Below are positions 1 to 64,000 of a stretch of DNA of 64,000 nucleotides, piece by piece. Positions within the stretch are counted from its first letter, which is position 1. Each line of letters starts with the position of its first letter. Below the pieces are notes generated by a model that saw only the letters and a list, made by a program, of their open reading frames with translations, was not told the DNA's origin and made no database searches. The stretch spans positions 20,530 through 84,529 of the forward strand of contig JBBTUV010000004.1 of NCBI GenBank assembly GCA_038063535.1, in the 5' to 3' direction. The DNA is from Patescibacteria group bacterium (GTDB lineage Bacteria > Patescibacteriota > Minisyncoccia > Phycocordibacterales > UBA9973). The position numbers and the translations under genes were made by a program.

Positions 1-69
1 TTGCGCTACAGCCCCGGTGCCCCATATCCTTATGAACTTCGTGAATTATTACCATAATAAAAAAATAAA

Positions 70-672
70 ATGAGTTGCGATACAATTTCTGGACTAAGTG
101 GTGTCATCTGCAGGATCAGCGATGTTCTCGGCGCCCTCCTTCCTTTTCTTGTCGCGCTCGGGGTTATCTACTTTGTTTGGGGAGTAGTCCAGTATTTTAT
201 CGGCGACTCTGACGAGGCGAAGAAGAAGGGGAGAGACCGGATCATATATGGCCTTATCGGCCTTGCGATTATCATTAGCGTCTGGGGGCTTGTCTATATT
301 CTTCAGGATACTTTCGGCTTGACTCAAGATGCGGCTCCGAATGTATCTAATCTAGTTACGACCTCAAGCACGTCCGGCTCCGGCTGTACCCTCCAGTCAA
401 AACTTCAGGGCCTCATAGGCTACGTGATATGCATTATCGGGAGCTCTGTCATACCGCTTATGTTTGCGCTTGCGGTGGTGCTCTTTGTCTGGGGGGCGGT
501 AAAGTACTTCCTGCTCTCCGGGAGCGAGGAACAAAAGAGAAGTGAAGGCAAACAGTTCATGCTCTGGGGTATAATCGCCTTGGCGGTCATGATCTCGATC
601 TGGGGCTTGGTGAAAATTTTGGGCGAAACGTTCAATATCGGTACCAGTACCCTCCCACAAGTGAAGCCCTAG
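70..672 (+). CDS. Small membrane protein with two tandem TrbC/VirB2-like (T4SS-pilin-like) two-helix domains
   Basis: 200 aa. Residues 1-100 and 101-200 are internal repeats, each a hydrophobic helix, a charged loop (GDxxEAKKKGR / SGSEEQKRSEGK) and a second hydrophobic helix ending WGLVxIL. It is homologous to the next two ORFs. Confidence 0.6.
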   Translation: MSCDTISGLSGVICRISDVLGALLPFLVALGVIYFVWGVVQYFIGDSDEAKKKGRDRIIYGLIGLAIIISVWGLVYILQDTFGLTQDAAPNVSNLVTTSSTSGSGCTLQSKLQGLIGYVICIIGSSVIPLMFALAVVLFVWGAVKYFLLSGSEEQKRSEGKQFMLWGIIALAVMISIWGLVKILGETFNIGTSTLPQVKP

Positions 673-699
673 GTTTCCACAGGCCACTATCTTGACGCG

Positions 700-708
700 T
701 GGTATAAT
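700..708 (+). promoter_or_regulatory. Extended -10 promoter element TGgTATAAT upstream of the second pilin-like gene
   Basis: TGGTATAAT sits about 48 nt upstream of the ATG at 757. TTGACG lies immediately upstream but the spacing is non-canonical. Confidence 0.4.
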
Positions 709-756
709 TAAAAGGTTAAAATTAAGGTCGTTTACATTATCAACAACATTATTATT

Positions 757-1134
757 ATGAAAAAGAAACTTTTGACACTGGGTCTTACACTCTCGCCGCT
801 TGCAGCTTTGGCGCAGGTGACCGGCGGAACACCTAGTGTTTGCGGATCGGGTTCGATCCAGACTGTTCAAGACGTTATCTGCAAGTTGAACGAGATTCTG
901 GGCGCAATCCTCCCGTTCCTGGTTGCCGTCGGCGTTATTCTCTTCGTTTGGGGGGTACTTCAATACGTCATCGGCGGCGATGAAGAAGCCAAGAAAAAGG
1001 GCCGAACCAAGATGATCTACGGCATCATCGGTCTTGCGGTCATCATCGCCCTTTGGGGACTGGTGAAGATCTTGACCAATACCTTCGGGCTAAGGAACGT
1101 CCAGAACATTGAATATCCGACCGTACCGTATTAA
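757..1134 (+). CDS. TrbC/VirB2-like (T4SS-pilin-like) small membrane protein with N-terminal signal peptide
   Basis: 125 aa. The N-terminus MKKKLLTLGLTLSPLAALAQV looks like a Sec signal. It is followed by the same ILPFLVAVGVILFVWGVLQY...AKKKGR...IYGIIGLAVIIALWGLVKIL hairpin as the ORF at 70-672. Confidence 0.65.
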   Translation: MKKKLLTLGLTLSPLAALAQVTGGTPSVCGSGSIQTVQDVICKLNEILGAILPFLVAVGVILFVWGVLQYVIGGDEEAKKKGRTKMIYGIIGLAVIIALWGLVKILTNTFGLRNVQNIEYPTVPY

Positions 1135-1136
1135 GC

Positions 1137-1460
1137 GTGAGTAGGTTCGATACATTTCTCGTTAACTTAAACAGGGAGATCATAAATCCTCTGATACTCC
1201 TTCTCTTTGCGCTGGCGGTCGCCATTTTCCTCTTCGGCATGCTTCAGTTTTTCCTAAGCGCGGCGAATGATGAGAAGAAAACTGCCGGCAAGCAGCACAT
1301 GATTTGGGGAGTGATCGGGATGACGATAATGATGGGGGTGTTCTTTATCTTAAACCTGATACTCGGCACGCTGAATATTTCTAAGGGCGAAATAGATCCG
1401 GCTAACCCGGGCGGCGTGAATCTCAAAGAATACACTCCTCCGCCGTTCCCGCCGCAATAA
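1137..1460 (+). CDS. TrbC/VirB2-like (T4SS-pilin-like) paralog, GTG start, no signal peptide
   Basis: 107 aa. The two-helix hairpin (LLLFALAVAIFLFGMLQFF...DEKKTAGKQ...IWGVIGMTIMMGVFFILNLIL) is homologous to the upstream paralogs and the C-tail is proline-rich. It starts 2 nt after the stop of the previous gene. Confidence 0.55.
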   Translation: MSRFDTFLVNLNREIINPLILLLFALAVAIFLFGMLQFFLSAANDEKKTAGKQHMIWGVIGMTIMMGVFFILNLILGTLNISKGEIDPANPGGVNLKEYTPPPFPPQ

Positions 1461-1468
1461 TCCGTCCT

Positions 1469-1513
1469 GAAACGAAGAAAGGGAGTCTCGAAGGAGACTC
1501 CCTTTTCGTTTTC
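1469..1513. terminator. Bidirectional intrinsic terminator hairpin between convergent genes
   Basis: The sequence GAAACGAAGAAAGGGAGTCTC-GAAG-GAGACTCCCTTTTCGTTTTC forms a near-perfect ~20-bp stem with A/T tracts on both sides. It lies between the + gene ending at 1460 and the - gene ending at 1533. Confidence 0.6.
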
Positions 1514-1532
1514 TGTAAACCTCCTTTCCAAT

Positions 1533-1967
1533 TTAGGGCCACATAATGACCTGGACCCCTGTGGCCGAAGGATCTTCAGGGCGCCACTTCCATTTTCCGG
1601 CCGGGCATCCTCGGTCCGGCTGGTCAACACCGGGGGTGTCGACGTACGGTGCGCCGCAAGGCGGTTCAACGTAAACGCTACCGCCCTTCGGATAGATCCA
1701 CACCTTGCGCGGGAGGTTTTTCTCAATCTCCCTCCCGTATTCCGCAAACGTGAAGAGTGAGTCCGTAGGACCCACCTTCACTTGCCGGGTGACTTGCCCG
1801 TACGTCGCCGGAGCGGGCACAGAGTCATGCTGCTGGCCCGTACCGAGATCCGGCGTGTCGTCGCCAGGACGGAAAACGAGGAAACCAGTGAAGATGATTA
1901 TGCCGGCGATAACTGCCGTTACCACCCACACTGCACTCTTCCTGCTTGTTGAAGTTGCCATGGTCAT
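1533..1967 (-). CDS. Hypothetical membrane-anchored protein, a possible NfeD-like partner of the upstream SPFH protein
   Basis: 144 aa with one N-terminal TM helix (AVWVVTAVIAGIIIFTGFLVF) and a soluble C-terminal domain. Its start overlaps the SPFH gene stop by 4 nt (ATGA). Confidence 0.5.
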   Translation of the reverse strand: MTMATSTSRKSAVWVVTAVIAGIIIFTGFLVFRPGDDTPDLGTGQQHDSVPAPATYGQVTRQVKVGPTDSLFTFAEYGREIEKNLPRKVWIYPKGGSVYVEPPCGAPYVDTPGVDQPDRGCPAGKWKWRPEDPSATGVQVIMWP

Positions 1968-2869
1968 TTTCCCCTTATTCCTGCTGCAAACCTGCCGATG
2001 ATCTCAGCGGCAATAGGGTCCAGCGATATGTCCTTGCGGTCGATGGTCTTCGTGGCTTTCTCCGTCGCGAGCTGGACTTGTTCTAATGCCTGCTCCCGGG
2101 TGAGCCCAGCGCCACCCTCAGCCTTTGGAGCCTGAAGGAGATTGATCATCTCGGCGCCGAACACGATCTCCACCCTCTGTCCTTTCCGCTGATAGGTCTC
2201 TCGCTCTTGAAGAGCTAGATCCTTCGCTACCTCGGGGTCAAGGGTGATCTCCGGCATGATGACTTGCCGAATGGTGACACCCCAGTGCTCCTCGCTTGCT
2301 TCACAGAGAGCTTGTTCCACTTCCTTGCCGAGCTCCTCATGCATGCCCAACACTTCCTCTTGATGTTTTCCCCGGATGCTCTTCCTGAGAATTTGCTTCC
2401 GGGTACTCTCGAGCCACCCGTCAAGGTCATCGGGGACGACGCTGAAGTATGTGTCAGGGTTGGTGATGGCATAGACCACCGATCCACCAATGGTGACGTT
2501 CACGTTGTCCTTCGTGAGAGCCTGAAGGGGGGTGAAGTTGTGGGTTTGCCTTCGGCAATCCGCCGGCTTCTTCGAGAAGGGAAGCGGAGTCCACCACCAC
2601 CCTTCAGTGAAGACAATGCCCGGCACTCGCTGCCCAAAGAGCAGGAGTTGTGCTTTCCAGCCGACTGGTACTTCCTTCCATCCAATGTCGTGCCATGTTC
2701 CCCAGCCCTGCCATGCCCAGGCCACAATCGCCGCCAGCCAAAGCAGGCGTAGAAGGCTGAGGTCTGAGAACACGGCCCAACCCAGGATCAAGAGGACCAC
2801 AACAAAACCAATCCCCAAGATCCGGTTGATACCCAAGTGACCTTCTCTCTCTTCCGTGTGTGACATCGT
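1964..2869 (-). CDS. SPFH / band-7 (stomatin-prohibitin-flotillin-HflK/C) family membrane protein
   Basis: There is an N-terminal TM helix, a body alignable to the band-7 domain, and a coiled-coil Ala/Glu-rich C-terminus. The start is set at the internal Met that follows the strong AAGGAGATGAAACG-ATG SD; the longer ORF to 3007 is probably upstream read-through. Confidence 0.8.
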   Translation of the reverse strand, partial: TMSHTEEREGHLGINRILGIGFVVVLLILGWAVFSDLSLLRLLWLAAIVAWAWQGWGTWHDIGWKEVPVGWKAQLLLFGQRVPGIVFTEGWWWTPLPFSKKPADCRRQTHNFTPLQALTKDNVNVTIGGSVVYAITNPDTYFSVVPDDLDGWLESTRKQILRKSIRGKHQEEVLGMHEELGKEVEQALCEASEEHWGVTIRQVIMPEITLDPEVAKDLALQERETYQRKGQRVEIVFGAEMINLLQAPKAEGGAGLTREQALEQVQLATEKATKTIDRKDISLDPIAAEIIGRFAAGIRGK

Positions 2870-3071
2870 TTCATCTCCTTGCGCCCGAGGCGCGTTTGTG
2901 TGCGCCCCGCTGAGCGCGGGAAATTGTGTGACAGAGTTGTCACGGTTAGCGGGCAAGGGGGTCGAAAGGGGATTGCAACCACTTAGCCCGCCAACCGTCC
3001 AATTCAATTAGAAAGGATTTCAATGTGCTAAATTCTCAAATAGTATATCACAAAAGAAGCCAAAAGTCAAT

Positions 3072-3120
3072 CCCGTTTAGAGGCAGAGGGTCGCTGCGAG
3101 CCCTCGCGGCCTCTAACGGG
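3072..3120 (-). terminator. Long imperfect hairpin (CCCGTTTAGAGGC...GCCTCTAACGGG) downstream of the minus-strand gene
   Basis: It has ~12-bp outer arms enclosing an inner GAGGG...CCCTC hairpin, in tandem with the terminator at 3125-3158. Confidence 0.35.
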
Positions 3121-3124
3121 ACTA

Positions 3125-3158
3125 GCAAAACCAAAACCTCCCCTGACAAAAGGGGAGG
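3125..3158 (-). terminator. Intrinsic terminator of the 3180-3941 gene
   Basis: On the minus strand CCTCCCC-TTTTGTCA-GGGGAGG is followed by TTTTGGTTTT. Confidence 0.6.
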
Positions 3159-3179
3159 CTAAGGTGGGGTTATCAATAA

Positions 3180-3941
3180 TTACGCGTGCTTGAGTGGCGT
3201 GGAGTGATATTTGTTCTCAAGATAGAGCTTGCGCACAACGATCACTACCAGAAGGACGAGTATCGCGAAGATGAGCCACTGGGTAAGCCCCGAAGGCATG
3301 AGTCCGTAGCTGGAGCCGTAGAGCGCGTTTGATACAAGCTGGCTCGAGGTCGGTTCGTTCTCCTGGCTTGCTCCCATCACCTCGCCGTTTTGCACGGTGC
3401 TTGTCGAGCGGGAAGTCGAGACAGAAGGAGCCTGGTAAGCTGAGGTGGAAGTGCCGGAACTTGCGCCGACCACCTCGAAGCGTACTCCGTTCGAGTATCC
3501 ACCGCCGGGGCCGGGATTATATACCGAGACATACTTTTCGTTAGCGCCGTAGAGGTCCCCAGACTGAAGATACATTACCAAGTGCGACGGGTCGATGAAA
3601 GAAGTCGTGCGGTTCAAACCGTTCCAGCGGGCCTGTGATCTCGAAGTGAAGCCGCTGCCGGTGACGTTTACGGTGAGCGAGCTTCCGCTTATATTTGCGG
3701 ACTTGGGACTCAACGAGCTTACGCTTGGGGACGGATTCTCACTGGCGGTTGTTATGACACCAGTGTCCTCATCGGTGTCCGGCTCGTTGTAAGAGCTGTA
3801 ATAACCCCGATTTGCCGCTGCTGCGCTTCGCGGGATGACCGAGAAGGCGAGGCTCACAACCAATCCGATTGCCAAAAGGATCAATATTCCCAAGCTCAAA
3901 TTCCTATTTACGCTATTTAATTTTGCCTTATTTTTACTCAT
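3180..3941 (-). CDS. Predicted surface protein with an Ig-like (IPT/TIG-like) domain and both N- and C-terminal TM helices
   Basis: 253 aa. There is an N-terminal signal-anchor (LGILILLAIGLVVSLAF), a Ser/Thr-rich linker, a ~90-aa beta-rich segment (LTVNVTGSGF...YVSVYNPGPGGGYSNGVRFEV) and a C-terminal TM plus basic tail (LIFAILVLLVVIVVRKLY). Confidence 0.6.
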   Translation of the reverse strand: MSKNKAKLNSVNRNLSLGILILLAIGLVVSLAFSVIPRSAAAANRGYYSSYNEPDTDEDTGVITTASENPSPSVSSLSPKSANISGSSLTVNVTGSGFTSRSQARWNGLNRTTSFIDPSHLVMYLQSGDLYGANEKYVSVYNPGPGGGYSNGVRFEVVGASSGTSTSAYQAPSVSTSRSTSTVQNGEVMGASQENEPTSSQLVSNALYGSSYGLMPSGLTQWLIFAILVLLVVIVVRKLYLENKYHSTPLKHA

Positions 3942-3977
3942 GCTAGTAGTATAGCATATTCCACCTTAAAAGTCAAG

Positions 3978-4061
3978 TGCCGTGGGGGAGATTTGAACTC
4001 CCAAGAGATTACTCTCAATAGCTCCTGAAGCTATCGCGTATACCAATTCCGCCACCACGGC
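3978..4061 (-). tRNA. tRNA-Leu (anticodon CAG), long variable arm, no encoded CCA
   Basis: The cloverleaf was folded manually. The acceptor is GCCGTGG/CCACGGC, the anticodon loop is TTCAGGA and the T-loop is GGGAGTTCAAATCTCCC. Confidence 0.85.
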
Positions 4062-4065
4062 TCTG

Positions 4066-4147
4066 TGGGCGAGAGAGGACTCGAACCTCCAAGTCTTTCG
4101 ACACGTGCTCCTAAGGCACGCGCGTATACCAATTCCGCCACTCGCCC
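4066..4147 (-). tRNA. tRNA-Leu (anticodon TAG), long variable arm
   Basis: The acceptor is GGGCGAG/CTCGCCC, the anticodon stem-loop is CGTGC-CTTAGGA-GCACG and the T-arm is GGTTCGAGTCC. Confidence 0.85.
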
Positions 4148-4151
4148 TCTG

Positions 4152-4224
4152 TCCGCCCTGTAGGATTCGAACCTACGACCTTCTCCTTAAGAGGGAGCAG
4201 CTCTACCAGCTGAGCTAAGGGCGG
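4152..4224 (-). tRNA. tRNA-Lys (anticodon CTT)
   Basis: 73 nt. The acceptor is CCGCCCT/AGGGCGG, the D-arm is GCTCAGCTGGTAGAGC, the anticodon loop is CTCTTAA and the T-arm is GTAGGTTCGAATCCTAC. The anticodon stem carries one G-A mismatch. Confidence 0.75.
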
Positions 4225-4227
4225 ATG

Positions 4228-4309
4228 TGCCCGGGGTGGGCATCGAACCCACATCTCTTGCGAGACACGATCTTAAGTCGTGCGCGTATACCAATTCCGC
4301 CACCCGGGC
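4228..4309 (-). tRNA. tRNA-Leu (anticodon TAA), long variable arm
   Basis: The acceptor is GCCCGGG/CCCGGGC and the anticodon stem-loop is CACGA-CTTAAGA-TCGTG. Confidence 0.85.
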
Positions 4310-4341
4310 AATATTCTTTTTTCGATCTACATTCTTCTCCG

Positions 4342-4416
4342 TGGAGGCCTAGGTGGGAATCGCACCCACGTATAAGAGTTTTGCAGACTCTTGCCTTACT
4401 ACTTGGCGACTAGGCC
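4342..4416 (-). tRNA. tRNA-Cys (anticodon GCA), CCA encoded
   Basis: The acceptor is GGCCTAG/CTAGGCC, the anticodon stem-loop is AGAGT-CTGCAAA-ACTCT and the T-arm is GTGGGTGCGATTCCCAC. It is the only tRNA in the cluster with a genomically encoded CCA. Confidence 0.8.
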
Positions 4417-4435
4417 ATAAGGAAATTATATCTTA

Positions 4436-4714
4436 TTATTTTTCAATTTCGATTTCAACAAAGGGAACGTTTTTCACCTGCATGTTAGCTTTGAGGTAAT
4501 CGCGCAAGTCACTCCGCTTGCGCCTTGCGAACTCCAGTGCTTCAAGGGCTTGCTCTTCCGGAAGCACGCTTATGTAAACAGTCGCGTTCCGGAGATCCGA
4601 GGACACGTCGGCCCTGGTTACGGTGATGAGCGAGACGGAATTATTCTCGCGCTCGAGGAACACGGCCGCAAGCTCTTTCACCAGGTTCGCCGCTTTTTCA
4701 TCTCGTCTGCCCAT
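4436..4714 (-). CDS. rbfA: Ribosome-binding factor A
   Basis: 92 aa. It matches the RbfA family by eye and sits downstream of infB in the conserved infB-rbfA arrangement. Confidence 0.85.
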   Translation of the reverse strand: MGRRDEKAANLVKELAAVFLERENNSVSLITVTRADVSSDLRNATVYISVLPEEQALEALEFARRKRSDLRDYLKANMQVKNVPFVEIEIEK

Positions 4715-4724
4715 GATTTTTGGT

Positions 4725-6203
4725 TTATTTCTGTACCAGGCTGAAAGATTCTATCGCATCTCCCGGGACTACATTGATTTTCGATTCAAGGAGCATGCCG
4801 AATTCTTCGCCTTCCGCGGCGCTCCCTACTTTGTCTTTGTTCTTTTGCATGTTCACGATCCTGCCGCGCCCGATCTCGAAGTCTCTCCGGAGAATTTTGA
4901 CGTTGCTCTCGACGCGGATTTCGCCTTCGAGCACTTTTCCTCCGAGAACTTGCCGCTCTTTTGTCCGGCCGAAGATTTTCAAAATCTTGGCGCGCCCGGT
5001 CGATTCTTCGGTTTCCACGCGCGGCCGGCGTTTCTCAAGCTCTTCCGTGAGCCACTCGGTCATTTTATAAATGATGTCGAAGAGCGATATGGTAATTCCC
5101 CGTGCTTCCGCGATTTCCGCAACGCTTCGATCCGTCTTCACATGAAAGCCGAGCACTATCGCATCTGACGGAGCGTTCTTCGCGTCGCCTTCGCCGATCG
5201 GCCCCACTCCGGAGAGAACCACGCGAAACTCCGCGTTCTCGGCGGAGATTTTCTCTATCTCCCGCTCGATCGCTTCGAGGGAGCCGAGAGTATCGGCCTT
5301 GAGCACGATCGGGATAATTTTCTTGTTCCCGGATTCCTCGTTCCTACTCGGAATATTCTTCACGACCAAGGCAGACTTTGCAAATTCTGCCGCTTCTTCT
5401 TTTTCTATGAAAGCTCGGAAACGGCTACCGACCTTGGGAATTTCATCGAAGCCGACCAGCCGCACCGGGGAAGAAAAAGAAGCCTGCTCGATAGATTTGC
5501 CGAGAAAATCCTCGATGATTTTCACACGACAGATCGCGCCCTCTGCGCCCACAGTCGTTCCTTTTCGGAGCGTGCCGTCCTTTATGATAATGGTAGCCTG
5601 GATGCCGCGGCGCGGATCGAGATTCGTTTCGATCACCGAGCCCTCTGCAGGAGCGTTCGGGTCGCCGGAGAAATTTTCAAGTTCCGCCAGGACCAGTATT
5701 AAAGAAAGAAGTTCGTCTACACCCTCACCGGTCTTGGCGGAGATAAGGGCGAAGGGCACGTTCCCGCCGTAGCCCTCGAGATAAATTCCCGCTTCGGCGA
5801 GTTCGCCCTTTGTTTTCTCCACGTTTGCCTCAGGTTTGTCGATCTTGGCCAGGGCGACGATGAAAGGAGTGCCCGAGGCCGCGATCGTTTTATATGCCTC
5901 GATCGTTTGTGGCTTCACCCCGTCTTCGGCGCTGACGACGAGGATCGCGATGTCGGCGGCTTCTGCGCCACGCTCGCGCATCTTCGAAAACGCTTCATGA
6001 CCGGGAGTATCGAGGAATGTTATTTTCCCAGAGGTGGTTGTGACTTCATACGCGCTGATGTGCTGGGTGATTCCGCCGATCTCACTCTCGACTACGTTCG
6101 TTTTTCGGATATAGTCGAGGAGCGTCGATTTCCCATGATCGATGTGCCCCATTACTACCACTACCGGCGGGCGGCTTATTCGGTTTTCTTTTTGGCTTTC
6201 CAT
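4725..6203 (-). CDS. infB: Translation initiation factor IF-2 (compact form without the long N-terminal region)
   Basis: The G-domain motifs are GHIDHGKST, DTPGH and AKID, and the IF-2 C-terminal domains are present. 492 aa. Confidence 0.95.
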   Translation of the reverse strand: MESQKENRISRPPVVVVMGHIDHGKSTLLDYIRKTNVVESEIGGITQHISAYEVTTTSGKITFLDTPGHEAFSKMRERGAEAADIAILVVSAEDGVKPQTIEAYKTIAASGTPFIVALAKIDKPEANVEKTKGELAEAGIYLEGYGGNVPFALISAKTGEGVDELLSLILVLAELENFSGDPNAPAEGSVIETNLDPRRGIQATIIIKDGTLRKGTTVGAEGAICRVKIIEDFLGKSIEQASFSSPVRLVGFDEIPKVGSRFRAFIEKEEAAEFAKSALVVKNIPSRNEESGNKKIIPIVLKADTLGSLEAIEREIEKISAENAEFRVVLSGVGPIGEGDAKNAPSDAIVLGFHVKTDRSVAEIAEARGITISLFDIIYKMTEWLTEELEKRRPRVETEESTGRAKILKIFGRTKERQVLGGKVLEGEIRVESNVKILRRDFEIGRGRIVNMQKNKDKVGSAAEGEEFGMLLESKINVVPGDAIESFSLVQK

Positions 6204-6640
6204 AGTGCTTCTTTTTCCTCTTCGGTAAGTTCGTATTCGGATTTTCCACCCTTCACCGGCTTGGCAAAGACGCTCATTCTCTCCCTGGCATAAAGGGAAG
6301 AAAGCACCACTCCGTCGCCGCCCTCGTCAACCATTCCGATGGCAAAACTCTGGTTCGAGCCCTGGTCCGGAAATGGATTGAAGCGCACCGTCTCAAGGCC
6401 GCGGATGCTCCCGGCGAGTTTCTTGTTCATCACCGCGATCTCGGCCCCTGATTTTTCGTTTGCCGATTTCAAACTCAAAATGTCGCTGGAGAGTTTCTCA
6501 ATGGTCTCCTCGAGGTCCTTTCCCTTTTTCCCGAGGAAGAACTTTTTCAGGCGCTTCTCGGTGCGGAATAGCCAAAAGAGTTCGACAAGAATTACGAGCC
6601 CGGCCAAAACAAAAAAAGCCATCTCAAGCTTGGTGTTCAT
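6176..6640 (-). CDS. Hypothetical membrane-anchored protein
   Basis: 154 aa with an N-terminal TM helix followed by a coiled-coil/charged region. It overlaps the infB start by 28 nt. No confident family assignment. Confidence 0.5.
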   Translation of the reverse strand: MNTKLEMAFFVLAGLVILVELFWLFRTEKRLKKFFLGKKGKDLEETIEKLSSDILSLKSANEKSGAEIAVMNKKLAGSIRGLETVRFNPFPDQGSNQSFAIGMVDEGGDGVVLSSLYARERMSVFAKPVKGGKSEYELTEEEKEALWKAKKKTE

Positions 6641-6664
6641 GATTTTTCAATATATACTATTTCG

Positions 6665-7753
6665 GTGCGAAAATCAAAGGAAATCTATTTAGATTATGCT
6701 TCAGGTACTGAGCCGAACCCGAGCGCAATACACGAGCTTGGCGTCGGAGAGAAAAAAAAGCTCGAGGTAGCGCGCGAGTGCATTGCGCGAGTTTTTAGAG
6801 CGAGAGCGAGCGAAATAATTTTCACCTCTGGAGGCACCGAGAGCAATAATTTGGCCATTCTTGGGATGCCGAGAGGGCATGTTGTCACCACCAACATAGA
6901 ACATGCTTCAGTGCTCGAAGCTGCAAAGCAGAGGGGCAAGGTGACATTCGTTCCCGTCGAAAAAAATGGCATCGTCGACCCCCGAAAAATCCGAGACGCA
7001 CTTCGGGGTGATACGGTGCTCGTCTCGGTTATGTATGCAAACAACGAGATCGGAACTATCCAACCTATCCGAGAAATTGCAAAAGAGATCCGGCACTGGA
7101 ATAAAAATCACAGCAAAAAAATATATTTCCACACGGACGCAGTCCAGGCGGTGAATTATTTGCCCATCAATGTTGAGAAGCTCGGCGTGGATTTGATGAG
7201 CCTGAATGCTGCAAAAATTTACGGCCCGAAAGGGGTCGGTGCGCTTTACGTCCGGCAGGGTACACCGCTTCACCCGATTATGTTCGGCGGCAATCAGGAA
7301 GGGAAGCTTCGCCCAGGGACGGAAAATGTCGCCGGCGCTGAGGCACTTGCCGAAGCGCTCGAAGAAACAGAAAGAATAAAAGAAAGGGAGATAAAACGCC
7401 TCACCAAACTCCGAGATTATTTTCTCCACCAATTGGCACGGTTTGATTTTGTCGTAAACGGCGACTTGGAAGCAAGGCTTCCAAACAACGTGAATGTCTC
7501 GGTGACCAAAATCCCAAGCGATCTTTTGGTGATTGAACTCTCCGCGCGAGGGATCATGGTTTCCGGCAAGAGTGCCTGCAAATCAGGCGACGAGAAAGCT
7601 TCGCACGTACTTAGAGCGATTCGCGGGCGCGTGGCCGAGAGCGAGGGGTCCTTGCGATTTTCCCTAGGGCGGGGGACGACAAAAAAGGATATCGAGCGGA
7701 CAGTCCAGGTGCTCGCCCAGATATTTGCAAAGCTAGAAAAGTGGTATCATTAA
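6665..7753 (+). CDS. Cysteine desulfurase (class V aminotransferase, IscS/NifS-like), GTG start
   Basis: The fold-type I PLP enzyme signatures are present, including the PLP-lysine region SLNAAKIYGPKGVGALY and a C-terminal active-site Cys loop (SGKSAC). Confidence 0.85.
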   Translation: MRKSKEIYLDYASGTEPNPSAIHELGVGEKKKLEVARECIARVFRARASEIIFTSGGTESNNLAILGMPRGHVVTTNIEHASVLEAAKQRGKVTFVPVEKNGIVDPRKIRDALRGDTVLVSVMYANNEIGTIQPIREIAKEIRHWNKNHSKKIYFHTDAVQAVNYLPINVEKLGVDLMSLNAAKIYGPKGVGALYVRQGTPLHPIMFGGNQEGKLRPGTENVAGAEALAEALEETERIKEREIKRLTKLRDYFLHQLARFDFVVNGDLEARLPNNVNVSVTKIPSDLLVIELSARGIMVSGKSACKSGDEKASHVLRAIRGRVAESEGSLRFSLGRGTTKKDIERTVQVLAQIFAKLEKWYH

Positions 7754-7756
7754 GAA

Positions 7757-8176
7757 ATGCACGGCGAGGAGAATGTTATCAAGAAGTTTCATCCTCATCC
7801 TCTGTTTTATCTTGGCTTTTACCTTGGCGGGCCCATTCTCTCCGGGGTGGGATATTATTTCTTCACTCCGCTCGCATGGGCGGGACCCCTCATTATAATT
7901 CTTGGAGAACTCCTCCGCCGCGCGGAGACATACTATGTGACCGAAGATGGCGTGGTCCACGAATTTCATTTTCTCGCCACTCGTAGAGTTTCCGCTGAGT
8001 ATCGGAGGATACAAAACATCGAGGTCACTCAGTCGTTCTTGGAGAATTTGCTGGGGGTGGGGAATATTCACTTCGATACTGCTGGCGCCGACAGGACCGA
8101 AGTTAATTTCCGCGGGGTAAAGAATCCATACCGCATTGAAAAGATCGTCCGCGAAAGAATTGCCAGCTCAGCTTAA
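7757..8176 (+). CDS. Bacterial PH-domain (bPH_2/YdbS-like) membrane protein
   Basis: 139 aa. Two N-terminal TM helices are followed by a YYVTEDGV...NIEVTQSFLENLLGVGNIHFDTAG motif typical of the bPH_2 family. Confidence 0.7.
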   Translation: MHGEENVIKKFHPHPLFYLGFYLGGPILSGVGYYFFTPLAWAGPLIIILGELLRRAETYYVTEDGVVHEFHFLATRRVSAEYRRIQNIEVTQSFLENLLGVGNIHFDTAGADRTEVNFRGVKNPYRIEKIVRERIASSA

Positions 8177-8191
8177 ATTTTGTGCTATAAT
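8160..8191 (+). promoter_or_regulatory. Putative promoter (TTGCCA ... TGcTATAAT) giving a leaderless start for the next gene
   Basis: The extended -10 TGCTATAAT ends 6 nt before the ATG at 8198, and the -35-like TTGCCA lies 20 nt upstream of the -10 hexamer (long spacer). Confidence 0.35.
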
Positions 8192-8197
8192 GCGCTT

Positions 8198-8965
8198 ATG
8201 GACATCAAGGACCTGAATAAATCACAGCTCATTCTGCTTACCCTTTTACTTTCCTTCATCACCTCGATCGCAACCGGGATCACTACGGTCACGCTTCTTC
8301 GGGAACCTCCATCAGCCACAACTACTCCGATCAGCCGGGTGATCCGGCAGACCGTGGAGAGAATCGAACAAGTGCAGGGCAAGACCGTGACCGAGACGAT
8401 TGTCGTCAAAGAAGAAGATCTGGTGGTGGACACGATCGCGAACAATCAGTCCGCGGTTTTCTCCGTTTCTAAGGAGGGATTTAACGAGCTCGGAGCTCAA
8501 GCAGAAGTTTCCGCCGGCCGCGGGTTTGCGGTGACTCCCGAGGGAATTGTCGTCGTTGATTCTGCCCAAGTGTTCGAAGGAGGGACGTATTATCTTACGA
8601 ACGCTAGCGGAAAATTCCATGCCGCATTCCTTGCAGCAAATAACGCGGGTTTCAGCCTGCTTGAACTCGGGGCGCCATTTGAGGAAGGAGTAAAGGCAAC
8701 CTTCAGCGTTCCCGTCGCCGGCGATCTCTCTGCGATGAAGCCCGGGCAGAAGGTCATAATCTTGGGTGAGACGATCACTTCTTTCATTCTTGACAGCAAC
8801 CAGAACATGAAGATAAATACCAGCAAGTCAAATGCCGGAGGATTGGTTCTCAATCTTGACGGCCAAGCGCTCGGCATTGCGCTTACAAGCGAGACCGCAT
8901 CCTTTGCTCCAATTTCGGCGATAGACGAGGCAGTCAAGGCTCTTGCCCCTCCCCCAAATCCCTAA
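8198..8965 (+). CDS. Membrane-anchored trypsin-fold (HtrA/S1C-like) protein with catalytic residues apparently substituted
   Basis: There is an N-terminal TM helix. The S1 fold motifs are recognisable ([46 protein letters not shown]) but the GNSGGP serine is Ala and the His-box reads VDSAQV. Confidence 0.55.
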
Positions 8966-9009
8966 AAAAGCTTTACAAATTGAAATTTATAGTATATAAT
9001 GGCCCGAAA

Positions 9010-11700
9010 ATGCCTCCCCTTAACCGTTTTACAACCAAAGCGAAAGACGCGATCAAGAAAGCTCACGAGCTGGCGATAGAGCGCGGCCAAAACCACGTCT
9101 CTTCGCTTCATCTCTTGGCAGCGCTCTTGCTCCAGGAAGAGAGCATGGTGAACTCGATTCTCGACAAGATCGAGGTGGATACGATGTTGCTTACCGACAA
9201 CGTGCTTGAGGCGATCGAACTCCCAGAAACCCGCAGCACACTCTCGCCTTCCTATCAGATATATTTGAACCCTGACCTCGCGCAAGTGATCGAGGCAAGC
9301 GCGAAGCTCGCTGAATATCTCAAAGACGATTTTGTTTCGACCGAGCACCTTTTCATCGCGATGCTCGAGGTTCCCGGGGAGGCGAAGGAAACTCTCTCCC
9401 GTCACCGTATCGGCAAAGATGGGGTCATGAAGGTGCTTGAGGAACTTCGCCGCGAGAATGTTACTGATGTCTCTGAGCCGAAACGCTTCCGCCTGCTTTT
9501 AAAATACACCCGCAACCTTACCAAACTTGCGAAAGAAGACAAGCTTGACCCGGTGATCGGCCGCGAAAACGAGATCAGCCGGATCATGCAGATCCTTTCC
9601 CGCCGGACGAAGAACAACCCGATTCTAATCGGAGAAGCCGGCACCGGGAAGACCGCGGTGGTAGAAGGTTTGGCTCAGCGGATCTCGAAAAACAGCGTTC
9701 CGGAGTCGCTACGGGATAAGGAACTTGTTTCTCTTGACCTTGGCTCTTTGATCGCCGGCACGAAGTACCGCGGCGAATTCGAGGAGAGGCTCAAGGGCAT
9801 AATGAAAGAGATCGAACGCGCGGAAGGGAAGGTCATTCTTTTTATCGATGAGATTCACACGATTGTCGGCGCCGGAGGCGCGGAGGGGACACTCGATGCC
9901 TCAAACATGCTCAAACCCGCACTCTCGCGCGGAGAGCTTCGCGCGATCGGGGCGACAACTCTGAAAGAATACCAGCGACACATCGAAAAGGATCCCGCGC
10001 TCGCGCGGCGTTTCCAGCCGGTCTACATCGATGAGCCTTCAGTTGAGGACGCGATTGCGATCCTTCGCGGCCTCAAAGAAAAATATGAGCTGTTTCATGG
10101 AGTCCGTATCACCGATGATAGTATCCTCGCGGCGGTAAATCTCTCCGCGCGTTACATCACCAACCGATTCCTGCCGGACAAAGCGGTGGACTTGATCGAC
10201 GAAGCATCTTCCTCTCTGAAAATTGCGCTCGAGAACAAACCCCCGGTGCTTGAAGACGCCCACCAGCGGATCATGCGTCTGGAGATAGAAAAGGAGGCAC
10301 TGAAAAAAGAAACCGAGAATAAAGAAGCCAGGAAGCGTATAAAGGAGATCGACAAGGAGATCGGAAACCTGAACGAAAAAACAAAAGAGCTCGAGCTCAA
10401 GTGGCAGAACGAGCGCAGGGCGGTGATCGAGATCCGTTCGATCAAGAAGGACCTCGAGACGATGCGCCTGGAGGCCGAGAACGCGGAGGCCCGGGCGGAC
10501 CTCGCGCGCGCAGCAGAGATCCGCTACGGAAAGATCCCGGAAGCGAAGAAAGAACTGGAGACGAAACTTACACGCTTGAAAAAACTGCAAAAGTCGCGCC
10601 GCATCCTCAAAGAAGAAATTACCGCCGAGGATATTGCCGAAGTTGTTTCTCGCTGGACCGGGATACCGCTTACCAAGATGCTGGAGGAAGAGCGGGCGAA
10701 ACTCGAACGGATGGAGGAGGAACTCCGGAAGCGCGTGGTTGGCCAAGATGAGGCGATCAAGCGGGTGGCGGATGTTATTCGCCGCTCCCGCGCGGGCATT
10801 TCCGATCCCTCGCGGCCGATCGGCTCGTTCATATTCTTGGGGCCGACCGGTGTTGGGAAAACAGAGCTTACCAAAGCGCTCGGGCAGTTCATGTTCAACT
10901 CTGACTTAGCCGTCATTCGCGTGGATATGAGTGAGTACATGGAGCGACATAGCATTTCGAAATTAATTGGCTCGCCCCCAGGCTATGTCGGATACGAAGA
11001 AGCGGGTCAGCTGACCGAAGCGGTGCGGCACCGGCCGTATGCAGTTGTCCTTTTCGACGAAGTGGAGAAGGCGCATCCGGAAGTTTTCAATATGCTCCTT
11101 CAGGTGATCGACGAGGGCAGGCTCACCGACGGCAAAGGCCGGGTGGTCAATTTCAAGAACACCATTATTATTCTCACTTCGAACATCGGTTCGCAATTCG
11201 TTGAGAAAATGGAATCGATCGGGTTTTCCAATAATTCGGATATGCAGGATTACGGCCGAACCAAGGAGAAAGTGCTCGAGGCATTGAAGGACCACTTCCG
11301 CCCGGAATTCTTAAACCGACTAGACGAGATCATTGTCTTCGATATTCTCTCGCCTGCGGCGATCAGGGAGATCGTGGATCTGCGCGTTCAAGTGGTGAAA
11401 GACAGGCTCGAGGGCAAAGGCATCGCTTTCAAAATTTCGGAGGAAGCGCTCCTCTTCCTGGCGCAGGCTGGCTATGACCCGCATTACGGCGCGCGGCCCT
11501 TGAATCGCCTGATCCAGAACAAGATATTAAATCCTGTCGCCACTCATATCATCTCAAACGAAGTAAAGAAAGGGGACACGGTAGTGGTTTCCGCTAAAGC
11601 GGGCGAGCTCGTCATCCAAACTCAAAAAGGCGGCCCCGCCAAAGGACGGGCAGGTAGCGTTAAAAGCCCGATCCGCGTCCAGCCGAAATCTTCAGCCTAG
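9010..11700 (+). CDS. clpB: ATP-dependent chaperone ClpB (AAA+; two NBDs, middle coiled-coil domain)
   Basis: It has a Clp N domain, Walker A motifs GEAGTGKT and GPTGVGKT, an M-domain coiled coil, and a short basic C-terminal extension. The start is set at MPPLNRFT; the ORF extends 30 nt further upstream. Confidence 0.95.
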
Positions 11701-11943
11701 AACGTACACCTCCGAGCCTTCTGGAGACTTCTGGGAGAGCTTGACCGCAACCTCTTGGCCCTTCTTACCTGCTTTTATCACCTGATGATCAAGCTGTATT
11801 GACTCCACGGTGTCTTCAAATTCTTGCTCACCGTGCCTGACCATAACTTTGTCTCCCACCCCCAAAGCACCGGAGAGTTTGATTACCCCGACGCTTATTT
11901 TGTCGTACCAGTGGACGACTTTTCCAACCAATTTTTCCGCCAT
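11692..11943 (-). CDS. Small beta-barrel protein (EF-Tu domain-2-like / translation-factor-like small protein)
   Basis: 83 aa with a G-x-V pattern typical of translation-factor beta-barrels. It overlaps the 3' end of clpB convergently by 9 nt. Confidence 0.45.
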
Positions 11944-12011
11944 ATTTTTATCGACGTTTAACTACGACCTTTTTTATAGACTATTACAAACTGCCCAATA
12001 AGTCCAATTTG

Positions 12012-12094
12012 TGCGCCGGGAGGGATTCGAACCCCCGTAGCCCGAAGGCGATTGGTTTACAGCCAATTGCAATTGACCACTCTGCCACCGACGC
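12012..12094 (-). tRNA. tRNA-Tyr (anticodon GTA), long variable arm
   Basis: The acceptor is GCGTCGG/CCGGCGC, the anticodon stem-loop is ATTGG-CTGTAAA-CCAAT, the variable arm is CGCCTTCGGGCTAC and the T-arm is GGGGGTTCGAATCCCTC. Confidence 0.85.
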
Positions 12095-12170
12095 ATGCCT
12101 ATAAAATAACACAAAAAAACCCTTCGCGCATCTTTTTTGTTGTTATTTCTGTAAAATATGTTATTATTTC

Positions 12171-12192
12171 AAAAAGCCCCCGGGCTTTTTTT
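12171..12192. other. A-tract/GC-stem/T-tract hairpin immediately upstream of the typA start codon
   Basis: AAAAAGCCCCCGGGCTTTTTTT ends 2 nt before the ATG at 12195, giving a terminator-like palindrome with flanking A and T runs. Confidence 0.35.
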
Positions 12193-12194
12193 AT

Positions 12195-14006
12195 ATGGAA
12201 ATTAGAAATATAGCTATAATCGCCCATGTGGACCATGGCAAGACCACTCTAACCGATGCTCTAATGAAGCAAAATGGAATACTCTTGGATGAGGGAGTGT
12301 CTATGGACTCAAACGCTCTGGAAAAAGAGCGCGGTATTACTATATATTCCAAAAACACATCAATCTATTACAAGGGTACAAAGATAAACATCGTAGATAC
12401 TCCTGGCCACGCGGATTTCGGAAGCGAAGTGGAACGCGTTTTGCGAGCCATTGATTCGGTACTTCTTTTAGTGGACGCCGTTGAAGGTCCCATGCCTCAA
12501 ACCAGGTTCGTTCTGAAAAAATCTTTAGAGCTGGGACTCCAGCCGATTGTGGTTATAAATAAGATAGACAAGTCAGCTTCAGATCCGCACCGAGTGCACG
12601 ATGAAATTCTGGGATTGTTTTTTGAACTGGGTGCTTCTGAAGAGCAAGCAAATTTTGAGACGATTTATGCTATTGGGCGAGAGGGGAAAGCCTTTAAAAA
12701 TCTTGGTGATACGTCGGCAGACCTGTCTCCACTGCTAGACTTGATTCTAGAAAAAGTTCCACCAGCTTCAAAGAAAGAAAATGAAAAGATGTCGGCACAG
12801 GTTTTCAACTTAGCTTATGACAATTTCCTAGGCAGAATGGCAGTCGCGCGAATTTATTCGGGTCAAATGAAATCCCCCGCCGCTGTTTTTGTGAAGGGCG
12901 AGAAGGGAAGTCGTGCAGGTAAGATCACGAAACTTTTTACCTTCGAGGGAATAAGCAGGAAAGAAGTCGAGAAAGCTTTATCGGGCGACATAGTGCTCTT
13001 GGCTGGTATTCCAGACATATATATCGGTGAGACCATTTGTGAAGATGAAACGGTAGAGGAAATGCCACACATTGCTATCGACGAGCCGACGCTCTCACTC
13101 AATTTTTTGGTTAACGACTCTCCATTTGCTGGTCGGGAAGGAAAGTTTGTAACTTCAAGACAGCTTAAAGAAAGATTAGAAAAAGAACTTGAGATAAATG
13201 TCGGTCTTAGAATCAATTTTTCACCGGATCAGGGTGAAAAAATGGGGCCGAGCTTTTTTAAAGTTTACGGTCGCGGTGAATTACACATTGCTATCCTTCT
13301 CGAAAATATGCGACGCGAAGGATTTGAAATGCAGGTTTCGGAACCAGAAGTAATTATCAAAGAGAATGATGGCGAGCTTGTCGAACCATATGAAGAACTA
13401 GTTATTGACGTACCTGTAGAATCAAGCGGAAGCGTTATTGAAAAAATTGGCAAGCGTAGAGGCATCATGAAAGACATGGTAGAGAAAGAGGGCATAGCTC
13501 GAGTTATTTTTGATATCCCAACTCGCGGACTTCTGGGGTATCGTAGTGAGTTTATCATCGACACCAAAGGGGAAGGTATCATGTCTTCTCGTGTCACTGG
13601 CTTTCGAAAGTACGCAGGGGATATAAATAAGCGCGAATTCGGCTCGATGGTTTCGATGGTGTCCGGCAAGGCAGTCACCTTCTCCCTTGCAAATTTACAA
13701 GAACGTGGTATTATGTATATCGAGCACGGAGCCGAGGTATATGAGGGCATGGTCATAGGGAACGTGTTAAAAGGGGAGGATATGTCAGTAAACCCTACCA
13801 AAGGCAAGCAGCTTACCAACATGCGTGCTTCCGGTACCGATGAGGCTTTGTTTTTAAAGCCTGCTTTTACTTTAAACATAGAAAGGGGCCTAGAAGTTAT
13901 GAATAGAGAAGAATATCTCGAAATCACTCCCGAGTCCGTGAGACTTCGCAAAAAGTACCTCACCGAACTAGATCGGACAAGGCAGGGGAGGCAAAGCAAG
14001 AGATAG
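12195..14006 (+). CDS. typA: Translational GTPase TypA/BipA
   Basis: [11 protein letters not shown] and DTPGHADF are present and the architecture is EF-G-like. 603 aa. Confidence 0.95.
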
Positions 14007-14011
14007 TAGAT

Positions 14012-14039
14012 TTGACACTGGGCCGGCATTGTGTATAAT
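14012..14039 (+). promoter_or_regulatory. Consensus sigma-70-type promoter (TTGACA-16 nt-TATAAT)
   Basis: Both hexamers are perfect with a 16-nt spacer, 25 nt upstream of the ATG at 14064. Confidence 0.6.
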
Positions 14040-14063
14040 TAAGGGGTAGACTTTCTCAAATTT

Positions 14064-15095
14064 ATGGCAAAGGTATCCTTCAAACCCAAGCAAGTCACCA
14101 AAAGAATCACTTCCCATCTTCATGACCGAGCGAACGATGTTATCATGAGCCGCTTCGGTCTCACTCCGGACGCGGTCCGGAAGACTCTCGAGGAGATCGG
14201 CAAGCGTTACAACATTACCCGCGAGCGAGTCCGTCAGATCGAAGACGCGGCCATCGCGCTTATCAAAAAGTCCGAAGCCTACAAACGGGAACAGGTAGCC
14301 TTCGATGAACTCAAAGAGCTGATCGTCTCACTCGGTTCGATCGTCGCCGAGCACGAGTTGCTTTCGCACATAAGCGATGATAAAGCGACCCAGAACCATA
14401 TTCATTTTTATCTTGTCTTGGGCGATACTTTCAAAAAACATCGTGAGGACGAGCATTTTCATGCGCGTTGGAGCGTGAACGACGCGGTGGCGGAGAAAGT
14501 ACACGACGCACTGAAGCGTCTTTATGCCTCCCTCTCGGACGAAGATCTTGTCCCGGAGTCTGAGATGATTAAAAGATTCCTCGAGCATTTGAAGGACGCC
14601 TCGGATCATTATCGGGACGAGGAGATTGCCCGCAGATGGCTGCGTATCTCAAAGACCATCAAGAAGAATCCCTTGGGCGACTGGGGCAAGGCGAGCTCTC
14701 CGAACGTCCACACTCGTGGCGTGAAAGATTACGCGTTCCTGGTGATGCGCAAGCACGGCTCGCCGATGCATTTCCGGGAAGTTGCCGACGCGATCTCGAA
14801 AACTTTCGGGAAGAAGACTCACTACGCCACTTGCCACAACGAACTGATCAAAGACCCGCGCTTCGTCTTGGTGGGGCGGGGGATCTATGCGCTCGCCGAG
14901 TGGGGCTACAAGCCCGGCATCGCTCGCGAAGTCATCAGGGATATCCTCAAGCGCGAAGGTCCGATGAACAAGGACGACGTCATCGAGCGGGTGATGAAAG
15001 AGCGCTACTTCAAGAAAAATACTATTCTCGTCAACCTGGTGAACCCGAAGTATTTCAAGAAAAACAAGAACGGCCTCTATTCGCTCGCCGCATAG
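14064..15095 (+). CDS. DNA-binding protein with an N-terminal sigma-70 region 4 HTH and a C-terminal HARE-HTH-like winged helix
   Basis: The N-terminus has the sigma region 4.2 signature (LEEIGKRYNITRERVRQIEDAAIALIKK). The C-terminal ~90 aa resemble the RpoE-delta N-terminal HARE-HTH (FREVADAISKTF...GRGIYALAEWGY). There are no sigma regions 2 or 3. Confidence 0.65.
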   Translation: MAKVSFKPKQVTKRITSHLHDRANDVIMSRFGLTPDAVRKTLEEIGKRYNITRERVRQIEDAAIALIKKSEAYKREQVAFDELKELIVSLGSIVAEHELLSHISDDKATQNHIHFYLVLGDTFKKHREDEHFHARWSVNDAVAEKVHDALKRLYASLSDEDLVPESEMIKRFLEHLKDASDHYRDEEIARRWLRISKTIKKNPLGDWGKASSPNVHTRGVKDYAFLVMRKHGSPMHFREVADAISKTFGKKTHYATCHNELIKDPRFVLVGRGIYALAEWGYKPGIAREVIRDILKREGPMNKDDVIERVMKERYFKKNTILVNLVNPKYFKKNKNGLYSLAA

Positions 15096-15107
15096 TAAAA
15101 TATAGAA

Positions 15108-15284
15108 ATGCCCATTTTCCCCATAGTTTTCATGCTCTTCGTCCTCCCGTTCCTGATCATCCAGGAGGGGTATAAGATGCTCAAGGGTGCTCTCTCCCGC
15201 CCGGGTTTCGCCAGGAATTTTCTCTATATTTTGGTGCTCTTGCTTGCGCTAGTCGGCATCTCTCTCTTTCTCGCCGGCTTCTAG
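15108..15284 (+). CDS. Possible small two-helix membrane protein (58 aa, below the ORF-track cutoff)
   Basis: This is an ATG-initiated ORF (MPIFPIVFMLFVLPFLIIQEGYKMLKGALSRPGFARNFLYILVLLLALVGISLFLAGF) in the gap between two plus-strand genes. Confidence 0.3.
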   Translation: MPIFPIVFMLFVLPFLIIQEGYKMLKGALSRPGFARNFLYILVLLLALVGISLFLAGF

Positions 15285-15313
15285 ATTTCCTCTTTTTATA
15301 CTAAAATATAGGC

Positions 15314-16666
15314 ATGGACGAGCTTTTTGATTTCCTCGAGCATCATCTCCCCAAGATCCTCCTGGTCGTTATCGTCGCATTCCTTGCCTGGGTGCTTTTC
15401 CGAGCCGAACTTCTTTTTCCGCTTCTGGGTACGATTATCCTCGGCTGGATCGGCTGGAAGGTATGGGTGCATTACGTCCAGCAAGACTTCATCTCCGGCA
15501 TCGAGTGGGTGCTCCTTGAGATAGTGCCACCGCGGGAGGTCATGCGCTCTCCGAAAGCGATGGAGCTTTTTATCACCAACGCTCTCTATCACCTTTCTTT
15601 CAAAGGGGGCAAAGAAGAGTTCTGGCAGGGCGCGGTCTGGTTCTGGCATTCGCTCGAGATCGCTTCGATCGAGGGGCAGGTGCATTTTTATGTCCGCAGT
15701 CCGTCGCGCCTCCGGGGCCTCATTGAAACACAGTTGTACGCGCAGTACCCCCAGGCGCAGGTGCGGGTGGCGGAAGATTACACGCTCGCCGTGCCGGAAA
15801 TTTCCCAAAATAGTGAATGGAACGGCTGGGGTTGTGAATTCAATCTTGTAAAAAGCGAGGCTTACCCGATCAAGACCTACACCGATTTCGGTTTGGACAA
15901 AGATCCCAAAGAAGAATACAAAGTGGACCCGATCTCTCCGGTGATCGAGTTCTTCGGCGCACTCGGCAAGAATGAGCAGGCGTGGCTCCAGTTTGTGATC
16001 AAGCCCGCGGGAGCCACCGGCGGCACGAAACATAAACGGGATTGGGTGAACCAGGCGAACGACACCATGAAAGATTTGCTCCGGCCCTACACTCGTACGC
16101 AAAGAGGCATAGAAGAGGGAGAAACTGCACTCGAGATCCGCGCGCCGAAATTCTACGACAACGTTATCACCGCTATGAACATGAAGACAGGCAAGCTCGG
16201 TTTCGAAACGGGCATCCGGCTCGTCTACGTGGCCAAGAAAGAACACTTCAGCATGAACAATCGCCGCGACATCCGTCTTATTTTCCGCCAATACGCCAAG
16301 CCCGATTGCAACGAGCTCCTGCGCATAAATTCCGCGCAGGCGGACCGCTACAGCGGCGTCTTTTCCGCCTCGCCGAAGACCGTCATGATGCTCGCAAACA
16401 GGATGGTGCATGAATTCCGCGACCGGGCATTCTTTCACCTCCCACTCCGGCACCACATTTTCTCCCAAAAGTATTGGAGCTGGCCCTTTCCGACGTTTAT
16501 CTCCATAGACGGCATCATCAAGGCTTACATTCATCACCATACCTTTATCCTGAACACCGAAGAGCTCGCGACCCTCTGGCATTTCCCGGGCCAGATCCTG
16601 AAAGTCCCGTCCCTCGAGCGCATCGAATCGAAAGAAGCTTCTCCGCCTCCAAACTTGCCGACATGA
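15314..16666 (+). CDS. Hypothetical membrane protein (two N-terminal TM helices plus a ~390-aa soluble domain), family not recognised
   Basis: 450 aa with credible TM helices and protein-like composition. The antisense 462-aa ORF has Arg/His-rich shadow composition. Its stop overlaps the mltG start (ATGA). Confidence 0.65.
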   Translation: MDELFDFLEHHLPKILLVVIVAFLAWVLFRAELLFPLLGTIILGWIGWKVWVHYVQQDFISGIEWVLLEIVPPREVMRSPKAMELFITNALYHLSFKGGKEEFWQGAVWFWHSLEIASIEGQVHFYVRSPSRLRGLIETQLYAQYPQAQVRVAEDYTLAVPEISQNSEWNGWGCEFNLVKSEAYPIKTYTDFGLDKDPKEEYKVDPISPVIEFFGALGKNEQAWLQFVIKPAGATGGTKHKRDWVNQANDTMKDLLRPYTRTQRGIEEGETALEIRAPKFYDNVITAMNMKTGKLGFETGIRLVYVAKKEHFSMNNRRDIRLIFRQYAKPDCNELLRINSAQADRYSGVFSASPKTVMMLANRMVHEFRDRAFFHLPLRHHIFSQKYWSWPFPTFISIDGIIKAYIHHHTFILNTEELATLWHFPGQILKVPSLERIESKEASPPPNLPT

Positions 16667-17544
16667 TTTTTTACCAGAAAGCATTTCCGCTTGCGCTCGG
16701 CGCTGTTTTACTCATCGCGGGCGTGAATTATTTTCTCATCTCTCCGCCCGGCGATTTTCCGGAGGGGCGCATTGTTTCTCTCGAGCAGGGGATGAGCCTG
16801 CGAGCCGTATCGGCCAAGCTCAAAGAGGAAAATTTTATCCGCTCGCGAGTGGCGTTCGAAGCGTTCGTCATCATCTACGCCGGTGAGCGGCATGCCGTCG
16901 CGGCCGATTACTATTTCGAAAAGAAACTGCCGGCTTTTGAAGTTGCGCGCCGGGTCGCATTCGGCAAAAGCGCTCTGGCGCCGATCCGCTTCACCATCCC
17001 CGAGGGCTTCACCAACCAAGAGATCGCCGCCTCCGCCGCGCGCCTGCTCCCGAACTTCGTTCCGGAAATATTTCTCAAGGACGCGAGCGACAAAGAGGGT
17101 TACCTTTTTCCCGACACTTATTTTTTTATTTTCCGCGCAAGTTCGGAGGACGTGCTCGGGGCTCTGGAGAAAAATTATGAGAAGAAAATAGTACCGCTCC
17201 GGCCGGAGATTGCTGAATCCGGGAAAAGTGAAGACTCGATAATCACCATGGCCTCGCTCATCGAGCGCGAGGCCAAAGGCCTCGAGCGCGCTGTAATCTC
17301 GGGAATTTTGTGGAAACGCCTTGCGCTCGGCCGAGCGCTCGAGGTTGATGCTGCGCCGGACACTTACCAAAAGCGGGGTTTGCCGGAAGCCCCCATAGCC
17401 AACCCCGGCCTAGCTTCGATCAAAGCGGCCATCCACCCCGAGAACTCGCCCTATCTTTACTACCTGCACGACTCGGAAGGCAATATTCATTACGCCCGCA
17501 CTTTCGAGGAGCACAAGAAGAATAAAGCGCTGTATTTAAAATAA
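16663..17544 (+). CDS. mltG: Endolytic murein transglycosylase MltG/YceG family
   Basis: There is an N-terminal TM helix and a YceG-like domain (DTYFF, LASIIEREA-like motif SLIEREAKG). The start is set at MIFYQKAF. Confidence 0.85.
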   Translation: MIFYQKAFPLALGAVLLIAGVNYFLISPPGDFPEGRIVSLEQGMSLRAVSAKLKEENFIRSRVAFEAFVIIYAGERHAVAADYYFEKKLPAFEVARRVAFGKSALAPIRFTIPEGFTNQEIAASAARLLPNFVPEIFLKDASDKEGYLFPDTYFFIFRASSEDVLGALEKNYEKKIVPLRPEIAESGKSEDSIITMASLIEREAKGLERAVISGILWKRLALGRALEVDAAPDTYQKRGLPEAPIANPGLASIKAAIHPENSPYLYYLHDSEGNIHYARTFEEHKKNKALYLK

Positions 17545-17546
17545 GC

Positions 17547-18074
17547 ATGAAGAAACTCAACCTCGCTTTCATAGATATGGAGATGACCGGGCTAAACCCA
17601 ACCGAACACGAGATCCTCGAGCTTGCAGCCATCATAACCTCGCCGAATTTGAAAGTCCTCGACGAGTTCGAGGTGAAAGTAAAGCCCGAGCATATCGAGA
17701 CCGCGGACCAGACATCGCTTAAGATCTCAAATTATAGCGCGAAAGAGTGGGGGAGCGCCGTCTCACTTCGCGAAGCGATGGAAACTCTGAACGCAAAGGC
17801 GAAAGATTGCGTCATGATCGCTCACAATGTCGCTTTCGACTCGCTTTTCATTGAAGCCGCGTTTGCGAAGCTCGGTATCGCAAACGCTCTGCACTATCAC
17901 AAGCTCGACACTGTCTCGGTCGCCTGGGCGAAACTCCACCGCGAGCCAGATCTCGAGCATTTTTCCCTGCGCGAACTGTGCCTGCGCTTCGGCATCGAAA
18001 ACCCGAAAGCGCACACTGCTCTCTCCGACGCCCGCGCCACTTACGCGCTTTACAAGAAACTCATGGAGCTCTGA
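17547..18074 (+). CDS. DEDDh 3'-5' exonuclease (DnaQ/epsilon-like)
   Basis: Exo I is FIDMEMTGL, Exo II is HNVAFD and Exo III is HTALSDARATY. Confidence 0.8.
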   Translation: MKKLNLAFIDMEMTGLNPTEHEILELAAIITSPNLKVLDEFEVKVKPEHIETADQTSLKISNYSAKEWGSAVSLREAMETLNAKAKDCVMIAHNVAFDSLFIEAAFAKLGIANALHYHKLDTVSVAWAKLHREPDLEHFSLRELCLRFGIENPKAHTALSDARATYALYKKLMEL

Positions 18075-18094
18075 CGTAGTATAATTAGGAAGTT

Positions 18095-18454
18095 ATGTCG
18101 GAAGGACCACCGAAAAATCCGAGAGATCGAATTCTCCATGAAAAGGAGCTCGCAAGGCATGGTGTCATCAGAGATCCTTTCAATGACTGGGCCGCAGTTT
18201 TAATGTTTGCTCGCCCCGGTTCGGACTCAGGTCTTCTTGCAGCGATCCCCACTTACGAAGCGAGCGTTCGCGCCCATCCTCTTTTTGCGCCGCATGCCGA
18301 TTTTATTCTTGAGGCGAGCGATCCGGAGAAAGTCCGTAAGTACAACGAACTTGCGGCAATTTACAACCAGGAACTTCCTGCCATCAAAAGATCAAAGGAC
18401 TATAAGCGGGCGAACGAGTTGGCACACGAAGCCATGGCACTTATCAAGCTCTAA
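18095..18454 (+). CDS. Hypothetical protein
   Basis: 119-aa ORF with protein-like composition and no recognised domain. Confidence 0.45.
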   Translation: MSEGPPKNPRDRILHEKELARHGVIRDPFNDWAAVLMFARPGSDSGLLAAIPTYEASVRAHPLFAPHADFILEASDPEKVRKYNELAAIYNQELPAIKRSKDYKRANELAHEAMALIKL

Positions 18455-18617
18455 AATTAAAATTCATGCCCGAGCGATTCAATTTTTTCAAAAACCCGAA
18501 CGGCGCCTCGCGCCTAGTGGGTTATACTATGATGTAAGTAATCGACCTGTCCCGTATGAGGCTTCGCCTTCGTTCGGGACTACGTAATACTTTAAGTAAA
18601 TGTTATAATATATTCCT

Positions 18618-19013
18618 ATGAGCACAGCATCTCTCCTCTATCTCTTCGGGACACTAGGCGCGCTCGACACCCTTTATCTTATATATCACAAGATCCGGGG
18701 GACTGATGTTGCCTGCCCTTTCTTTCCGAAAGAGTGGTGTCGGACGGTGCAATACAGCCCCCAGAGTAAAACGCTCGGTATTCCCAATTCGTTTCTCGGC
18801 TTTGGCATGTATGTTGCGATTCTCGCGCTCACCTATCTCCATGCCGGCGGGGCAGTGGCCTTTTGGCCGATTCAGGCGATCGTAACTTTCGGCTTTTTGT
18901 TTTCCCTCTACTTTACTTACGTGCAGGCCTTTGTGCTTCGGGCGTTCTGCACCTGGTGCGTCATTTCCGCGATAAATTTCACAATCATGTTTCTCGCGGT
19001 CTGGTTTTCATAA
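18618..19013 (+). CDS. Vitamin K epoxide reductase (VKOR) family protein
   Basis: It has four predicted TM helices, loop cysteines (CPFF...C) and an active-site CTWC (CXXC) at the start of the last helix. Confidence 0.75.
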   Translation: MSTASLLYLFGTLGALDTLYLIYHKIRGTDVACPFFPKEWCRTVQYSPQSKTLGIPNSFLGFGMYVAILALTYLHAGGAVAFWPIQAIVTFGFLFSLYFTYVQAFVLRAFCTWCVISAINFTIMFLAVWFS

Positions 19014-19022
19014 CTGCGAACA

Positions 19023-19292
19023 ATGCCTGATCCGATAGAACATATCGATAAGACGCTGCGCGACGCGCAAGAGATGGCAGGGAAGTATACTCAGCCGGTC
19101 CTTAGGCGCTATCCGTTACTTTTCGCTCTTCTCCTTGCCTTCGGCGCGGCGGCTCTTTTTACCGGCTTTCACCTCTGGGCCGAGACGGTTCCACTTTTTC
19201 ACGAACGGCCCGCGATTCTCATTTTCATCGGTGTAATCGTCCTTTTCCTCACCGGCACTCTCTACAAAACCCTCGACAAAGGCCCCCACTAA
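19023..19292 (+). CDS. Small membrane protein (two TM helices)
   Basis: 89 aa, immediately downstream of the VKOR gene. Confidence 0.45.
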   Translation: MPDPIEHIDKTLRDAQEMAGKYTQPVLRRYPLLFALLLAFGAAALFTGFHLWAETVPLFHERPAILIFIGVIVLFLTGTLYKTLDKGPH

Positions 19293-19375
19293 CCCTACAT
19301 CCCTACAAACTGGAGTTTGTTAGGATGTTGTTGCACTCTTGATATGTTACAATCTTCCGTTTTTCCACTTTTAAA

Positions 19376-19384
19376 TGATATAAT
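19376..19384 (+). promoter_or_regulatory. Extended -10 element TGaTATAAT, leaderless start for the downstream ORF/metK transcript
   Basis: TGATATAAT ends 6 nt before the ATG at 19391. Confidence 0.4.
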
Positions 19385-19390
19385 CCCGGT

Positions 19391-19594
19391 ATGAAAGGTT
19401 ATGTGGACAATATCGAGAAGCTCGCGCTTGCGAACGACAATTTTCGCAAGGTCCTTATCGTAAACGGGAGGGCGGAGCCGATGAAGCTCTATACTCTCTA
19501 TATGCCCCCGCACCACAGAGACGGGGTTGTCCACAAGACGAAGGCGGAAGCCGAAGCGGACACCGAGCACTGGCAGGGAGAGACGACCGAATAA
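19391..19594 (+). CDS. Small hypothetical protein upstream of metK (alternatively part of a metK 5' leader)
   Basis: 67-aa ORF ending 3 nt before the metK ATG. No family recognised. Confidence 0.3.
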   Translation: MKGYVDNIEKLALANDNFRKVLIVNGRAEPMKLYTLYMPPHHRDGVVHKTKAEAEADTEHWQGETTE

Positions 19595-19597
19595 CCG

Positions 19598-20536
19598 ATG
19601 ATTAAAACCGCTGAATTTGTGAGCCCGAAGCATCCTGATAAGCTCTGCGATTTTATCGCCGATTCGATCCTTGACGTGTATCTTGCGAAGGACAAAGAAA
19701 GCCGCGGAGCGATCGAGGTGATGGGCGGGCACGGCTTGCTCACGATAAACGGAGAAGTTCGGAGCGGCGAGCGTCCAGATGTCGAGAAAATAGTGAAAAG
19801 GATAGTCGGCGAGGCTTATAAGGTGATAGTCAATATTGCTATCCAAAGCCCGGAAATCGCGCGCGGAGTGGATGCGGGCGGCGCGGGCGATCAGGGTATA
19901 ATGCGCGGGTACGCCACGGCCGAGACCGCGAGCATGATGCCGCTTGAGTACGAACTTGCGCGGAACTTATGCATGAAGATTTTCGAGCGTTATCCTTACG
20001 ACGGAAAAACACAGGTGACGGTCGAGAACGGCAAGGCCAAGATAGTGGTCGCGAGTTTTCAGAACACAAAGAACACCGAGCTTCTGCCCTATGTAAAAAG
20101 TATTATCGAAGCGGAGGAATATTTAATTAATCCCGCCGGCGAGTGGTCGCTCGGGGGGTTTGACGCTGATGCGGGGCTCTCCGGCAGAAAAATAATCGTG
20201 GATAATTACGGGCCGGAAGTTCCGGCGGGCGGCGGGTCTTTTTCCGGGAAAGATTACACGAAAGTCGATCGCTCCGGCGCGTATATGGCAAGGAAGATCG
20301 CGGTGGATTACCTCAAAAAATTCAATGCGAAGAAAGTCAAAACCGCGCTTGCCTACGCGATCGGGAAAGCCGAGCCGGTCGCGGCCGTCGCGAGAGTGGA
20401 CGGAAAAGAGATCCCGATCGAGGGCTATGATCTCTCGCCTCTGGGGATCAAGCGGTTTCTCAAGCTTGATCAGGTGAAATTTGCGGAAACTGCGAACTGG
20501 GGCCACTTCGGGAGAGGATTTTCTTGGGATAAATAA
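19598..20536 (+). CDS. metK: S-adenosylmethionine synthetase, minimal 312-aa form
   Basis: It has HPDKLCDFIADSILD, GAGDQGIMRGYATAET, GRKIIVDNYG..GGGSFSGKDYTKVDRSGAY and a C-terminal GHFGR. It is about 70 aa shorter than canonical bacterial MetK. Confidence 0.9.
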   Translation: MIKTAEFVSPKHPDKLCDFIADSILDVYLAKDKESRGAIEVMGGHGLLTINGEVRSGERPDVEKIVKRIVGEAYKVIVNIAIQSPEIARGVDAGGAGDQGIMRGYATAETASMMPLEYELARNLCMKIFERYPYDGKTQVTVENGKAKIVVASFQNTKNTELLPYVKSIIEAEEYLINPAGEWSLGGFDADAGLSGRKIIVDNYGPEVPAGGGSFSGKDYTKVDRSGAYMARKIAVDYLKKFNAKKVKTALAYAIGKAEPVAAVARVDGKEIPIEGYDLSPLGIKRFLKLDQVKFAETANWGHFGRGFSWDK

Positions 20537-20554
20537 CTCTGGTATAATCTCGGG

Positions 20555-21610
20555 GTGAAAAAGGTGGTTTTTGTAGGATTATCCGGCGGGGTTGATAGTG
20601 CCGTTTCGGCGGCGCTCTTGAAACAGAAAGGCTACGAAGTAGTCGGGGTCTTTATGCAGACTTGGCATCCGGAATTTTTGGAATGCAACGAGGAGGAAGA
20701 GCGCCGCGACGCTATGCGCGTCGCGGCTGCGCTCGACATCCCGTTCCTTACTTTCGATTTTGAAAAAGTTTATAAAAAAGAAGTGGCGGACTATATGATA
20801 GCCGAGTACCGCGCAGGACGGACGCCGAACCCGGATGTGATGTGCAACAAGGAAGTGAAGTTCGGCGCGTTTTTGCGCAAGGCGCTCGCGATGGGGGCTG
20901 ACTATGTTGCGACGGGGCATTACGCCAAGCTACGCAAATATAGCAAAAATTCGCCTTTGCTACACTTGCTGCGCGGGCGCGACGGCGCCAAGGACCAAAG
21001 CTATTTTCTTTGGACGCTCACGCAAAAACAGTTAAGTAAAATCTTGTTTCCCGTGGGGGATCTGAAAAAGAGCGAAGTGCGCAGGCTCGCGAAGAAGCTC
21101 GGGCTTCCGGTCTCGGAGAAAAAGGACAGCCAAGGCATCTGCTTCCTCGGCGAAGTTGATCTCAAAAAATTTCTTAAGCATTACATCAAAGAAAAAAAAG
21201 GAAAAGTTGTGAGCGATATGGGGGAGGTGATCGGCCGGCACGACGGAGTCTTTTTTCATACGCTCGGGGAGCGGCGCGGTTTTACTATCACCAAGAAAAG
21301 TCCAAAGGACAGGCCTTACTATATCGTCGGTAAGAATGTAAAAAAGAATATTTTAGTCGTTTCACAGAGATTTCCCCCTGACAAGGGGGAAGCAAAAGGG
21401 GTTCTGGAACTTAAAAATATTAATTGGATTTCGGGAGTTCCCAAAGAAAATAAAAAGTATACAGCGCAAGTCAGGTACCACGGGGAAAAAGTCCCATGCA
21501 AAATAAGCGGGAGGGGAGTCGTCTTCGAAAAGCCGGTCCTTGCGGCCGCGGGGCAGTCGGCGGTGATCTATGACGGGGATGTTTGCCTGGGCGGGGGAGT
21601 TATCATATAA
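20555..21610 (+). CDS. mnmA: tRNA-specific 2-thiouridylase
   Basis: It has a PP-loop SGGVDS, conserved Cys and the MnmA C-terminal domains. Confidence 0.9.
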   Translation: MKKVVFVGLSGGVDSAVSAALLKQKGYEVVGVFMQTWHPEFLECNEEEERRDAMRVAAALDIPFLTFDFEKVYKKEVADYMIAEYRAGRTPNPDVMCNKEVKFGAFLRKALAMGADYVATGHYAKLRKYSKNSPLLHLLRGRDGAKDQSYFLWTLTQKQLSKILFPVGDLKKSEVRRLAKKLGLPVSEKKDSQGICFLGEVDLKKFLKHYIKEKKGKVVSDMGEVIGRHDGVFFHTLGERRGFTITKKSPKDRPYYIVGKNVKKNILVVSQRFPPDKGEAKGVLELKNINWISGVPKENKKYTAQVRYHGEKVPCKISGRGVVFEKPVLAAAGQSAVIYDGDVCLGGGVII

Positions 21611-21617
21611 TTAGACA

Positions 21618-22061
21618 ATGGAACAATTTTTCTCTATCGACGGCGATATAGTTCTCCGACTCGTGGTTGCGCTCGCGCTCGGCATGGTGATCGGCGCGGA
21701 GCGGTATCTCGTGCATAAAGAAGCGGGAGTAAAGACGCATGCGCTCATCTCGCTCGGCTCGGCGATCTTCGTGATCATCGGCCTCGCCGGGCCGGAGCCG
21801 GCGCGTGTCGCTTCGCAAATCATCGTCGGCATCGGATTTCTCGGAGCCGGCTCGATCATTTTCCAAGGTTCACGCTTGACCGGGCTTACTACGGCTGTGG
21901 GCTTTTGGGTTACCGCCGGCATCGGCATGGCGGCGGGGTTTAAATTCTATTCGCTTGCCGTTTTGGCGACAATCCTTACGCTTTTCGTGCTCGTCGCCGG
22001 CAATTTTATAGAGAAACCGATCAGAAAAATTTCAGAAGAGGCAGATCAAAACAAGGTTTAG
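21618..22061 (+). CDS. MgtC/SapB family membrane protein
   Basis: The GAERY..HKEAGVKTH..LGSAIF..GFLGAGSI signature is present. 147 aa. Confidence 0.8.
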   Translation: MEQFFSIDGDIVLRLVVALALGMVIGAERYLVHKEAGVKTHALISLGSAIFVIIGLAGPEPARVASQIIVGIGFLGAGSIIFQGSRLTGLTTAVGFWVTAGIGMAAGFKFYSLAVLATILTLFVLVAGNFIEKPIRKISEEADQNKV

Positions 22062-22062
22062 C

Positions 22063-23673
22063 ATGGATGCAAATGAGGTCAGAGATAAGTTCCTAAAGTT
22101 TTTCGAAAAGAGAGGTCATAAAATAATTCCTTCTTCTTCACTTGTGCCGGAAAACGACCCGTCGGTGCTTTTTACCACCGCCGGCATGCAGCAATTCAAG
22201 CCCTACTACACGGCGCCCGAGAACGCGGTCCGTGATTTCGGCGCGAAGAACGTCGCCTCGGCGCAGAAATGTGTCCGTACCTCGGACATCGACGAAGTCG
22301 GCGACGACACTCATCTGACATTTTTCGAAATGCTCGGGAATTTCTCTTTCGGCGGATATTGGAAAGAAGAAGCAATAAAATACGCGCACGAATTTATCAC
22401 CAAAGAGCTCGGGCTCAGGATAGATTACGTTTCTGTTTTCGAAGGAGATGCAGAAACTTCTGCCGACGAAGAATCGCGAGCAATTTGGGCGGAAATCGAT
22501 TCGAGCCTGGAAATCAAGAATCACAATCGAGCAGATAATTTCTGGGGTCCGACCGGGGAGGAAGGCCCCTGCGGTCCGACGACGGAGATATACGTAAATG
22601 GAGTGGAAATTTGGAATCTTGTTTTCAACGAATTTTATAAAACCAAAGACGGAAAGTATGAAAATCTAGAAACAAAAGGAGTAGATACAGGCATGGGTCT
22701 AGAGCGTCTCTTGGTGCAGATCCAAAAGAAAACTAATGTCTATGAGACCGATCTCTTTGGCGGAGAGAAAACGAGGGAAGAAAGAATTATCGCCGACCAT
22801 GTAAAGGCATCACTTTTTTTAATAGCTGACGGCGTGAGGCCTTCGAACACCGGTGCGGGCTACGTGCTTCGCCGTCTGATACGTCGAGCAGTCCGGCTTT
22901 CTGAAAGACCGCTGGCGGAGGCCGCGAACAAAATAAAAAATATATATTTAAATATATACGATCTTGATGACGAGGGAGTTATCGAGAAAGAAGAAAAAAA
23001 ATTCCGGGAAACACTCGCGAAGGGGCTCAAGGAGTTCGAGCGCGGCACGGACCCCTTCGTTCTTTTCACGACCTACGGCTTTCCGATCGAGCTTACGCTT
23101 GAGCTTGCAAAAGAAAAAGGAAAAATAATCAACCTCGAGAGTTTCGAGCAAAAAATGGTGGAGCATCAGAAGCTCTCGCAAACCTCGAGTGCCGGCATGT
23201 TCAAAGGGGGGCTTGCCAACAGCGAACCGAAAACCATTCGCAATCATACTGCGCATCACCTGCTCCTCGCTGCGCTTCAAGCAATTCTAGGGAAAAGCGT
23301 AAAACAGCGCGGCTCAAACATAAACGAAGAGCGCTTGCGGATGGATTTTTCATACGAGCGCAAATTGAGCGATGAAGAAAAGAAAAAAGTCGAAGACTGG
23401 GTAAACGACAAGGTCAAGCGGGGTTTAAAAGTAGAGAGGCGGGAGATGCCGCGCGAAGAAGCTGAGAAGCTCGGCGCGGAGATGGAATTCGGCGCGAAAT
23501 ATCCGGCGATTGTGTCCATATATATGATACTCGACGAGAAAGGTAACCCTCTTTCGAAAGAATTCTGCGGCGGACCGCATGTCGGAAACACCCGGGAGCT
23601 TGGAGAGTTCAAGATCCAAAAAGAAGAGGCGGTCTCGGCCGGGATTCGCAGGATAAAGGCTATTTTGCTATAA
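22063..23673 (+). CDS. alaS: Alanine--tRNA ligase, compact form (catalytic + tRNA-recognition + editing core, no C-Ala domain)
   Basis: It has FTTAGMQQFKPYY and FEMLGNFSFGGYW, the editing motifs HTAHHLL and CGGPHV, and only 536 aa. Confidence 0.9.
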   Translation: MDANEVRDKFLKFFEKRGHKIIPSSSLVPENDPSVLFTTAGMQQFKPYYTAPENAVRDFGAKNVASAQKCVRTSDIDEVGDDTHLTFFEMLGNFSFGGYWKEEAIKYAHEFITKELGLRIDYVSVFEGDAETSADEESRAIWAEIDSSLEIKNHNRADNFWGPTGEEGPCGPTTEIYVNGVEIWNLVFNEFYKTKDGKYENLETKGVDTGMGLERLLVQIQKKTNVYETDLFGGEKTREERIIADHVKASLFLIADGVRPSNTGAGYVLRRLIRRAVRLSERPLAEAANKIKNIYLNIYDLDDEGVIEKEEKKFRETLAKGLKEFERGTDPFVLFTTYGFPIELTLELAKEKGKIINLESFEQKMVEHQKLSQTSSAGMFKGGLANSEPKTIRNHTAHHLLLAALQAILGKSVKQRGSNINEERLRMDFSYERKLSDEEKKKVEDWVNDKVKRGLKVERREMPREEAEKLGAEMEFGAKYPAIVSIYMILDEKGNPLSKEFCGGPHVGNTRELGEFKIQKEEAVSAGIRRIKAILL

Positions 23674-23684
23674 TAAAAGGGATT

Positions 23685-24851
23685 ATGGGAATTTTTTCTC
23701 GCGGGAGTAAAAAGACATTGGCGGCGGTTTTTGACATTGGTTCGTCTTCCGTCGGGGGAGCGCTAGTCGCGCTTTCGAAAGGTAAGGCGCCGGAGATACT
23801 CTTTGCCGCGCGTGAGCCGATACTCGTTCTTCCTGAACTTGACCCGGATCAATTCCTTTCGCTTACCCTGAAATCTCTCGAGGCCGTGGCGGCGGCTGTC
23901 GCGGCCAGTAAAGCAGGAGCACCGGAGAAAATTTTCGCTGTCCTCGGTTCACCCTGGTACAGCTCGCAGACTCGGATGATCCGGATGGAGAAGAACAGCG
24001 AATTTGCTTTTTCCGCGAAGTTGGCGGACGAACTGGTCGCCAAGGAACTTACTCAATTTAGAGAGGAGCACGAGCTCAAATATCTCGCTGACGAGGAAAA
24101 GGTTGTGCCGATCGAACTGAAAAACATGAGGATCGCCTTAAACGGATATGTTACGCCCGAGCCGATCGGCAAACGCGCTTCAAAGCTCGAGATGACGATA
24201 TTCGTTTCAATGAGCGGCCGGCAATTTCTCAACAAAGTGAGAGAAACGATGGGAAAACATTTTCACCGGGACGAGGTTAAGTTCTCGTCTTTCCTTATGG
24301 CGTCTTTCACCGCGGTGCGTGATCTTTATCCAGCTTCGCAGTTTCTCCTCTTAGATGGGGGAGGCGAGCTGACCACGGTTTCGCTCGTGAAAGGGGATAT
24401 TCTCTCCGAGTCGGGCACCTTTGCCATTGGGCACAACTTTATTATCCGGGAAACAGCACGGGAGCTGGGAAAGACCCTTCCCGACGCGAAGACACTTTTC
24501 ATGCTTTTCAAAGAGGGGCATGAGAGCGAACGGCAGAAAGTGAAGCTTGAGAATGCGATCGGCGCAGCGCGGGCCAAATGGCTCGAAGCTTTCCAGAAGT
24601 CGCTTGCCACTCTCTCGGGAGATATCTCCATTCCCTCGGATGTTTATGTGACGGCAGACCCGGACTTCGCCGAATTTTTCGCCGATGCGATCAAGGGCGA
24701 GCAACTCTCGCAGTACACGCTGACCGATTCGAAACTCCAGGTCCATCTCTTCAATCCGGATTCGATCACCGGCAAAATGTCGTTTTCGGCGAACGCCCGG
24801 CATGACCCGATCCTCTCGCTTGAGTCGGTTTATATTAATCGCTATCTTTGA
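23685..24851 (+). CDS. Actin-fold ATPase of the FtsA/PilM family
   Basis: The phosphate-1 motif is AAVFDIGSSSVGGAL and the phosphate-2-like motif is LLLDGGGELTTVSLV. 388 aa. Confidence 0.6.
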   Translation: MGIFSRGSKKTLAAVFDIGSSSVGGALVALSKGKAPEILFAAREPILVLPELDPDQFLSLTLKSLEAVAAAVAASKAGAPEKIFAVLGSPWYSSQTRMIRMEKNSEFAFSAKLADELVAKELTQFREEHELKYLADEEKVVPIELKNMRIALNGYVTPEPIGKRASKLEMTIFVSMSGRQFLNKVRETMGKHFHRDEVKFSSFLMASFTAVRDLYPASQFLLLDGGGELTTVSLVKGDILSESGTFAIGHNFIIRETARELGKTLPDAKTLFMLFKEGHESERQKVKLENAIGAARAKWLEAFQKSLATLSGDISIPSDVYVTADPDFAEFFADAIKGEQLSQYTLTDSKLQVHLFNPDSITGKMSFSANARHDPILSLESVYINRYL

Positions 24852-24863
24852 TAAAATATACCA

Positions 24864-26147
24864 ATGCCTAAAAATTTGCTTCAAGACTTCCGAATGAAAA
24901 AGGGTTCCCCCGAGGAAAAAGCCCCGCCACTCTCTCCGACTCCGCCAGCGAGGAATACGGAAAGCTATGAAAACTATTCCGACTTTTCCTACTCAGGAGA
25001 GGAGCCCGCTCCAGGCAGCCGGTCCAAGTACGGTCTCTGGGTTGTGGCGCTGGTTTCAGTCGGTTTTCTTCTCTTCGCCCTCTCCTTTTTATTTACGAAG
25101 GCGAAAGTCGTAGTTGTTCCGAAAAGCTTCGATGAAAATTTGAGCTTGAACCTTTCTGCGACGAAAGATTCGGCGGATCCCACCGCACTTTCTTACGATT
25201 TGGTAGTGCTTGAGGGCATCGAAGAAAAAAGCGTGGCGGCTGGTACGGAGGAAGATGTCCGCGTGCCTGCGACCGGACGAGTGGTGATTTACAATGCTTT
25301 CAGTACGGCTCCGCAGCTACTGGCGATCGAGACGCGTCTCGAGGGCTCGAATGGGAAAATTTACAAAACCGATACCAAGCTCACAGTCCCTGGCATGAAA
25401 GGAAGCTCCCCGGGCTCGATCGAAGTCGGCGTCTACGCAGCCGAAGCCGGGCCGGATTACAATTCCGAGCCGCTTGATTTTAAGATATTCGGATTCAAAG
25501 GAACACCGAAGTATACGAAGTTCTACGCGCGAGGGAAGGGCGAGATCTCAGGAGGATTCATCGGCAAGCGTACGGTGGTCGCTCCGGCGGACCGCGATCG
25601 GGCGGTAGCTGAGCTCAGGATCGGCCTCCAATCAAAACTTTACAAGAAGGCAGCGGATCAATTGCCCGCCGGATTTATTCTTTTCAAGGGCGCAACGGTG
25701 CTCGATGTGCCTGAATCAGGAATTTCCGCGGAGCCAGACGCGAGCGGTGGAACAACGCTCTCGATCAGGGGCACTCTCTCCGGAGTTCTTTTTGACGAGA
25801 AGAAACTCGCGAAGAAAATTGCGGAGAATACCGTCCCGAAATACAACCAGGAAGATGTTTTTATTCCGAACTTCGGCTTGCTCGACTTTTCCCTGACCGG
25901 ACTTGTCGGGGCGCTGGCGGAAGCGAACAACGTGGTTTTCAATCTCACCGGCCCGGCCAAGATCGTTTATGGGCTAGATCAGAAGAAAATAGCCGAAGAT
26001 CTTGCCGGAAAGGCGAAAAAAGAATACAATGCGATTCTCTCCACTTACCCCGTCGTCTCCGCCGAGCTCGTCCTGCGACCTTTCTGGAAAACCTCTTTCC
26101 CCGAGAAACCGGAAGACATCGAGATCAAGGTGAACTACCCGCAGTAA
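24864..26147 (+). CDS. Bitopic membrane protein (cytoplasmic N-tail, one TM helix, ~340-aa extracytoplasmic domain); partner of the FtsA/PilM-like gene
   Basis: The TM helix is YGLWVVALVSVGFLLFALSFLF. This is the topology expected of FtsQ/PilN/PilO-type partners but larger. No family recognised. Confidence 0.55.
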   Translation: MPKNLLQDFRMKKGSPEEKAPPLSPTPPARNTESYENYSDFSYSGEEPAPGSRSKYGLWVVALVSVGFLLFALSFLFTKAKVVVVPKSFDENLSLNLSATKDSADPTALSYDLVVLEGIEEKSVAAGTEEDVRVPATGRVVIYNAFSTAPQLLAIETRLEGSNGKIYKTDTKLTVPGMKGSSPGSIEVGVYAAEAGPDYNSEPLDFKIFGFKGTPKYTKFYARGKGEISGGFIGKRTVVAPADRDRAVAELRIGLQSKLYKKAADQLPAGFILFKGATVLDVPESGISAEPDASGGTTLSIRGTLSGVLFDEKKLAKKIAENTVPKYNQEDVFIPNFGLLDFSLTGLVGALAEANNVVFNLTGPAKIVYGLDQKKIAEDLAGKAKKEYNAILSTYPVVSAELVLRPFWKTSFPEKPEDIEIKVNYPQ

Positions 26148-26156
26148 ATATTTATA

Positions 26157-26381
26157 ATGAACGAACGCAAAAATGAAATGACGGTGCGGGGAGTGGTGAC
26201 CGAAGCTCTACCTTCGACTTTGTTCCGGGTAAAAACCGGGAACGGCGGTGAAGAGAAAGAAATTTTGGCGTACCTCTCAGGGAAAATGCGGATGCACCGG
26301 ATCAAGGTACTGATCGGCGACGCGGTCGAGATAGTACTTGACCAATACGGGGGAAAGGGCCGAATAGTGAAAAGGCTTTAG
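26157..26381 (+). CDS. infA: Translation initiation factor IF-1
   Basis: The S1-like fold (GVVTEALPSTLFRV...LSGKMRMHRIKVLIGD) aligns to IF-1. Confidence 0.9.
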   Translation: MNERKNEMTVRGVVTEALPSTLFRVKTGNGGEEKEILAYLSGKMRMHRIKVLIGDAVEIVLDQYGGKGRIVKRL

Positions 26382-26387
26382 TCAAGA

Positions 26388-26416
26388 TTGTAATAATTAT
26401 AGGGATAGTGTATAAT
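26388..26416 (+). promoter_or_regulatory. Promoter TTGTAA-17 nt-TATAAT (extended TGt) ahead of rpmJ-rpsM-rpsK-rpsD-rpoA
   Basis: The -10 is perfect with an upstream TG, the spacer is 17 nt, and it lies 80 nt upstream of rpmJ. Confidence 0.55.
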
Positions 26417-26495
26417 ACCGGGGCAGTATAAACGAATAGTTATACGTTGAAAAATAAGGGTCTTTCCCTTGTTTTTCTCTTACACTGATTGAGTT

Positions 26496-26606
26496 ATGAA
26501 AATTAGGTCGGCCGTGCAAAAAATTTGCGAGAATTGCAAGATCGTCAGACGCAAAAGACACTTGTGGGTCATTTGCACGAACCCCAAACACAAACAAAAG
26601 CAATAA
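26496..26606 (+). CDS. rpmJ: Ribosomal protein L36 (below the ORF-track cutoff; found by translation)
   Basis: It translates to [36 protein letters not shown], the canonical L36 zinc-ribbon signature. Its stop overlaps the rpsM ATG (TAATG). Confidence 0.9.
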
Positions 26607-26986
26607 TGAGAATATCGGGCATCACAGTTCCAGATGACAAGCGTCTTCTAATCGGTCTCACCGCTTTTTACGGCATCGGCAGATCAAAAGCAAGGCAAAT
26701 TTTAACGACTGCCGGGGTTTCTCCAAGCAAGCGCGCCAAGGAGCTTACTCCGGAGGAAGAGAGCAAGATCCGCGTGATCGTGGAAGCTACTTCGATCGAG
26801 GGAAATTTGAAAAGAGAGATCGCCGCGAACGTGAAGCGCTTGAAGGACATTAAAAGTTACCGCGGCATTCGGCATCTGCGCCGCCTGCCGGTGCGGGGTC
26901 AGCGAACCAAGACTAATTCCCGAACAGTAAGAGGGAACGTCCGAAAGACGATGGCCTCGGGAAGACGCAAGGAGAGCAAAACATAA
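26606..26986 (+). CDS. rpsM: Ribosomal protein S13
   Basis: [25 protein letters not shown] and the C-terminal YRGIRHLRRLPVRGQRTKTN are present. The start is set at the Met overlapping the rpmJ stop. Confidence 0.95.
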   Translation: MRISGITVPDDKRLLIGLTAFYGIGRSKARQILTTAGVSPSKRAKELTPEEESKIRVIVEATSIEGNLKREIAANVKRLKDIKSYRGIRHLRRLPVRGQRTKTNSRTVRGNVRKTMASGRRKESKT

Positions 26987-26992
26987 TTAGCG

Positions 26993-27430
26993 ATGGGTAA
27001 AACAAAGATCGTAGAAGAAAAAAAAGAAGCGGAAGGAAACGCGAAACCGGAAGCAAAAACTTCAGCAAAAAGCTCGAAGAAGAAAATAACCTCCGGGGTC
27101 GTTTACATTGATGCCACTTTTAATAACACGAAAGTTCTCTTCACGGATAAAATCGGTAACACGATTTTTTGGTCTACCGCCGGGGCACTTGGATTCCGTG
27201 GAGCAAAGAAAGGAACACCTTTTGCCGCCGGTAAAGTGGGTGATCTGGTCGGCGGAAAAATGGCCGCGGCCGGGGTGGCGAATGCGGATGTAGTTGTGCG
27301 CGGAGTCGGATCTGGCCGGGAACCGGCGATCCGCTCGGTATCGGCGCACGGGATCGAAATAACTTCGATCCGAGATGCAACCCCGATCCCGCATAACGGT
27401 CCGAAACCCAAAAAGCCAAGGAGAGTATAG
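26993..27430 (+). CDS. rpsK: Ribosomal protein S11
   Basis: The Lys-rich N-tail is followed by the conserved S11 core (VYIDATFNNT, PFAAGKVG, GREPAIR). Confidence 0.95.
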   Translation: MGKTKIVEEKKEAEGNAKPEAKTSAKSSKKKITSGVVYIDATFNNTKVLFTDKIGNTIFWSTAGALGFRGAKKGTPFAAGKVGDLVGGKMAAAGVANADVVVRGVGSGREPAIRSVSAHGIEITSIRDATPIPHNGPKPKKPRRV

Positions 27431-27432
27431 AT

Positions 27433-28035
27433 ATGATAAAGAAACCGAAATATAAAATCGCAAGAAGGTTGGGAGCAGGCGTTTTTGACAAGACACAGAC
27501 TCCGAAATTTTCCGCTGTTTCCGGGCAATTCACGCGCGGCGGCAAGCGTCCGAAAGCGCTTTCCGAATACGCCAGCCAGCTCCTGGAGAAACAGAAGATC
27601 CGATTTTCTTACGGTATCACCGAGCGGCAACTCTCAAACTATGTTAAAAAAGCCACCGAAAAAGCGGGCACTCAAGCGGCGGTCAAATTCTATGAAGAAC
27701 TCGAATCGCGCCTCGATAATGTCCTATATCGGATGGGGCTTGCGCCCTCCCGCCGAGCGGCAAGGCAGATGGTTTCCCACGGGCATTTTACAGTCGGCGG
27801 AAAGAGAGTGACCGTTCCTTCCTACCGAGTACGGCCGGGAGATGCCATCCGAGTCCGTGAAGGATCGAAAGGAAAGAAGATTTTCGAGGGTCTCGCGGAG
27901 AGACTCAAAGAATACAATTTTCCTACGTGGCTTTCGTTCGATCCGGGAAAGATGGAAGGGGAAGTAAAAGCTGCCCCGGAGAACACACAGACATTTATCG
28001 ATATCGAATCAGTGCTTGAATTTTATAGTCGTTAA
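27433..28035 (+). CDS. rpsD: Ribosomal protein S4
   Basis: S4 N-terminal and S4 RNA-binding domain motifs are present (QMVSHGHFTVGGKRV). Confidence 0.95.
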   Translation: MIKKPKYKIARRLGAGVFDKTQTPKFSAVSGQFTRGGKRPKALSEYASQLLEKQKIRFSYGITERQLSNYVKKATEKAGTQAAVKFYEELESRLDNVLYRMGLAPSRRAARQMVSHGHFTVGGKRVTVPSYRVRPGDAIRVREGSKGKKIFEGLAERLKEYNFPTWLSFDPGKMEGEVKAAPENTQTFIDIESVLEFYSR

Positions 28036-28075
28036 CTTTTAGCTTTATAAACTTTATAACTTTTAACTAACAATT

Positions 28076-29062
28076 ATGCCTGAATATAAAATCATTTTAC
28101 CATCGAAGCCGAGAATTGTGAGCGAAGAGGGGAATAAGGGAGTCTACGAAATAGACGGCCTTTACCCGGGCTACGGGCACACTCTCGGAAATTCGCTCCG
28201 CCGGATCGTCCTCTCATCTTTGCCGGGAGCTTCGATCACTTCGATCAAAATCGACGGCGTAAGCCACGAGTTCCAGGCGCTTGACGGCATCCGCGAAGAC
28301 GTAGTGGTGATGATACTCAATTTGAAAAAAGTCAGGTTTAAAATGCTCTCGGACGAGCCGCAAACGGTTACGCTTTCGGTCAAAGGTCCCCGAACGGTCA
28401 CCGGGGGCGATATAGAGATCGGCGGTCAGGTGGAAGTGCTCAATCCGGAGCAGTATATCGTTGAAGTTACCGGCAAGGTCAATTTGAACGTCGAAATGCG
28501 GGTGGAGAAAGGTTTGGGCTTCATCCCGAAAGAAGTTATGCAGAAAGAAAAAGTGGATATCGGTACGATCGCGGTTGACGCGATCTTCACCCCGATCCGC
28601 CGGGTTTCTTATGAAGTCGAGAACATGCGCGTCGGCGACAAGACTAACCACAACCGGCTTCGGATCGTGATCGAGACGGACGGCACGCTCTCACCGCGTG
28701 AAGCGCTTTCTGAATCTATTACGATAATGATCCGGCAGCTCTCCGCGGTCGTGGATTTCAAAGAGGCTGAGCCGGAAACCGAAGCGGCTCCGACGGCCCA
28801 GGAACTTGGACTCCCGAGCACTCCGATGGCACCTTCGGGGGAGGCAGGGAGAGATTTCACTGATGTACTGAAGACCCGTACCGACAGCTTGGAACTTTCC
28901 ACTCGAACGATGAACGCGCTCGTGGCTGCCGGAGTACGGACGCTTGGGGGCCTTGCCAGGAAGAAAAGGGAAGACCTACTTGAAATAGAAGGGATAGGGG
29001 AGAAGGGAATCACCGAGATAAAAAAGGTGCTCAATTCCTTCAGCCTTAATTTGAAAGAATAA
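28076..29062 (+). CDS. rpoA: DNA-directed RNA polymerase alpha subunit
   Basis: It has an N-terminal dimerisation domain and a C-terminal alphaCTD (LELSTRTMNALVAAGVRTLGGL). Confidence 0.95.
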   Translation: MPEYKIILPSKPRIVSEEGNKGVYEIDGLYPGYGHTLGNSLRRIVLSSLPGASITSIKIDGVSHEFQALDGIREDVVVMILNLKKVRFKMLSDEPQTVTLSVKGPRTVTGGDIEIGGQVEVLNPEQYIVEVTGKVNLNVEMRVEKGLGFIPKEVMQKEKVDIGTIAVDAIFTPIRRVSYEVENMRVGDKTNHNRLRIVIETDGTLSPREALSESITIMIRQLSAVVDFKEAEPETEAAPTAQELGLPSTPMAPSGEAGRDFTDVLKTRTDSLELSTRTMNALVAAGVRTLGGLARKKREDLLEIEGIGEKGITEIKKVLNSFSLNLKE

Positions 29063-29063
29063 A

Positions 29064-29414
29064 ATGCGGCACCATAACGTCAATCGAAAATTCGGACGAG
29101 TACGCAAGCAAAGGAAAGCACTTCTTTCCTCGCTGGCTCTCAATCTCATGGTGCGCGGGAAAATAAGAACAACGGAAGCGAAAGCGAAAGAACTCCGGCC
29201 ATTCGTGGAGAAGCTAGTAACCCTCGCGAAAAGCGGCTCGCTCGCGTCGCGGCGGCTTATCATCTCACGGCTTTCGAACCGGAGCCGAGAGACAGGGAAG
29301 CTCTTTACTCTTGCGGAACAATACAAAGAAAGAAAAGGCGGCTATACACGAATATTGAAACTTGGAAGGCGGGTGTCCGACAGCGCGAAGATGGCGATAA
29401 TAGAATTTGTATGA
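29064..29414 (+). CDS. rplQ: Ribosomal protein L17
   Basis: MRHHNVNRKFGR and the conserved core are present. 116 aa. Confidence 0.95.
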   Translation: MRHHNVNRKFGRVRKQRKALLSSLALNLMVRGKIRTTEAKAKELRPFVEKLVTLAKSGSLASRRLIISRLSNRSRETGKLFTLAEQYKERKGGYTRILKLGRRVSDSAKMAIIEFV

Positions 29415-29752
29415 AAAAGATCGATGCAAAAGGAAGAACCCTTGGCAGAGTCGCCTCCGAAGCGGCGGTAATTCTTATGGGGAAGGACAAAGCGAAATTC
29501 GAACGCAATGTTTATTCCGGTGAAGCGGTAGAAATCATAAATTCTTCGAAAATAAGGATTACCGCAAAAAAACTTGACCAAATCATGCACTTGCGCTATT
29601 CCGGTTATCCAGGGGGATTACGAAGGATGAAGGGGACGGAAGTGCGGGAAAAGAAAGGCATGAAGGAGCTCCTCTCTCATGCAATATACCAGATGCTTCC
29701 TTCCAACAAACTGCGAAGAGAAATGATGAAAAATCTAAAGATAGAAGAATAA
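29411..29752 (+). CDS. rplM: Ribosomal protein L13 (short form)
   Basis: GRTLGRVASEAA...GK aligns to L13. 113 aa, overlapping rplQ by 4 nt. Confidence 0.8.
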   Translation: MKKIDAKGRTLGRVASEAAVILMGKDKAKFERNVYSGEAVEIINSSKIRITAKKLDQIMHLRYSGYPGGLRRMKGTEVREKKGMKELLSHAIYQMLPSNKLRREMMKNLKIEE

Positions 29753-29753
29753 T

Positions 29754-30152
29754 ATGGCCACAAATCAGACAAAATATTGGGAGGCGATCGGGCGAAGGAA
29801 AACTTCGACTGCTCGCGTGCGGATTTCTTCAAGCACGAAAAATTCACTTACGGTAAATGGGCGAGAAGTGAAAGATTATTTCAAGACAGATTCGGAGAAG
29901 AAAATAGTGAACGCGCCTCTTACTTCTCTCGAAACAAAATGGAATGTCTCTGTGAAAGTCTCCGGCGGAGGGACGCACTCGCAGGCGGAAGCTGTGCGGC
30001 ACGGCCTCGCCCGGGCGCTTTCTCTCTTCGACCAGGCGCTGCGCCCGCCGCTTAAATCTCTTGGATATCTCAAACGCGACCCGCGAGCCAAAGAGCGCAG
30101 AAAATTCGGACTGAAGAAAGCCAGGAAAGCGCCGAAGTGGAGCAAGAGATAA
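29754..30152 (+). CDS. rpsI: Ribosomal protein S9
   Basis: GGGTHSQAEAVRHGLARAL and the C-terminal KRDPRAKERRKFGLKKARKAPKWSKR are present. Confidence 0.95.
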   Translation: MATNQTKYWEAIGRRKTSTARVRISSSTKNSLTVNGREVKDYFKTDSEKKIVNAPLTSLETKWNVSVKVSGGGTHSQAEAVRHGLARALSLFDQALRPPLKSLGYLKRDPRAKERRKFGLKKARKAPKWSKR

Positions 30153-30172
30153 TTCTGTGTTAGTATAAAATT

Positions 30173-30751
30173 ATGGCTGACGAACCCAGACAAAACGACG
30201 AAACAGCGCCGGAGGAGGATGACGTTGTCGAATTTGAATTTAACGAGGATGGGGAAGAGGATCTGAAGAAAACCTTGAAGAAACTGCGGGCGGACCTCAA
30301 GCAGACGAAAAAAGAAAAAGAAGAATACTTGACCGGTTGGCAGAAGGAGCGGGCGGATTTTATCAATTACAAAAAGGAGGAGGATAATCGCAAGGCGCTT
30401 TTCTCGGAAGCGGTGCGCGAGCGCATACTTACTCGTTTTCTTTCTATCATAGACAACTTCAATATGGCTATGGGCGATCGGGCGGCCTGGGAGAAGGTGG
30501 ACAAGAATTGGCGCGTGGGGATTGAGCACATATATTCAGAGCTCGGTAAAATTTTCGAAGAATATGGAGTCAAAGCAATTGGCGAAGTCGGAGAAATTTT
30601 CGACCCGAGCATTCATCAGTCTATTGACGTTGTGCCGACTCCCGATAAAGAAAATGATCACAAAGTCGCCGATGTCATCCAGAGGGGCTACCGCCTCGGC
30701 GAGCGCATCCTCCGCCCCGCGCGAGTGAACGTATATGAGCACAAAGGGTAA
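30173..30751 (+). CDS. grpE: Nucleotide exchange factor GrpE (no adjacent dnaK)
   Basis: An acidic N-terminus is followed by a coiled coil and the C-terminal beta domain (DFINYKKEEDNRKA..., VIQRGYRLGERILRPARV). Confidence 0.9.
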   Translation: MADEPRQNDETAPEEDDVVEFEFNEDGEEDLKKTLKKLRADLKQTKKEKEEYLTGWQKERADFINYKKEEDNRKALFSEAVRERILTRFLSIIDNFNMAMGDRAAWEKVDKNWRVGIEHIYSELGKIFEEYGVKAIGEVGEIFDPSIHQSIDVVPTPDKENDHKVADVIQRGYRLGERILRPARVNVYEHKG

Positions 30752-31511
30752 ATCCAAGAGACCCAAAGCGATCGTGATGTCCGGGTACGGGCTTAATTGC
30801 GAGGAGGAGACGGCGTTCGCATTTGGGCGTGCCGGTGGAGGAGTGGATATTGTGCATATCAATGACTTAATAAAGAAGCCTAAAATGCTCGCAGGTTACG
30901 ATATTCTCGCTTTCCCGGGCGGCTTTGCCTACGGCGACGATACGGGGAGTGGCAAGGCCTATGCGCTCAAATTCAGGAACCATTTGGCGAAGGAGCTAAA
31001 GGCGTTCCTCGCGCGCGACACTCTTATCATCGGCATTTGCAACGGCTTTCAGATAGTCACGAATCTCGGCATTCTCCCCGGCGCGCTTACTTACAATAAA
31101 AATCCTATCTACATGGACAGATGGGTGGATCTCAAGGTTGTCGGAAAGTCCCCGTGGCTTACCGGCATAAAAAATATTTCATTACCGATTGCTCACGGGG
31201 AGGGCAGGTATGTGGTAGGTAGAGGCAAGAAACCATCTGTCGCTTTAAAATATGTTAAAGGAGAGATTTGTAAATTCCAGAGTCTCGAACCGAACCCGAA
31301 CGGCTCGGAGAGTGCGATTGCAGGGGTTCTCGGTTATAATGGAAGAGTGCTCGGCCTTATGCCGCATCCCGAGCGGGCGATGTTTTTCCACCACTCGCCG
31401 CTCTGGCAATTGAAGAAGGAAAAATTAAAAAGGGGAGCCGCGAAAATTCCGGAGGATGGCGACGGAATTCTTTTATTTAAAAACGCAGTAAACTATTTTG
31501 TCGGAGCTTAA
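30735..31511 (+). CDS. purQ: Phosphoribosylformylglycinamidine synthase, glutamine amidotransferase subunit
   Basis: A class-I GATase triad is present (GICNGFQ Cys, HGEGR, MPHPER). Confidence 0.85.
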   Translation: MSTKGKSKRPKAIVMSGYGLNCEEETAFAFGRAGGGVDIVHINDLIKKPKMLAGYDILAFPGGFAYGDDTGSGKAYALKFRNHLAKELKAFLARDTLIIGICNGFQIVTNLGILPGALTYNKNPIYMDRWVDLKVVGKSPWLTGIKNISLPIAHGEGRYVVGRGKKPSVALKYVKGEICKFQSLEPNPNGSESAIAGVLGYNGRVLGLMPHPERAMFFHHSPLWQLKKEKLKRGAAKIPEDGDGILLFKNAVNYFVGA

Positions 31512-32922
31512 AGAAAAATGCGGAATAGTTGGAATTTACGCTCCGGGTCGGCCGGTTTCCCGCCTATGCTTTTTCGGTCTCTTCGCGCTCCAGCACCGTG
31601 GGCAAGAAGCTTCGGGGATTACTACGAATGCGGATGACAAACTGAAAACCCACATCGGGGCGGGTCTCGTAGGGCAAGTTTATAAAGAAGAAGATATTGA
31701 TAATCTCTCTGGCTACATCGGCATCGGGCATAATCGATATTCAACTTCGGGCGGGAGCGTCTTCAAGCACGCCCAGCCAGTTTTAAATGATGACGAAACG
31801 TTCGCTCTGGCTCACAACGGAAATCTCCCGAGCGTTACAGCCCTCAAAGATTTTTTGAAATCCGAGCGAGCGCTCAAGGAGGACAGGAACGACTCGGAAC
31901 TTATCTCGGACGCCGTAGATGTTTATCTCAAGAAGGGAATGCGGCTCGAGGGTGCGGTGGAGAAAGTTTTCCCCCTTCTTACCGGCGCATATGCGCTGGT
32001 GATGATGACGCGTGACACGCTTGTGGCCCTACGCGACCCGTTTGGCATGCGGCCGCTTTGTATGGGAAGTCTAGGTTCTTCAGGGGAAGGTTTTGTGGTC
32101 GCATCGGAGACCTGCGCTCTGAAGACGATCGAGGCCGGCTTTATTCAGGAGATTCTACCCGGTGAGATGGTGGTGATAAACCAGGAAGGACTTAAGTGCC
32201 ACACCCTCGCCCCCGCGACGCCTAAGCATGATATTTTCGAATACGTTTACTTCGCCCGGCCGGATTCCGTGATGAACGGAAAGCTTATATACAGTGTCCG
32301 CAAGGACTTCGGCAAAGCCCTGGCCCGGGAATTTATAAAGAAGCACGGTAAAAAGTTCGAGATAGACGCTGTCGTGCCCGTGCCCGACACTTCCATGCCT
32401 GTGGCGATCGGCTTTTCCGAAGCGAGCGGGATACCGCTCGAGCTTGCGCTCGTCAAGAACCGCTACGTACACCGGACATTTCTCGAGCCGGACCAGGAGT
32501 CGCGCCGTGCGAGCGTTGCCCTCAAGCTCATACCTCAGCCTGAAGTACTCGCAGGCAAACGCATCGCTGTGATAGACGACTCCATCGTGCGCGGCCATAC
32601 TTCAAGGAAATTGGTGCAGAGGCTCTATGAGAACGGCGCCAAAGAAGTGCACCTGGTCATCTCTTCGCCACCGATAAGATATCCGGATTTTTACGGCATC
32701 GACACGCCGAAGCAGACGGAACTGATAGCGGCCGGTAAGACTGTGGAAGAAATGCGGGAATGGCTTGGCGTGACCTCGCTTATGTTTCTCTCGCTCGAAG
32801 GCTTAGTGGAGGGGGTAGGCATACCGAAAGAAAATCTCTGCACCTCGTTTTTCACCGGCGAGTACCCTATAGACTTGAAAGAGCGCAAAAGTGAGGTCAG
32901 CTACGATGTCCCAAAAGATTAA
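31498..32922 (+). CDS. purF: Amidophosphoribosyltransferase
   Basis: An N-terminal nucleophile CGIVG follows the initiator Met, and there are Ntn and PRTase domains (VIDDSIVRGHT). Confidence 0.95.
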   Translation: MSELKEKCGIVGIYAPGRPVSRLCFFGLFALQHRGQEASGITTNADDKLKTHIGAGLVGQVYKEEDIDNLSGYIGIGHNRYSTSGGSVFKHAQPVLNDDETFALAHNGNLPSVTALKDFLKSERALKEDRNDSELISDAVDVYLKKGMRLEGAVEKVFPLLTGAYALVMMTRDTLVALRDPFGMRPLCMGSLGSSGEGFVVASETCALKTIEAGFIQEILPGEMVVINQEGLKCHTLAPATPKHDIFEYVYFARPDSVMNGKLIYSVRKDFGKALAREFIKKHGKKFEIDAVVPVPDTSMPVAIGFSEASGIPLELALVKNRYVHRTFLEPDQESRRASVALKLIPQPEVLAGKRIAVIDDSIVRGHTSRKLVQRLYENGAKEVHLVISSPPIRYPDFYGIDTPKQTELIAAGKTVEEMREWLGVTSLMFLSLEGLVEGVGIPKENLCTSFFTGEYPIDLKERKSEVSYDVPKD

Positions 32923-33438
32923 ATTGGCATTGCTGGTTCACGCAGGAGGAACCCAAACAAACTTGAAAGCGATACAAGAAGCCGTCCAGAAAGAGCGGGT
33001 CAATGCCGAAATTGCCGCCGTAGTTTCGGACGCGGAAGCTGTCTTGCCTGCGCTCACAGAAGCATCGCCCGACTATATCTGCCTGGCGGGGTGGAAAAAA
33101 ATTATTCCCGATGAATTAGTCCAAAAATATCAGAATCGAATTTTGAATATTCATCCGGGTTTAATTCCGGATAAAATGGACGGGCAAGTCTTGAATCCCG
33201 ACGGGACGTATGCTCTCTGGAACAAAGGCATGTATGGCGAGAGAGCGATCCAGAATTTTCTCGACAAGAAAGCAACCTATGCTGGCTCCTCAATCCATTT
33301 TTTGACTACAGAATTTGATTTCGGGCCAGTCCTAGGCAGAACATTTGAGAAAATTGAAGAGGGAGACACGGTAGAAACTTTGTATACTCGTCTGAAGAAA
33401 AAAGAAAATGAATTGTATGTAGAGGTGCTGGAAAAATT

Positions 33439-33451
<13 letters not shown>
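32906..33451 (+). CDS. purN: Phosphoribosylglycinamide formyltransferase
   Basis: The formyltransferase motif ILNIHPGLIP is present. The start is set at MSQKIKLALL. Confidence 0.85.
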
Positions 33452-38688
<5,237 letters not shown>

Positions 38689-38689
38689 T

Positions 38690-40138
38690 ATGGAGAAGAA
38701 AAAAATCAAAACGGCGCTGATTTCGGTTTTTAATAAAGAGGGTCTTACGCCCGTTACCGAGCTCCTCAAAAAAAACGGCGTAAAAATTATTTCTACCGGC
38801 GGCACGGCGGAATTTATACGGAAGCTCGGTGCAGATGTCACAGAAGTGGAAAGCCTAACAAATTTTCCTTCAGTTTTCGGCGGGCGAGTGAAGACATTGC
38901 ACCCAGCGATCTTCGGGGGGATCTTGAATCGCCGAGATAATCCTGAAGACCAAAAATCCAAATATGCCCATAAAATAGAGGATATTGACTTGGTTATTGT
39001 GGATTTGTATCCATTCGAAGAGAAACCAGAGATCGAGACTATAGACATCGGCGGGGTGTCGCTTATCCGCGCGGCGGCAAAGAATTATGAGGATGTGGTG
39101 GTAATCTCTTCTCGCGAGCAATACAAAGACCTAAAAATCGAAACGACGCTCGAAGAAAGGAAAAAACTGGCAGGGGAGGCGTTTGCGCGGACTTCAAGTT
39201 ATGATTTTGCTATCCGAGAATATTTCCAGAGTATACCGCTTCGTTACGGCGAGAACCCGCACCAGAACGCGAGCTTTGTCGGCGACTTAACCGAAAGTTT
39301 TTCGCAACTTCATGGCAAAGAACTCTCTTACAACAACCTCCTCGACACCGAAGCGGTGATTGCCGTAATAAATGATTTCAAAGAGCCAGCTTTTGCGATC
39401 GTAAAGCACATGAATACTTGCGGGCTTGCGGTACGGCCGGAAGGGAAACTTTTGGAAGCATATCAGGCCGCGTATGCAGCTGATCCGGTTTCGGCATTTG
39501 GCGGGATTCTTGCGGCGAATCGTGAGATAGGGGAGGATGTTGCCAAACTCATCCGCGAGCAGAAACTTTTTGTAGAAGTCGTAATCGCGCCCGGTTTTTC
39601 CGAGGAGGCGCTTAAAATTTTAGAACAGAAGAAAGATTGCCGTATTTTACTTTGGCACGAGCCCCAACTACCCAAGAAACAAATTCGCAGTTCTTTTACT
39701 GGAATGCTCGTGCAAGATCGGGATATGCATGTTGAAACTGAAAAAGATTTGAAAGTTGTAACAACGAGAGCGCCGACAGAAAGAGAAAAAGAAGACTTGC
39801 TTGTGGCAGCTGTCGCCGTGAAGCATTTGAAATCAAACGCTATCGCGCTTGTCAAAGACAAAACACTTATCTCGATGGGCTGCGGACAGACTGCGCGCGT
39901 GGACGCGCTCAAACAGGCGATAGAGAAAGCTAAGAATTTCGGCTTACTACTCGAGGGCGCGGTAATGGCATCGGAGGCGTTTTTTCCTTTCCCGGATTGC
40001 GTGGAAATTGCCGGCGGGGCTGGTATCAGTGCCGTCATCCAGCCAGGTGGCTCCAAGAATGATCAAGCCTCAATTGACATGGCAAACAAGCTCGGTATGG
40101 CTATGGCCACCACAGGATATAGGCATTTTAAGCATTAA
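38690..40138 (+). CDS. purH: Bifunctional AICAR transformylase / IMP cyclohydrolase
   Basis: It has an MGS-like N-domain (ALISVFNKEGL) and an AICARFT C-domain. 482 aa. Confidence 0.95.
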   Translation: MEKKKIKTALISVFNKEGLTPVTELLKKNGVKIISTGGTAEFIRKLGADVTEVESLTNFPSVFGGRVKTLHPAIFGGILNRRDNPEDQKSKYAHKIEDIDLVIVDLYPFEEKPEIETIDIGGVSLIRAAAKNYEDVVVISSREQYKDLKIETTLEERKKLAGEAFARTSSYDFAIREYFQSIPLRYGENPHQNASFVGDLTESFSQLHGKELSYNNLLDTEAVIAVINDFKEPAFAIVKHMNTCGLAVRPEGKLLEAYQAAYAADPVSAFGGILAANREIGEDVAKLIREQKLFVEVVIAPGFSEEALKILEQKKDCRILLWHEPQLPKKQIRSSFTGMLVQDRDMHVETEKDLKVVTTRAPTEREKEDLLVAAVAVKHLKSNAIALVKDKTLISMGCGQTARVDALKQAIEKAKNFGLLLEGAVMASEAFFPFPDCVEIAGGAGISAVIQPGGSKNDQASIDMANKLGMAMATTGYRHFKH

Positions 40139-40155
40139 TATGGTAGGATATTTTC

Positions 40156-40680
40156 ATGATATCCAAAAATCCGCTGGTGGGCATAATCATGGGCTCGGAT
40201 TCGGATTTGGAGGTGTTCGCCGAGGCGGCTAAGGTTCTCGAAGAATTCGGCATCTCTTATGACATGACGGTGGGCTCCGCGCACCGCTCGCCGGAGCGAG
40301 TGCAAAAATATGCTGGAGGAGCAGCGGGGCGCGGTATCAAAGTTCTCATTGCCGGCGCCGGAGGCGCCGCGCACCTAGCAGGGGTCATCGCTGCGCACAC
40401 GACCCTCCCCGTCGTGGGCCTCCCGGTCAAAGCAAAGTCGCTCGACGGACTTGATTCGCTCCTCTCAACCGTTAACATGCCGCCGGGTGTGCCGGTCGCG
40501 ACTGTGGGTATCAATGCCGGCAGAAACGCCGGATTACTTGCAGTACAGATTCTCGCCCTCTCTGACGCGATCCTTGTAGACAAACTTTCCTCATACAAGG
40601 AAAAAATGGCGCGCGAAAATGAAGAAAAAGGCAAAAAAATGAGCGAACTCGGCTATAAAAAATACCTCGATAATAAATAA
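40156..40680 (+). CDS. purE: N5-carboxyaminoimidazole ribonucleotide mutase
   Basis: The motifs GSDSDL, AHRSPE and AGGAAHLAGV are present. Confidence 0.9.
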   Translation: MISKNPLVGIIMGSDSDLEVFAEAAKVLEEFGISYDMTVGSAHRSPERVQKYAGGAAGRGIKVLIAGAGGAAHLAGVIAAHTTLPVVGLPVKAKSLDGLDSLLSTVNMPPGVPVATVGINAGRNAGLLAVQILALSDAILVDKLSSYKEKMARENEEKGKKMSELGYKKYLDNK

Positions 40681-41684
40681 TGAAGAGCGATTATGCACAA
40701 GCTGGAGTGGACATAGATAAAGGGGAAGAAGTAGTGCGAAGAATAAAGAAATACCTGCCCGATATAGGAAGCTTCGGCGGGCTTTTTGATTTAAGTGGAA
40801 TTTTGAAATCCTACAAACGTCCCTTCTTGGTGCAGAGTATCGACGGCGTCGGTACCAAGCTCACCGTGGCCAAGATGATGAATAAATACGATACGGTCGG
40901 CGAGGATATCGTAAACCACAGCGCCAATGACATTGTGGCTATGGGCGCGCGGTCCCTCACGTTCCTCGATTATGTCGCCAATGAAAAACTGGAGCCCGAT
41001 GTGATGGAGCAAATTGTCGCGGGTATGGTCCGGGCTTGCAAAGAGGCGGGCATAGCTCTCGTCGGCGGAGAAACCGCGGAGATGCCGGGGACTTATGCGC
41101 CGGGCGAGCACGACATCGCCGGCTGCATCACCGGCATCGTTGAGAAAGATAAAATTATTACCGGGGAAAAAATTAAAGAAGGTGACGTAATTTTTGGATT
41201 TCCTTCTTCGGGTCTGCATACCAACGGCTATTCTCTTGCCCGCAAATTACTTTTCGATGTTGCTGGGCATGATGTAAGCACGCAAGTTCCCGAACTCGGC
41301 GAATCGGTGGGCGAGGCTCTGCTTCACGTCCACACAAATTACAGCGGGCCTGTCCTCTCGCTCCTTGGTGCTGGCGTGGACGTAAGAGGTATTGCGCATA
41401 TTACCGGTGGGGGATTTATCGAGAATATTCCTAGGGTTCTGCCAAAAAATTTGGACGCGGAAATCAGAAAGGGAACCTGGCCGATACTTCCGATATTTTC
41501 ACTTCTGCAAGAAATTGGCAAAGTTCCCGATTCGGAGATGTATAGAACATTTAATATGGGGATTGGGCTTGTTTTTGTAGTTGCTCCGGCGGATAAGGAA
41601 AGGGTTGAAAAAATGCTTAAAGGTTATAAAATTTACGGGATTGGTAAAATTATCAGGGGGGAGAAGAGAGTTAAATTTATATGA
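40680..41684 (+). CDS. purM: Phosphoribosylformylglycinamidine cyclo-ligase (AIR synthetase)
   Basis: The AIRS N and C domains are present with DGVGTK. Confidence 0.95.
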   Translation: MKSDYAQAGVDIDKGEEVVRRIKKYLPDIGSFGGLFDLSGILKSYKRPFLVQSIDGVGTKLTVAKMMNKYDTVGEDIVNHSANDIVAMGARSLTFLDYVANEKLEPDVMEQIVAGMVRACKEAGIALVGGETAEMPGTYAPGEHDIAGCITGIVEKDKIITGEKIKEGDVIFGFPSSGLHTNGYSLARKLLFDVAGHDVSTQVPELGESVGEALLHVHTNYSGPVLSLLGAGVDVRGIAHITGGGFIENIPRVLPKNLDAEIRKGTWPILPIFSLLQEIGKVPDSEMYRTFNMGIGLVFVVAPADKERVEKMLKGYKIYGIGKIIRGEKRVKFI

Positions 41685-42649
41685 TCGACATCGAAACAAT
41701 AAAAAAACACATCGGGGACGTGGTAAGGGAAACGGATTTTCCGTTTCTCGGCGAGAAAAAGGTCGGCAAGGTGCGGGACGCTTATGCCAAGCCCGATCGC
41801 ATCACTCTTGTCTCTACTGACCGGCATTCTTCCTTCGACCGCATTATCGCGCATATTCCCTTCAAGGGAGAAGTTCTCAACCGAACGAGTCTTTTTTGGT
41901 TTGATAAAACCAAAGATATTATTCAGAACCACGTTATTTCCTCACCCGACCCGAATGTAGTGATGGTGAAAAAGTGTAAAGTGATCCCTGTCGAGATGGT
42001 AGTGCGTGGATATATTACTGGCGTAACTTCCACAAGTCTTTGGACGCACTACGCGGCGGGCGAGCGCGATTTCGGGGATTTTGTGCTTCCGGATGGAATG
42101 AAAAAGAACGAGAAATTAATTGAGCCGGTGTTAACGCCCACCACCAAGAGCGAGGACCATGACCGGCCGCTCACCTCGAAAAAAATCTTGGAAGAGGGAA
42201 TAGTTGAGAAAGATTTATGGGAGAAGATGGCAGATACCGCACTCAAACTTTTTAGGCGCGGACAGGAGATAGCGTTTCGGCAAGGACTCATCTTGGTGGA
42301 CACCAAGTATGAATTCGGCTTGGATGAGAAGGGGGAGCTGACATTAATCGACGAAATTCACACCCCGGATTCTTCGCGCTGGTGGAAGGCAGTTTCCTAC
42401 GAAGGGCGCTTCAACGCCGGCGAAGAACCGGAATATTTTGATAAAGAATTTTTGCGACTCTGGTTCAAGGACCACTCCGATCCCTACAAGGACAAAGTTC
42501 TGCCGCCCGCGCCGCCGGAGCTAGTAGCGGAACTCTCCCGGCGATATATCGAAATATATGAGATGCTCACCGGCAAGAATTTCGACCACGATCTCTCGCA
42601 GACGACTCTTGAGCGCATTGCCAAGAATTTAAAAAACTATGTCGCTTAA
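41681..42649 (+). CDS. purC: SAICAR synthetase (long form)
   Basis: The SAICAR synthetase fold motifs (GKVRDAY, LVDTKYEFG) are present. Confidence 0.9.
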   Translation: MIDIETIKKHIGDVVRETDFPFLGEKKVGKVRDAYAKPDRITLVSTDRHSSFDRIIAHIPFKGEVLNRTSLFWFDKTKDIIQNHVISSPDPNVVMVKKCKVIPVEMVVRGYITGVTSTSLWTHYAAGERDFGDFVLPDGMKKNEKLIEPVLTPTTKSEDHDRPLTSKKILEEGIVEKDLWEKMADTALKLFRRGQEIAFRQGLILVDTKYEFGLDEKGELTLIDEIHTPDSSRWWKAVSYEGRFNAGEEPEYFDKEFLRLWFKDHSDPYKDKVLPPAPPELVAELSRRYIEIYEMLTGKNFDHDLSQTTLERIAKNLKNYVA

Positions 42650-43994
42650 TTCCAGCTTAAATTCTCTGTCGCCGATAGACGGAAGGTACAGGAAGTTCAG
42701 CGAAGTTCTGGCGCCGTATTTCAGCGAGCGAGCGCTTATGCGCCATAGGATCATAGTGGAAGGGGAGTATCTGATCGCGCTTTCGGAAGCAAGAGGAGTT
42801 AACCTCCGTAGGCTCTCGACCAAAGAGAAGAAATTTATTCGTGGGCTATATAACCTCAAGGAAAAAGATGCGGAGCGAATCTCGGAGCTGGAAAAGACAA
42901 CCGATCATGACGTCAAAGCGCTCGAATACTATATGAAAGAGAAGTTAACACGGACGTCGCTTAAAGATGTCTCCGAATGGCTCCATTTCGCGCTTACCTC
43001 CGAGGACACGAACAATATCGCTTACGCGCTCATGCTCTCGGAATCGCTCGAGAAAGTTATGGTCGCGAAAATAGAAGAGATTGCCAAGGTACTTAACAAT
43101 CTTGCAAAACGATACAAGAGTCTCCCGATGCTTGCACGCACCCACGGCCAGCCGGCCAGCCCCACCACCTTCGGCAAGGAGATGAAAGTTTTTGCCGGGC
43201 GGCTCGAGAAGCAACTAAGTGTTTTACGAAATACTAAAATAGAAGCTAAGTTGAACGGCGCCACGGGAAACTGGAATGCGCATGTGATCGCATATCCAAA
43301 AGTAAACTGGATTAAATTCTCTGAAAATTTTATCCGAAAGCTCAAACTTGAGCCCAACTCGATAACTACCCAAATCGAATCACACGATAGCTATATTGCA
43401 GTCTTCGACACATTACGCCGGATAAATACGATCCTAATCGGATTCAATCAAGATATCTGGCGCTACATTTCAGATGATTGGATAGGGCAGACTTCAATTG
43501 GCTCGGTTGGTTCCTCCACCATGCCGCACAAGATTAATCCGATTAAATTCGAGAACAGCGAGGGGAATCTCGGTGTCGCGAACGCACTCTTTGAATTCTT
43601 CGCCCGCAAGCTCCCAATTTCGCGTCTGCAGCGCGACCTTTCCGATTCAACCGTCGAGCGGAATTTCGGAGTCGCTTTTTCTCATTCGCTAATTGCTTAC
43701 GAGTATTTACTGAAAGGCCTAAGCACGATAAAAGTAAATGAGAAAAAGGTAAAAGAAGACTTAAATAATCATCCGGAAGTTATCGCCGAGGCGATACAGA
43801 CAATTCTGCGACGCGAAGGCGCAAGGATGCCGTATGAAGAGTTGAAAGCCCTGACCCGCGGGAAAAAAGTTACCCTCGAAGATTTCCGAAAATTCATCGA
43901 TAATTTGGATGTCTCCGAAAAAGTCAAAAAAGAATTACGTAAAATTACTCCCGCGAACTACACTGGGCTCGCTTCTCGTTTGACTTCTCCCTAG
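42639..43994 (+). CDS. purB: Adenylosuccinate lyase
   Basis: Fumarate lyase family with the SSTMPHKINP signature. 451 aa. Confidence 0.95.
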   Translation: MSLNSSLNSLSPIDGRYRKFSEVLAPYFSERALMRHRIIVEGEYLIALSEARGVNLRRLSTKEKKFIRGLYNLKEKDAERISELEKTTDHDVKALEYYMKEKLTRTSLKDVSEWLHFALTSEDTNNIAYALMLSESLEKVMVAKIEEIAKVLNNLAKRYKSLPMLARTHGQPASPTTFGKEMKVFAGRLEKQLSVLRNTKIEAKLNGATGNWNAHVIAYPKVNWIKFSENFIRKLKLEPNSITTQIESHDSYIAVFDTLRRINTILIGFNQDIWRYISDDWIGQTSIGSVGSSTMPHKINPIKFENSEGNLGVANALFEFFARKLPISRLQRDLSDSTVERNFGVAFSHSLIAYEYLLKGLSTIKVNEKKVKEDLNNHPEVIAEAIQTILRREGARMPYEELKALTRGKKVTLEDFRKFIDNLDVSEKVKKELRKITPANYTGLASRLTSP

Positions 43995-44095
43995 GCATCT
44001 AACTTCTTCACTTTAGTAAACTAGAGTACTTTACTTGGATAAAGTCAACAGGTTGGACCATCGCGGGGCTTCTTGTTTTATGGTAAAATATTTAC

Positions 44096-44455
44096 ATGAA
44101 GAAGTTGGCAATAATTTTTCTCCTGGTGGCAATTGTAATTCCCGCCATTTCTTTTGCTCAAAGCGGTGATACGGTAGATCGAGCCGGGGATCCGAACCCC
44201 GACGTGCCGACGAGCTATATACGAAGTTCGGAGATACGAAATATCCAAACGATAGTCGGCGAGAAAACTCCTGATTTCATTAAAAAGCCGATAATAGCCT
44301 CGATAACCTGGCTTGAGAATTTTCGCCTTACCGGAGCAGAGAGGAGCGAAGGCCAGTTCTACCATTTCGTTTTCGCAAACGTATACGTCTTCTACGGCAT
44401 ATTTATCGTGATCGTCCTTTTGGTGCTCCGCACGATTTGGCGTATAATTTTTTAA
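44096..44455 (+). CDS. Hypothetical secreted/membrane protein (signal peptide plus C-terminal TM helix)
   Basis: 119 aa with an N-terminal MKKLAIIFLLVAIVIPAISFA and a C-terminal hydrophobic helix. Confidence 0.5.
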   Translation: MKKLAIIFLLVAIVIPAISFAQSGDTVDRAGDPNPDVPTSYIRSSEIRNIQTIVGEKTPDFIKKPIIASITWLENFRLTGAERSEGQFYHFVFANVYVFYGIFIVIVLLVLRTIWRIIF

Positions 44456-44724
44456 TGGCCCGGCGGATCGCGTTCTCCCTAATACTTCTTACCTCGGTAC
44501 TCTTTTTTCCTTTCTGGCTCTCGGTTATTTTAGCCTTATTCGGTATGATTTATTTCCGGCTTTATCTCGAAGCAATCACAGTTTTCTTCGTCTCCGACCT
44601 TCTTTTTGGAGTTCCGCAGGCGAGATTTGGGGGCATCACTTTTCTCTCCGCGCTCGTTTCTGCAGTTGTTCTCTTTTTAATAGAATTCATTAAAAGGCGT
44701 TCAATCTTATCTGCAAAGCAATGA
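44437..44724 (+). CDS. Small polytopic membrane protein upstream of PBP2 (possibly MreD-like)
   Basis: 95 aa with three hydrophobic segments. Its position immediately upstream of the PBP2 gene matches the mreD-pbpA arrangement, but no sequence-level call is possible. Confidence 0.45.
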   Translation: MAYNFLMARRIAFSLILLTSVLFFPFWLSVILALFGMIYFRLYLEAITVFFVSDLLFGVPQARFGGITFLSALVSAVVLFLIEFIKRRSILSAKQ

Positions 44725-46394
44725 TTCGAAAATTTTTTACGAAAAGGAAAGTCAAGGAAGCAAATTTTTTCGTTGAGCCGGACGAGATATTTCTCGATTC
44801 CAAGAACATCGGCAATTTCGACCGCCAGCAATTCGAGGGCAGGCTTGAAAAATCCATTTCGAAAAATACCGTTCTCTTTCTCGGGCTAGCATTCCTTCTT
44901 GCCACTTTTATTTTCGGAACACGCCTAGGGTACCTCCAAATCGTGAAAGGAAACGCCTATCTCCTACGCAGTGAGAAAAATGTTCTCTCCCAAGACATAA
45001 TTTTCGCCGACCGGGGAATCATCTACGATCGCAATAGAGTAGAACTTGCCTGGAACAAGGAATCGACCCGCGCCTATTTTTCGCCCGGATTCTCCCACGT
45101 TCTAGGCTATGTGAGCTACCCGGCGCGAGACTCAAGCGGGGTCTGGTGGCAGACGGAATTTATCGGGCGTGACGGCCTTGAGAAAGAATACAACGACAAG
45201 TTGAATGGAGTGAACGGTTCGAAAATAGTGGAAGTCGACGCGGCCGGAGAAGTGCACTCGGAAAACATCGTGAACGCTCCGGTGCGAGGGGAGGACTTGG
45301 TTACCACTCTCGATTCGCGTCTCTCGAGTGAGCTTTACCGCTTGATCAAGGGTCTCGCGGAAGGCAACGCGTTCACCGGGGGCGCGGGAGTGATCCTCGA
45401 TGCGAGAAACGGGGAAGTGCTCGCCGCGACCAGTTTTCCGGAATACGACTCGGAAGTGCTTTCTCGCGGAGAGGATTCAAATCTGATCGATGGCTACATT
45501 TCTGACAAGAGAAAAGTTTTCCTTGATCGTACCATCTCTGGGCTTTACACTCCGGGCTCGATCGTAAAGCCGTTCCTCGCGCTTGGGGCGCTCGCGGAAA
45601 AAATTATCGACCCAGCCAAGAAAATCCTCTCAACCGGATCGATAGCGATACCGAACCCATATGACAAGACCAAAGAAACCATCTTCAGGGACTGGAAAGC
45701 CCACGGCTGGACTGACATGCGCCAGGCGCTTGCCGTGTCTTCGGACGTTTATTTTTATACGATTGGCGGCGGGTTTAAAGACCAGAGGGGTCTAGGAATT
45801 TTAAACATTAAAAAATATCTAGAGCTCTTCGGGATCGGGCAGAAATCTGGCGTGGACTTGCCTGACGAGAAGGGCGGGACGATCCCAAGCCCGGAGTGGA
45901 AGATAAAAAATTTCCCCGGCGACCCTTGGCGAGTAGGCGACACCTACAATACTGCGATTGGGCAGTACGGATTCCAAGTTACGCCTATGGAAATGGCTCG
46001 CGCTTCTGCTACGATCGCGAATTACGGAAAGTTAGTGACACCGCATTTCCTCGCGGGAGATAAAGCGAAAGAGGAGGTGGTCGTTGACCTAGGACTTCCG
46101 CAGGAATATTTCAAGGTGGTGTATGAAGGAATGCGAGGGTCAGCCACCTATGGCACTGCCAGTATTCTTAATGTCCCGTATGTTGAAGTTGCGGCAAAGA
46201 CCGGAACTGCGGAGCTCGGCGCCGCCAAGAACCGCATCAACTCTTGGATAGTAGGGTTTTTTCCTTACGAGGATCCCAAGTACGCCTTTACTGTCCTGAT
46301 GGAATCGGGCCCGACCGGCGCCTCCGGCGCCTCCGGCGTCATGCGCGGACTTCTCGACTGGATGAGCATAAATACCCCGGAGTATTTCGAGTAA
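44721..46394 (+). CDS. Penicillin-binding protein 2 family transpeptidase (PBP2/FtsI-like)
   Basis: There is an N-terminal TM helix and the transpeptidase motifs SIVKPF (SxxK), SSD (SxN-like) and KTGTA. Confidence 0.9.
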   Translation: MIRKFFTKRKVKEANFFVEPDEIFLDSKNIGNFDRQQFEGRLEKSISKNTVLFLGLAFLLATFIFGTRLGYLQIVKGNAYLLRSEKNVLSQDIIFADRGIIYDRNRVELAWNKESTRAYFSPGFSHVLGYVSYPARDSSGVWWQTEFIGRDGLEKEYNDKLNGVNGSKIVEVDAAGEVHSENIVNAPVRGEDLVTTLDSRLSSELYRLIKGLAEGNAFTGGAGVILDARNGEVLAATSFPEYDSEVLSRGEDSNLIDGYISDKRKVFLDRTISGLYTPGSIVKPFLALGALAEKIIDPAKKILSTGSIAIPNPYDKTKETIFRDWKAHGWTDMRQALAVSSDVYFYTIGGGFKDQRGLGILNIKKYLELFGIGQKSGVDLPDEKGGTIPSPEWKIKNFPGDPWRVGDTYNTAIGQYGFQVTPMEMARASATIANYGKLVTPHFLAGDKAKEEVVVDLGLPQEYFKVVYEGMRGSATYGTASILNVPYVEVAAKTGTAELGAAKNRINSWIVGFFPYEDPKYAFTVLMESGPTGASGASGVMRGLLDWMSINTPEYFE

Positions 46395-46416
46395 TTGATA
46401 AATATGAGTCAATATC

Positions 46417-47400
46417 CTAAATTTCTAGGCTACTTTCAAATTTTTTCTTCAGAGTGCCGAGTTTCATTCCCGCATTAAGAAGATGACCTATTGATACTTT
46501 GGTTAAAAACGCTTCAGATAACTTTTTCTGTATATAGAACTCTACGCCATGAAGTACGATGCCGAAAATGTAACAATGCATTGCTCCTAATAAAGCAGAT
46601 TTTTCTTCTTTGCCTAATTCTCTGACGGTCATATATCCTTTATATAAACTTCGTAGCTTTGCGAAATCAAACCTCCCATTACTGTATCCGAACCAAACAA
46701 GCGCGCCCCCTAGATCAAGCACGAGAGGCCCCTTGTATGAGTTATCAAAATCCACCACCCCAGTAAGTTTCTTGCCAGAGAATAGAACATTGCTGGGACT
46801 AATATCTAGGTGCATTGCACCATTTGGCAAACTACGGGGCAATTTGTATTTAAATGCGTCTCTCTTTATGAGAGATATGGCTTTTTTTATCTTTTGATTA
46901 GAAATATTTTTCCCGGCCTTTACGGTATAATTTATTTTTTTCTCGGTAATGGAGTACAACTTCACTCTGCTGATTTTTGAATTAAAATTTTCTGTTTGTA
47001 TATGCAATTTACCCAAAAACACCCCAATTTCATATGCCATTTTCTCATCAATATTATCAGCTATATATCCTTGCAAATATTTATAAAGCATCGTTTGGTG
47101 TTTTTCGTAAAGAACTAGATATCTATCGTTTTGAGCCTTTATTAGTTTAGGTGTCGGAAGTTTTTTTATTTTATTTAGGAGTTCGACTTCGTATTTAACA
47201 CGATGAGGGTTGTTTCTGACAGCAATTTTCAAAATGAAATACCCTTTTGTTGTTTTCACTTTATAGGCATAGTTTGCCACCCCTCCCTCAAGTTTTTTGA
47301 AATTTATTAATCTGCCAAGCCCAGGATATTGCCTTAAATGCTTTTTGAGTGTTTCAAAAGTAAAAGCTGGTGCTTTAAGAATGTTCTCTCGAATCTTCAT
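46417..47400 (-). CDS. Phosphotransferase of the APH/choline-kinase/homoserine-kinase-II family; compositionally AT-rich
   Basis: The Brenner motif HLDISPSNVLF and DFDNS (the DxD of the kinase fold) are present. The gene is Lys/Ile/Asn-rich with low GC relative to its neighbours. Confidence 0.7.
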   Translation of the reverse strand: MKIRENILKAPAFTFETLKKHLRQYPGLGRLINFKKLEGGVANYAYKVKTTKGYFILKIAVRNNPHRVKYEVELLNKIKKLPTPKLIKAQNDRYLVLYEKHQTMLYKYLQGYIADNIDEKMAYEIGVFLGKLHIQTENFNSKISRVKLYSITEKKINYTVKAGKNISNQKIKKAISLIKRDAFKYKLPRSLPNGAMHLDISPSNVLFSGKKLTGVVDFDNSYKGPLVLDLGGALVWFGYSNGRFDFAKLRSLYKGYMTVRELGKEEKSALLGAMHCYIFGIVLHGVEFYIQKKLSEAFLTKVSIGHLLNAGMKLGTLKKKFESSLEI

Positions 47401-47403
47401 TTC

Positions 47404-48006
47404 TTATTGCCTATTTTTTAGCGCGTTTCGGAGGGTTTCGTTGTCCGAGTACTCGAGCTCGGTGCCGGTCGAGAGGCCGCGGCCCAATGAAGAAATCTTG
47501 AAAGAGATTTTTGCGCTGGCTTCTTTCAATTCGCTCCGCACATATTGGTCAGTGTGTTCTCCGTGGGGATTCAGGGAAAATGCGAGAATCACTTCTTTCG
47601 GTTTCTCTTTTTGAATTTTCTTTTTTAATGCTTCTATGCGAACTTGCTGTTTGGTGTTTTTTTCCACGATCGGGACAGTTCCGCCCAAAATAAAGTATTT
47701 TCCGTGGTAGGTTCCGCTCTTCCGTACGCTTTCGAGATCCGAATCTTTTTCAACCACCATGAGCGTTTTGCCCTCGATATTCGGGTCGGCGCAGATCTCG
47801 CAAACCTGCCCTTTTTTTGATATAAAAAATCTGTAACACTCTCTGCATTGGGCGACCTCCTTTTTTAATTCAGCGATTAATCGGGTTAAATTTTCCGCGT
47901 AAACATCGCCACGAGACATGAGATAATAAACAAACCGCCGAGCCTGCCGCTCGCCGATGCCAGGAAATTCCTTGAAGATCTCTGAGAGCTTATCTATGAT
48001 ATCCAT
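47404..48006 (-). CDS. recR: Recombination protein RecR
   Basis: It has HhH, the zinc finger CxxC...CxxC and a Toprim domain. 200 aa. Confidence 0.95.
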   Translation of the reverse strand: MDIIDKLSEIFKEFPGIGERQARRFVYYLMSRGDVYAENLTRLIAELKKEVAQCRECYRFFISKKGQVCEICADPNIEGKTLMVVEKDSDLESVRKSGTYHGKYFILGGTVPIVEKNTKQQVRIEALKKKIQKEKPKEVILAFSLNPHGEHTDQYVRSELKEASAKISFKISSLGRGLSTGTELEYSDNETLRNALKNRQ

Positions 48007-48021
48007 CCCGTTAGAAAATTC

Positions 48022-49434
48022 CTAAAATTCATCCAGTTCGCCGCCGGTTTTCGAAGGCGCGAATTCCGAGAGGGTGCTTTTTTCGAGGTTCAGGAATGTA
48101 GTCGTCTTCTCGTTGAAATAAAGTTCCACCTGCCCGACCGGCCCGTTTCGGTGTTTGGCGACGAGGAGCTCCGCGATGTTCGTCTTTTCCGATTCATCGC
48201 GCACCTTGTCTTCGCGGTGAATGAAGATAACCACGTCTGCGTCCTGCTCGATCGAGCCGGAATCTCGGAGGTCTGAAAGGCGGGGCTTGCCGCCGCGCGA
48301 CTCGATTGCGCGGGAGAGCTGAGAGAGGGCGAGGACCGGCACGTTCAATTCTTTGGCGAGGGCTTTCAAGGAACGGGAAATTTCTGTCACTTGGTTCACC
48401 ATCGAATCGTAATTTTTATTCGTGGTCATGAGCTGGAGGTAATCGACGACGATTAGGTCTAGCCCTTTTTCGACCTTAAGCCTGCGCGCAAGCGCTTTCA
48501 TTCGGACGATGGTATTGCCGGGTTGATCATCGATGAAGATCTTTGCCTTTGCGAGCTTGTCGAGCGAGTCACGGAGCTGGGAGAATTCCCGGTCAGAAGA
48601 AAGGCGGCCGGTGCGGAGGTTCCAGGCGTTCACTTTCGATTCGGCAGAAAGCATCCGGTCCACCAGCTGCTGCGAGGACATTTCCAGGGAGAAAACGAGC
48701 ACCGATTTGTCGTCGCGGGTGGCGGAGAGGCGCGCCATATCAAGTGCCAGCGTGGTTTTTCCCATCGAGGGGCGTGCCGCCAGTATAATCAGGTCGGCTT
48801 TCTGAAGACCGGAAAGAAGGGTATCGAGGTCGCGAAAGCCGGTGGAGAGCCCGCGAAGCATGCCTTTGTGTTCGTGCAGTTTCTCGAGGCGCTCCCAGGC
48901 TTCCGGCAGAGCGTCCTTCAAACTCGTGTATTTCTGATTTTTCGGGCTGGAGATGACGCTGAAGATTTTTTTCTCGGCGTGATCGAGAACTTCGGCGATA
49001 CTCTCATCACCTTCTTCGAAAGCAAGCTCGGAAACGTAATCGGCCGCCTCGATCAGGGAACGCAGCACGTATTTTTTCTGGACTATTTCCGCATAATGCC
49101 GGGCGTTGGTGGAAGAGGGAACTTCGTTCACAAGTTCGGTGAGGTACGAGTTTCCGCCGACCCGTTCGAGGTTCTTCTGCTCGGTGAGCTTGGCGGAGAG
49201 GGAAAGCATATCGATCGGCTCGCTTTGGGCGGACAGATCCAGCATCGCCCGGAAGATTATCTTATGTTTTTCGGCGTAAAAAGAGTCCGGTGTGAGCACG
49301 TCCTCTACCTCGTGCATCGCGTCTCTCCGAAGCATGATAGAGCCGAGCACGGCGCGCTCGGCTTCAAGATTTTGAGGCGGGATCCGGAGCTCGGTCCGGG
49401 AGGGAGTATTCCTCTTTGCCTTTTCCTTGGCCAT
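48022..49434 (-). CDS. dnaB: Replicative DNA helicase DnaB
   Basis: It has an N-terminal domain and a RecA-like core with Walker A ARPSMGKTT. There is no intein. Confidence 0.95.
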   Translation of the reverse strand: MAKEKAKRNTPSRTELRIPPQNLEAERAVLGSIMLRRDAMHEVEDVLTPDSFYAEKHKIIFRAMLDLSAQSEPIDMLSLSAKLTEQKNLERVGGNSYLTELVNEVPSSTNARHYAEIVQKKYVLRSLIEAADYVSELAFEEGDESIAEVLDHAEKKIFSVISSPKNQKYTSLKDALPEAWERLEKLHEHKGMLRGLSTGFRDLDTLLSGLQKADLIILAARPSMGKTTLALDMARLSATRDDKSVLVFSLEMSSQQLVDRMLSAESKVNAWNLRTGRLSSDREFSQLRDSLDKLAKAKIFIDDQPGNTIVRMKALARRLKVEKGLDLIVVDYLQLMTTNKNYDSMVNQVTEISRSLKALAKELNVPVLALSQLSRAIESRGGKPRLSDLRDSGSIEQDADVVIFIHREDKVRDESEKTNIAELLVAKHRNGPVGQVELYFNEKTTTFLNLEKSTLSEFAPSKTGGELDEF

Positions 49435-49517
49435 GGAGCCATTCTAGCACAAACGTATCGGGGCGAAAGTTCCATTCTTGGAAAATATGTTATTAAAATG
49501 TTAATATAATAAAGACG

Positions 49518-50465
49518 ATGAAAAAAGTGTTTTTATCGGGGATTCAGCCCTCCGGCAAGCCGCATATCGGCAATTATTTCGGAATGATAAAGCAACTTCT
49601 TGAGGCACAGGGAGAGTATGATGTCTATGCCTTAGTCGTTGACTACCACGCGCTCAAGTCGATACAGAGCCTCGAGGAGATGAAACAAAACATCATTGAT
49701 GTCACGCTCGACTACCTGGCGCTTGGCCTCGACCCAAAAAGAGCGATATTTTTCAAGCAGAGCGACGTGTCCGAGCATACCGAGCTGGCCTGGATTTTCG
49801 ATACCATTACCACCATGCCGTACCTCATGCGGGCGCATGCTTTCAAAGACGCGGAAGCCAAAAATAAAGAAATAGATGTTGGCACCTTCAATTATCCTAT
49901 GCTTATGGCCGCGGATATCCTGCTCTATGCTCCCGACGTAGTGCCGGTCGGCGCTGATCAAAAACAGCATATCGAGATCGCCCGCGACACTGCTCTTAAG
50001 TTCAACAGAATCTATGGAGAGACTTTTAAAATTCCGGAGGCAATGATCCTCGAGAATGTGGCAGTAGTGCCTGGCACGGACGGGCGTAAGATGTCGAAGA
50101 GCTACGGCAACACGATTCCGCTATTTGCCGAGTATGAAGAGATAAAAAAATGCGTGATGAGCATCGTTACCGACTCAGGAGAGGGAATCCCGAAGAATGT
50201 TTTTGAGATTCATAAATTGTTCCGTACAGAAAGTGAATTAAAAAAGATTTATGAGAGCAAAGCAGGGAAGTATCAAGAACTAAAAGAGGCGCTCATAGAA
50301 GACATCGAAAAATTTGTCGCACCAATGCGGGAGAAGAGAAAAAAACTTGAGAAAGACATACCTGTAGCGTTAGCAGTACTAAAGGAAGGAGGCAAAAAGG
50401 CCAAAACCGTCGCTTCGGCCAAAATGGATGAAGTTCGCAAAAAAATCGGGGTGCACGTTTACTAA
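49518..50465 (+). CDS. trpS: Tryptophan--tRNA ligase
   Basis: It has a class-I HIGH-type region (GKPHIGNYFG) and KMSKS. Confidence 0.95.
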   Translation: MKKVFLSGIQPSGKPHIGNYFGMIKQLLEAQGEYDVYALVVDYHALKSIQSLEEMKQNIIDVTLDYLALGLDPKRAIFFKQSDVSEHTELAWIFDTITTMPYLMRAHAFKDAEAKNKEIDVGTFNYPMLMAADILLYAPDVVPVGADQKQHIEIARDTALKFNRIYGETFKIPEAMILENVAVVPGTDGRKMSKSYGNTIPLFAEYEEIKKCVMSIVTDSGEGIPKNVFEIHKLFRTESELKKIYESKAGKYQELKEALIEDIEKFVAPMREKRKKLEKDIPVALAVLKEGGKKAKTVASAKMDEVRKKIGVHVY

Positions 50466-50466
50466 T

Positions 50467-50757
50467 ATGAAAAGTAATTCGAAAGAATATAAAAAGGAAA
50501 TCGTGGAGGTCCTTTCCAGGGTAGGGGATAAGAGGGCCTTAATGCGGGATTTCATTGAGGACCTTTTAACTCCGCATGAATTTGAGAACATTGGTTTTCG
50601 CTGGCAAATAGTGAAGCGTTTAGCGAAAGGAGAAACTCATCAATCTATCGCAGAAGATCTGCGCCTTGGCGTAAGCACGGTGACTCGGGGTTCTCGAGAG
50701 ATGCGTAACAAGGAAGGGGGCTTTCATAAAGTTCTCCGGCTTCTCAAGCTGGAATAG
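50467..50757 (+). CDS. TrpR/YerC-YecD family transcriptional regulator (Trp-repressor-like)
   Basis: LLTPHEFENIGFRWQIVKRLAKGETHQSIAEDLRLGVSTVTRGS aligns to the TrpR-family HTH (LTPDE...SQREI...LG.S.ATITRGS). The ATG sits 1 nt after the trpS stop. Confidence 0.75.
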   Translation: MKSNSKEYKKEIVEVLSRVGDKRALMRDFIEDLLTPHEFENIGFRWQIVKRLAKGETHQSIAEDLRLGVSTVTRGSREMRNKEGGFHKVLRLLKLE

Positions 50758-50815
50758 GTAGAAAAAGAAAGGGCAAGGGAACAGCGAGGTTATCCACACC
50801 TTGCTTTTTCTGCCC

Positions 50816-50855
50816 TTGACTTCTCCCACTATTCCATACTAGTATACTAGTATGG
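50816..50855 (+). promoter_or_regulatory. TTGACT -35-like hexamer plus a perfect 22-bp palindrome CCATACTAGTATACTAGTATGG, proposed as a TrpR-type operator
   Basis: The palindrome at 50834-50855 is perfect. Its two CTAG cores lie 8 bp centre-to-centre, as in the E. coli trp operator GTACTAGTTAACTAGTAC. It lies between the trpR-like gene and the 478-aa gene, overlapping a promoter-like region. Confidence 0.6.
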
Positions 50856-51045
50856 CAAGGATAGAAAGAAACGGAACGGAAATAAGTTCTAAAGGGAAGT
50901 GGTGGAGCGCAAACACACTTGTTTTTGCGTCTATCTTTTGATTTCTCTTTATTTTCTAAACTAAAAAAGGAATCCAAAAATCGGCGCATGAGCGTCGATT
51001 TTGTTCTTTAACAGTATACATAAACCTAAACAAAAAGGAGAAGAC

Positions 51046-52482
51046 ATGAAAATAGTTTCAGTTGGTGGACGCATTAAGTCAGCAAGTGTGGGACTTGATG
51101 TGTTCGTGCCGGGGAATGATAATTTCCAGACGCAGATGAAGCAGGCGCGAGACAACCCTCCGATGCCAATCTTGAGCGCATTCTTTCCTTCAGACAAAAA
51201 CCGTATGAAGCAAATGATGCAGGGTATCGGCTTCTATCGCCCGATGCTCAAGACAGATCAAGGAATGGGCGGAAACTTTCTCCCGTTCTACGTAGACCCA
51301 GTTCTAAGGACAACAGACCTCTCGCCCCGGCAGATCGTCCGAGAAGAGGGTTTGATCATCCCTGAACTCTACCTGGAGCATGACCCAGGGACACTTCAAG
51401 AACTTCGGGAAACGTTCCAAAGATTAGATCTATGGAACGCTGACCGGATTCTCACTCCACTACTCACGCAGTCCCGCGAAGCGGAGAAAGGAAGAACACC
51501 GTTCTTCTTTATCCGCCCAGCCTTGCTTTCGTCACCAATTGTGTTTGGTGATGACATCGTGAAGAAGGTCAACGAAGTTGTAGGACAGTTGCTGAAAACA
51601 GTTGAAGACCATGCGACCGGAAAGGCGGGCTTCAACCAAACAGGCAACTATCTCTACTTTCTCGCGGACGTATTCGTGACGACTGAAGGCGAGGTGGTAG
51701 TCGAGAAACTCCACTTCCCCGATGTCGGATTCTTCATGAGTGAGTTGGAGCTCAAGGACTCGATCGCTTTCGAAACTCAAGGTGTAGTACGCCAGATTCT
51801 AGATCAAGTTTTCGGACGGGTTCTAGGTATGGTCAACTCTCGGGTGGTCTACATAATCACTCGAGATGAAGTACTACAACGAAACGAGGATGTTTTGGAA
51901 ATCTTCGAGATACGAAGCATCTCTCGTAAGTTCTGTGAGGCGGGCATTCAGGTAGAAGTACGAAGTGTCAGCCAGGCGGGAGAAATTCCTTCTGGAGCAA
52001 CCTGTCTGCTTCTCAACATAGCCGAACACGGCTCTGTACTCCTAGAGCGCTACGGACGCGGAGAACTCGTCTGCTATCCGAGCCCGTATCTCCAGTTGGC
52101 ATCACGTGAGTTGACGGGGCTGAGAGAAAGCGTCGTTCCCCGCCAGTTCATGAGCAAGTTCATCAGTCTCATCGACTGTAGTCCGAAAGAACATGAGGAT
52201 GCCGAGACCGTAGTGTCAAAAATCAACGTTATACTTTCAAAAGATGGAGTTGTCTCGGAGCTACTTCATGTTGAAGTTGACGGCGAAACTGTTCCTGTCC
52301 ACCGAAGGATTCACCACTCGTGGAAGCAGTTGGTGAAAAGAGTTCACAGACATAGGGGTGATAAACCTCTTGAAGATGTAGCTCTCAAAATCCGCGAGCT
52401 TCCACTCACGCATCGGAACAGTATGGTAACAAGTACCACTGGTCCAAGGCTCCATGTGTTCAGGTTTACGTTTACTGCTTAG
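51046..52482 (+). CDS. Uncharacterised 478-aa soluble protein downstream of the TrpR-type operator
   Basis: The RBS is AAAAGGAGAAGAC-ATG and composition is protein-like. No family is recognisable by eye; an ATP-grasp-like enzyme was considered but is unsupported. Confidence 0.7.
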   Translation: MKIVSVGGRIKSASVGLDVFVPGNDNFQTQMKQARDNPPMPILSAFFPSDKNRMKQMMQGIGFYRPMLKTDQGMGGNFLPFYVDPVLRTTDLSPRQIVREEGLIIPELYLEHDPGTLQELRETFQRLDLWNADRILTPLLTQSREAEKGRTPFFFIRPALLSSPIVFGDDIVKKVNEVVGQLLKTVEDHATGKAGFNQTGNYLYFLADVFVTTEGEVVVEKLHFPDVGFFMSELELKDSIAFETQGVVRQILDQVFGRVLGMVNSRVVYIITRDEVLQRNEDVLEIFEIRSISRKFCEAGIQVEVRSVSQAGEIPSGATCLLLNIAEHGSVLLERYGRGELVCYPSPYLQLASRELTGLRESVVPRQFMSKFISLIDCSPKEHEDAETVVSKINVILSKDGVVSELLHVEVDGETVPVHRRIHHSWKQLVKRVHRHRGDKPLEDVALKIRELPLTHRNSMVTSTTGPRLHVFRFTFTA

Positions 52483-52525
52483 TCTCCGATTAAATTATGG
52501 AGACAGAAAAGGAGGTATCAAGGAC

Positions 52526-52566
52526 GGGGGCTCGTTCATTGCAACAGCCCCCAACCTTTTTATGTT
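52526..52566 (+). terminator. Intrinsic terminator after the 478-aa gene
   Basis: GGGGGCT-13 nt-AGCCCCC is followed by AACCTTTTATGTT. Confidence 0.5.
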
Positions 52567-52599
52567 AAAATTAACAATGAGTAAATTTAAATATAAAAA

Positions 52600-53010
52600 A
52601 TGAAAAATCTTGCGGAAATAAAAAAAGAAAACATGTGGCGCGCAGTAATGTCTCAAATTTACAAAGCAAAAAAGGAAATTTTAGCCACTATGGATATAGC
52701 TGAAGAGCTAAAAAATCCTTTACCTAAAAAATATTTTTCTTTATTATATAAAAAACACAAAGAAGGTATTAAAATTAAACGAGTAATTTTTGGTTCCACA
52801 AAACAATATAAACATTTATTAAAAGAAGCTGTAGATAAGAATTTGTTTTTTATAGGCAAACATACAAAATCAACAAATTATAAAAGGATGATTCTTATTG
52901 ACCGAAGCAAACTTTTTTTCTCCAGGGGGCATGGAGGTAAAAAAAAGTTTTATTTCACAACTGATGAGATCTATCTGAAGGAATATCTGGATTATTTTAA
53001 TGAGATATAG
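52600..53010 (+). CDS. Hypothetical Lys-rich protein in a strongly AT-rich segment
   Basis: 136 aa. Local GC is about 30 percent against about 55 percent in the flanks. No family recognised. Confidence 0.5.
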   Translation: MKNLAEIKKENMWRAVMSQIYKAKKEILATMDIAEELKNPLPKKYFSLLYKKHKEGIKIKRVIFGSTKQYKHLLKEAVDKNLFFIGKHTKSTNYKRMILIDRSKLFFSRGHGGKKKFYFTTDEIYLKEYLDYFNEI

Positions 53011-53577
53011 AGTTTTCCGCAGGTGCTTGTCAAAAAATGAAATAACTGATACAGTTAAAGAGTGAGTAAAAGTACACAGCCGAAGAATGTTATCCTTGCC
53101 AGCCTTTAATCTAGAAGGCTGATCTTTGCGCTGTAAAAATCTCTCAACACTTACAACCCAAACACCAGCCTTCTAAACCTAGAGGCTGGTGTTCTCGTTT
53201 ACGAGAATAGTTGTTCTTCCCAAGCTCCGAAAGAGAGACAATAATGCCCAAGTCGTCCAGTTTGGAAGAGTGGTTCGTAGGGGCAATCAGATCGGGGAGA
53301 GACTTTCTGACTGTGCCTCCCCACATCACGGAACTTCCGTGCGGGCATCGACGAGCCCGCACTGATAGACCCTTCGAATTACGAAGGATACTGTTCCAGC
53401 TGGTTTGGGCCCACCACAACAGAGAACACCAGGGTCAGGGTTGTTTCTTGCCTCTGTCTTCAATTCTTCGGGAGAGCAATCTCCCGGAGAGAACAGACCA
53501 GCAGGAACGACCCCGTTACATGGCCGACGTTGGACGACCACGCTGAGTTCCGCCAGTGCAAGCAGTATGCGGAACAC

Positions 53578-53620
53578 GGGGGGCTGTCGCGCGCGACAGC
53601 CCCCCTATTATTTTTTATTC
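53578..53620 (+). terminator. Strong intrinsic terminator at the end of the ORF-poor 53.0-53.6 kb stretch
   Basis: The palindrome GGGGGGCTGTCGCG/CGCGACAGCCCCCC forms a 12-14-bp GC stem and is followed by TATTATTTTTTATT. It is plus-strand specific and lies 30 nt before the aspS promoter. Confidence 0.75.
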
Positions 53621-53649
53621 CGCTTTTTTTATGCTAAAATACTTTTACC

Positions 53650-55071
53650 GTGAAAAAAAGGATTTATATAAAAGATTTGAAAGACAATGTCGGCAAAGAA
53701 ATCACCATCGCCGGGTGGGTGGATGTCAGGCGCGATCAGGGCAAAATGGTATTTTTCGATATGCGGGATATGACGGGTAAGGTGCAGTGTGTGGCACTAC
53801 CAAGCCATGCCGAAGTAATTGAAACGGCGAAGGAGATAAGGCCGGAGTGGGTTTTGAAGATCATCGGGAAGGTAAACAAACGGCCGGAGAAAAATGTAAA
53901 CAAAGAAGTGCTAAATGGCGACATTGAACTTGAGATTACCAGCATCGAAGTTTTAAATAAATCTGAAACGCCGCCGTTTCCGATTGATGCTGACACTCGC
54001 GAAGTGGATGAAGATTTGCGTCTGAAGTACAGATATCTTGATCTAAGGAGCGACAGGATGCAGAAAAATGTCCGCATGCGCGACAAGGTTATTTCTTTTT
54101 TCCGCGACCACATGCACCAGAACGGCTTTGTCGAGATAGAAACCCCGATACTTATGCGCGGTACGCCTGAAGGCGCGCGCGAGTACGTAGTGCCCTCGAG
54201 GGTGTGGCAGGGAAAGTTCTATGCTCTGCCGCAATCGCCCCAGCAGTTCAAGCAGCTCTCGATGGTTGCCGGCTTTGAAAAATATTTCCAGATTGCTCGC
54301 TGCATGCGCGATGAGGACACAAGAGGGGACAGGCAGCCGGAATTCACCCAGCTCGACTATGAGATGTCATTCGTCGAGCGCGATGAGGTCCTGGAATACA
54401 CTGAAGGTATGTTCATTAAATTGATTGAAAAAGTTTATCCGGAAAAGAAAATTTCACAAATTCCGTTCCCGCGGCTCACTCACGCTGAATCAATGGAAAA
54501 ATACGGTTCGGACAAGCCGGACTTGCGTAAAGATAAAAACAATCCCGACGAGCTTGCATTTCTCTGGGTTGTTGATTTCCCGATGTTTGAAAAGACTGAT
54601 GAGGGAGACCCCGCAACGCAGGCTAACGGGGCAAGATTACAAGCGGTGCACCACCCTTTCTGCTCGATTCACCCGGAGGACAAGGAGAAATTCATGAAAG
54701 GCAAGGACATTTTCTCTATCCGCGCGAATGCTTATGACTTGGTCTTAAACGGCTACGAACTTTCTTCCGGCTCGATCCGCATCCACGACAGCGCCGAGCA
54801 AAAGAGGGTTTTTGATTTGCTGGAAATCAGCGAAGAAACTCAAGCAGCGAAATTCGGCCACATGCTCGAGGCTTTCAAATACGGCGCGCCGCCGCATGGC
54901 GGTTTTGCGCCCGGCATCGACCGCATTGTCATGATTCTTCAAAATGAACCGAATATCCGCGAAGTGATTCCTTTTGCCAAAACCGGCGAAGGCAAGGACC
55001 TCCTCATGGGCTCGCCGGCTGAAATTTCCGATAAGCAATTGAAAGAGTTGGGAATAAAATTAGGCAAATGA
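53650..55071 (+). CDS. aspS: Aspartate--tRNA ligase, compact bacterial-type lacking the GAD insertion domain
   Basis: It has an anticodon-binding OB fold, motif 2 QPEFTQLDYEMSF and motif 3 GGFAPGIDRIVM. The length is 473 aa against about 590 typical. Confidence 0.95.
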   Translation: MKKRIYIKDLKDNVGKEITIAGWVDVRRDQGKMVFFDMRDMTGKVQCVALPSHAEVIETAKEIRPEWVLKIIGKVNKRPEKNVNKEVLNGDIELEITSIEVLNKSETPPFPIDADTREVDEDLRLKYRYLDLRSDRMQKNVRMRDKVISFFRDHMHQNGFVEIETPILMRGTPEGAREYVVPSRVWQGKFYALPQSPQQFKQLSMVAGFEKYFQIARCMRDEDTRGDRQPEFTQLDYEMSFVERDEVLEYTEGMFIKLIEKVYPEKKISQIPFPRLTHAESMEKYGSDKPDLRKDKNNPDELAFLWVVDFPMFEKTDEGDPATQANGARLQAVHHPFCSIHPEDKEKFMKGKDIFSIRANAYDLVLNGYELSSGSIRIHDSAEQKRVFDLLEISEETQAAKFGHMLEAFKYGAPPHGGFAPGIDRIVMILQNEPNIREVIPFAKTGEGKDLLMGSPAEISDKQLKELGIKLGK

Positions 55072-55376
55072 TTCGCGACATTGTCAGAAAGGGCAGGGGA
55101 TACGGTAAGAAGATTGGATACCCGACGATAAATATAAATAATAAATCTAAGATTAAACACGGAGTATATGCGGGAGTTGTGCGGCTCGGTAAAAGAAATT
55201 ATCGAGCTGGGATAGTGATAGGGGAAAATGCGGAAGCGTATTTGGTGGGGTATAGAGGTAATGCATATGGAAGAACGGCAACAATGGAAGTGGGCAAATT
55301 CATCCGCAAATTTAAAAAATTTAAAACCGAAAAAGAATTAATCGCACAAATTAAAAAAGATCTAGAGAATGTCTAA
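55068..55376 (+). CDS. Stand-alone riboflavin kinase domain (RibF C-terminal-domain-like)
   Basis: GRGYGKKIGYPTININ...GVYAGVV matches the flavokinase PTAN-type motif. 102 aa, with no FAD-synthetase domain. Confidence 0.65.
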   Translation: MIRDIVRKGRGYGKKIGYPTININNKSKIKHGVYAGVVRLGKRNYRAGIVIGENAEAYLVGYRGNAYGRTATMEVGKFIRKFKKFKTEKELIAQIKKDLENV

Positions 55377-56265
55377 CTACTCCGGCCCAATTTTCATTAT
55401 CACTGCGGCGCTTCTCTGGGCCTTTGACGGGCTTATCCGCCAGCATCTTTACACCCTGCCGCCTATCACTATCATATTCTTTGAGCATCTCTTCGGGCTT
55501 GTCATCCTTTTCCCGTTTGTCGTAAAGCTGGTTCTCCGGACCCGATTCACGAAGCGAGAATTCTGGCTACTCGTTTTGATTTCCGTTCTCTCTGGACTTC
55601 TGGGAACACTTTGGTTTACCACGGCGCTTGGAAAAGTGCATTTCATCTCGCTTTCGGTCGTATTTCTTCTCCAAAAACTCCAGCCGATTTTTGCGATCTC
55701 ATCTGCGTCACTTCTCCTGAAAGAGAAATTCGAGAGGGGATACATTCCTTGGGCGGTGCTCGCGCTTGTGGCTGCATACTTTGTCACTTTCCCGACAGGC
55801 AAAGTTGACCTCGCAACCGGCGCAGGTACCGCAGTAGCCGCGCTTTATGCGCTCGGTGCAGCATTCGCCTGGGGAACCTCTACCACGTTTTCAAAAATGC
55901 TCCTCGGAAAAGTTGAAGCAAAAGCGAGCACTTTTTTCAGATTTCTTTTTACTCTCATTATCGCGCTTTCCGTCCTCTTGATTTTCGGCTACGGCTCATC
56001 GCTTTCGGCCCCAACCACCACACAATTCGGATTTCTCGCGCTCATCGCCGTCTCAACTGGCATGGTCGCGCTTCTAATTTATTACAAAGGTCTTGCCAAG
56101 ACTCCCGTCCACATTTCAACGATTCTTGAGCTTACGTTTCCATTTATCGCGATTATCCTGGATAAAATAGTTAATGGCACAAGCCTAAATGCCGTTCAGT
56201 GGGTTGCAGCACTGGTTCTCGTCTATAGCATTTATAAAATTTCTAAACTGCGCGAGGGAGTTTAA
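55369..56265 (+). CDS. EamA/DMT-superfamily transporter
   Basis: There are about 10 TM helices in two EamA repeats. Confidence 0.8.
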   Translation: MSNYSGPIFIITAALLWAFDGLIRQHLYTLPPITIIFFEHLFGLVILFPFVVKLVLRTRFTKREFWLLVLISVLSGLLGTLWFTTALGKVHFISLSVVFLLQKLQPIFAISSASLLLKEKFERGYIPWAVLALVAAYFVTFPTGKVDLATGAGTAVAALYALGAAFAWGTSTTFSKMLLGKVEAKASTFFRFLFTLIIALSVLLIFGYGSSLSAPTTTQFGFLALIAVSTGMVALLIYYKGLAKTPVHISTILELTFPFIAIILDKIVNGTSLNAVQWVAALVLVYSIYKISKLREGV

Positions 56266-57022
56266 GGATTTTTACGCCTTTTATTTTTTGTGGAATCGAA
56301 TCAGTCACGAAAAGTTCTCCGCAGTTTCTTTTTATTTTGTCAGCCATACTAGGTATAGCGAAAACCCCATGCGTCGCCCCGACGATTATTTTCTTCGCGC
56401 CGAGTCGCTTCAGGTGCTTGATCGCGTGGAGGATGGTGCCGCCGGTCGAGATGATGTCGTCCAGGATGCAGACGTTTTTGCCGCGGGCGTCCACCTTACT
56501 TTCCATCTTATGGATCTCGTGCGCATCCTTGCGAGTTTTCTTAAAGGCATGTTCGGACATATATGCGGTGCCGTGGTCCGGGGAGATGATCAGAAATTCT
56601 TCCTTTCCGAAAAATTTTTTCGCGTGAGCGCGAAGTAGCGGTCCGGCGGAGCGATTCTCGATTAGAAGCCCCGTCCGCACGAACCTGCCGGGGCGGGGGA
56701 GGAAGTGGCAGTCGTAAGTGATTAATCTCTTAACTCCGGCACTTTTGAGAAGTCTGCACAGCACGTCTGCACTTACTGCTTCGCCTTTTTTGTTTTCCTT
56801 ATCCTGCCGGGCGTAGGGGAGATAGGGGACGAGGACGGATATCTTGCGCGTCGATTTTCTAACTGCGGAAAGAGTAAGCAGAAGCTCGAAAATATTTTTC
56901 TCGGGGTCGGGGTAGAGCCTTTTGAACAGAGTGACTTTTTTGTTCTTTAGAGAACTTACGTTTGCGACCCGAATATAAGATTCGCCGTCTGGGAAAAGCT
57001 TCGATAAAATAATCGGGCGCAT
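56243..57022 (-). CDS. prs: Ribose-phosphate pyrophosphokinase (PRPP synthetase), short form
   Basis: YLPYARQDK and the PRPP-binding site DDIISTGGT are present. 259 aa. Confidence 0.85.
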   Translation of the reverse strand: MRPIILSKLFPDGESYIRVANVSSLKNKKVTLFKRLYPDPEKNIFELLLTLSAVRKSTRKISVLVPYLPYARQDKENKKGEAVSADVLCRLLKSAGVKRLITYDCHFLPRPGRFVRTGLLIENRSAGPLLRAHAKKFFGKEEFLIISPDHGTAYMSEHAFKKTRKDAHEIHKMESKVDARGKNVCILDDIISTGGTILHAIKHLKRLGAKKIIVGATHGVFAIPSMADKIKRNCGELFVTDSIPQKIKGVKILKLPRAV

Positions 57023-57039
57023 TGTGTTACTATTATAAT

Positions 57040-57366
57040 ATGGATTTGCTTAAGAAAAAATGTATTCCTTGCGAAGCTGGAGCTGAACCACTGGGCGAGA
57101 AGCAGGCGAAGGATTATTTGGTAGAGGCGCCAGGCTGGACGCTCGATGAGAACTATAGAAGAATTTCCAAAGAATACAAATTTAAGGATTTCATCGGCGC
57201 GATGAATTTCGTGCAGCGTGTAGCAGACCTCGCCGAAGAAGAGGGCCACCATCCGGACATCCATATTCATTACAACAAAGTTAGGCTAGAACTCTGGACG
57301 CACGCCATCGGCGGCCTCTCCGAGAACGATTTCATCCTCGCCGCCAAAATCGACGCCAGTAAATAA
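57040..57366 (+). CDS. Pterin-4a-carbinolamine dehydratase (PCD/DCoH)
   Basis: The EEGHHPDI active-site motif is present. The start is set at MDLLKKK. Confidence 0.8.
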   Translation: MDLLKKKCIPCEAGAEPLGEKQAKDYLVEAPGWTLDENYRRISKEYKFKDFIGAMNFVQRVADLAEEEGHHPDIHIHYNKVRLELWTHAIGGLSENDFILAAKIDASK

Positions 57367-57402
57367 CTTTGCCTTTTCTCAAAAAATCTATATAATATAA
57401 GT

Positions 57403-58776
57403 ATGAAATTTGCTTTTATTAAAGTCCAAAAAGAAGCGCCGAAGGACGCTCTTTTGGTGTCGGTGGGAACTAAAAACAACGATGAAATAATTAGGGAAGA
57501 CAGGGTAAAGACCCTATACCTGAAATCCGACGAGAAAATGAACCTCCGGAAGCTATATTTGCTGGCGCGGAAAATGGTTGCGCTTGCGAAAGGCGCGAAA
57601 GCGAGCAAAATCGCTTTTGATTTTAATGATTGGAAATTGGCAAAAGCCTCTGATGCCGAGCTTGGCGAGCTCATCGGCACTCAGCTTGACTTTGCGAATT
57701 ATGAATTTACCGAATATAAAACTCCGCCGGAAGAAGGATTCTCTTTTATAAGAGAAGTTTATGTTACCGGCGCAGGCCTCGTAGCCCGAAAAGCGATGTT
57801 AAGAGGCCATGCTATCGCAGAAGAAGTTAACAAGACTCGCTCGCTTGCGAACACGCCCGGCGGAGATATGACTCCGACTATACTTGCCCAAAGGGCAAGA
57901 GAAGCAGTCAAGGGACTGCCTGTAAAAGTCACGATCCTCGGCGAGAAAGAGATGGAGAAGCAAAAGATGCACGCAATACTTTCTGTGGGCAAGGGAAGCG
58001 ACGAAGAATCGAAGTTCATCATCATGGAGTATTGGGGGACCTCGAAAAAAGTTAAACTGATAGTTCTCGTAGGCAAGGGCGTCACCTTCGACACCGGCGG
58101 AATCAACTTAAAGCCGACACCGTCACTCCTTGGCATGAATATGGATATGTCCGGAGGTGCGGCTGTCATCCATACTGTCGCGCTAGCCGCCCGCATGAAA
58201 CTCAAAAAAAATATTATTGCCCTTGTGCCTTCGGTAGAGAATATGGCTTCAGGCAAAAGTTACCGCCCCGGCGACGTAATTCGCTCGCTCTCCGGCAAAA
58301 CTATCGAAGTTTTGAATACCGACGCGGAAGGACGGGTCATCCTCGCGGACGCGCTTACCTATGCCGAGCGTTACAAGCCGGAAGTAGTGATAGACACGGC
58401 GACACTCACCGGTGCGGCGGCGGTCGCGCTTGGCGAGCGTGCCAGCGCGCTTTTTACTCCAGATGATACTCTGGCAAAAGCCCTTGAAAATGCTGGTGAA
58501 GAAATGGGAGAATATGTATGGCGCTTGCCGCTTTGGGAGGAATATGAGGCGGACATAAAGGGCAACCTAGGCGACTGGGCCAACATACACAACAAAGATT
58601 CCAAATACGGCGGGGCGATTCACGGGGCGATGTTCTTATACCAGTTTGCCAAGAATTACAAATGGGCGCACATCGATATTGCTCCAAGGATGACATCGAT
58701 TCCAGGCGAATATTTAGCTCCGGGCTCGATCGGGACGCCTGTCCGACTTCTCCTTAAATTTATCGAAGAGAATTAG
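57403..58776 (+). CDS. pepA: Leucyl aminopeptidase (M17)
   Basis: NTDAEGR and the M17 metal-binding residues are present. 457 aa. Confidence 0.9.
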   Translation: MKFAFIKVQKEAPKDALLVSVGTKNNDEIIREDRVKTLYLKSDEKMNLRKLYLLARKMVALAKGAKASKIAFDFNDWKLAKASDAELGELIGTQLDFANYEFTEYKTPPEEGFSFIREVYVTGAGLVARKAMLRGHAIAEEVNKTRSLANTPGGDMTPTILAQRAREAVKGLPVKVTILGEKEMEKQKMHAILSVGKGSDEESKFIIMEYWGTSKKVKLIVLVGKGVTFDTGGINLKPTPSLLGMNMDMSGGAAVIHTVALAARMKLKKNIIALVPSVENMASGKSYRPGDVIRSLSGKTIEVLNTDAEGRVILADALTYAERYKPEVVIDTATLTGAAAVALGERASALFTPDDTLAKALENAGEEMGEYVWRLPLWEEYEADIKGNLGDWANIHNKDSKYGGAIHGAMFLYQFAKNYKWAHIDIAPRMTSIPGEYLAPGSIGTPVRLLLKFIEEN

Positions 58777-59481
58777 ATGGAAACGGCATACAAGGTGAAG
58801 ACCCGGGTATTTGAAGGGCCTTTCGGTCTACTTCTCGACCTGGTGGAGAAGAGAAAGCTTTTCATCAACGATGTCTCGCTTGCGGAAGTGACCGAAGACT
58901 ACCTGGCCTATGTAAAGACCGCGCCACCCGCGGAAATTTCGAGTTTCATCGTCGTCGCGGCCACGCTCATCCTCATTAAATCAAAGTCGCTCCTGCCGTC
59001 ACTTGATCTCTCGAGCGAGGAAGAGGGAGACATCCGAAGTCTCGAGGAGCGCCTACGGCTCTACGAACTTTTTCGCCGGCTCTCGGCCGGGGTGAAGAAA
59101 AGATTCGGGCAGGATATGATCTTTCACGCCGAAGAAAGAAAAAACGAAATGGTGGTATTCTTGCCCGATGAGCAGATCACCCGGGAGCGCATGATGGAGC
59201 TTGCGCGAGGCGTGATCGGCGCGATGCCGAAAGTTACAGCGCTTCCGGAAGTGCCGGTAAAAAAAATAGTGACGATCGAGGAGATGATAAAACGGCTCAC
59301 TGAGCGGATAGAAAAATCGATAAAAGTGAGCTTCAGAGATTTTACCCGCGGAGGCAAGGGGAAAGAAGGGAAAATCAGCACAATCGTGGGGTTCCTGGCG
59401 ATGCTCGAGCTCGTGCGGCAAGGACTGCTTCGTGCGGAGCAGGAGGGAAATTTTGAAGAGATAATGATAGAAAAAGCATGA
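58777..59481 (+). CDS. scpA: Segregation and condensation protein A
   Basis: ScpA family. It starts 1 nt after the pepA stop and overlaps scpB by 4 nt. Confidence 0.85.
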   Translation: METAYKVKTRVFEGPFGLLLDLVEKRKLFINDVSLAEVTEDYLAYVKTAPPAEISSFIVVAATLILIKSKSLLPSLDLSSEEEGDIRSLEERLRLYELFRRLSAGVKKRFGQDMIFHAEERKNEMVVFLPDEQITRERMMELARGVIGAMPKVTALPEVPVKKIVTIEEMIKRLTERIEKSIKVSFRDFTRGGKGKEGKISTIVGFLAMLELVRQGLLRAEQEGNFEEIMIEKA

Positions 59482-60026
59482 CCCTGGAAACTAAACTAGA
59501 AGCGATATTGTTCTTTAAAAATGAACCGCTCTCGATTAAAAAATTGGCGGAGATCTTGAAGGCTAAGGAAGGGGAAGTCAAAGATGCGATCTTCAATCTT
59601 AAACGGAATCTCGAGGGAAGGGGGATAGTCTTACAGGAGAAAGATGACGAGATCTCTCTCGGAACCGCCCGGGAGTATTCGGCCCTTATTGAAAATTTAC
59701 AAAAAGAGGAACTCTCCAAGGAGCTTTCGAAGGCATCACTTGAGGCGCTCTCCATCGTACTTTACAAAGGGGGAGCGAACCGCGCCGAGATCGACTATAT
59801 CCGAGGGGTTAATTCGAGCTTTACCTTGCGAGCGCTCTCGGTGCGAGGGCTCGTCGAGCGGATAACCGATCCCAGAGACGCTCGACGTTTCTTCTACCGG
59901 CCGAGTTTTGGTCTCTTGTCGTACCTCGGAATAAAATCAATCGAAGAGCTTCCAGAATTCGCTGAAGTGAACAAGGAACTTCTTGGCGCGGAGGAACAGG
60001 CGAAAGAGGCAGGAAAGGATGAATGA
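59478..60026 (+). CDS. scpB: Segregation and condensation protein B
   Basis: ScpB with tandem winged helices. 182 aa. Confidence 0.85.
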   Translation: MTLETKLEAILFFKNEPLSIKKLAEILKAKEGEVKDAIFNLKRNLEGRGIVLQEKDDEISLGTAREYSALIENLQKEELSKELSKASLEALSIVLYKGGANRAEIDYIRGVNSSFTLRALSVRGLVERITDPRDARRFFYRPSFGLLSYLGIKSIEELPEFAEVNKELLGAEEQAKEAGKDE

Positions 60027-60888
60027 TGATGCGGACAATCGTTTTCTCGTTTTTCTTTTGGCGTTTTTTCTTCTCGTAGCAGGATTGTTCTCAGCGGGCA
60101 ATTTCAAATCAAACGGAATAATTCGTTTGGAGGACATCCAAGCGATGCAAGCTGAAAGATCCCTTGCCGGGCTCGCACTCGAAGCAAAAGCAGTTTCGGT
60201 TTACGATTTCACCGCGAATAAAAAAATTTACGGGGGGGGCGACGAGCTGCCGCTTGCGATGGCGTCGCTTGCAAAGTCGATGACGGTTACGCTTGCGCTC
60301 AATGTTTTGGGTGAGGATGGTGCGGTACGCATTTCCAAAGAAGCGGTTTCTCAATCGGGGGATTTCGGGCTTACGGTCGGCGAGAGCTGGCGAGCGGGGG
60401 AGCTTGCGAAGCTTACCCTTATCGCTTCCGCGAACGACGGCGCTTATGCTCTGGCAGAGGCAGCCGGAGGAAATTTCTTGGATAAGATGAATGAGAAAAC
60501 GCGGAAAATAGGCATGGAGCACGCGGTCTTTCTCTCCGTGACCGGACTCGATGAATTGGAAGAGGGCGTCCCGGTCCTTGCCAGCGGGTTCGCATCAGCC
60601 TCAGACTTGAACACTCTCGCGTATTACGCCCTCCGCTCGCATCCGGAAGTTTTTACGGCTACAACCTCCGAAGGAGCCTATGGTTTTCAGAATACCAACC
60701 CCGCCGCGGGGAAAATCCCGAATCTTCTTTTTTCCAAAACCGGCTTCACTGATCTCGCCGGCGGGAACCTCTCGATAATTTTTAAAAATCGCGACGAGCA
60801 CATTATCGCCGTCACGATCCTCGGCTCCAGCTACGAGGGACGATTTTCCGACATGGAAAAGATCGTGAGCGTGTTGTATAGTGAGTAA
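59983..60888 (+). CDS. D-alanyl-D-alanine carboxypeptidase (S11, PBP5/6-like)
   Basis: There is a signal anchor and the motifs SLAK (SxxK), SAN (SxN) and KTG (KTGFT). Confidence 0.85.
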   Translation: MARRNRRKRQERMNDDADNRFLVFLLAFFLLVAGLFSAGNFKSNGIIRLEDIQAMQAERSLAGLALEAKAVSVYDFTANKKIYGGGDELPLAMASLAKSMTVTLALNVLGEDGAVRISKEAVSQSGDFGLTVGESWRAGELAKLTLIASANDGAYALAEAAGGNFLDKMNEKTRKIGMEHAVFLSVTGLDELEEGVPVLASGFASASDLNTLAYYALRSHPEVFTATTSEGAYGFQNTNPAAGKIPNLLFSKTGFTDLAGGNLSIIFKNRDEHIIAVTILGSSYEGRFSDMEKIVSVLYSE

Positions 60889-60890
60889 AT

Positions 60891-62627
60891 ATGGAGGCAC
60901 AAACTAGAAAGTGCCAGAATTGTAAGCACGACTTCACTATCGAGCCCAACGATTTCGGTTTCTATGAAAAAATAAAAGTTCCCCCGCCGACATTTTGCCC
61001 TGATTGCCGAAGGCAAAGGCGTTGGGCTTGGAGAAACAATGTTTCGCTTTACAATCGCAAGTGCAATCTCTGTGAAAAATCTGTTATCTCGATCTATGCG
61101 CCTGATTCAGGGCTTACTATTTATTGCAATAAATGCTGGTGGAGCGACAAATGGGATCCGAAATCCTACGGCGTTGACTATGATTTTTCTAAACCTTTTT
61201 TCACGCAATTTCGAGAACTTTTACAAAAAGTTCCGCAAATGGCAATTGTAAATGACGACGGAATTGCATCGCTCAATTGCGAATACACGCATGATTGGTG
61301 GTTTTCTAAAAATTGCTACATGTGTATCTCGGGGTGGCACACAGAAAATACTATGTATAGTCACTTTATACTTGCAGGCAAAAATATGGTGGATTGTAAT
61401 ATTATTCGATCAGAGAGCGAATGGCTTTATGAATGTTTTATGTGTTCACATTGTTATCAAGTTAAAAACTCTGAATACAATCTTGCGTGCATAGATTCAC
61501 AATTCATTTTTGACTGCAGGGATTGCTCAAATTGTTTTATGTCATATGGGCTTCGTGGAAAAAAATATCATTTTAAAAATAAACTTTATTCTAAAGAACA
61601 GTACGAAGAGATTATAAAAAATTATAATTTAGATACTTGGGTTGGGGTTGAACAAGCTCAAAAAGAATTTGATTTATTTCTTCTTTCTTATCCTCGCAGA
61701 TTTACTCAAATTTTTCAGAGTCTCAACTGCACGGGCAACCTCATTTCTCAAGCAAAAAACTCAAAAAATTGCTTTATAGTAAAAAACGCAGAAAATTGCA
61801 GCTATTGTGATTATGTGGGAGACACTACAAAAACCACAAAGGATTGCTATGACCTTACGACCTCGGGGGGCTTGTCAGAAAGTTATGAGGGAATGGTTTT
61901 GGATCATTCCCAGCTAAATCTATTTGGAGTTTTTTCGGTCAAAAGCCAAGATATTCAATATACCCAGCATTGCCACAATGTGAAGCACGCGATTGGTTGC
62001 GTGGGGGTTCGGAGTTCAAATTATTGCATTTTCAATAAGCAATACACAAAAGAGGAGTATCAGAGACTTTTACCGAAAATTATAGAGCACATGAATGAGA
62101 TGCCATACACAGATAAGCAGGGGATAGAATATAAATATGGCGAATTTTACCCGATTGAACATTCGCCGTTTGGTTATAGCGAAACATTTGCACAAACACT
62201 TGTGCCATTAAAAAGAGAGGAAGCGCTAAAGAGGGGATACAAGTGGCAGGATAATATCCAGCGCACGACAGGGAAGGAAACTTTGAAGCCTAAGGATATT
62301 CCCGAATCAATCAATGACGTGAAAGACGATATATTAGAAGAAGTACTCGCCTGCATCGATTGCGGAAGAAATTACAAAATTGTCGTGAACGAACTCAATT
62401 TTTACCGAAAAATGAACATCCCGATCCCGCGCCGCTGTTTTCACTGCCGGCACGCCACGCGCCTGGCGCGGCAGAACCCGCTCAAGCTCTGGCACCGGCA
62501 GTGTATGTGCACCCTAGAAACTCATGACCACAGGGATAAATGCCCAAATGAATTTGAGACCAGCTACGCACCCGACCGACCAGAGATGGTTTACTGCGAA
62601 AAGTGCTACCAGAAGGAGGTATATTAA
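60891..62627 (+). CDS. Cys-rich repeat protein with homologous N- and C-terminal double zinc-ribbon modules; AT-rich
   Basis: 578 aa. The N-terminal (CQNC...FYEKIKVPPPTFCPDCRRQRRWAWRN...YAPD...YCNKC) and C-terminal (CIDC...FYRKMNIPIPRRCFHCRHATRLARQN...YAPD...YCEKC) modules align. The centre has about 20-aa Cys-containing repeats. GC is about 35 percent. Confidence 0.7.
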   Translation: MEAQTRKCQNCKHDFTIEPNDFGFYEKIKVPPPTFCPDCRRQRRWAWRNNVSLYNRKCNLCEKSVISIYAPDSGLTIYCNKCWWSDKWDPKSYGVDYDFSKPFFTQFRELLQKVPQMAIVNDDGIASLNCEYTHDWWFSKNCYMCISGWHTENTMYSHFILAGKNMVDCNIIRSESEWLYECFMCSHCYQVKNSEYNLACIDSQFIFDCRDCSNCFMSYGLRGKKYHFKNKLYSKEQYEEIIKNYNLDTWVGVEQAQKEFDLFLLSYPRRFTQIFQSLNCTGNLISQAKNSKNCFIVKNAENCSYCDYVGDTTKTTKDCYDLTTSGGLSESYEGMVLDHSQLNLFGVFSVKSQDIQYTQHCHNVKHAIGCVGVRSSNYCIFNKQYTKEEYQRLLPKIIEHMNEMPYTDKQGIEYKYGEFYPIEHSPFGYSETFAQTLVPLKREEALKRGYKWQDNIQRTTGKETLKPKDIPESINDVKDDILEEVLACIDCGRNYKIVVNELNFYRKMNIPIPRRCFHCRHATRLARQNPLKLWHRQCMCTLETHDHRDKCPNEFETSYAPDRPEMVYCEKCYQKEVY

Positions 62628-62651
62628 ACTCTAATCTGTTATAATTTCTAG

Positions 62652-63707
62652 ATGGATTTCATGAACCTGGTGAAGATATTTTTGCCTACGGCGGTGGCGT
62701 TCTTTCTAGGCCTCGCCTTTACGCCGATTGCGACACATTTTTTCTACAAATACAAGATGTGGAAAAAATACTCCAGGAACGGCGCGGTAGATGCGCCGGA
62801 TTTTCCCAGGATTCACGACGAGGTGAGGGAACTCAACACTCCGCGCATCGGAGGCATAATCGTCTGGACCTCGGCGCTCCTCACCACTTGCCTTTTTTCT
62901 TCGATTGCCGTACTTTGGCCTAATCCAGTCACCGAGAAGCTCAATTTTCTCTCACGTAGCCAGACCCTCATCCCATATTTTACCCTCCTTCTGGGGGCGA
63001 TGCTTGGCCTCTGGGAAGACCTGGCGCAGATCTATGGCGATGGGAAACTTGCCCGGGACGATTCCTCTTGGCGCAAATGGAAGGTGTTGCTTGTTTTTAT
63101 TCTCGCCCTTCTGGTCGGGGTCTGGTTTTTCTATAAGCTCGAGCTCACCGGATTTCACATTCCCTGGGGCGGTGAAATCGAGCTAGGTCTTTTGATCATC
63201 CCGTTTTTCGTATTGGTCGCGCTCTTCACTTGGTCTGGGTCCGTGATCGACGGCATCGACGGCCTCGGGGGCGGGGTGCTCGCATCCATCTTCGGTGCAT
63301 ACTCGGCGATTGCCTTTGCCAACAATCAGATCGATCTGGCCGCTTTCTCCGGAGTTATCACCGGGGCGCTTCTCGCATTCCTTTGGTTCAATATCCCGCC
63401 GGCGCGCTTCTATATGGGGGAGACGGGCATGATGGGGCTTACCATCACCCTGGCCACGCTCGCGTTCCTGACCGACTCGGTGCTCATCCTTCCGATCGTA
63501 TCTTTTGTTCTGGTGATTACGTCGCTTTCGGTGATCCTTCAGTTTTTTTCAAAAAAGTTCCGCGGCAAGAGGTTGTTTCGGCTGGCGCCACTCCATCACC
63601 ACTTCGAGGCGATCGGTTGGCCGCCGTACAAAGTGACAATGCGTTTCTGGGTGCTCTCTGTCGTTTTTGCGATTATCGGCATAATCTTAGCCATAATCAG
63701 CCGATAA
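62652..63707 (+). CDS. mraY: Phospho-N-acetylmuramoyl-pentapeptide transferase (MraY; GT4 family, WecA-like not excluded)
   Basis: There are 10 TM helices and the motif DGIDGLGGG. 351 aa. Confidence 0.8.
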   Translation: MDFMNLVKIFLPTAVAFFLGLAFTPIATHFFYKYKMWKKYSRNGAVDAPDFPRIHDEVRELNTPRIGGIIVWTSALLTTCLFSSIAVLWPNPVTEKLNFLSRSQTLIPYFTLLLGAMLGLWEDLAQIYGDGKLARDDSSWRKWKVLLVFILALLVGVWFFYKLELTGFHIPWGGEIELGLLIIPFFVLVALFTWSGSVIDGIDGLGGGVLASIFGAYSAIAFANNQIDLAAFSGVITGALLAFLWFNIPPARFYMGETGMMGLTITLATLAFLTDSVLILPIVSFVLVITSLSVILQFFSKKFRGKRLFRLAPLHHHFEAIGWPPYKVTMRFWVLSVVFAIIGIILAIISR

Positions 63708-63708
63708 A

Positions 63709-64000
63709 ATGAGGCACGCAAGGAGCGAAAGGAAAAAGAAGGTAGACAAATTTTTTCTGACCGTGGTCTTGCTCTTGGCGGGAATCGGGATCGCGATCTT
63801 TATCTCCGCCTCGCTCGGAGTGCTGGCCCGAAGTAAGGACACTTTTTATCAGGTCCTTATAAGCCAGATCGGGCTTGGGATTGGGCTCGGAATCGTCGCG
63901 ATGTATTTCACGAGTAGGATAAACTACAAATTCTGGCGCAAGTCCGCCCTGTTTATTTTTATCGGCACGCTCTTTCTCACCGCGGCGGTTTTTATCCCAT
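63709..64000 (+). CDS. ftsW: SEDS-family protein (FtsW/RodA), N-terminal fragment running off the window
   Basis: A basic N-tail is followed by TM helices typical of FtsW/RodA. It starts 2 nt after the mraY stop. Confidence 0.7.
   Translation, partial: MRHARSERKKKVDKFFLTVVLLLAGIGIAIFISASLGVLARSKDTFYQVLISQIGLGIGLGIVAMYFTSRINYKFWRKSALFIFIGTLFLTAAVFIP

Follow-up and report, generated by a model that had tools for sequence, protein, structure and literature searches.

A six-gene array of VirB2-like pilins with a fused two-domain member, conserved in a Paceibacteria lineage

At one edge of a 64,000-nucleotide stretch of contig JBBTUV010000004.1 (assembly GCA_038063535.1, a Patescibacteria group bacterium; hereafter, the window), several small genes for similar membrane proteins stand in a row, and one of them appears to carry the same domain twice. 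The host is probably a Nomurabacteria-type member of the class Paceibacteria. The locus raises three questions: whether these proteins are pilins, how two domains came to lie in one chain, and whether the array serves a type IV secretion system (T4SS).

Structure of the array

A previous sequence-only reading had described an array of three paralogs. We recovered its three plus-strand open reading frames (ORF) exactly where it had placed them: 70-672 (ATG start, 200 aa), 757-1134 (ATG, 125 aa) and 1137-1460 (GTG, 107 aa). The window edge, however, truncates this array. On contig L001, which is identical to the window at 3120 of 3120 bases across their overlap, three further genes that match the Pfam family T4SS_pilin (PF18895) lie directly upstream, encoding proteins of 119, 109 and 105 aa. 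The complete array has six genes (g1 to g6) and seven domains, and the window holds genes 4-6 plus the 3' end of g3. The features are as follows, with scores against PF18895:

1..57, plus strand: 3' end of g3 (last 18 codons and stop), translating to LRYSPGAPYPYELRELLP and a stop, the residues that end the 105-aa product of L001 9671-9988
70..672, plus strand: g4, a fused two-domain pilin-like protein of 200 aa (68.2 bits, over two stretches)
70..369, plus strand: g4 domain D1, residues 1-100 (39.3 bits when scanned alone)
370..669, plus strand: g4 domain D2, residues 101-200 (40.1 bits when scanned alone)
757..1134, plus strand: g5, 125 aa, one D1-class hairpin behind a Sec-like signal peptide (39.5 bits)
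1137..1460, plus strand: g6, 107 aa, GTG start, one hairpin and a Pro-rich C-terminal tail (28.7 bits)
731..758, plus strand: weak promoter-like site between g4 and g5, which are 84 bp apart (TTTACA-16-TATTAT, 10 of 12 matches)
1477..1506, no strand assigned: terminator-like hairpin at the array end (13-bp stem with 6 GC pairs, then a T-run)

The truncated g3 is a single-domain pilin of the D1/g5 class (105 aa, 40.6 bits) with its remainder outside the window, and g6, which lacks both a signal peptide and the Cys pair, is the conserved final gene of the array. Promoter-like sites numbered 4 against 1.9 expected, and the one at 731..758 is not significant by itself. The terminator-like hairpin was seen on both strands, 17 bases past the g6 stop, and is shared with the convergent gene downstream. 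The six genes are 14-59% identical to one another; g5 is 58% identical to g3, and g6 is 32% identical to D2.

Family assignment and membrane topology

The genes in the window are members of the VirB2-like pilin family, as had been proposed: all three scored above the curated gathering cut-off of PF18895 (26.6 bits), which all six array genes passed but g2 (25.3-26.2 bits). The three window genes had no match at E<=1 to canonical TrbC/VirB2 (PF04956, gathering cut-off 27.9 bits). This organism's g2 fell just below that cut-off (26.7 bits, E 6.5e-6), and 72 of 77 g2-class orthologs matched PF04956 at E<=1e-3 (best E 9e-9). In profile-profile comparisons with HHalign the five pilin classes described below were mutually homologous (probability 93.7-99.9%), with 99.7% for the g6 class against the D2 class. 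The NCBIfam model NF045849 also matched g4 at 43.9 bits (cut-off 40), a score summed over two stretches, whereas the single-domain 125-aa and 107-aa proteins remained below the cut-off (33.5 and 26.6 bits). Searching PDB sequences with a profile of the seven domains identified no solved pilin, only GPCR transmembrane noise (E>=0.066), and in structure searches this fold was not separable from any other helical hairpin.

The description of each domain as a two-helix hairpin held in hydropathy analysis, with four transmembrane (TM) segments in g4 and two each in g5 and g6. The AlphaFold2 model of g4, the structure prediction that had been suggested for the fusion, contains four long helices (residues 9-44, 48-81, 112-148 and 154-187; mean pLDDT 75) and a disordered linker at residues 92-102 (pLDDT below 50). 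D1 carries the paired cysteines C3 and C14, two TM segments (TM1 and TM2) with the basic loop GDSDEAKKKGRDR between them, and then a Ser/Thr-rich linker; D2 carries a conserved cysteine pair (C106, C121) and the segments TM3 and TM4 on either side of the loop SGSEEQKRSEGKQ, and LPQVKP is conserved at its C-terminus. Together with GGDEEAKKKGRTK and AANDEKKTAGKQ, these hairpin loops are short and charged, and inspection of g4 placed its Lys/Arg residues in clusters in the two loops. The predicted topology of g4 is N-out/C-out, and each domain of the array would be a membrane hairpin with outward termini and a short basic cytoplasmic loop. By inspection and a heuristic only, the 125-aa g5 starts with a Sec-like signal peptide (MKKKLLTLGLTLSPLAALAQ) and the other two window proteins do not, as had been noted; g3 also lacks one. 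Most g4 orthologs carry a signal peptide, and about a quarter of them, like the window copy, do not. Some g1 orthologs have N-terminal extracellular extensions of 200-330 aa, including TSP_1 domains, which shows that outward-facing fusions are tolerated at the N-terminus; were the array products to form a heteropolymer, some species would be decorating g1 with adhesin-like extracellular domains.

We also considered the proteins as type IV pilus (T4P) pilins. This reading was rejected because the class III signal motif is absent: none of the three proteins has a class III signal peptide with its G/(F,M)TLIE site. The three proteins matched no T4P Pfam family, and each of their domains has two TM helices as opposed to the single N-terminal hydrophobic helix of T4P pilins.

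Origin and spread of the fused gene

The 200-aa protein does contain two domain copies, at residues 1-100 and 101-200, each half matching PF18895 on its own. They are not, however, a recent duplication within one chain. The halves are only 37% identical to each other, and D1 is closer to its neighbours (59% to g3, 58% to g5) than to D2. Gene g4 arose when a g5-like copy (D1) was set before an older gene of the D2 class and fused with it in frame, the D1-D2 junction being a flexible, external, Ser/Thr-rich linker. Such fusions would be topologically neutral, because the hairpin begins and ends outside the membrane.

Contrary to what had been thought, the fusion is not unusual. It was found in 64 of 80 species-representative loci, with a stand-alone D2-type gene occupying the same slot in the 16 most distant ones, and 69 fused ORFs were counted in 85 loci. 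Triple-domain D1~D1~D2 forms occur in relatives; one locus (L008) has no separate g3, and its g4 is a triple-domain protein. Species-representative genomes contained relatives of the 200-aa protein in at least 540 stretches, so that the feature is far from a chance occurrence, and every one of the best 120 database relatives covered at least 91% of its length. Evolution has repeatedly welded two or three paralogs into one chain, and the g4 fusion is real and common in the lineage.

A fused ORF could in principle be created by an assembly or sequencing error, or by a recent pseudogenising read-through joining two genes; adjacent single-domain genes of both classes are indeed present in related genomes, and the window g4, unlike most of its orthologs, has no signal peptide. 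Yet the exact 200-aa protein was found on 13 contigs from several independent samples and assemblers, the fusion recurs at the frequency given above, and about a quarter of the orthologs likewise lack the signal peptide. In addition, the linker and both domains are conserved across 101 aligned orthologs, with C106, C121, P196, V198 and P200 at least 90% conserved. Its recurrence across species effectively refutes an artefactual origin, to which we assign hardly any probability. Our literature search found no report of fused VirB2-type pilins or of a fused tandem form, and the gene is apparently undescribed in the literature searched. It is plausible that g4 encodes a covalently dimeric pilus subunit.

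Conservation of the locus and of class order

Across about 85 Nomurabacteria/Paceibacteria loci we observed a syntenic arrangement of GyrA, a methyltransferase, an orphan solute-binding protein (SBP) and the pilin array, within a longer collinear region that runs through Mur ligases, GyrA, the methyltransferase, the SBP, the array, IF2 and ClpB. In these loci, five pilin classes (g1, g2, D2, g5 and g6) occupy fixed positions in the same order, and a g5 ortholog was at its array position in all loci with enough sequence. Best hits of the same class in other loci are mostly 45-75% identical to the window copy, while identity between classes inside the window's own array is 14-38%. With the paralogs at most 59% identical and the nearest orthologs 66-79%, divergence is too great for dS among paralogs to be meaningful. 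The fixed positions, together with similarity within classes, fit distinct and non-redundant roles better than they fit variants that replace one another. In a large Paceibacteria lineage the paralogs thus form fixed classes that are not interchangeable, and the five classes are ancient and orthologously conserved in this order.

Arrays of virB2 genes have been interpreted differently elsewhere. Bartonella and Anaplasma phagocytophilum show a similar tandem amplification and divergence of virB2, which in these pathogens of eukaryotes is read as variation in antigens or in host interaction; in the present array, in contrast, class order is conserved across species. Divergent paralogs could likewise be interchangeable major pilins, kept for host adaptation or for evading recognition. 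This explanation is offered for Patescibacteria, as host-range versatility, by Quinonero-Coronel et al. 2025 (PMC12102498), and it agrees with the strong divergence of the paralogs and with the differing numbers of D1/g3-class and D2-class copies among species. The fixed class order points instead to distinct structural roles: the classes hold their positions across the loci and are more alike across species than between classes, and the fixed D1~D2 fusion implies joint use of both domains. We consider interchangeable variants a very unlikely explanation of this array.

The array is of the Patescibacterial VirB2-like kind already described, and tandem arrays as such are not novel (PMC12102498; PMC10633639). 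The published survey reports 2-11 VirB2-like genes per array in 383 Patescibacteria assemblies (PMC12102498). Its arrays resemble ours in being detected with PF18895, in consisting of 2-11 small tandem genes that are highly divergent (average about 25% identity) and chromosomal, in often lying apart from virB4, and in including Paceibacteria. They differ in that the searched text of that article made no mention of fused pilins, a fixed class order or the conserved GyrA-methyltransferase-SBP context. What is new here, the covalently fused hetero-tandem pilins and the fixed class order, is modest.

Relationship to type IV secretion systems

In canonical T4SSs a single major pilin gene lies within the T4SS operon. 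The neighbours of the present array are GyrA, the methyltransferase, the SBP and Band_7, and not the virB3/virB4 of such an operon. The window contains no VirB4 or VirD4, in agreement with the sequence-only reading, and inspection of the upstream contig (L001) found neither within about 10 kb of the array. More generally, this organism has no T4SS genes in the roughly 10 kb that precede the array or the 62 kb downstream of it, and in a relative (598-kb contig) the 19 kb upstream contained housekeeping genes only and none for a T4SS. Among related Nomurabacteria assemblies with the syntenic array, 11 of 13 are VirB4-positive (Table S1, PMC12102498). In the same survey, pilins lie near virB4 in only 1135 of 1948 cases (PMC12102498).

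The closest experimental system is Ca. Southlakia epibionticum ML1 (Wang et al. 2023, PMC10633639), also a monoderm CPR bacterium with one array of sequence-divergent VirB2-like pilins of similar structure, six in number (PMC12857230). In Southlakia the pilin series is located inside the T4SS cluster SEML1_0006-0019 and is essential by Tn-seq (PMC10633639); in this one cultivated model the T4SS is essential for growth on the host. The array described here lies apart from T4SS genes and includes one two-domain fusion. With canonical TrbC/VirB2 proteins (PF04956; Agrobacterium VirB2, RP4 TrbC) it shares a small two-TM hairpin that has a short loop in the cytoplasm and is preceded by a signal peptide; it differs in that the three window genes have no PF04956 match, in the monoderm host, and in showing no evidence for cyclisation or acetylation. 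To our knowledge, the only monoderm T4SSs with pilin genes are those of Patescibacteria. Pilins are normally absent from monoderm T4SSs (PMC12857230). The Mbov_0395 family (NF045849) of Mycoplasma ICEs is similar in that it, too, is a small pilin-like protein with two TM segments and belongs to an MPF-FATA-type conjugation system of a monoderm, although our array is not in an ICE and the g4 score comes from two summed domains. In the literature searched we found no report of a visualised Patescibacterial T4SS pilus.

The array proteins might instead be small proteins integral to the membrane that work together with the upstream SBP, for example as a receptor or uptake module, and never polymerise outside the cell; "pilin" would then be a name derived from homology. 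A membrane-anchored SBP_bac_1/SBP_bac_8 protein of 431 aa is encoded directly before g1 in every locus with enough flank, and in L001 and L009 there is a 4-base overlap between its stop and the start of g1. Neither an ABC permease nor a T4SS gene is nearby, and a filament of the array proteins is putative. But the adjacency is not specific evidence of coupling, because the whole region is collinear in every recovered locus, and GyrA and the methyltransferase are equally tightly packed. Moreover, g2 matches canonical TrbC/VirB2, and homologous arrays of Saccharimonadia are found inside T4SS clusters and are essential there (PMC10633639). A non-polymerising module of this kind seems unlikely to us.

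Proposed assembly and implications

In our preferred explanation, the window ORFs are genes 4-6 of a chromosomal VirB2-like array whose products are probably polymerised by a VirB4-type T4SS encoded elsewhere. Sec/YidC would insert the pilins, which would later be extracted from the membrane and polymerised by an MPF-FATA-like machinery of this type, and we infer a pilus or conduit, dependent on the T4SS, that would serve an epibiotic lifestyle. The D1~D2 fusion would force a 1:1 stoichiometry and the adjacency of D1 and D2 subunits. Several observations count against this explanation: the distance of the array from any T4SS gene, the lack of signal peptides in g3, g4 and g6, the missing PF04956 matches of the window genes, and the PDB search that recovered no solved pilin.

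A more specific version, which we regard as rather unlikely, is that D1~D2 and D1~D1~D2 serve as protomers joined covalently within a heteropolymeric filament or conduit of the VirB2 type, in which the five classes have distinct roles (major, minor, tip-like), and which is encoded away from the T4SS, at a conserved locus translationally coupled to the orphan SBP. If true, no heteromeric T4SS pilus with tandem subunits would precede it, and the coupling to the SBP would hint that the structure helps to capture nutrients from the host.

This kind of system has been published and its proteins carry the label pilin in databases, so that the gain is incremental. The fixed classes and repeated fusions nonetheless argue against a purely variation-based reading of such arrays and predict a heteromeric assembly with defined neighbour relationships, for which the lineage offers natural single-chain dimers and trimers, available for structure prediction or cryo-EM.

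A six-gene array of probable T4SS pilins

The sequence-only reading described three consecutive pilin-like genes, the first with two domains, and this is borne out by profile scores, hydropathy and structure prediction. All three window ORFs exceeded the gathering score of Pfam PF18895 (T4SS_pilin; 26.6 bits), and the two halves of the 200-aa protein (D1, residues 1-100; D2, residues 101-200) scored 39.3 and 40.1 bits when scanned separately. By hydropathy, the 200-aa protein has four transmembrane (TM) segments and the 125-aa and 107-aa proteins have two each. An AlphaFold2 model of the 200-aa protein, with 101 orthologs as input (mean pLDDT 75, pTM 0.49), has long helices at 9-44, 48-81, 112-148 and 154-187 and a disordered linker at 92-102. 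Since Lys and Arg concentrate in the two short inter-helix loops, while the N-tail, linker and C-tail are acidic or neutral, a predicted N-out/C-out topology fits the positive-inside rule. Membership of the three window genes in the PF18895 family is solid; their function as pilins is inferred.

Thirteen contigs, recovered from several groundwater samples (among them Hainich H41), carry exactly this 200-aa protein. The three genes stand as first described, but not as the full extent of the array: contig L001, which agrees with the window at each of the 3120 bases that the two have in common, adds three PF18895 genes directly upstream of g4. The layout is g1-g2-g3-g4(D1~D2)-g5-g6, i.e., six genes and seven domains.

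Features of the array (window positions unless L001 is named)
L001 7603-8898, directly upstream of the window: orphan membrane-anchored solute-binding protein (SBP; SBP_bac_1/SBP_bac_8), ~430 aa
L001, upstream of the window: g1, 119 aa, PF18895
L001, upstream of the window: g2, 109-122 aa, PF18895
L001, 3' end at window 1-57 (last codons): g3, 105 aa, PF18895
70-672, plus strand: g4, 200 aa, PF18895 68.2 bits in two stretches
757-1134, plus strand: g5, 125 aa, PF18895 39.5 bits
1137-1460, plus strand: g6, 107 aa, GTG start, PF18895 28.7 bits
76-111, 385-432, 838-885: Cys pairs
1477-1506: terminator-like hairpin closing the array, 13-bp stem

Pilin classes

D1, g3 and g5 are mutually 58-59% identical; D2 shares 37-38% with each of them and 32% with g6, and g1 and g2 share 14-23% with each other and with all other domains. 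Class profiles built from ~85 loci are all homologous (HHalign probability 93.7-99.9%), and form two supergroups, {D1/g3/g5, D2, g6} and {g1, g2}. Of 77 g2 orthologs, 72 matched the canonical TrbC/VirB2 model (PF04956) at E<=1e-3, with a best value of 9e-9; the g2 of this organism scored 26.7 bits, below the cut-off of 27.9. The g2 class is what connects the array to classical pilins. Each g1-g5 domain has a Cys pair (C-x6-14-C) in the external segment just before its first TM helix; g6 has none. Such pairs could serve as a disulfide staple or in signalling processing. The D2 cysteines (C106/C121) and a C-terminal LPxVxP are each at least 90% conserved in the ortholog alignment.

Best-hit identity across species is mostly 45-75% within a class, versus 14-38% between classes of one array. 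Because class order is also fixed, this argues for the five classes having distinct structural roles rather than being interchangeable antigenic variants. The same two observations, fixed order and conservation of each class across species, make it improbable that the array is a variation cassette.

In nine related species g1 is 306-435 aa long (L056 6260-7564, L088 1644-2906, L069 1857-3095, L078 1470-2519 and five others), with the pilin hairpin at the C-terminus behind a 200-330 aa extracellular extension. The extension includes a TSP_1 domain in L069 and gives a weak DUF5018-like match in L056, which suggests an adhesin-decorated pilin.

Distribution and history of the fusion

A search of 5.8 billion proteins returned 893 matches to the 200-aa protein. 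Each of the best 120 (187-350 aa, 46-79% identity) spans 91% or more of the query, and several, from Nomurabacteria or Paceibacterota, carry the NCBI name "pilin". Most proteins in the 300-350 aa range have three domains (D1~D1~D2); in one of that size, P0083, a Cys-rich extension at the C-terminus takes the place of a third domain. Scanning 1.84 billion cluster representatives in full with HMMER gave 7808 family members at E<=1e-3, with many two-domain proteins and also single-domain ones matching D1 only or D2 only.

When contigs were limited to one genome per species, a relative was encoded in at least 540 stretches. We compared the best 80 of these and 5 other loci, calling ORFs and assigning each pilin domain to its best-matching class. 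The order g1, g2, (g3), D1~D2, g5, g6 was fixed across loci. The D1~D2 fusion was present in 64 of the 80 species loci; in the 16 most distant (L073, L075, L077-L090) that slot is occupied by a D2-type gene standing alone. A fused double pilin, initially thought unusual, is therefore not so in this lineage, as the coverage of the best database matches also indicates. Its recurrence across species excludes an assembly or read-through artefact, by far the least credible explanation of the 200-aa protein. An additional separate D1-type copy, g3, occurs in ~20 loci; L008 has no separate g3, and its g4 is a 340-aa triple-domain protein. About three quarters of the fused orthologs retain a Sec-like signal peptide, while the window's g4 and ~17 others begin right at the mature domain.

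The ancestral array may have been g1-g2-D2-g5-g6, with a g5-like copy inserted ahead of D2 and then fused to it; more D1-type copies would have been added later, and sometimes fused. This is the most economical history, resting on the distribution of forms rather than on a dated phylogeny.

Genomic context

Upstream of the array lie GyrA, a small methyltransferase and the orphan SBP; downstream, on the opposite strand, are a 142-aa protein and a Band_7 protein. Among the 85 loci, every one that had sufficient flank showed the GyrA-methyltransferase-SBP-array order. The SBP directly precedes the array in every locus examined (L007-L091), its stop overlapping the g1 start by 4 bases in L001 and L009. 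Such universal adjacency would suit a membrane module in which the array acts with the SBP, yet the whole region is equally collinear, so that a functional link cannot be separated from general synteny, and we consider this reading unlikely. No ABC permease or ATPase was found within 10 kb.

Several further observations concern this locus. A 253-aa protein (3180-3941, minus strand) runs from an N-terminal TM segment through an IPT/TIG domain and a Ser/Thr-rich stretch to a C-terminal TM anchor; it is likely a surface protein, and is kept near the array in relatives (TIG matches in L003 and L007). In relatives, mobile or accessory insertions lie at the locus edges: in L007 the array is followed by a Fic/RhuM gene and an rve integrase (11907-12893 and 14707-15654), and in L091 a Y1 transposase (16094-16720) separates GyrA from the methyltransferase. 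The array contig begins ~19-23 kb upstream of g4 in L011, L013, L016, L018, L020, L025, L028, L029, L039, L067 and L086, all independent assemblies; this suggests a recurrent assembly break at that position in the lineage, e.g., a repeat or variable region.

No T4SS or T4P machinery was found among the scanned window ORFs of at least 300 aa, in the 10 kb upstream of the array in this organism, or in the 19 kb that precede the array on a relative's 598-kb contig. The absence of VirB4/VirD4 from the window, as first read, thus holds among the scanned ORFs, and the upstream flank contains housekeeping genes in both organisms. The scanned ORFs were housekeeping or unassigned (ClpB, TypA, AlaRS, PBP2, the purine pathway, DnaB, tRNA synthetases and others), and only one unassigned ORF is as large as VirB4; it encodes a Cys-rich protein that matches no P-loop family. 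Of the Nomurabacteria assemblies with the same syntenic array, however, 13 are listed in Table S1 of Quinonero-Coronel et al. 2025 (PMC12102498), and VirB4 is recorded there for 11 of them, the two negatives being drafts of ~550 kb. The same study reports that 2417 of 3035 Patescibacteria genomes have VirB4, that VirB2-like pilins are distant from virB4 in 813 of 1948 assemblies, and that the usual place of virB4 in Paceibacteria is close to dnaA. In Southlakia epibionticum, in contrast, the T4SS cluster itself includes the pilin series, which is essential there (PMC10633639).

Other features of the window

A nearly contiguous cluster for purine de novo synthesis and interconversion (31498-43994: PurF-like amidotransferase, PurD, PurA, GuaB, GuaA, PurH, PurM, PurC, PurB) stands out, since the general description of Patescibacteria is that they lack nucleotide biosynthesis. 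Five tRNA genes (Leu-CAG, Leu-TAG, Lys-CTT, Leu-TAA, Cys-GCA) are packed at 3977-4416 on the minus strand with gaps of 2-32 bases. A 578-aa ORF (60891-62627) without a Pfam match is very Cys-rich, with many zinc-ribbon-like CxxC pairs at both ends. Two adjoining ORFs without Pfam matches (23685-26147; 388 and 427 aa) may represent a divergent pair that acts in division or pilus assembly: the N-terminus of the first, FDIGSSSVGG, resembles by eye the phosphate-binding motif seen in FtsA/PilM-type actin-like ATPases, and the second has a single TM segment.

A model for the fused pilin

Each pilin domain would insert in the membrane as a hairpin with both ends outside, and a VirB4-type T4SS encoded elsewhere would extract and polymerise the subunits, all steps past insertion being inferred. 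Because both termini would be external, an extra hairpin or extracellular domain at either end would leave the topology intact, which would explain the double and triple fusions, the N-terminally extended g1 variants and the C-terminally extended P0083. Fusion would set D1:D2 at 1:1 and place the two as neighbours.

The array as such belongs to a known kind, since tandem arrays of 2-11 divergent VirB2-like pilins have been published for Patescibacteria (PMC12102498; PMC10633639; reviewed in PMC12857230). No description of fused multi-domain VirB2-type pilins was found in the literature searched, the text of PMC12102498 included; hundreds are already in public databases, labelled "pilin". Useful and testable clues to what such arrays assemble come from the D1~D2 fusion, from the fixed order of the classes and from the conserved position at a non-T4SS locus.

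Follow-up and report, generated by a model that had tools for sequence, protein, structure and literature searches.

The window, that is, the whole 64-kb stretch of DNA that was analysed, contains a gene for a protein of 343 aa (14064..15095; this and all other features described here lie on the forward strand), which NCBI names 'sigma factor-like helix-turn-helix DNA-binding protein'. The gene is preceded by a -35 hexamer TTGACA (14012..14017) and a -10 hexamer TATAAT (14034..14039), separated by a spacer of 16 nt, with the -10 hexamer ending 24 nt before the ATG. Downstream lies a gene for a 450-aa protein of the DUF8128 family (PF26449; 15314..16666), with a hydrophobic anchor at its N-terminus and a conserved PPxNLP tail at its C-terminus. 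The gap between both genes holds a candidate ORF of 58 aa with two hydrophobic segments (15108..15284), for which profile searches gave no family match; in locus L001, whose protein is 79% identical, this gap is just 56 nt. The reading frame at 14064..15095 can be regarded as a real gene, because the 343-aa protein has homologues in at least 8000 clusters at 90% identity. A protein 100% identical to it (P0001) comes from a Patescibacteria MAG, and every named homologue of this large family, referred to below as the sigma-4/HARE family, belongs to Patescibacteria; in true Saccharimonadia only sigma-factor matches were obtained (L042, L050). The gene is single-copy. When the same loci are compared, identity to the window proteins is 64-79% for the sigma-4/HARE protein, 68-84% for TypA, 34-66% for DUF8128 and 35-49% for YceG. 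By this sequence comparison the sigma-4/HARE protein evolves about as slowly as TypA, and DUF8128 diverges far faster.

The initial annotation described a sigma region 4 signature within the first ~80 aa and the absence of sigma regions 2 and 3, and both statements stand. Pfam Sigma70_r4 (PF04545) matches aa 18-68 above its curated cutoff (E 3.9e-11, 42.7 bits vs 24.1); models of regions 2 and 3 have no match in Pfam (Sigma70_r2 and Sigma70_r3, E up to 10, over the 343-aa protein) or in NCBIfam, where the sigma models are confined to aa 5-85 with 21-52 bits vs cutoffs of 42.9-800. In sequence searches of NCBIfam and PDB, aa 9-75 align with the C-termini of primary sigma factors, for example domain 4 of S. 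aureus SigA (4g6d_A, E 2e-8). Sigma-70 domain 4, comprising regions 4.1 and 4.2, occupies aa 8-76 (14085..14291), with four helices at aa 8-69 and a short helix after them (aa 71-75). The motif NITRERVRQIEDAAIALIKK quoted in the initial annotation corresponds to aa 50-69 and includes the recognition helix TRERVRQIE (aa 52-60, 14217..14243), equivalent to T583-E591 of E. coli sigma-70, the reader of the -35 element. Conservation was assessed in 134 representatives, one per 50%-identity cluster. R53, E54, R55, R57, and Q58 are kept in 133-134 of them, and the equivalents of sigma-70 R554, R562, T572, L573, T583, R584, E585, R586, R588, and Q589 are 90-100% conserved, so that the strongest constraint within this part of the protein falls on DNA-contacting residues; the positions used by sigma-70 for activator contacts (593, 596, 597, and 599) are variable. 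The C-terminal helix of the domain is also present, and hydrophobic residues occupy the positions of sigma-70 L607, F610, and L611; because this helix is included, the beta-flap-binding groove could be intact. Long Foldseek alignments to sigma-4/flap chimeras had suggested that an intramolecular helix might mimic the beta-flap tip. The suggestion found no support and was abandoned, and column mapping, in which L76, I79, and F80 are plain equivalents of L607, F610, and L611, counts against it. Since regions 2 and 3, responsible for core binding and the -10 element, are absent, the protein does not qualify as a sigma factor.

The remainder of the protein is richer than was first described. An AF2 model built from a 144-sequence alignment (pLDDT 92.9, pTM 0.79) comprises the full sigma domain 4 and, after it, four winged helices, and a layout with a complete sigma-70 domain 4 and four winged helices, the third being HARE-HTH, is well supported by this prediction. 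The initial annotation recognised the sigma-4 and HARE-HTH domains and overlooked winged helices 1, 2, and 4. It also placed HARE-HTH in the C-terminal ~90 aa; the domain itself lies above the Pfam cutoff (PF05066, E 1.7e-9, 38.4 bits vs 25.9) but at aa 220-280, with winged helix 4 after it. In the AF2 secondary structure, winged helix 1 (aa 77-137, 14292..14474) is acidic and winged helix 2 (aa 140-209, 14481..14690) follows it; both are weakly conserved, with means of 1.42 and 1.37 bits, respectively. Winged helix 3, the HARE-HTH (aa 220-282, 14721..14909), is conserved more strongly than any other part of the protein and is modelled as three helices and a beta-hairpin (aa 220-277). Winged helix 4 (aa 287-343, 14922..15092) is basic, has a mean conservation of 2.31 bits, and gives weak Pfam matches to Penicillinase_R and DUF3320. 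Median net charges in the family are +5 for sigma-4, -3 for winged helix 1, 0 for winged helix 2, +4 for HARE, and +5 for winged helix 4; in the window protein the pI is 9.7 for HARE and 10.1 for the C-terminal 61 aa. Fold searches returned single-domain matches only, with no full-length structural analogue in PDB or in the viral models of BFVD, and no Patescibacteria protein with this sigma-4 and four-winged-helix architecture was found described in the literature. Gene fusions were considered as Rosetta-stone evidence and set aside, the SecF-sigma-4/HARE fusion P0176 and the AAA_14-HARE chimera P0129 being lone cases that may be artefacts of gene calling or assembly. Altogether, it is well supported that the family product is a free-standing, predicted DNA-binding protein across Patescibacteria.

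A first explanation is an RNA polymerase-associated factor, which the initial annotation had proposed beside an anti-sigma-like competitor. Its sigma-4 domain would dock on the beta-flap tip and its HARE-HTH on beta-prime, this second contact being modelled on the N-terminal domain of the delta subunit. Such a factor could compete with region 4 of sigma-A or take its place or, alternatively, act in trans and lend -35 recognition to a sigma that has no region 4, on the pattern of the two-subunit SigO-RsoA system. The complete sigma-4 domain with hydrophobic equivalents of L607, F610, and L611 fits this proposal, as do the top sequence and fold matches, which are to primary sigma region 4, the slow, housekeeping-like rate, suitable for a core transcription component, and the name 'delta subunit' given at JGI to some family members. 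RNA polymerase delta is strongly acidic. The delta model (RpoE, TIGR04567) matches the window protein with 27.6 bits vs a cutoff of 42 and does so at aa 222-281 of 343 instead of the N-terminus, and a basic C-terminus replaces the acidic tail; the protein is therefore not RNA polymerase delta. Delta of Bacillota has an acidic C-terminal tail, whereas the window protein ends in a basic winged helix (pI 10.1), and the HARE domain of the family, which is basic, lies inside the chain between other winged helices. Action in trans on a sigma-A lacking region 4 was rejected as well, because sigma-A of the same genome, examined in Niyogibacteria (L084), carries a canonical region 4 of its own, including TRERIRQIE, and needs no complementation. 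Moreover, no gene for a region-2-only sigma adjoins in any locus, and what is conserved next to the gene codes for a membrane protein and is not a transcription gene. A polymerase-associated factor is considered unlikely.

The promoter upstream of the gene had been called a textbook one, and this description holds: TTGACA-N16-TATAAT (14012-14039) is the sole 12/12 consensus match on both strands of the window, with a chance expectation of ~0.02 per window by our own arithmetic. From such a strong consensus promoter high expression is predicted, and autoregulation is possible, since the protein is predicted to recognise the very sequence of its -35 hexamer. Promoters with 12/12 matches also occur in L012, L014, and L015, the latter with a TTGACAC palindrome in the -35 position, and most diverse loci have a TTGAC[A/T] hexamer upstream of the gene; L001, the 79%-identical relative, does not share the perfect promoter. 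Across the window TTGACA is depleted ~2-fold, with 11 sites vs 22.1 +/- 4.9 expected. A KOPS-like polar motif guiding a translocase was rejected on account of this depletion.

These observations bear on a second explanation, a stand-alone repressor that would occlude -35 elements, globally or at its own promoter, the linkage to DUF8128 then meaning no more than that the operon is co-transcribed or locally regulated. It would be consistent with the invariant -35-contact residues, the three basic helix-turn-helix-type modules of the protein, the hexamers and perfect promoters described above, the palindrome of L015, and the depletion of TTGACA. However, an upstream TTGACA does not discriminate, because any sigma-A promoter would have one, and L001 lacks such a promoter. 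Local regulators, furthermore, seldom evolve as slowly as TypA, and a repressor would leave unexplained why one membrane protein stays adjacent phylum-wide amid changing neighbours. We hold it to be an improbable account of the protein.

The neighbourhood itself is conserved on one side of the gene. Conservation next to typA, which the initial annotation had put forward for checking in related genomes, proved to be clade-local, typA being the upstream gene only in loci whose sigma-4/HARE protein shares 64% identity or more with that of the window; in other loci the upstream gene is leuS, secF, topA, or another. Downstream, DUF8128 directly follows in 17 of the 19 loci sampled from the sigma-4/HARE side, down to 31% identity, and sampling from the DUF8128 side found the sigma-4/HARE gene upstream in 3/3 loci; in L015, from Peregrinibacteria, no DUF8128 adjoins. 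The partner gene was characterised by synteny, alignment, hydropathy, and homologue search. The N-terminal hydrophobic anchor is found by hydropathy in 13 of 15 DUF8128 sequences, and the window member has no relevant match in Pfam (without PF26449), PADLOC, or PDB sequence searches. What follows DUF8128 depends on the lineage. Six loci (L009, L010, L011, L013, L084, and L086) have an ATPase with TrwB_AAD_bind/TraG-D_C domains and a treble-clef zinc finger; in L009 and its counterparts the P-loop starts near residue 37, and this VirD4/TrwB-like ATPase is therefore devoid of a transmembrane domain. Type IV coupling proteins (T4CPs), on the other hand, mostly have an N-terminal transmembrane domain (PMC7431656). 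In the clade of the window YceG/MltG follows DUF8128, no T4CP-like ATPase adjoins, and none is present anywhere in the 64 kb. No DUF8128-ATPase fusion was found among the best 120 DUF8128 homologues, nor were VirB4 ATPase, relaxase, or mating-pore genes among the annotated neighbours (window, L001-L016, and L084-L090), so the orphan ATPase of the six loci is the only type IV-related gene nearby. In PMC12102498, 5,713 VirD4-like T4CPs are counted in Patescibacteria, only 148 of them near virB4.

The order of a sigma-like gene followed by a gene for a membrane protein, kept phylum-wide, recalls ECF sigma/anti-sigma gene pairs, and by this analogy DUF8128, with its N-terminal anchor, might act as an anti-sigma-like holder that keeps the regulator membrane-bound and lets it go in response to a signal. 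Most anti-sigma factors, though, also grip the sigma-2 domain, which the sigma-4/HARE protein lacks, and the window DUF8128 protein gave no match to an anti-sigma family in the Pfam, PADLOC, and PDB sequence searches. In addition, the T4CP-like ATPase after DUF8128 in deep lineages fits an ATPase machine better than a signalling pair. Membrane sequestration thus appears very unlikely.

The explanation to which we incline, tentatively and from the sequence evidence, is an autonomous protein that would bind -35-type hexamers and be coupled to the DUF8128 membrane module. Since every -35-contacting residue is retained, we infer that the sigma-4 module recognises TTGACA-like hexamers in just the way a primary sigma does. 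On its own, a sigma-4 domain has only a weak affinity for DNA. Adjacent DNA would be gripped by the two basic C-terminal modules, HARE and winged helix 4. Residues fixed so tightly over phylum-scale divergence suggest many genomic targets and not one co-evolving operator. The gene would be the first of a conserved unit with DUF8128, which in deeper lineages the anchor-less VirD4/TrwB-type ATPase would join, and its product may be the DNA-recognition component of that membrane module, bringing or tethering DNA to it, probably through the variable middle winged helices, and not acting as a polymerase subunit.

The assignment of TTGACA to the sigma-4 module is a prediction from residue identity. 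Adjacency is no proof of physical interaction; a regulator placed ahead of its target genes gives equal synteny. Counted against the coupling to a membrane module are the faster evolution of DUF8128, the possibly intact beta-flap groove in sigma-4, the lack of an adjacent ATPase in the clade of the window, L015 without DUF8128 next to the gene, and the absence of the perfect promoter from L001.

An origin in phages and a role in anti-phage defence were also rejected. A tblastn search of 50,697 phage records returned fragments of sigma region 4 and nothing else for the sigma-4/HARE protein, and gave no match for DUF8128. The PHROGs matches of the sigma-4/HARE protein are likewise restricted to sigma region 4, DUF8128 having one weak match there to a family with no assigned function, and the BFVD search described above agrees with these results. 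As for defence, the sole PADLOC match of the sigma-4/HARE protein is MzaA (28.8 bits, aa 16-70), a generic hit to region 4, and DUF8128 has none.

Much of bacterial diversity falls within Patescibacteria, whose conserved genes mostly lack a known function. In this family exactly the surface with which the main sigma reads promoters appears to be reused outside any sigma factor, and a second reader of -35 hexamers, if it exists, would change the view of promoter occupancy, whether as competitor, tether, or adaptor. The conserved gene pair offers a first handle on the function of DUF8128 and also on the thousands of Patescibacteria VirD4-like coupling proteins placed outside type IV secretion loci (PMC12102498). 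A bolder and doubtful extension would make the protein the sequence-reading subunit of an unrecognised, Patescibacteria-wide membrane machine for DNA handling, with DUF8128 as anchor and the orphan VirD4/TrwB-like ATPase as motor. If this were true, a domain borrowed from the housekeeping sigma would recognise promoter-type hexamers, HARE might sense DNA modification, and these tiny host-dependent cells could use the machine to import, segregate, or anchor DNA.

Several known systems can be compared with this family. The HARE-HTH domain is common to proteins tied to DNA modification, such as ASXL1 and fusions with restriction enzymes. The domain of ASXL1 binds duplex DNA and prefers 6mA-containing duplexes, to which its binding was observed in pull-down assays (PMC6591016); a role in discriminating DNA modifications has been proposed by comparative genomics (PMC10853773). 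Unlike those proteins, the window gene has no fused or adjoining nuclease, methylase, or defence gene. WhiA and YlxM/p13 provide an analogy, as a region 4-like HTH is found there outside a sigma factor. Both are slowly evolving with fixed gene neighbours, in conserved Gram-positive housekeeping operons. The partner domain of WhiA is a LAGLIDADG domain and YlxM has none, in contrast to the window protein, and no Pfam or NCBIfam model of the WhiA or YlxM families matches the sigma-4/HARE protein. For the proposed membrane module, the relaxosome accessory proteins (TraM-TraD, TrwA-TrwB, and PcfF-PcfC) and FtsK gamma with KOPS serve as a working analogy only. In these systems a small HTH or winged-helix module hands DNA to a membrane-anchored FtsK/VirD4-type ATPase and is encoded together with it. 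There is no sequence relationship to them, no relaxase or oriT is present here, and TTGACA is depleted in the window, whereas KOPS is enriched; unlike the relaxosome systems, the T4CP of Patescibacteria is an orphan away from virB4 (PMC12102498). Finally, the closest likeness of fold and sequence is with domain 4 of primary sigma factors (RpoD/SigA), which shares the four-helix fold and C-terminal helix; solved SigA domain 4 chains show 33-42% identity, and all -35-contacting residues are common to both. Unlike RpoD/SigA, the window protein lacks sigma regions 1.1, 2, and 3, and therefore no part of it binds core or reads the -10 element, and the basic activator-contact patch (593-599) is not kept in the family. 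In this family, moreover, domain 4 has become the N-terminal part of the protein, with four winged helices placed after it.

The sigma-4/HARE gene (14064..15095, + strand; 343 aa), present as a single copy in the window, encodes a protein in which Pfam recognises Sigma70_r4 at aa 18-68 (E 3.9e-11, 42.7 bits, cutoff 24.1) and HARE-HTH at aa 220-280 (E 1.7e-9, 38.4 bits, cutoff 25.9), so that the fusion of sigma region 4 with HARE-HTH proposed in the initial annotation is borne out. Sigma regions 2 and 3 are absent, as also stated there: the NCBIfam models for RpoD, RpoS, RpoH and SigK matched aa 5-85 alone, far under their whole-protein cutoffs. In a PDB sequence search, aa 13-75 aligned to domain 4 of primary sigma factors, including regions 4.1 and 4.2, and the delta-subunit model TIGR04567 scored 27.6 bits, below its cutoff of 42. 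In the AF2 model, built on a 144-sequence alignment (pLDDT 92.9, pTM 0.79), four sigma-4 helices (aa 8-69) and a short C-terminal helix are followed by four helix-helix-helix-hairpin units, predicted as the winged helices WH1 (aa 77-137), WH2 (aa 140-209), WH3, which is the HARE-HTH (aa 220-277), and WH4 (aa 287-341); no full-length structural analogue was found in PDB or BFVD. That this is an autonomous protein of the DNA-binding type with several winged helices, and not a sigma factor or delta, is well supported. Both domains and the database name of the family are already known, and no paper was found describing this architecture, a body of four winged helices, invariant -35-contact residues or a link to DUF8128 and an orphan type IV coupling protein (T4CP).

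Conservation was followed in an alignment of 134 diverse representatives mapped onto E. coli sigma-70, with numbering and residue roles as in published sigma-4/-35 DNA structures. The equivalents of the -35-contacting residues are nearly invariant: R22 (sigma-70 R554) is R in 121 sequences and K in 13, T52 (T583) is kept in 129/134 and R53 (R584) in 134/134, while R30 (R562), T41 and L42 (T572, L573), E54 (E585), R55 (R586), R57 (R588) and Q58 (Q589) are each found in 133/134. Retention of the -35-reading surface of primary sigma is therefore well supported. The protein would bind TTGACA-like hexamers at many genomic sites; numerous targets are suggested by the phylum-wide fixation of these residues, since a regulator with just one operator could change together with it. 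A plain repressor occluding -35 elements might display the same surface, and we consider this explanation rather unlikely. The equivalents of the activator-contact patch (593, 596, 597, 599) are variable, and those of L607, F610 and L611 remain hydrophobic, so that an intact flap-binding groove is possible; a polymerase-associated factor could keep such a groove, an explanation to which we give the same low probability as to the repressor. Mean conservation is 2.88 bits in HARE, 2.31 in both sigma-4 and WH4, 1.42 in WH1 and 1.37 in WH2, and median net charges in the family are +5 (sigma-4), -3 (WH1), 0 (WH2), +4 (HARE) and +5 (WH4). Conserved basic modules of DNA-binding type thus lie at the ends, one N-terminal and two C-terminal, with two variable winged helices, acidic to neutral, between them.

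The gene starts 57 nt downstream of typA/bipA (12195..14006; GTP_EFTU and BipA_C domains), and the consensus promoter noticed previously in this gap holds up: TTGACA (14012-14017) and TATAAT (14034-14039) are separated by 16 nt, with 24 nt to the ATG, and form the sole 12/12 match on both strands of the window, besides one 11/12 match (about 0.02 perfect matches expected by chance per window, by our own arithmetic). A TTGAC[A/T] hexamer precedes the gene in most loci and is absent in the close relative L001; such hexamers fit autoregulation, yet any sigma-A promoter should have them just as well. In L015 (~400-420), ahead of the Peregrinibacteria homologue, the -35 region is an inverted repeat, TTGACACAATAAGTGTCAA, a palindrome of two TTGACAC half-sites. 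Across the window TTGACA occurs about half as often as in shuffled sequence (11 sites, 8 on + and 3 on -, vs 22.1 +/- 4.9; 100/100 shuffles reached or exceeded 11). Other features include a lone tRNA-Tyr (12011-12094, - strand) just upstream of typA and opposite to it, and a cluster of five tRNAs (3977-4416, - strand; Leu-CAG, Leu-TAG, Lys-CTT, Leu-TAA, Cys-GCA).

The family is large, with at least 8000 clusters in a homologue search and, among 50%-identity representatives searched exhaustively, 570 clusters at E<=1e-30, whose members remain full length at identities as low as 33%. Homologues are typically ~342 aa long and named 'sigma factor-like helix-turn-helix DNA-binding protein' by NCBI; among the matches listed, all organism-named ones are Patescibacteria (Nomurabacteria, Paceibacterota, Minisyncoccia, also Niyogibacteria, Lloydbacteria and Pacebacteria). 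A GTDB genome scan, which used a non-specific pattern and is not a census, gave among its listed matches full-length members in Paceibacterota, Kaiserbacteria, Doudnabacteria, Peregrinibacteria, Parcubacteria, generic Patescibacteria and unclassified 'bacterium' MAGs, the remaining listed matches being ordinary sigma factors. Several MAGs titled 'uncultured Candidatus Saccharibacteria' (L004, L006, L008, L014) encode proteins 51-68% identical to the Paceibacteria type, whereas two Saccharibacteria-labelled assemblies of 1.0-1.26 Mb (L042, L050) gave sigma-factor matches alone, so this label looks generic. Compared with their window counterparts over the same set of loci, TypA proteins are 68-84% identical, sigma-4/HARE proteins 64-79%, DUF8128 proteins 34-66% and YceG proteins 35-49%; the sigma-4/HARE protein evolves at the pace of a core housekeeping component. 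It is conserved phylum-wide and offers a solid lead open to testing, with a function that we infer.

Conservation beside typA, the check suggested earlier, is limited to the immediate clade of the window protein, represented by L001, L004, L005 and L088-L090, whose homologues share 64% identity or more with it. In other loci the upstream gene is leuS (L085, L087 and the locus of homologue P0338), secD-secF (L009-L013, L086), topA (L014) or, on the opposite strand, a biopterin hydroxylase (L084). In the 659-aa homologue P0176, from the representatives search, SecF (SecD_SecF_C, Sec_GG) and a complete sigma-4/HARE protein share one ORF, in parallel to the secD-secF-sigma-4/HARE order of L009-L013 and L086; the two may be genuinely fused, or gene calling may have read through. 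The constant neighbour is downstream, a gene for a DUF8128 (PF26449) membrane protein of 400-530 aa, found directly there in 17/19 loci that were sampled from the sigma-4/HARE side and reach as low as 31% identity. Of the other two, one carries an unannotated 435-aa ORF at this place, and only L015, with HIT and dnaE, has neither. Reciprocally, three divergent DUF8128 proteins led to the sigma-4/HARE gene upstream in 3/3 loci, and in two NCBI records the pair likewise carries adjacent locus tags. In the window, the sequence between the genes contains no predicted intrinsic terminator, and their being encoded as a unit is well supported. An anti-sigma-like sequestration pair would also be encoded together, and we regard this explanation as very improbable.

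In the window, DUF8128 (15314..16666, +) follows after 218 nt, a gap holding a 58-aa ORF (15108-15284, +) with two hydrophobic segments and without family match; in L001 (79% identical) the gap is 56 nt and lacks this ORF. Read from a TTG at 16474, the longest YceG/MltG ORF (16474-17544, +) runs over the last ~190 nt of DUF8128. Translation probably begins instead at an ATG near 16663 ('MIFYQKAF...'), right against the stop codon of DUF8128, and this suggests that sigma-4/HARE, DUF8128, YceG and an RNase T-like exonuclease are packed as a tight operon.

The window DUF8128 protein had no match in the local Pfam copy searched and no sequence relative in PDB, and the organism-named relatives among the best 120 listed are all Patescibacteria annotated as hypothetical. 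In 13/15 sequences the N-terminus is hydrophobic over one or two helices, and conserved motifs are LLEIxxPRE, SLEIVSIxGxVHF, YAQYP, PIKTY and TEELATxxHFP. The C-terminal tail ...ESKxxxPPxNLP (16640-16663) is invariant in 15/15 divergent proteins whose bodies are ~30% identical, and looks like a docking peptide. YceG/MltG, not a T4CP, follows DUF8128 in the clade of the window, and no T4CP homologue was found within these 64 kb. In L009, L010, L011, L013, L084 and L086, DUF8128 is followed by a gene for an ATPase of 484-662 aa that matches TrwB_AAD_bind, TraG-D_C, T4SS-DNA_transf and DUF87 and usually has a treble-clef zinc finger (PF23477) at its C-terminus; in L086 this gene occurs as two tandem paralogues (484 and 662 aa). 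Since the P-loop begins near residue 37 in L009 and its counterparts, this ATPase lacks the transmembrane domain that is present in most T4CPs (PMC7431656), and DUF8128 may serve as its membrane anchor. The sigma-4/HARE protein would be the DNA-recognition part of a DUF8128 and T4CP membrane module, and the reading that combines this role with TTGACA-like binding at many sites is the one we tentatively prefer, at somewhat under even chances. A 2025 survey has described 5,713 VirD4-like T4CPs in 2,918 Patescibacteria genomes, just 148 of them near virB4, and its authors allowed for their having been 'exapted for other functions' (PMC12102498); the anchor-less ATPases after DUF8128 may be these 'orphan' T4CPs.

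What the first reader, a model, noticed from the sequence alone, without database searches (positions are those of the whole stretch)
30735..43994. Near-complete de novo purine biosynthesis cluster in an otherwise reduced genome, with purL/purS/purK absent locally
The cluster is purQ, purF, purN, purD, (purA, guaB convergent), guaA, purH, purE, purM, purC and purB, with prs at 56243. CPR-type bacteria usually lack de novo nucleotide synthesis, so a 13-kb contiguous pur/gua cluster is notable. purQ is present without the adjacent purL/purS it needs, and purE is present without purK (class II-like PurE or ATP-independent route). The IMPDH lacks the regulatory CBS pair.
Basis: partly seen in the sequence, partly recalled or inferred. 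Interest (0 to 1): 0.5.

Follow-up and report, generated by a model that had tools for sequence, protein, structure and literature searches.

The report
Ordinary Nomurabacteria purine operon, purL displaced
This is the standard purine-nucleotide synthesis operon that many bacteria of the Nomurabacteria group (small-genome 'CPR' bacteria) carry, so it is not a rarity, but in this organism and its closest relatives the purL gene has moved away from its usual place and the IMP dehydrogenase has lost its regulatory domain.

Summary
The gene calls are confirmed. Window 30735-43994 holds purQ, purF, purN, purD, purA(-), guaB(-), guaA, purH, purE, purM, purC and purB, packed with overlapping or nearly abutting ends, and a short prs lies at 56243-57022(-). 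The contig is from a Candidatus Nomurabacteria/Paceibacteria (CPR) bacterium in Hainich groundwater. The cluster is not exceptional. The same gene order recurs in about 160 fetched loci from Nomurabacteria, Kaiserbacteria, Doudnabacteria and others. One study reports a complete de novo purine pathway in 32% of CPR genomes. No separate purS is expected: relatives carry a ~990-aa PurL with a built-in N-terminal domain, directly upstream of purQ. Here, and in the three closest relatives, grpE sits there instead. No purL or remnant was found across ~82 kb. PurQ is intact and well conserved (80-85%), so purL most likely lies elsewhere in the genome, but I could not locate it. PurE is class I by sequence, not class II. 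purK is absent from most related clusters, a pattern already known from methanogens. IMPDH has a clean excision of the CBS pair, shared with the closest relative, and such short forms recur elsewhere. Verdict: a new member of a known kind, of low to moderate interest.

The parts
30173..30751 (+). grpE. It occupies the position where purL sits in almost all relatives, and its stop overlaps the purQ start by 17 nt.
   Evidence: NCBIfam GrpE. Spacing and exact junction match in four assemblies. Relatives L095, L096 and L099 have grpE-unk550-purQ.
30735..31511 (+). purQ, the glutaminase subunit of FGAR amidotransferase. The triad is intact: Cys in GICNGFQ, His and Glu in MPHPER.
   Evidence: NCBIfam and Pfam GATase_5. 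Alignment. 80-85% identity to the closest relatives.
31498..32922 (+). purF, amidophosphoribosyltransferase (TTG start). The Cys nucleophile follows a 7-residue leader.
   Evidence: TIGR01134, 442 bits. Sequence.
32891..33451 (+). purN, GAR formyltransferase, a divergent lineage-specific subtype. The N-x-H and Asp motifs are kept.
   Evidence: TIGR00639, 93 bits. Alignment. Fused to purD in L088.
33439..34701 (+). purD, GAR synthetase.
   Evidence: TIGR00877, 494 bits.
34698..36038 (-). purA, adenylosuccinate synthase.
   Evidence: NF002223, 404 bits.
36038..37141 (-). guaB, IMP dehydrogenase (367 aa). The Bateman/CBS pair is replaced by a 2-3-residue linker. The catalytic Cys loop [11 protein letters not shown] and the DRYFQ Arg-Tyr dyad are present.
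37165..38688 (+). guaA, GMP synthase.
   Evidence: NF000848, 484 bits.
38690..40138 (+). purH, bifunctional AICAR formyltransferase/IMP cyclohydrolase.
   Evidence: NF002049, 581 bits.
40156..40680 (+). purE, class I type (SAHRSP and AGGAAHLAGV), with the A77/V79/T107 signature of PurK-less clusters.
40680..41684 (+). purM, AIR synthetase.
   Evidence: TIGR00878, 371 bits.
41681..42649 (+). purC, SAICAR synthetase (long form).
   Evidence: NF009251, 416 bits.
42639..43994 (+). purB, adenylosuccinate lyase.
   Evidence: NF006764, 633 bits.
56243..57022 (-). prs, PRPP synthetase. At 259 aa it lacks about 30 N-terminal residues of the canonical enzyme, and a stop codon lies just upstream of its start.
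   Evidence: Pfam. Upstream translation.

Best explanation
The region is the vertically inherited purine operon of the Nomurabacteria/Paceibacteria lineage, and it makes IMP, AMP and GMP from PRPP. Shown: intact genes for steps 1-3 (PurF, PurD, PurN), the glutaminase half of step 4 (PurQ), step 5 (PurM), the mutase/carboxylase of step 6 (PurE), steps 7-10 (PurC, PurB, PurH), both branch pathways (PurA with PurB, and GuaB with GuaA) and Prs. Also shown: in nearly all relatives a ~990-aa PurL lies immediately upstream of purQ. That PurL is a small-PurL-type synthetase core with an N-terminal domain and linker like those of large PurL, so no separate PurS is needed. Inferred: in the ancestor of this sub-clade (the window plus L095, L096 and L099), one rearrangement broke the operon between purL and the next gene and joined the rpoA-rplQ-rplM-rpsI-grpE block to it. 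This genome later lost the intervening Cys-rich gene, so grpE now overlaps purQ. purL most likely survives elsewhere in the chromosome. Step 6 runs without PurK, as in most related clusters. The class I-type PurE would then use N5-CAIR formed non-enzymatically from AIR and CO2/bicarbonate, or carboxylate AIR directly at high CO2, which saves one ATP. IMPDH has lost its Bateman module, so it should be catalytically active but free of adenine/guanine-nucleotide allosteric control.
For: Gene identities. Lineage: hits named Nomurabacteria or Paceibacterota. Conserved order purL-(unk550)n-purQ-purF-purN-purD-[purA guaB guaA purH]-purE-purM-purC-purB-mrdA. PurL lies upstream of purQ in 75 of the 76 genome loci that have upstream sequence. 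PurL domain make-up. The three closest relatives all show grpE-unk550-purQ with no purL. PurQ identity to them (80-85%) equals or exceeds that of PurN, PurA, GuaB and GuaA, and its triad is intact, which argues for continued selection and hence a partner. The junction is exact in four assemblies. PurE is class I by motif and by PDB similarity. purK is absent from most clusters but present in 9 loci. Class I-like PurE without PurK is documented and attributed to high CO2 (PMC3261824). The IMPDH deletion and intact catalytic motifs. Best PDB matches are engineered, CBS-deleted bacterial IMPDHs aligned end to end.
Against: purL of this genome was not found. It is absent from about 82 kb (the window plus both flanks). 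None of the 120 best PurL homologues has the GC-biased composition expected for this genome. So 'purL elsewhere' is an inference from PurQ conservation and parsimony, not an observation. One relative (L063) shows that these clusters can decay: it lacks purL, purE, purM, purC and purB. No biochemical data exist for PurK-independent function of this PurE type. purQ and purN score below NCBIfam cutoffs.
Confidence: 0.72

Rival explanations
1. purL has really been lost in this sub-clade. The pathway is then broken at FGAR to FGAM. The remaining genes would persist because the loss is recent, because FGAM or a later intermediate is obtained from a host, or because an unrecognised enzyme pairs with PurQ.
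For: No purL or remnant in about 82 kb, nor in the three related contigs. No PurL hit with this genome's composition in the top 120. L063 shows that cluster decay occurs in this lineage.
Against: The purL-less arrangement is old enough to be shared by four lineages that differ by 15-20% in PurQ. Even so, purQ and every other pur gene remain intact and conserved, with full catalytic motifs. Only about 82 kb of this genome was examined, and the contig alone is about 183-187 kb. No alternative to PurL is known (own knowledge).
Confidence: 0.12
2. The cluster was acquired en bloc by lateral transfer into an otherwise reduced genome.
For: Individual genes in the cluster do show replacement by distant homologues across the lineage. 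Identities to the window are bimodal for PurF (about 50% or 67%), PurM (about 26% or 65%), PurA (about 35% or 65%) and PurN (about 29% or 57-70%).
Against: The cluster's GC (0.47-0.50) matches its flanks. The same gene order, including the non-purine neighbours u95 and mrdA, is shared across Nomurabacteria, and most of it with Kaiserbacteria and Doudnabacteria. All best hits are CPR. The mosaicism is gene by gene, not en bloc.
Confidence: 0.03
3. The PurK-less PurE subtype (A77/V79/T107) is a functional AIR carboxylase, that is, class II chemistry on a class I scaffold, and not a mutase fed by spontaneous N5-CAIR.
For: Three active-site-loop positions separate the 7 PurK-linked PurEs from the 38 PurK-less ones. 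Two of these shift the same way in the PurK-less methanogen enzyme 2ywx (V79, S107) and in true class II enzymes (G or S at 77, S at 107).
Against: The class I hallmarks H45, R46 and H75 are retained, and overall similarity to class II is low. The CPR correlation may simply reflect two gene lineages. Only one independent replicate was seen. PMC3261824 reports that E. coli PurE converts AIR to CAIR without PurK at high bicarbonate and that over-expressed PurE complements a purK deletion, so no special adaptation is required.
Confidence: 0.2

Closest known systems
Purine operons of published Candidatus Nomurabacteria MAGs, for example RIFCSPHIGHO2_01_FULL_41_71 (MFTQ01000004.1, locus L009) and nzgw MAG JAHFNT010000002.1 (L090)
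   Same: Same genes in the same order and orientation, with the same downstream neighbours (two small membrane ORFs and mrdA). Protein identities are 62-77%. There is no separate purS, and no purK in most.
   Different: Those clusters start with a ~970-1000-aa purL (often followed by 1-3 Cys-rich ~570-aa genes) upstream of purQ, and their IMPDH is ~490-500 aa with CBS domains. Here purL is replaced by grpE and IMPDH is 367 aa.
FGAR amidotransferase architectures: large PurL (about 1300 aa, E. coli/Salmonella type) and the small PurL + PurQ + PurS complex (Bacillus/Thermotoga type)
   Same: PurQ aligns both to stand-alone PurQ models and to the C-terminal glutaminase domain of large PurL. The relatives' PurL core matches small PurL.
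   Different: The lineage's PurL carries an N-terminal domain and the FGAR-AT linker as in large PurL, but keeps the glutaminase as a separate gene. This is a two-gene intermediate form. In this window only the glutaminase gene is present.
Class I-like PurE without PurK in methanogens, Desulfurococcales and some Thermococci (Brown et al. 2011, PMC3261824; M. jannaschii PurE, PDB 2ywx)
   Same: Class I motifs (SAHR, H75) with no purK. V79 and a hydroxyl residue at position 107 are shared with 2ywx. A CO2/bicarbonate-rich habitat is plausible for a groundwater organism.
   Different: This one is bacterial (CPR) and also has Pro77 to Ala. PurK-bearing and PurK-less clusters coexist within the same lineage.
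CBS-deleted IMPDHs: engineered bacterial constructs (for example PDB 4my1, 6mgu, 4q32) and naturally short chains (PDB 3ffs at 400 aa, 1eep at 404 aa)
   Same: The catalytic barrel aligns end to end in one stretch, and the Cys loop and Arg-Tyr dyad are present. Many natural 340-390-aa relatives exist.
   Different: Here the excision is natural, recent (sub-clade specific) and nearly scarless, with a 2-3-residue linker. 27 other relatives in the lineage keep the full Bateman module.

Membership tests
Bacterial de novo purine pathway (PurF, D, N/T, L+Q(+S), M, K+E, C, B, H) | All enzymes for PRPP to IMP are encoded | tested here: not met
   Nine components are present. PurL and PurK were not found in the window or in about 18.6 kb of flanks. 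The rest of the genome could not be searched, so genome-level completeness is unknown.
Bacterial de novo purine pathway | Branch enzymes to AMP (PurA, PurB) and GMP (GuaB, GuaA), plus the PRPP supply (Prs) | tested here: met
FGAR amidotransferase complex | Glutaminase subunit with a Cys-His-Glu triad | tested here: met
   GICNGFQ and MPHPER are conserved in the alignment with relatives.
FGAR amidotransferase complex | Synthetase subunit PurL (two AIRS/AIRS_C pairs) encoded with or near PurQ | tested here: not met
   No hit in about 82 kb. It is present directly upstream of purQ in 75 of 76 genome loci that have upstream sequence.
FGAR amidotransferase complex | PurS or an equivalent N-terminal domain | tested here: inconclusive
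   There is no purS ORF. The relatives' PurL has a ~190-aa N-extension with the FGAR-AT linker that aligns to the large-PurL N-region. This genome's own PurL was not seen.
Class I PurE (N5-CAIR mutase) | 40s-loop SAHR (His45, Arg46) and 70s-loop His75 | tested here: met
   GSAHRSPE and AGGAAHLAG. Closest solved structures are N5-CAIR mutases, E 1e-58 to 1e-33.
Class I PurE (N5-CAIR mutase) | Canonical 70s loop AAHLPGM and Ile107, as in the class I enzymes from M. tuberculosis, S. aureus, B. anthracis and T. maritima | tested here: not met
   The window has A77, V79 and T107, as do 35-37 of the 38 PurEs from clusters without purK.
Class I PurE (N5-CAIR mutase) | Partner PurK supplying N5-CAIR | tested here: not met
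   No purK in about 82 kb. purK is present in only 9 of 80 genome loci and 0 of 80 metagenome loci. Its presence elsewhere in the genome was not testable.
Class II PurE (AIR carboxylase) | SAHK 40s loop and AGRSN(G/A)L 70s loop (human 2h31, T. denticola 3rg8) | tested here: not met
   The motifs are absent. E-values to class II structures are only 6e-15 to 1e-9.
IMP dehydrogenase | Catalytic Cys loop and flap Arg-Tyr dyad, which distinguish it from GMP reductase | tested here: met
   [11 protein letters not shown] and DRYFQ. IMPDH models score 462 bits against 225 or less for GMP reductase models.
IMP dehydrogenase | Bateman module (CBS pair) inserted in the barrel | tested here: not met
   About 125 residues are replaced by a 2-3-residue linker. 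The deletion is shared with L095 only.
CPR / Candidatus Nomurabacteria (Paceibacteria) | Closest homologues of several genes come from named members of the lineage, with shared synteny | tested here: met
   No rRNA or marker-set phylogeny was done.

The most novel reading that the evidence does not exclude
This sub-clade has truly lost PurL while keeping a conserved, catalytically intact PurQ and every other purine gene. That would imply an unknown FGAR to FGAM activity, or an unknown partner for PurQ, in CPR bacteria. Alongside this, its PurK-less PurE subtype (A77/V79/T107) would be an evolutionary intermediate that performs class II-type direct AIR carboxylation on a class I scaffold.
Probability: 0.08. 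Interest if true: 0.65.

Novelty: new member of a known kind. Interest (0 to 1): 0.22.

Why it matters
The main value is as a correction. A purine operon is not evidence of anything unusual in a CPR genome, because the Nomurabacteria/Paceibacteria lineage carries it routinely. Annotation pipelines or readers that flag 'PurQ without PurS or PurL' or 'PurE without PurK' as pathway gaps will misjudge these genomes. PurS is built into the lineage's PurL, and PurK-less class I PurE is a known, CO2-dependent strategy. The smaller points could be useful to specialists. The first is a natural, nearly scarless Bateman-domain excision in IMPDH. The second is a three-residue PurE signature that tracks PurK absence. 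The third is gene-by-gene replacement by distant homologues inside a conserved operon. Together they bear on how reduced genomes shed regulation and ATP costs. None of them opens a long-standing question.

Tried and rejected
(1) Locating this genome's purL.
- An exact-protein look-up of the 258-aa PurQ failed. The 244-aa form and PurE gave only Hainich and Logan contigs.
- Walking is limited to 10 kb beyond window genes. The left flank and right flank hold no purL.
- Look-ups of two PurL hits with the same source signature (P0209, P0213) turned out to be other species with purL next to purQ.
- I screened the 120 best PurL hits by GC-type amino-acid composition. A regression on locus GC (r = 0.93) predicts about 1.13 for this genome, and the observed maximum is 0.82, so its PurL is not among them.
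- I built a GC-shifted consensus query to fish for it. The same trick on PurQ ranked the window's own protein 175th of 176, so I abandoned it.

(2) The 68-aa ORF at 30522-30728 just upstream of purQ looked like a possible purS, but it is an out-of-frame ORF inside grpE.

(3) The ORFs at 44096-44455 and 44437-44724 after purB are not purine genes. They are small membrane proteins conserved next to mrdA, with no family hits.

(4) No riboswitch or other regulatory RNA reached threshold. Promoter and terminator scans gave no more sites than chance.

(5) The Cys-rich ~570-aa family stayed unassigned. There were no Pfam or NCBIfam hits, the AlphaFold2 model was mediocre (pLDDT 66), and Foldseek against the PDB found nothing (best E about 7). 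The afdb50 library was unavailable.

(6) A literature search for naturally CBS-less IMPDH returned nothing directly useful.
Full report
**What is there.**

| Gene | Coordinates | Strand |
|---|---|---|
| purQ | 30735-31511 | + |
| purF | 31498-32922 | + |
| purN | 32891-33451 | + |
| purD | 33439-34701 | + |
| purA | 34698-36038 | - |
| guaB | 36038-37141 | - |
| guaA | 37165-38688 | + |
| purH | 38690-40138 | + |
| purE | 40156-40680 | + |
| purM | 40680-41684 | + |
| purC | 41681-42649 | + |
| purB | 42639-43994 | + |

Nine of the twelve exceed the curated NCBIfam cutoffs. purQ, purN and guaB fall below them, but context makes all three unambiguous. Gene boundaries overlap or nearly abut, with gaps from -32 to +23 nt, so the cluster reads as two or three tightly coupled transcription units. 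A short prs (259 aa) lies at 56243-57022(-). No riboswitch or other Rfam family is present apart from six tRNAs elsewhere in the window. Promoter-like and terminator-like sites are no more frequent than in shuffled sequence.

**Where it comes from.** Identical DNA occurs in several assemblies of Hainich groundwater metagenomes (ERZ12926xx 'Hain_H41') and in Logan assemblies ERR3858120, ERR3858136 and ERR3858137. NCBI holds the PurQ as MEK7569683.1 from a 'Patescibacteria group bacterium' MAG, on a 183-kb contig. The best homologues of PurQ, PurL and an unrelated conserved gene are named Candidatus Nomurabacteria or Paceibacterota. The window also shows traits I recognise as typical of CPR (own knowledge):
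- tandem T4SS-type pilin genes;
- a sigma-70 region 4/HARE-HTH protein;
- shortened housekeeping proteins: IF-2 at 492 aa, AlaRS at 536 aa and MetK at 312 aa.

The standard genetic code applies, since TGA is used as a stop. So the 'reduced-genome lineage' premise holds.

**Is the cluster remarkable for that lineage? No.**
- PurQ has more than 8000 database homologues, and the best-listed ones are about 70% identical.
- A scan of GTDB species representatives returned 80 loci and a scan of metagenomes another 80.
- Local annotation of these shows one conserved architecture: purL, then 0-3 copies of a Cys-rich ~570-aa gene, then purQ-purF-purN-purD, an optional purA(-)-guaB(-)-guaA-purH block, purE-purM-purC-purB, two small membrane ORFs and mrdA.
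- The same core is seen in Kaiserbacteria, Doudnabacteria and Peregrinibacteria loci.
- PMC11608272 reports a complete de novo purine pathway (to IMP) in 32% of 399 CPR MAGs. Two further papers note purine genes in CPR.
- The cluster's GC (0.47-0.50) matches its flanks.

Lateral acquisition en bloc is therefore not supported. What does occur is gene-by-gene replacement by distant homologues. Across relatives, identity to the window is bimodal for PurF (about 50% or 67%), PurM (about 26% or 65%), PurA (about 35% or 65%) and PurN (about 29% or 57-70%).

**purL and purS.** The ~970-1040-aa ORF upstream of purQ in relatives is PurL. It has the FGAR-AT linker plus two AIRS/AIRS_C pairs. Its core (residues 195-971) matches small PurL, and a ~190-residue N-extension aligns with the N-domain and linker of large PurL. 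This explains why no purS gene exists in any of these clusters.

PurL is adjacent to purQ in 75 of the 76 genome loci that have enough upstream sequence. L075 was recovered by tblastn. The one exception, L063, is a visibly decayed cluster.

In this window grpE sits at that position, preceded by rpoA, rplQ, rplM and rpsI, and its stop codon overlaps the purQ start by 17 nt. The junction is identical in four assemblies from different sequencing runs. The three closest relatives all show grpE, then one Cys-rich gene, then purQ, with no purL:
- L095, from GCA_964373945.1, PurQ 85% identical;
- L096, PurQ 80% identical;
- L099, PurQ 83% and PurF 84% identical.

The displacement is therefore a fixed trait of a sub-clade, and this genome later lost the Cys-rich gene at that site as well. 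tblastn with eight diverse PurLs finds no remnant in the window, in 10 kb to the left, in 8.6 kb to the right, or in L095 and L096.

I could not locate this genome's purL. Three things make 'purL elsewhere in the chromosome' the most likely reading, at about 0.8:
- PurQ keeps its Cys/His/Glu triad.
- PurQ is as conserved within the sub-clade (80-85%) as PurN, PurA, GuaB and GuaA.
- One breakpoint between purL and the next gene explains the whole pattern.

Real loss stays possible, at about 0.1.

**purE and purK.** PurE has the class I 40s loop (GSAHRSPE) and His75 (AGGAAHLAG). It matches solved N5-CAIR mutases at E 1e-58 to 1e-33, but class II enzymes (T. denticola 3rg8, human PAICS 2h31) only at 6e-15 to 1e-9. 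The 'class II-like' suggestion is therefore rejected.

purK is absent from about 82 kb here and from most related clusters. It is present next to purE in 9 genome loci, and one example was confirmed at 438 bits against a cutoff of 318. Class I-like PurE without PurK is already documented for methanogens, Desulfurococcales and some Thermococci. It is explained there by high CO2, non-enzymatic N5-CAIR formation, or PurE acting on AIR at high bicarbonate (PMC3261824).

One new detail emerged. Three active-site-loop positions separate the 7 PurK-linked PurEs (P77, M79, I107, E. coli numbering) from the 38 PurK-less ones (A77, V79, T107, with one to three exceptions each). Real PDB sequences give this picture:

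| Enzyme | Pos. 77 | Pos. 79 | Pos. 107 |
|---|---|---|---|
| Class I from M. tuberculosis, S. aureus, B. anthracis (PurK-dependent, from memory) and T. maritima | P | M | I |
| M. jannaschii 2ywx (PurK-less methanogen) | P | V | S |
| Class II (human 2h31, T. denticola 3rg8) | G / S | V / F | S |

This hints at adaptation to PurK-independent function. It rests, however, on two gene lineages within CPR plus one outside replicate.

**IMPDH.** An alignment with relatives shows a clean excision of the whole Bateman/CBS module, about 125 residues. The sequence ...VRKVKGKS joins directly to LLVGAAIGV.... The catalytic loop [11 protein letters not shown] and the IMPDH-specific Arg-Tyr dyad (DRYFQ) are intact. 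Only L095 shares the deletion (370 aa), while 27 other relatives are 484-600 aa.

The best PDB matches are engineered CBS-deleted bacterial IMPDHs, aligned end to end in one stretch. Naturally short chains exist too (1eep, 3ffs). In an exhaustive search of 1.84 billion cluster representatives, 27 of the top 150 are single-stretch, full-length matches of 339-392 aa. Of the 35 representatives between 335 and 400 aa, 17 retain both catalytic motifs. Natural CBS-less IMPDHs are thus recurrent. The inferred consequence is loss of nucleotide-dependent allosteric control. This fits the general shedding of domains in this genome's proteins.

**Verdict.** This is a new member of a well-populated, already annotated kind of operon, with three modest lineage-specific twists: purL displaced, a PurK-less class I PurE subtype, and IMPDH without its CBS pair. 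The one open point that could raise its interest is whether purL is really gone. That can be settled by a simple HMM search of the full MAG.

Noticed in passing
window 60891-62627 (+). Also L095 661-2247, L096 1678-3339, L090 12908-14650, L088 12994-14652, L014 1447-6679 (three copies): A Cys-rich ~530-600-aa protein family with no Pfam or NCBIfam match. It has 6180 database homologues, and every listed hit is labelled hypothetical or unnamed. One to three tandem copies sit between purL and purQ in many Nomurabacteria. The window's copy instead lies between a D-Ala-D-Ala carboxypeptidase gene and mraY-ftsW-murG, and it has orthologues at 63-87% identity. Both termini carry zinc-ribbon-like CxxC...CPxCR modules. 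The AlphaFold2 model is mediocre (pLDDT 66) and Foldseek against the PDB finds nothing.
   Followed up: partly
window 40156-40680 (PurE residues 75, 77, 105): A three-residue signature (A77/V79/T107, E. coli numbering) separates PurEs in clusters without purK from PurK-linked PurEs (P77/M79/I107). It is partly shared with the PurK-less M. jannaschii enzyme and with class II PurEs.
   Followed up: partly
window 31498-32922, 32891-33451, 34698-36038, 40680-41684, compared with loci L008-L099: Within an otherwise syntenic operon, PurF, PurN, PurA and PurM each occur as two or three very divergent types across close relatives. For example, PurM is about 65% or about 26% identical to the window's. 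The window's PurF is 77% identical to L009's and 84% to L099's, but only 53% to that of its otherwise closest relative L095. This indicates gene-by-gene replacement.
   Followed up: partly
L063 (JANPIZ010000008.1, 17.4 kb): A Nomurabacteria locus with a decayed cluster: a truncated purQ match, then purF-purN-purD running straight into the mrdA neighbourhood. purL, purE, purM, purC and purB are absent. It shows that the operon can erode in this lineage.
   Followed up: no
window 56243-57022 (-): PRPP synthetase is only 259 aa. It lacks about 30 N-terminal residues of the canonical enzyme, and a stop codon lies immediately upstream, so the short length is not a start-codon miscall.
   Followed up: partly
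window 4725-6203 (-), 19598-20536 (+), 22063-23673 (+), 29411-29752 (+): Several housekeeping proteins are much shorter than I recall their usual bacterial forms to be: IF-2 at 492 aa, SAM synthetase at 312 aa, alanyl-tRNA synthetase at 536 aa and L13 at 113 aa. This suggests general domain shedding, of which the CBS-less IMPDH is one case.
   Followed up: no
window 70-1134 (+) and left flank L092 8895-11391: A tandem array of at least six small genes with the T4SS-type pilin domain (PF18895).
   Followed up: no
window 3977-4416 (-): A tight cluster of five tRNA genes (Leu-CAG, Leu-TAG, Lys-CTT, Leu-TAA, Cys-GCA), with a lone tRNA-Tyr at 12011-12094 (-).
   Followed up: no
window 23685-26147 (+), 51001-52482 (+), 15296-16684 (-): Four ORFs of 388-493 aa with no Pfam or NCBIfam match. 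Two of them (388 and 427 aa) are adjacent, between the alaS-like gene and the ribosomal-protein/rpoA block.
   Followed up: no
whole window compared with related loci: This genome is about 50% GC, while most related Nomurabacteria loci are below 44%. The bias is visible in amino-acid composition: the window's PurQ has the highest GARP/FYMINK ratio of 120 homologues.
   Followed up: partly

Follow-up and report, generated by a model that had tools for sequence, protein, structure and literature searches.

Our analysis supports a model, to which we give a probability of roughly 0.7, whereby X478 and Y136, a putative enzyme and its small partner, form an operon that is induced by tryptophan starvation through TrpR repression combined with attenuation and that acts on tRNA-Trp or Trp. 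The locus lies in a 64,000-nt stretch of DNA from a Patescibacteria group bacterium (GCA_038063535.1 JBBTUV010000004.1:20530-84529), here called the window; positions are counted from its first letter, and all features lie on the + strand, apart from the operator palindrome, to which no strand is assigned. The model builds on sequence elements, conservation, folds and gene linkage that are observed directly. In it, the segment would comprise two transcription units, trpS-trpR (Unit 1) and X478-Y136 (Unit 2), and Trp-loaded TrpR would repress the second by binding an ACTAGT-AT-ACTAGT palindrome. Transcription would begin close to, or exactly at, the AUG of a 29-codon leader that has a pair of neighboring Trp codons. 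With plentiful Trp-tRNA-Trp, the ribosome would reach the leader stop within segment 2 and the terminator at 50977-51002 would form; a ribosome stalled at UGG-UGG would mask segment 1, allowing the 2:3 antiterminator to form and RNA polymerase to enter X478. In other lineages a tRNA-Trp T-box would control the same gene pair, and some lineages may have the pair on one transcript with trpS and a tRNA-Trp gene. The products, a putative ATP-grasp-derived enzyme and a basic, presumably catalytically inactive partner, would use ATP on tRNA-Trp or Trp and thereby sustain the supply of Trp-tRNA-Trp when Trp is scarce.

The trpS-trpR unit and a putative trp operator

The first gene, trpS (49518-50465), encodes a 315-aa tryptophan-tRNA ligase with HIGH and KMSKS motifs that matches PF00579 (tRNA-synt_1b) at 208 bits and TIGR00233 at 278 bits against a cut-off of 176.75. 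As the initial annotation had stated, a TrpR-family repressor gene (50467-50757, 96 aa) begins 1 nt past the trpS stop at 50465. Its product matches PF01371 at 55.4 bits (gathering 27), covering positions 5-86 of the 88 in the profile, and reaches the cut-off of neither the TrpR equivalog TIGR01321 (43.2 bits against 67.25) nor YerC/YecD TIGR02531 (23.1 against 42.2). In an alignment to residues 37-90 of E. coli TrpR, T44, R54, Q68 and I79-S86 are kept, and equivalents of R69, K72 and S88 are missing. Recognition helix E reads vsTvTRGS here and IATITRGS in E. coli, and equivalents are retained of R54 and R84, which we take to be the arginines sandwiching the corepressor; these HTH residues do not point to another specificity. 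Past trpR, a terminator scan calls a terminator-like hairpin (50783-50810), the loop of which contains an exact DnaA-box 9-mer, TTATCCACA (50790-50798), present as a single exact copy in the window; GTTATCCACA is kept in relatives at the position of this hairpin.

The palindrome reported initially, CCATACTAGTATACTAGTATGG (50834-50855), is exact and lies 76 nt past the trpR stop. Its 22 bp are perfectly palindromic, two CTAG cores lie in it at a spacing of 8 bp, and the E. coli-type half-site and spacing are found within it as ACTAGTATACTAGT at 50838-50851, making it a putative TrpR operator. The sequence has no second match in the window even when 3 mismatches are allowed, and 0 of 100 shuffles match; the chance expectation for a perfect 22-bp palindrome is about 0.015 occurrences, and the window has 74 copies of CTAG where 249 are expected, a 3.4-fold depletion. 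The genome-wide palindrome scan that had been suggested was carried out within the 64-kb window, and because this holds only one site, no regulon is definable from it. TTGACT, correctly placed at 50816 by the initial annotation, is paired by a promoter scan with TAGTAT (50840-50845) across an 18-nt spacer, giving a sigma-70-like promoter (50816-50845) with 9/12 matches. The palindrome covers this -10 element and the predicted start site, and TrpR binding would therefore block initiation.

Operator-like sites, defined as CTAG-N4-CTAG or (G/A)TACTAGTA(C/T) upstream, occur before the X478 homologue in 14 of 41 non-redundant related loci, 13 of which have an adjacent TrpR gene (found at 16 of the 41 loci). 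Relative to the -35 and -10, the recurrent operator is placed identically in orthologous loci: the layout -35, 17 nt, TAG(T/C)AT, ACTAGT, ATG is common to L043, L051 and L052, the loci in which the -35/-10 spacing was compared, and L015 matches these three in operator and leader ATG. In divergent loci, at 27-29% protein identity, the site precedes a trpR-X-Y operon, X and Y being the homologues of X478 and Y136. This recurrence of an ACTAGT-type site alongside an adjacent TrpR gene is consistent with putative Trp-dependent binding of TrpR upstream of the X478 unit.

The putative leader attenuator and candidate Trp sensors of related loci

The leader of about 190 nt has the features of a trpL-type attenuator with mutually exclusive 1:2, 2:3 and 3:4 pairings. 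Its 29-codon leader peptide ORF, MARIERNGTEISSKGKWWSANTLVFASIF (50852-50941), has tandem Trp codons, UGG-UGG, at 50900-50905, and its ATG overlaps the end of the palindrome. RNAfold predicts a 1:2 hairpin (50890-50951) with the Trp codons in the 5' arm and the leader stop (50939-50941) in the 3' arm. The 2:3 antiterminator (50926-50988), which cannot coexist with 1:2 or with the terminator, is predicted to form at -14.3 kcal/mol with segment 1 masked and segment 4 absent. The 3:4 terminator called by the terminator scan (50977-51010) consists of AAAATCGGCGC-ATGA-GCGTCGATTTT and a U-rich tail; its hairpin (50977-51002) folds at -14.9 kcal/mol in RNAfold, and it overlaps a conserved GTTCTTT motif at 51003-51009; 15 of 41 loci have the motif as GTTCTT[TC], the background being 0.058 per 150 nt. 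Across nine related sequences, from one of which the structure was derived, pairing in the 1:2 core helix is kept at 90.6%, both partners having changed in 3 of its pairs, and 2:3 is 88.1% paired against 44-56% for slid controls, a value reached by 0 of 500 shuffles. At equilibrium, the full leader favors the terminator (-19.4 kcal/mol) over the antiterminator (-14.3 kcal/mol), and antitermination would therefore have to be kinetic.

WW or WWW leader ORFs lie upstream of the X478 homologue in L004, L014, L015, L016, L017, L024, L047, L050, L052 and L054. In close relatives, the C-terminal half of the small ORF is conserved (SWWSANT.VFASIF), while unrelated leader peptides, with WW in L014, L050 and L054 and WWW in L024, share the Trp codons only.

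Where TrpR is missing, loci carry instead a T-box whose specifier is UGG and whose bulge is UGGC. Matches to Rfam RF00230 were obtained in nine loci (L006, L023, L026, L029, L030, L032, L036, L039 and L046) at 32-69 bits and E values of 4e-13 to 2e-3, all below the Rfam gathering score of 93 bits, and Stem I of these T-boxes is truncated; in the leader of the window (50740-51080) no RF00230 match was found at E<=10. The UGGC bulge and the UGG-G specifier are present in all nine loci, as is GGUGGCACCGCG (9/9). The specifier bulge is UUGGG, replaced in L039 by the loop AGAAUGGG, so that what the nine have in common is UGG plus a following G. G73, the base found in the L056 tRNA-Trp gene, is the pairing partner of the C in UGGC; the tRNA-Leu genes of the window have A73. 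A search of the T-box loci for an operator-like site found none.

A Trp-linked feature (TrpR plus operator, WW leader peptide, UGG-specifier T-box, adjacent trpS or directly upstream tRNA-Trp gene) is present in 33 of the 41 related loci and missing at 8, one being a Legionellales locus with X alone. trpS adjoins in 8 of 41 loci; in L056 and L057, X is immediately preceded by a tRNA-Trp gene, and trpS comes directly after Y. The operator conservation, the T-boxes in loci without TrpR and the tandem-Trp leaders all support the initial proposal of a Trp-responsive unit and, on this comparative evidence, regulation of X478-Y136 by Trp limitation is well supported. TrpR with its operator, the Trp-codon attenuator and the tRNA-Trp T-box would be three independent Trp sensors repeatedly recruited to one gene pair and, together with the co-traveling trpS and tRNA-Trp genes, point to a function about as strongly as comparative genomics is able to.

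The X478-Y136 pair and its possible substrate

X478 (51046-52482) encodes a 478-aa putative enzyme of a small family. Every feature named in the initial annotation is present in the sequence and its coordinates hold, except that the X478 ATG is at 51046, not 51047. The description of the protein as belonging to no recognizable family also stands: it has zero Pfam or NCBIfam matches at E<=0.1, PF04738 (Lant_dehydr_N) included, its profile finds no LanB match among PDB sequences, hhalign against YgiC gives no signal, and an exhaustive profile search returned 93 clusters only, all of them full-length family-sized proteins and fragments. Structural comparison indicates no housekeeping family and an ATP-grasp-derived fold that is closest to the LanB/PEARL glutamylation domain; the best matches are tRNA-dependent LanB domains, with 374-388 residues covered, and similarity extends to the ATP-grasp superfamily (GSH synthetase/GspS-like). 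Candidate invariant residues are K11, D208, D226, R273, D282, E285 and N324, and invariant Arg residues are found at the extreme termini (R9, R468 and R473). The protein is Trp-poor, with 0.42% against 0.88% for the window. It is not obviously logical for an enzyme resembling aminoacyl-tRNA consumers to be induced in Trp starvation.

The 478-aa gene had been thought to end in its own terminator. A hairpin does lie between X478 and Y136 (52526-52561: GGGGGCT, the 13-nt loop CGTTCATTGCAAC and AGCCCCC, then AACC and TTTTT), with a covarying stem and a conserved loop in L004, L005, L015, L017 and L019. The hairpin proper (52526-52552), with its 13-nt loop and a T-run 4 nt past the stem, was not called by the terminator scan, and the unit does not end after X478, because it continues with a conserved partner gene (52600-53010). 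This gene, Y136, is a near-universal partner of the X478 gene across related loci and encodes a basic 136-aa protein with a phospholipase-D-like (PLD) fold that lacks the HKD histidine (matches to FAM83B 13.8, TrmBL2 12.8, NucT 12.7 and PLD 12.4). Among 33 sequences, the HxK(x)4D catalytic motif is not kept, the His of the HTK in the window being variable; T30, Y45, R61, F64 and D101 are invariant, and 28 of the 33 homologues have no Trp at all. Altogether, the initial reading is supported and extended by elements that it had missed, namely, the attenuator, the 136-aa partner, the LanB/PEARL-like fold and the linkage to tRNA-Trp genes.

The X478-Y136 pair is a new family, and its regulators are of known kinds. 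From their gene context and folds, we infer that the two proteins may act on Trp or tRNA-Trp. A more specific form of this proposal, which we regard as rather unlikely, would make the pair an enzyme of primary metabolism directed at tRNA-Trp, with X478 as an ATP-grasp/LanB-type ligase and Y136 as a PLD-fold tRNA-binding partner. Acylated tRNA-Trp would then be produced, salvaged or re-routed in starvation without the canonical synthetase, for instance by acyl-phosphate-mediated charging of tRNA-Trp or by the transfer to tRNA-Trp of Trp or a substitute amino acid. The LanB/PEARL lineage would in that case gain a housekeeping relative working on tRNA, and a hitherto undescribed response to Trp limitation would exist in Patescibacteria. 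Patescibacteria/CPR have minimal genomes and are generally thought to be without amino-acid biosynthesis. The reaction of X478-Y136, once worked out, could reveal how Trp scarcity is coped with and could show a primary-metabolic role for the lineage and a compact new tRNA- or Trp-handling catalyst.

We regard it as rather unlikely that the pair is a tRNA-independent system for salvage or ligation of small-molecule Trp, such as an ATP-grasp acid-amine ligase acting on Trp, a Trp precursor or a conjugate. Such a system would explain the trp-operon-like regulation, because the pair would supply free Trp to an auxotroph and supply genes are typically under TrpR, attenuator or T-box control; moreover, the trpR-X-Y operons (L041, L045 and L054) resemble the chlamydial trpR-trpBA salvage operon. 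However, ligases consume amino acids and do not release them, and we know of no plausible Trp-forming ligation. The tRNA-dependent LanB domains are the better structural matches and cover more residues, X has a tRNA-Trp gene as its direct neighbor in L056 and L057, and the strongly basic Y136 suits a nucleic-acid ligand. Very unlikely is a true PEARL-like enzyme that consumes Trp-tRNA-Trp in lengthening or modifying a peptide in the style of RiPP or scaffold-peptide pathways, with the WW ORF as precursor. The fold of X478, the small ORF with its conserved C-terminal half in close relatives and the tRNA-Trp and trpS genes as suppliers of substrate would agree with such an enzyme, and known PEARLs add Trp from Trp-tRNA to an adjacently encoded peptide (PMC11117183, PMC11962472). 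Nevertheless, the small ORFs of divergent loci share Trp codons alone, the WW ORF is absent from the T-box loci, and the Trp codons are at precisely the position at which a stalled ribosome would shift the pairing from 1:2 to 2:3; in addition, no elimination, cyclase, oxidase or export genes were seen nearby, the hosts are minimal-genome Patescibacteria, and induction by Trp shortage is opposite to the need of a Trp-consuming pathway. That the palindrome arose by chance, reflects restriction sites (two for SpeI) or is just a hairpin, in a coincidental trpS-trpR neighborhood, is scarcely credible, even with a single site in the window, given the expectation of about 0.015, the depletion of CTAG, the fixed distance to the -35/-10 in many divergent loci, the TrpR gene adjacent in 13 of 14 operator loci, the lack of operator-like sites in T-box loci and the conserved TrpR recognition helix.

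Comparison with known systems

A Trp-starvation-inducible X478-Y136 operon, the reading that we prefer, would share with the E. coli trp operon an ACTAGT-N2-ACTAGT operator over the promoter, a TrpR-family repressor with a conserved recognition helix and, as in trpL, a short leader ORF containing a tandem pair of Trp codons, exclusive 1:2/2:3/3:4 pairings and an intrinsic terminator. This E. coli-style repressor-plus-attenuator design, putative here, would occur far outside the Proteobacteria. Unlike in E. coli, a putative enzyme pair and not trpEDCBA is controlled, the repressor gene lies immediately upstream, after trpS, and its product has no R69 and K72 equivalents; the leader AUG is at the predicted transcription start, and the leader would therefore be leaderless.

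The UGG-specifier T-boxes of relatives of the X478 locus are like the Trp T-box leaders of Bacillus subtilis, where the anti-TRAP operon also has a leader peptide with consecutive Trp codons. The T-box of this operon (rtpA-ycbK) responds to uncharged tRNA-Trp (PMC10327191). Unlike the anti-TRAP operon, the window is without a T-box, and the T-boxes of its relatives have a truncated Stem I and sub-gathering scores; the X478 and Y136 products are unrelated to anti-TRAP.

To our knowledge, LanB/PEARL enzymes have so far come only from natural-product pathways. These enzymes evolved from ATP-grasp ancestors and bind tRNA at its CCA end (PMC11117183, PMC11962472). Compared with the PEARLs BhaB-C-Trp and AmmB2 and the LanB glutamylation domains of MibB, MadB, NisB and TbtB, X478 is similar in fold, in ATP-grasp ancestry (PMC11117183) and in its tRNA-Trp link, and R9, R468 and R473 recall PEARL Arg34 and Glu813/Arg815. 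Unlike PEARLs, X478 is about half the size, has no sequence-level similarity to them, is without an elimination domain, precursor peptide or tailoring genes and is located in core-gene neighborhoods of minimal genomes, where it is putatively induced by Trp shortage. Compared with the inactive PLD-fold domains of FAM83 (DUF1669) and the TrmB/TrmBL2 C-terminus, Y136 and its homologues are stand-alone, basic proteins of 105-152 aa always encoded after X478. Finally, X478 has no sequence similarity to YgiC/glutathionylspermidine synthetase or to eukaryotic-type glutathione synthetase, and it has extra regions in common with LanB that it does not share with these ATP-grasp acid-amine ligases (YgiC/GspS and glutathione synthetase). 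X478 links the ATP-grasp ligases to the tRNA-dependent LanB/PEARL enzymes.

Repressor, putative operator and leader upstream of X478

The window belongs to a metagenome-assembled genome of the Patescibacteria (CPR). The trpS gene (49518–50465, + strand; an open reading frame with family profile matches) and the TrpR-family gene behind it (50467–50757, + strand; PF01371, 55.4 bits against a gathering score of 27) are arranged as the initial annotation had described, with the second gene starting at 50467, 1 nt after the trpS stop. Likewise, the perfect 22-bp palindrome, CCATACTAGTATACTAGTATGG, is found at 50834–50855, and the TTGACT promoter element is present at 50816. Because a promoter scan paired TTGACT with TAGTAT at 50840–50845, the −10 element falls inside the palindrome. 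The palindrome exceeds chance expectation: 64 kb should contain only ~0.015 of its kind, and CTAG is depleted 3.4-fold in the DNA of the window (74 seen versus 249 expected). It has no second copy in the 64-kb window, even allowing three mismatches. A search of the same 64 kb for further operator sites, including the 8-mer TACTAGTA with one mismatch, gave nothing above chance, and the regulon is therefore not definable from the window.

By its sequence, the 96-aa repressor belongs to the TrpR family and has a reading head like that of E. coli TrpR. Aligned to residues 37–90 of E. coli TrpR, it keeps T44, R54 and Q68 as well as R84, G85 and S86 of the recognition helix (IATITRGS in E. coli, VSTVTRGS here), whereas the equivalents of R69, K72 and S88 are not conserved. 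Its score of 43.2 lies below the NCBIfam TrpR equivalog cut-off of 67.25; we infer that it has the same function as E. coli TrpR. Our search found no literature on TrpR in Patescibacteria.

Two other elements occur in this region. Between the divergent dnaB and trpS starts, a conserved CATTCTAGCA (49455–49470) recurs at equivalent positions upstream of trpS in the related loci L005, L043 and L052, with the variants CATTCTATCA and CATTCTAACA in two loci; holding a single CTAG, it might be a weak TrpR half-site or a piece of the dnaB leader. An operator search upstream of trpS returned as sole candidate one conserved ATTCTAGCA, far from the −10 element. An exact DnaA-box 9-mer, TTATCCACA, lies at 50790–50798, within the loop formed by the terminator hairpin of trpR and ~20 nt ahead of the −35 element, and has no other exact copy in the 64 kb. 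GTTATCCACA is kept at the equivalent place in five related loci (L005, L015, L019, L043 and L052) and is nearly matched in L004 and L047, while the flanks differ.

The ~190-nt leader that follows reads as a trpL-type attenuator. It contains an open reading frame (50852–50941, + strand) encoding MARIERNGTEISSKGKWWSANTLVFASIF, with adjacent UGG codons at 50900–50905. Its ATG lies within the palindrome, one base short of the palindrome's end and 7 nt past the −10 element, so that transcription probably starts at or beside this AUG. Three mutually exclusive hairpins are predicted on the + strand of the leader. The 1:2 hairpin (50890–50951) places the Trp codons in its 5′ arm, with the stop codon of the leader (50939–50941) in the opposite 3′ arm; the 3:4 terminator (50977–51002, −14.9 kcal/mol) is followed by a U-rich tail; and the 2:3 antiterminator (50926–50988, −14.3 kcal/mol with segment 1 masked and segment 4 absent) ties up the terminator's 5′ arm. 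Segment 1 would be masked when a ribosome stalls at UGG-UGG, allowing 2:3 to form before segment 4 is made. Since equilibrium folding with segment 1 masked and segment 4 present still favours the terminator (−19.4 kcal/mol), the switch would need to be kinetic, as in classical attenuators, and we argue for the antiterminator on co-transcriptional grounds and from conservation. In a small set of nine related leaders, with the structure derived from one member, the antiterminator is 88.1% paired, versus 44–56% with slid partners; four of its pairs (10 cells) changed on both sides, which 0 of 500 shuffles reached. The 1:2 core is 90.6% paired with three doubly changed pairs. No T-box was matched in the window leader by Rfam at E ≤ 10, and the attenuator was preferred over a reading of GGTGGAGCGCAA as the T-box motif that it resembles.

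Just past the terminator (51003–51009) lies a GTTCTT(T/C) motif that 15 of 41 loci carry 28–71 nt before the start of X478, in attenuator-type and T-box-type leaders alike; its background frequency is 0.058 per 150 nt. Given its complementarity to AAAGGA in the Shine–Dalgarno sequence, it could be an anti-SD element.

The X478–Y136 cassette and its relatives

The predicted 478-aa protein downstream is present as an open reading frame (X478, 51046–52482, + strand), whose product is identical to NCBI 'MAG: hypothetical protein AAB500_02350 [Patescibacteria group bacterium]'. Genome and metagenome collections, together with contig look-ups, yielded 58 related loci, and we tallied features over 41 non-redundant loci. 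When 1.84 billion cluster representatives were searched with a profile, only 93 clusters were returned, showing the family to be small and sharply bounded; we found no literature on it. Downstream of X478 homologues there is nearly always a homologue of the 136-aa protein Y136 (52600–53010), often at a spacing of 4–30 nt or with overlap, and from this gene order the two form a conserved two-gene cassette. A Legionellales locus, L009, has X478 without Y136, beside a methyltransferase, and has no Trp link.

Trp-linked features recur across these loci, with at least one in 33 of 41. A TrpR gene adjoins in 16 of the 41, including members at 27–34% X478 identity, and the distant members L041, L045 and L054 have the order operator, trpR, X478, Y136. 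Operator-like sites at TrpR loci take the form (A/G)TACTAG(T/C)ATACTAGTAT or TGTACTAGTACA, and several of these loci retain the layout of the window (−35, 17 nt, TAG(T/C)AT, ACTAGT, ATG). Many loci contain WW or WWW leader ORFs whose peptides are otherwise unrelated (FIWWNSQ, NWWWALE, IVWWNAD, LSWWKIL).

Where TrpR is absent, a T-box leader often replaces it. Rfam RF00230 matches nine loci (E 4e-13 to 2e-3), all under the gathering score because Stem I is truncated; the T-box bulge GGUGGCACCGCG is present in all nine. The specifier bulge reads UUGGG, its equivalent in L039 being a terminal loop, AGAAUGGG, and the sole specifier reading common to the T-box loci is UGG followed by a purine. A reading as UUG (Leu) is excluded, since the C of UGGC predicts a discriminator G73, which the tRNA-Trp gene of L056 has, whereas the tRNA-Leu genes of the window have A73.

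The trpS gene adjoins in 8 of the 41 loci, directly after Y136 in L012, L050, L056 and L057; it also follows Y136 in L058, which lacks upstream sequence and stands outside the tally. A tRNA-Trp(CCA) gene precedes X478 in L056 and L057, with its end 2 nt ahead of the start codon. These two distant, Gottesmanbacteria-type loci (L056, 5650–9325; L057, 4308–7749) have the order tRNA-Trp(CCA, G73), X478, Y136, trpS; their trpS is fused to a C-terminal tRNA-binding domain and is split or frameshifted in L057, and a T-box-like leader lies upstream in L056. In the most distant clade (L041, L045, L050), a small ORF within 100–150 nt before X478 ends 7–22 nt ahead of its start and has a conserved C-terminal (E)G(L/F)VW; its one conserved Trp codon could couple X478 translation to Trp supply.

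Several observations concern the cassette itself. A hairpin between X478 and Y136 (52526–52561) has a covarying stem, a following T-run and a 13-nt loop, CGTTCAT(T/C)GCAAC, kept in L004, L005, L015, L017 and L019; it may serve as a protein-binding site or as a terminator, either regulated or partial. In other clades merely 4–30 nt separate the genes. Identity between L004 and the window is 62% for TrpR, 94% for X478 and 77% for Y136, and the high-identity block begins inside the leader; this sharp change along the contig suggests that the leader–X478 module was recombined or exchanged between lineages. In L007 (1–688) and L027, the pair lies on a contig labelled 'uncultured Bdellovibrionales', beside a 16S rRNA gene that carries an insertion of 205 nt. 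Insertions of this sort are a typical feature of CPR bacteria, and the bin label may be wrong.

Downstream, the ORF-free gap between Y136 and aspS (53011–53649) holds a candidate large structured non-coding RNA (53056–53612, + strand) with a promoter-like site (53027–53055), a strong terminator that is a 28-bp perfect palindrome (53578–53605) and a folding z-score of −8.8 over 557 nt. Rfam (E ≤ 0.1) did not match it, nor was it called as a tRNA or tmRNA, and similarity is confined to a 151-nt stretch (73%) in L019.

Folds of X478 and Y136

That X478 belongs to no recognisable family, as first noted, is upheld by Pfam, NCBIfam, PDB profile and exhaustive profile searches, none of which linked its sequence to a known family. 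Its AlphaFold model (pLDDT 94.4, pTM 0.93) is nearest in fold to the glutamylation domain of lanthipeptide dehydratases (LanB) and to peptide aminoacyl-tRNA ligases (PEARLs). Lower-ranked matches are ATP-grasp acid–amine ligases (YgiC, 11.8; glutathionylspermidine synthetase, 10.8; eukaryotic glutathione synthetases, ~9–10), and Foldseek concurs (human GSH synthetase, E 9e-6; NisB, E 1e-5). At the sequence level X478 resembles none of these families; hhalign against E. coli YgiC gave a probability of 0.2, and the YgiC homologues found were all at least 77% identical. According to PMC11117183 (section 10) and PMC11962472, LanB enzymes and PEARLs derive from ATP-grasp enzymes and have half-size relatives, the former ATP-grasp site of PEARLs accommodates the tRNA CCA end, and some PEARLs add Trp from Trp-tRNA-Trp. 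The modelled fold of X478 fits this ancestry. The invariant residues of X478, many of them arginines, are located at both termini (G8, R9, K11; R468, H470, R473) and recall the N-terminal Arg and the Glu-x-Arg at the C-terminus in active sites of PEARLs. Its Trp content is half of the window average.

The Y136 model, built on a shallower alignment, is confident (pLDDT 91.8). Y136 lacks the catalytic His, and its family is very basic (median pI 9.9), with no tryptophan in 28 of 33 members. A role as a LysW- or scaffold-like C-terminal acceptor was rejected because the C-terminus is not conserved.

Proposed function and relation to known systems

The Trp-responsive unit proposed in the initial annotation gains support from TrpR and its operator, Trp-codon leaders and T-boxes across loci. 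Altogether, these sequence features strongly support a model whereby X478–Y136 is switched on by tryptophan limitation, which would act through TrpR repression and Trp-codon attenuation in the window genome and through a tRNA-Trp T-box in other lineages. Given a nearest fold that holds the aminoacyl-tRNA acceptor end, a basic partner and repeated co-encoding with trpS and tRNA-Trp, we favour a reaction that uses ATP and acts on tRNA-Trp, or on Trp intended for tRNA-Trp. From the direction of regulation, this reaction should raise, not drain, the supply of Trp-tRNA-Trp. The main rival is a small-molecule ligase for Trp salvage. We consider it unlikely that a PEARL-type pathway consumes Trp-tRNA and uses the WW ORF as its precursor peptide, because conservation among the leader ORFs is limited to the Trp codons, the T-box loci lack the ORF and tailoring genes were not found nearby.

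Finally, we note that the repressor, the operator, the attenuator and the T-box each add a new member to a known kind of element, and that full E. coli-style dual control is notable in Patescibacteria. The enzyme pair itself, by sequence comparison, stands outside every described family, and X478–Y136 ties the LanB/PEARL lineage to core translation genes.
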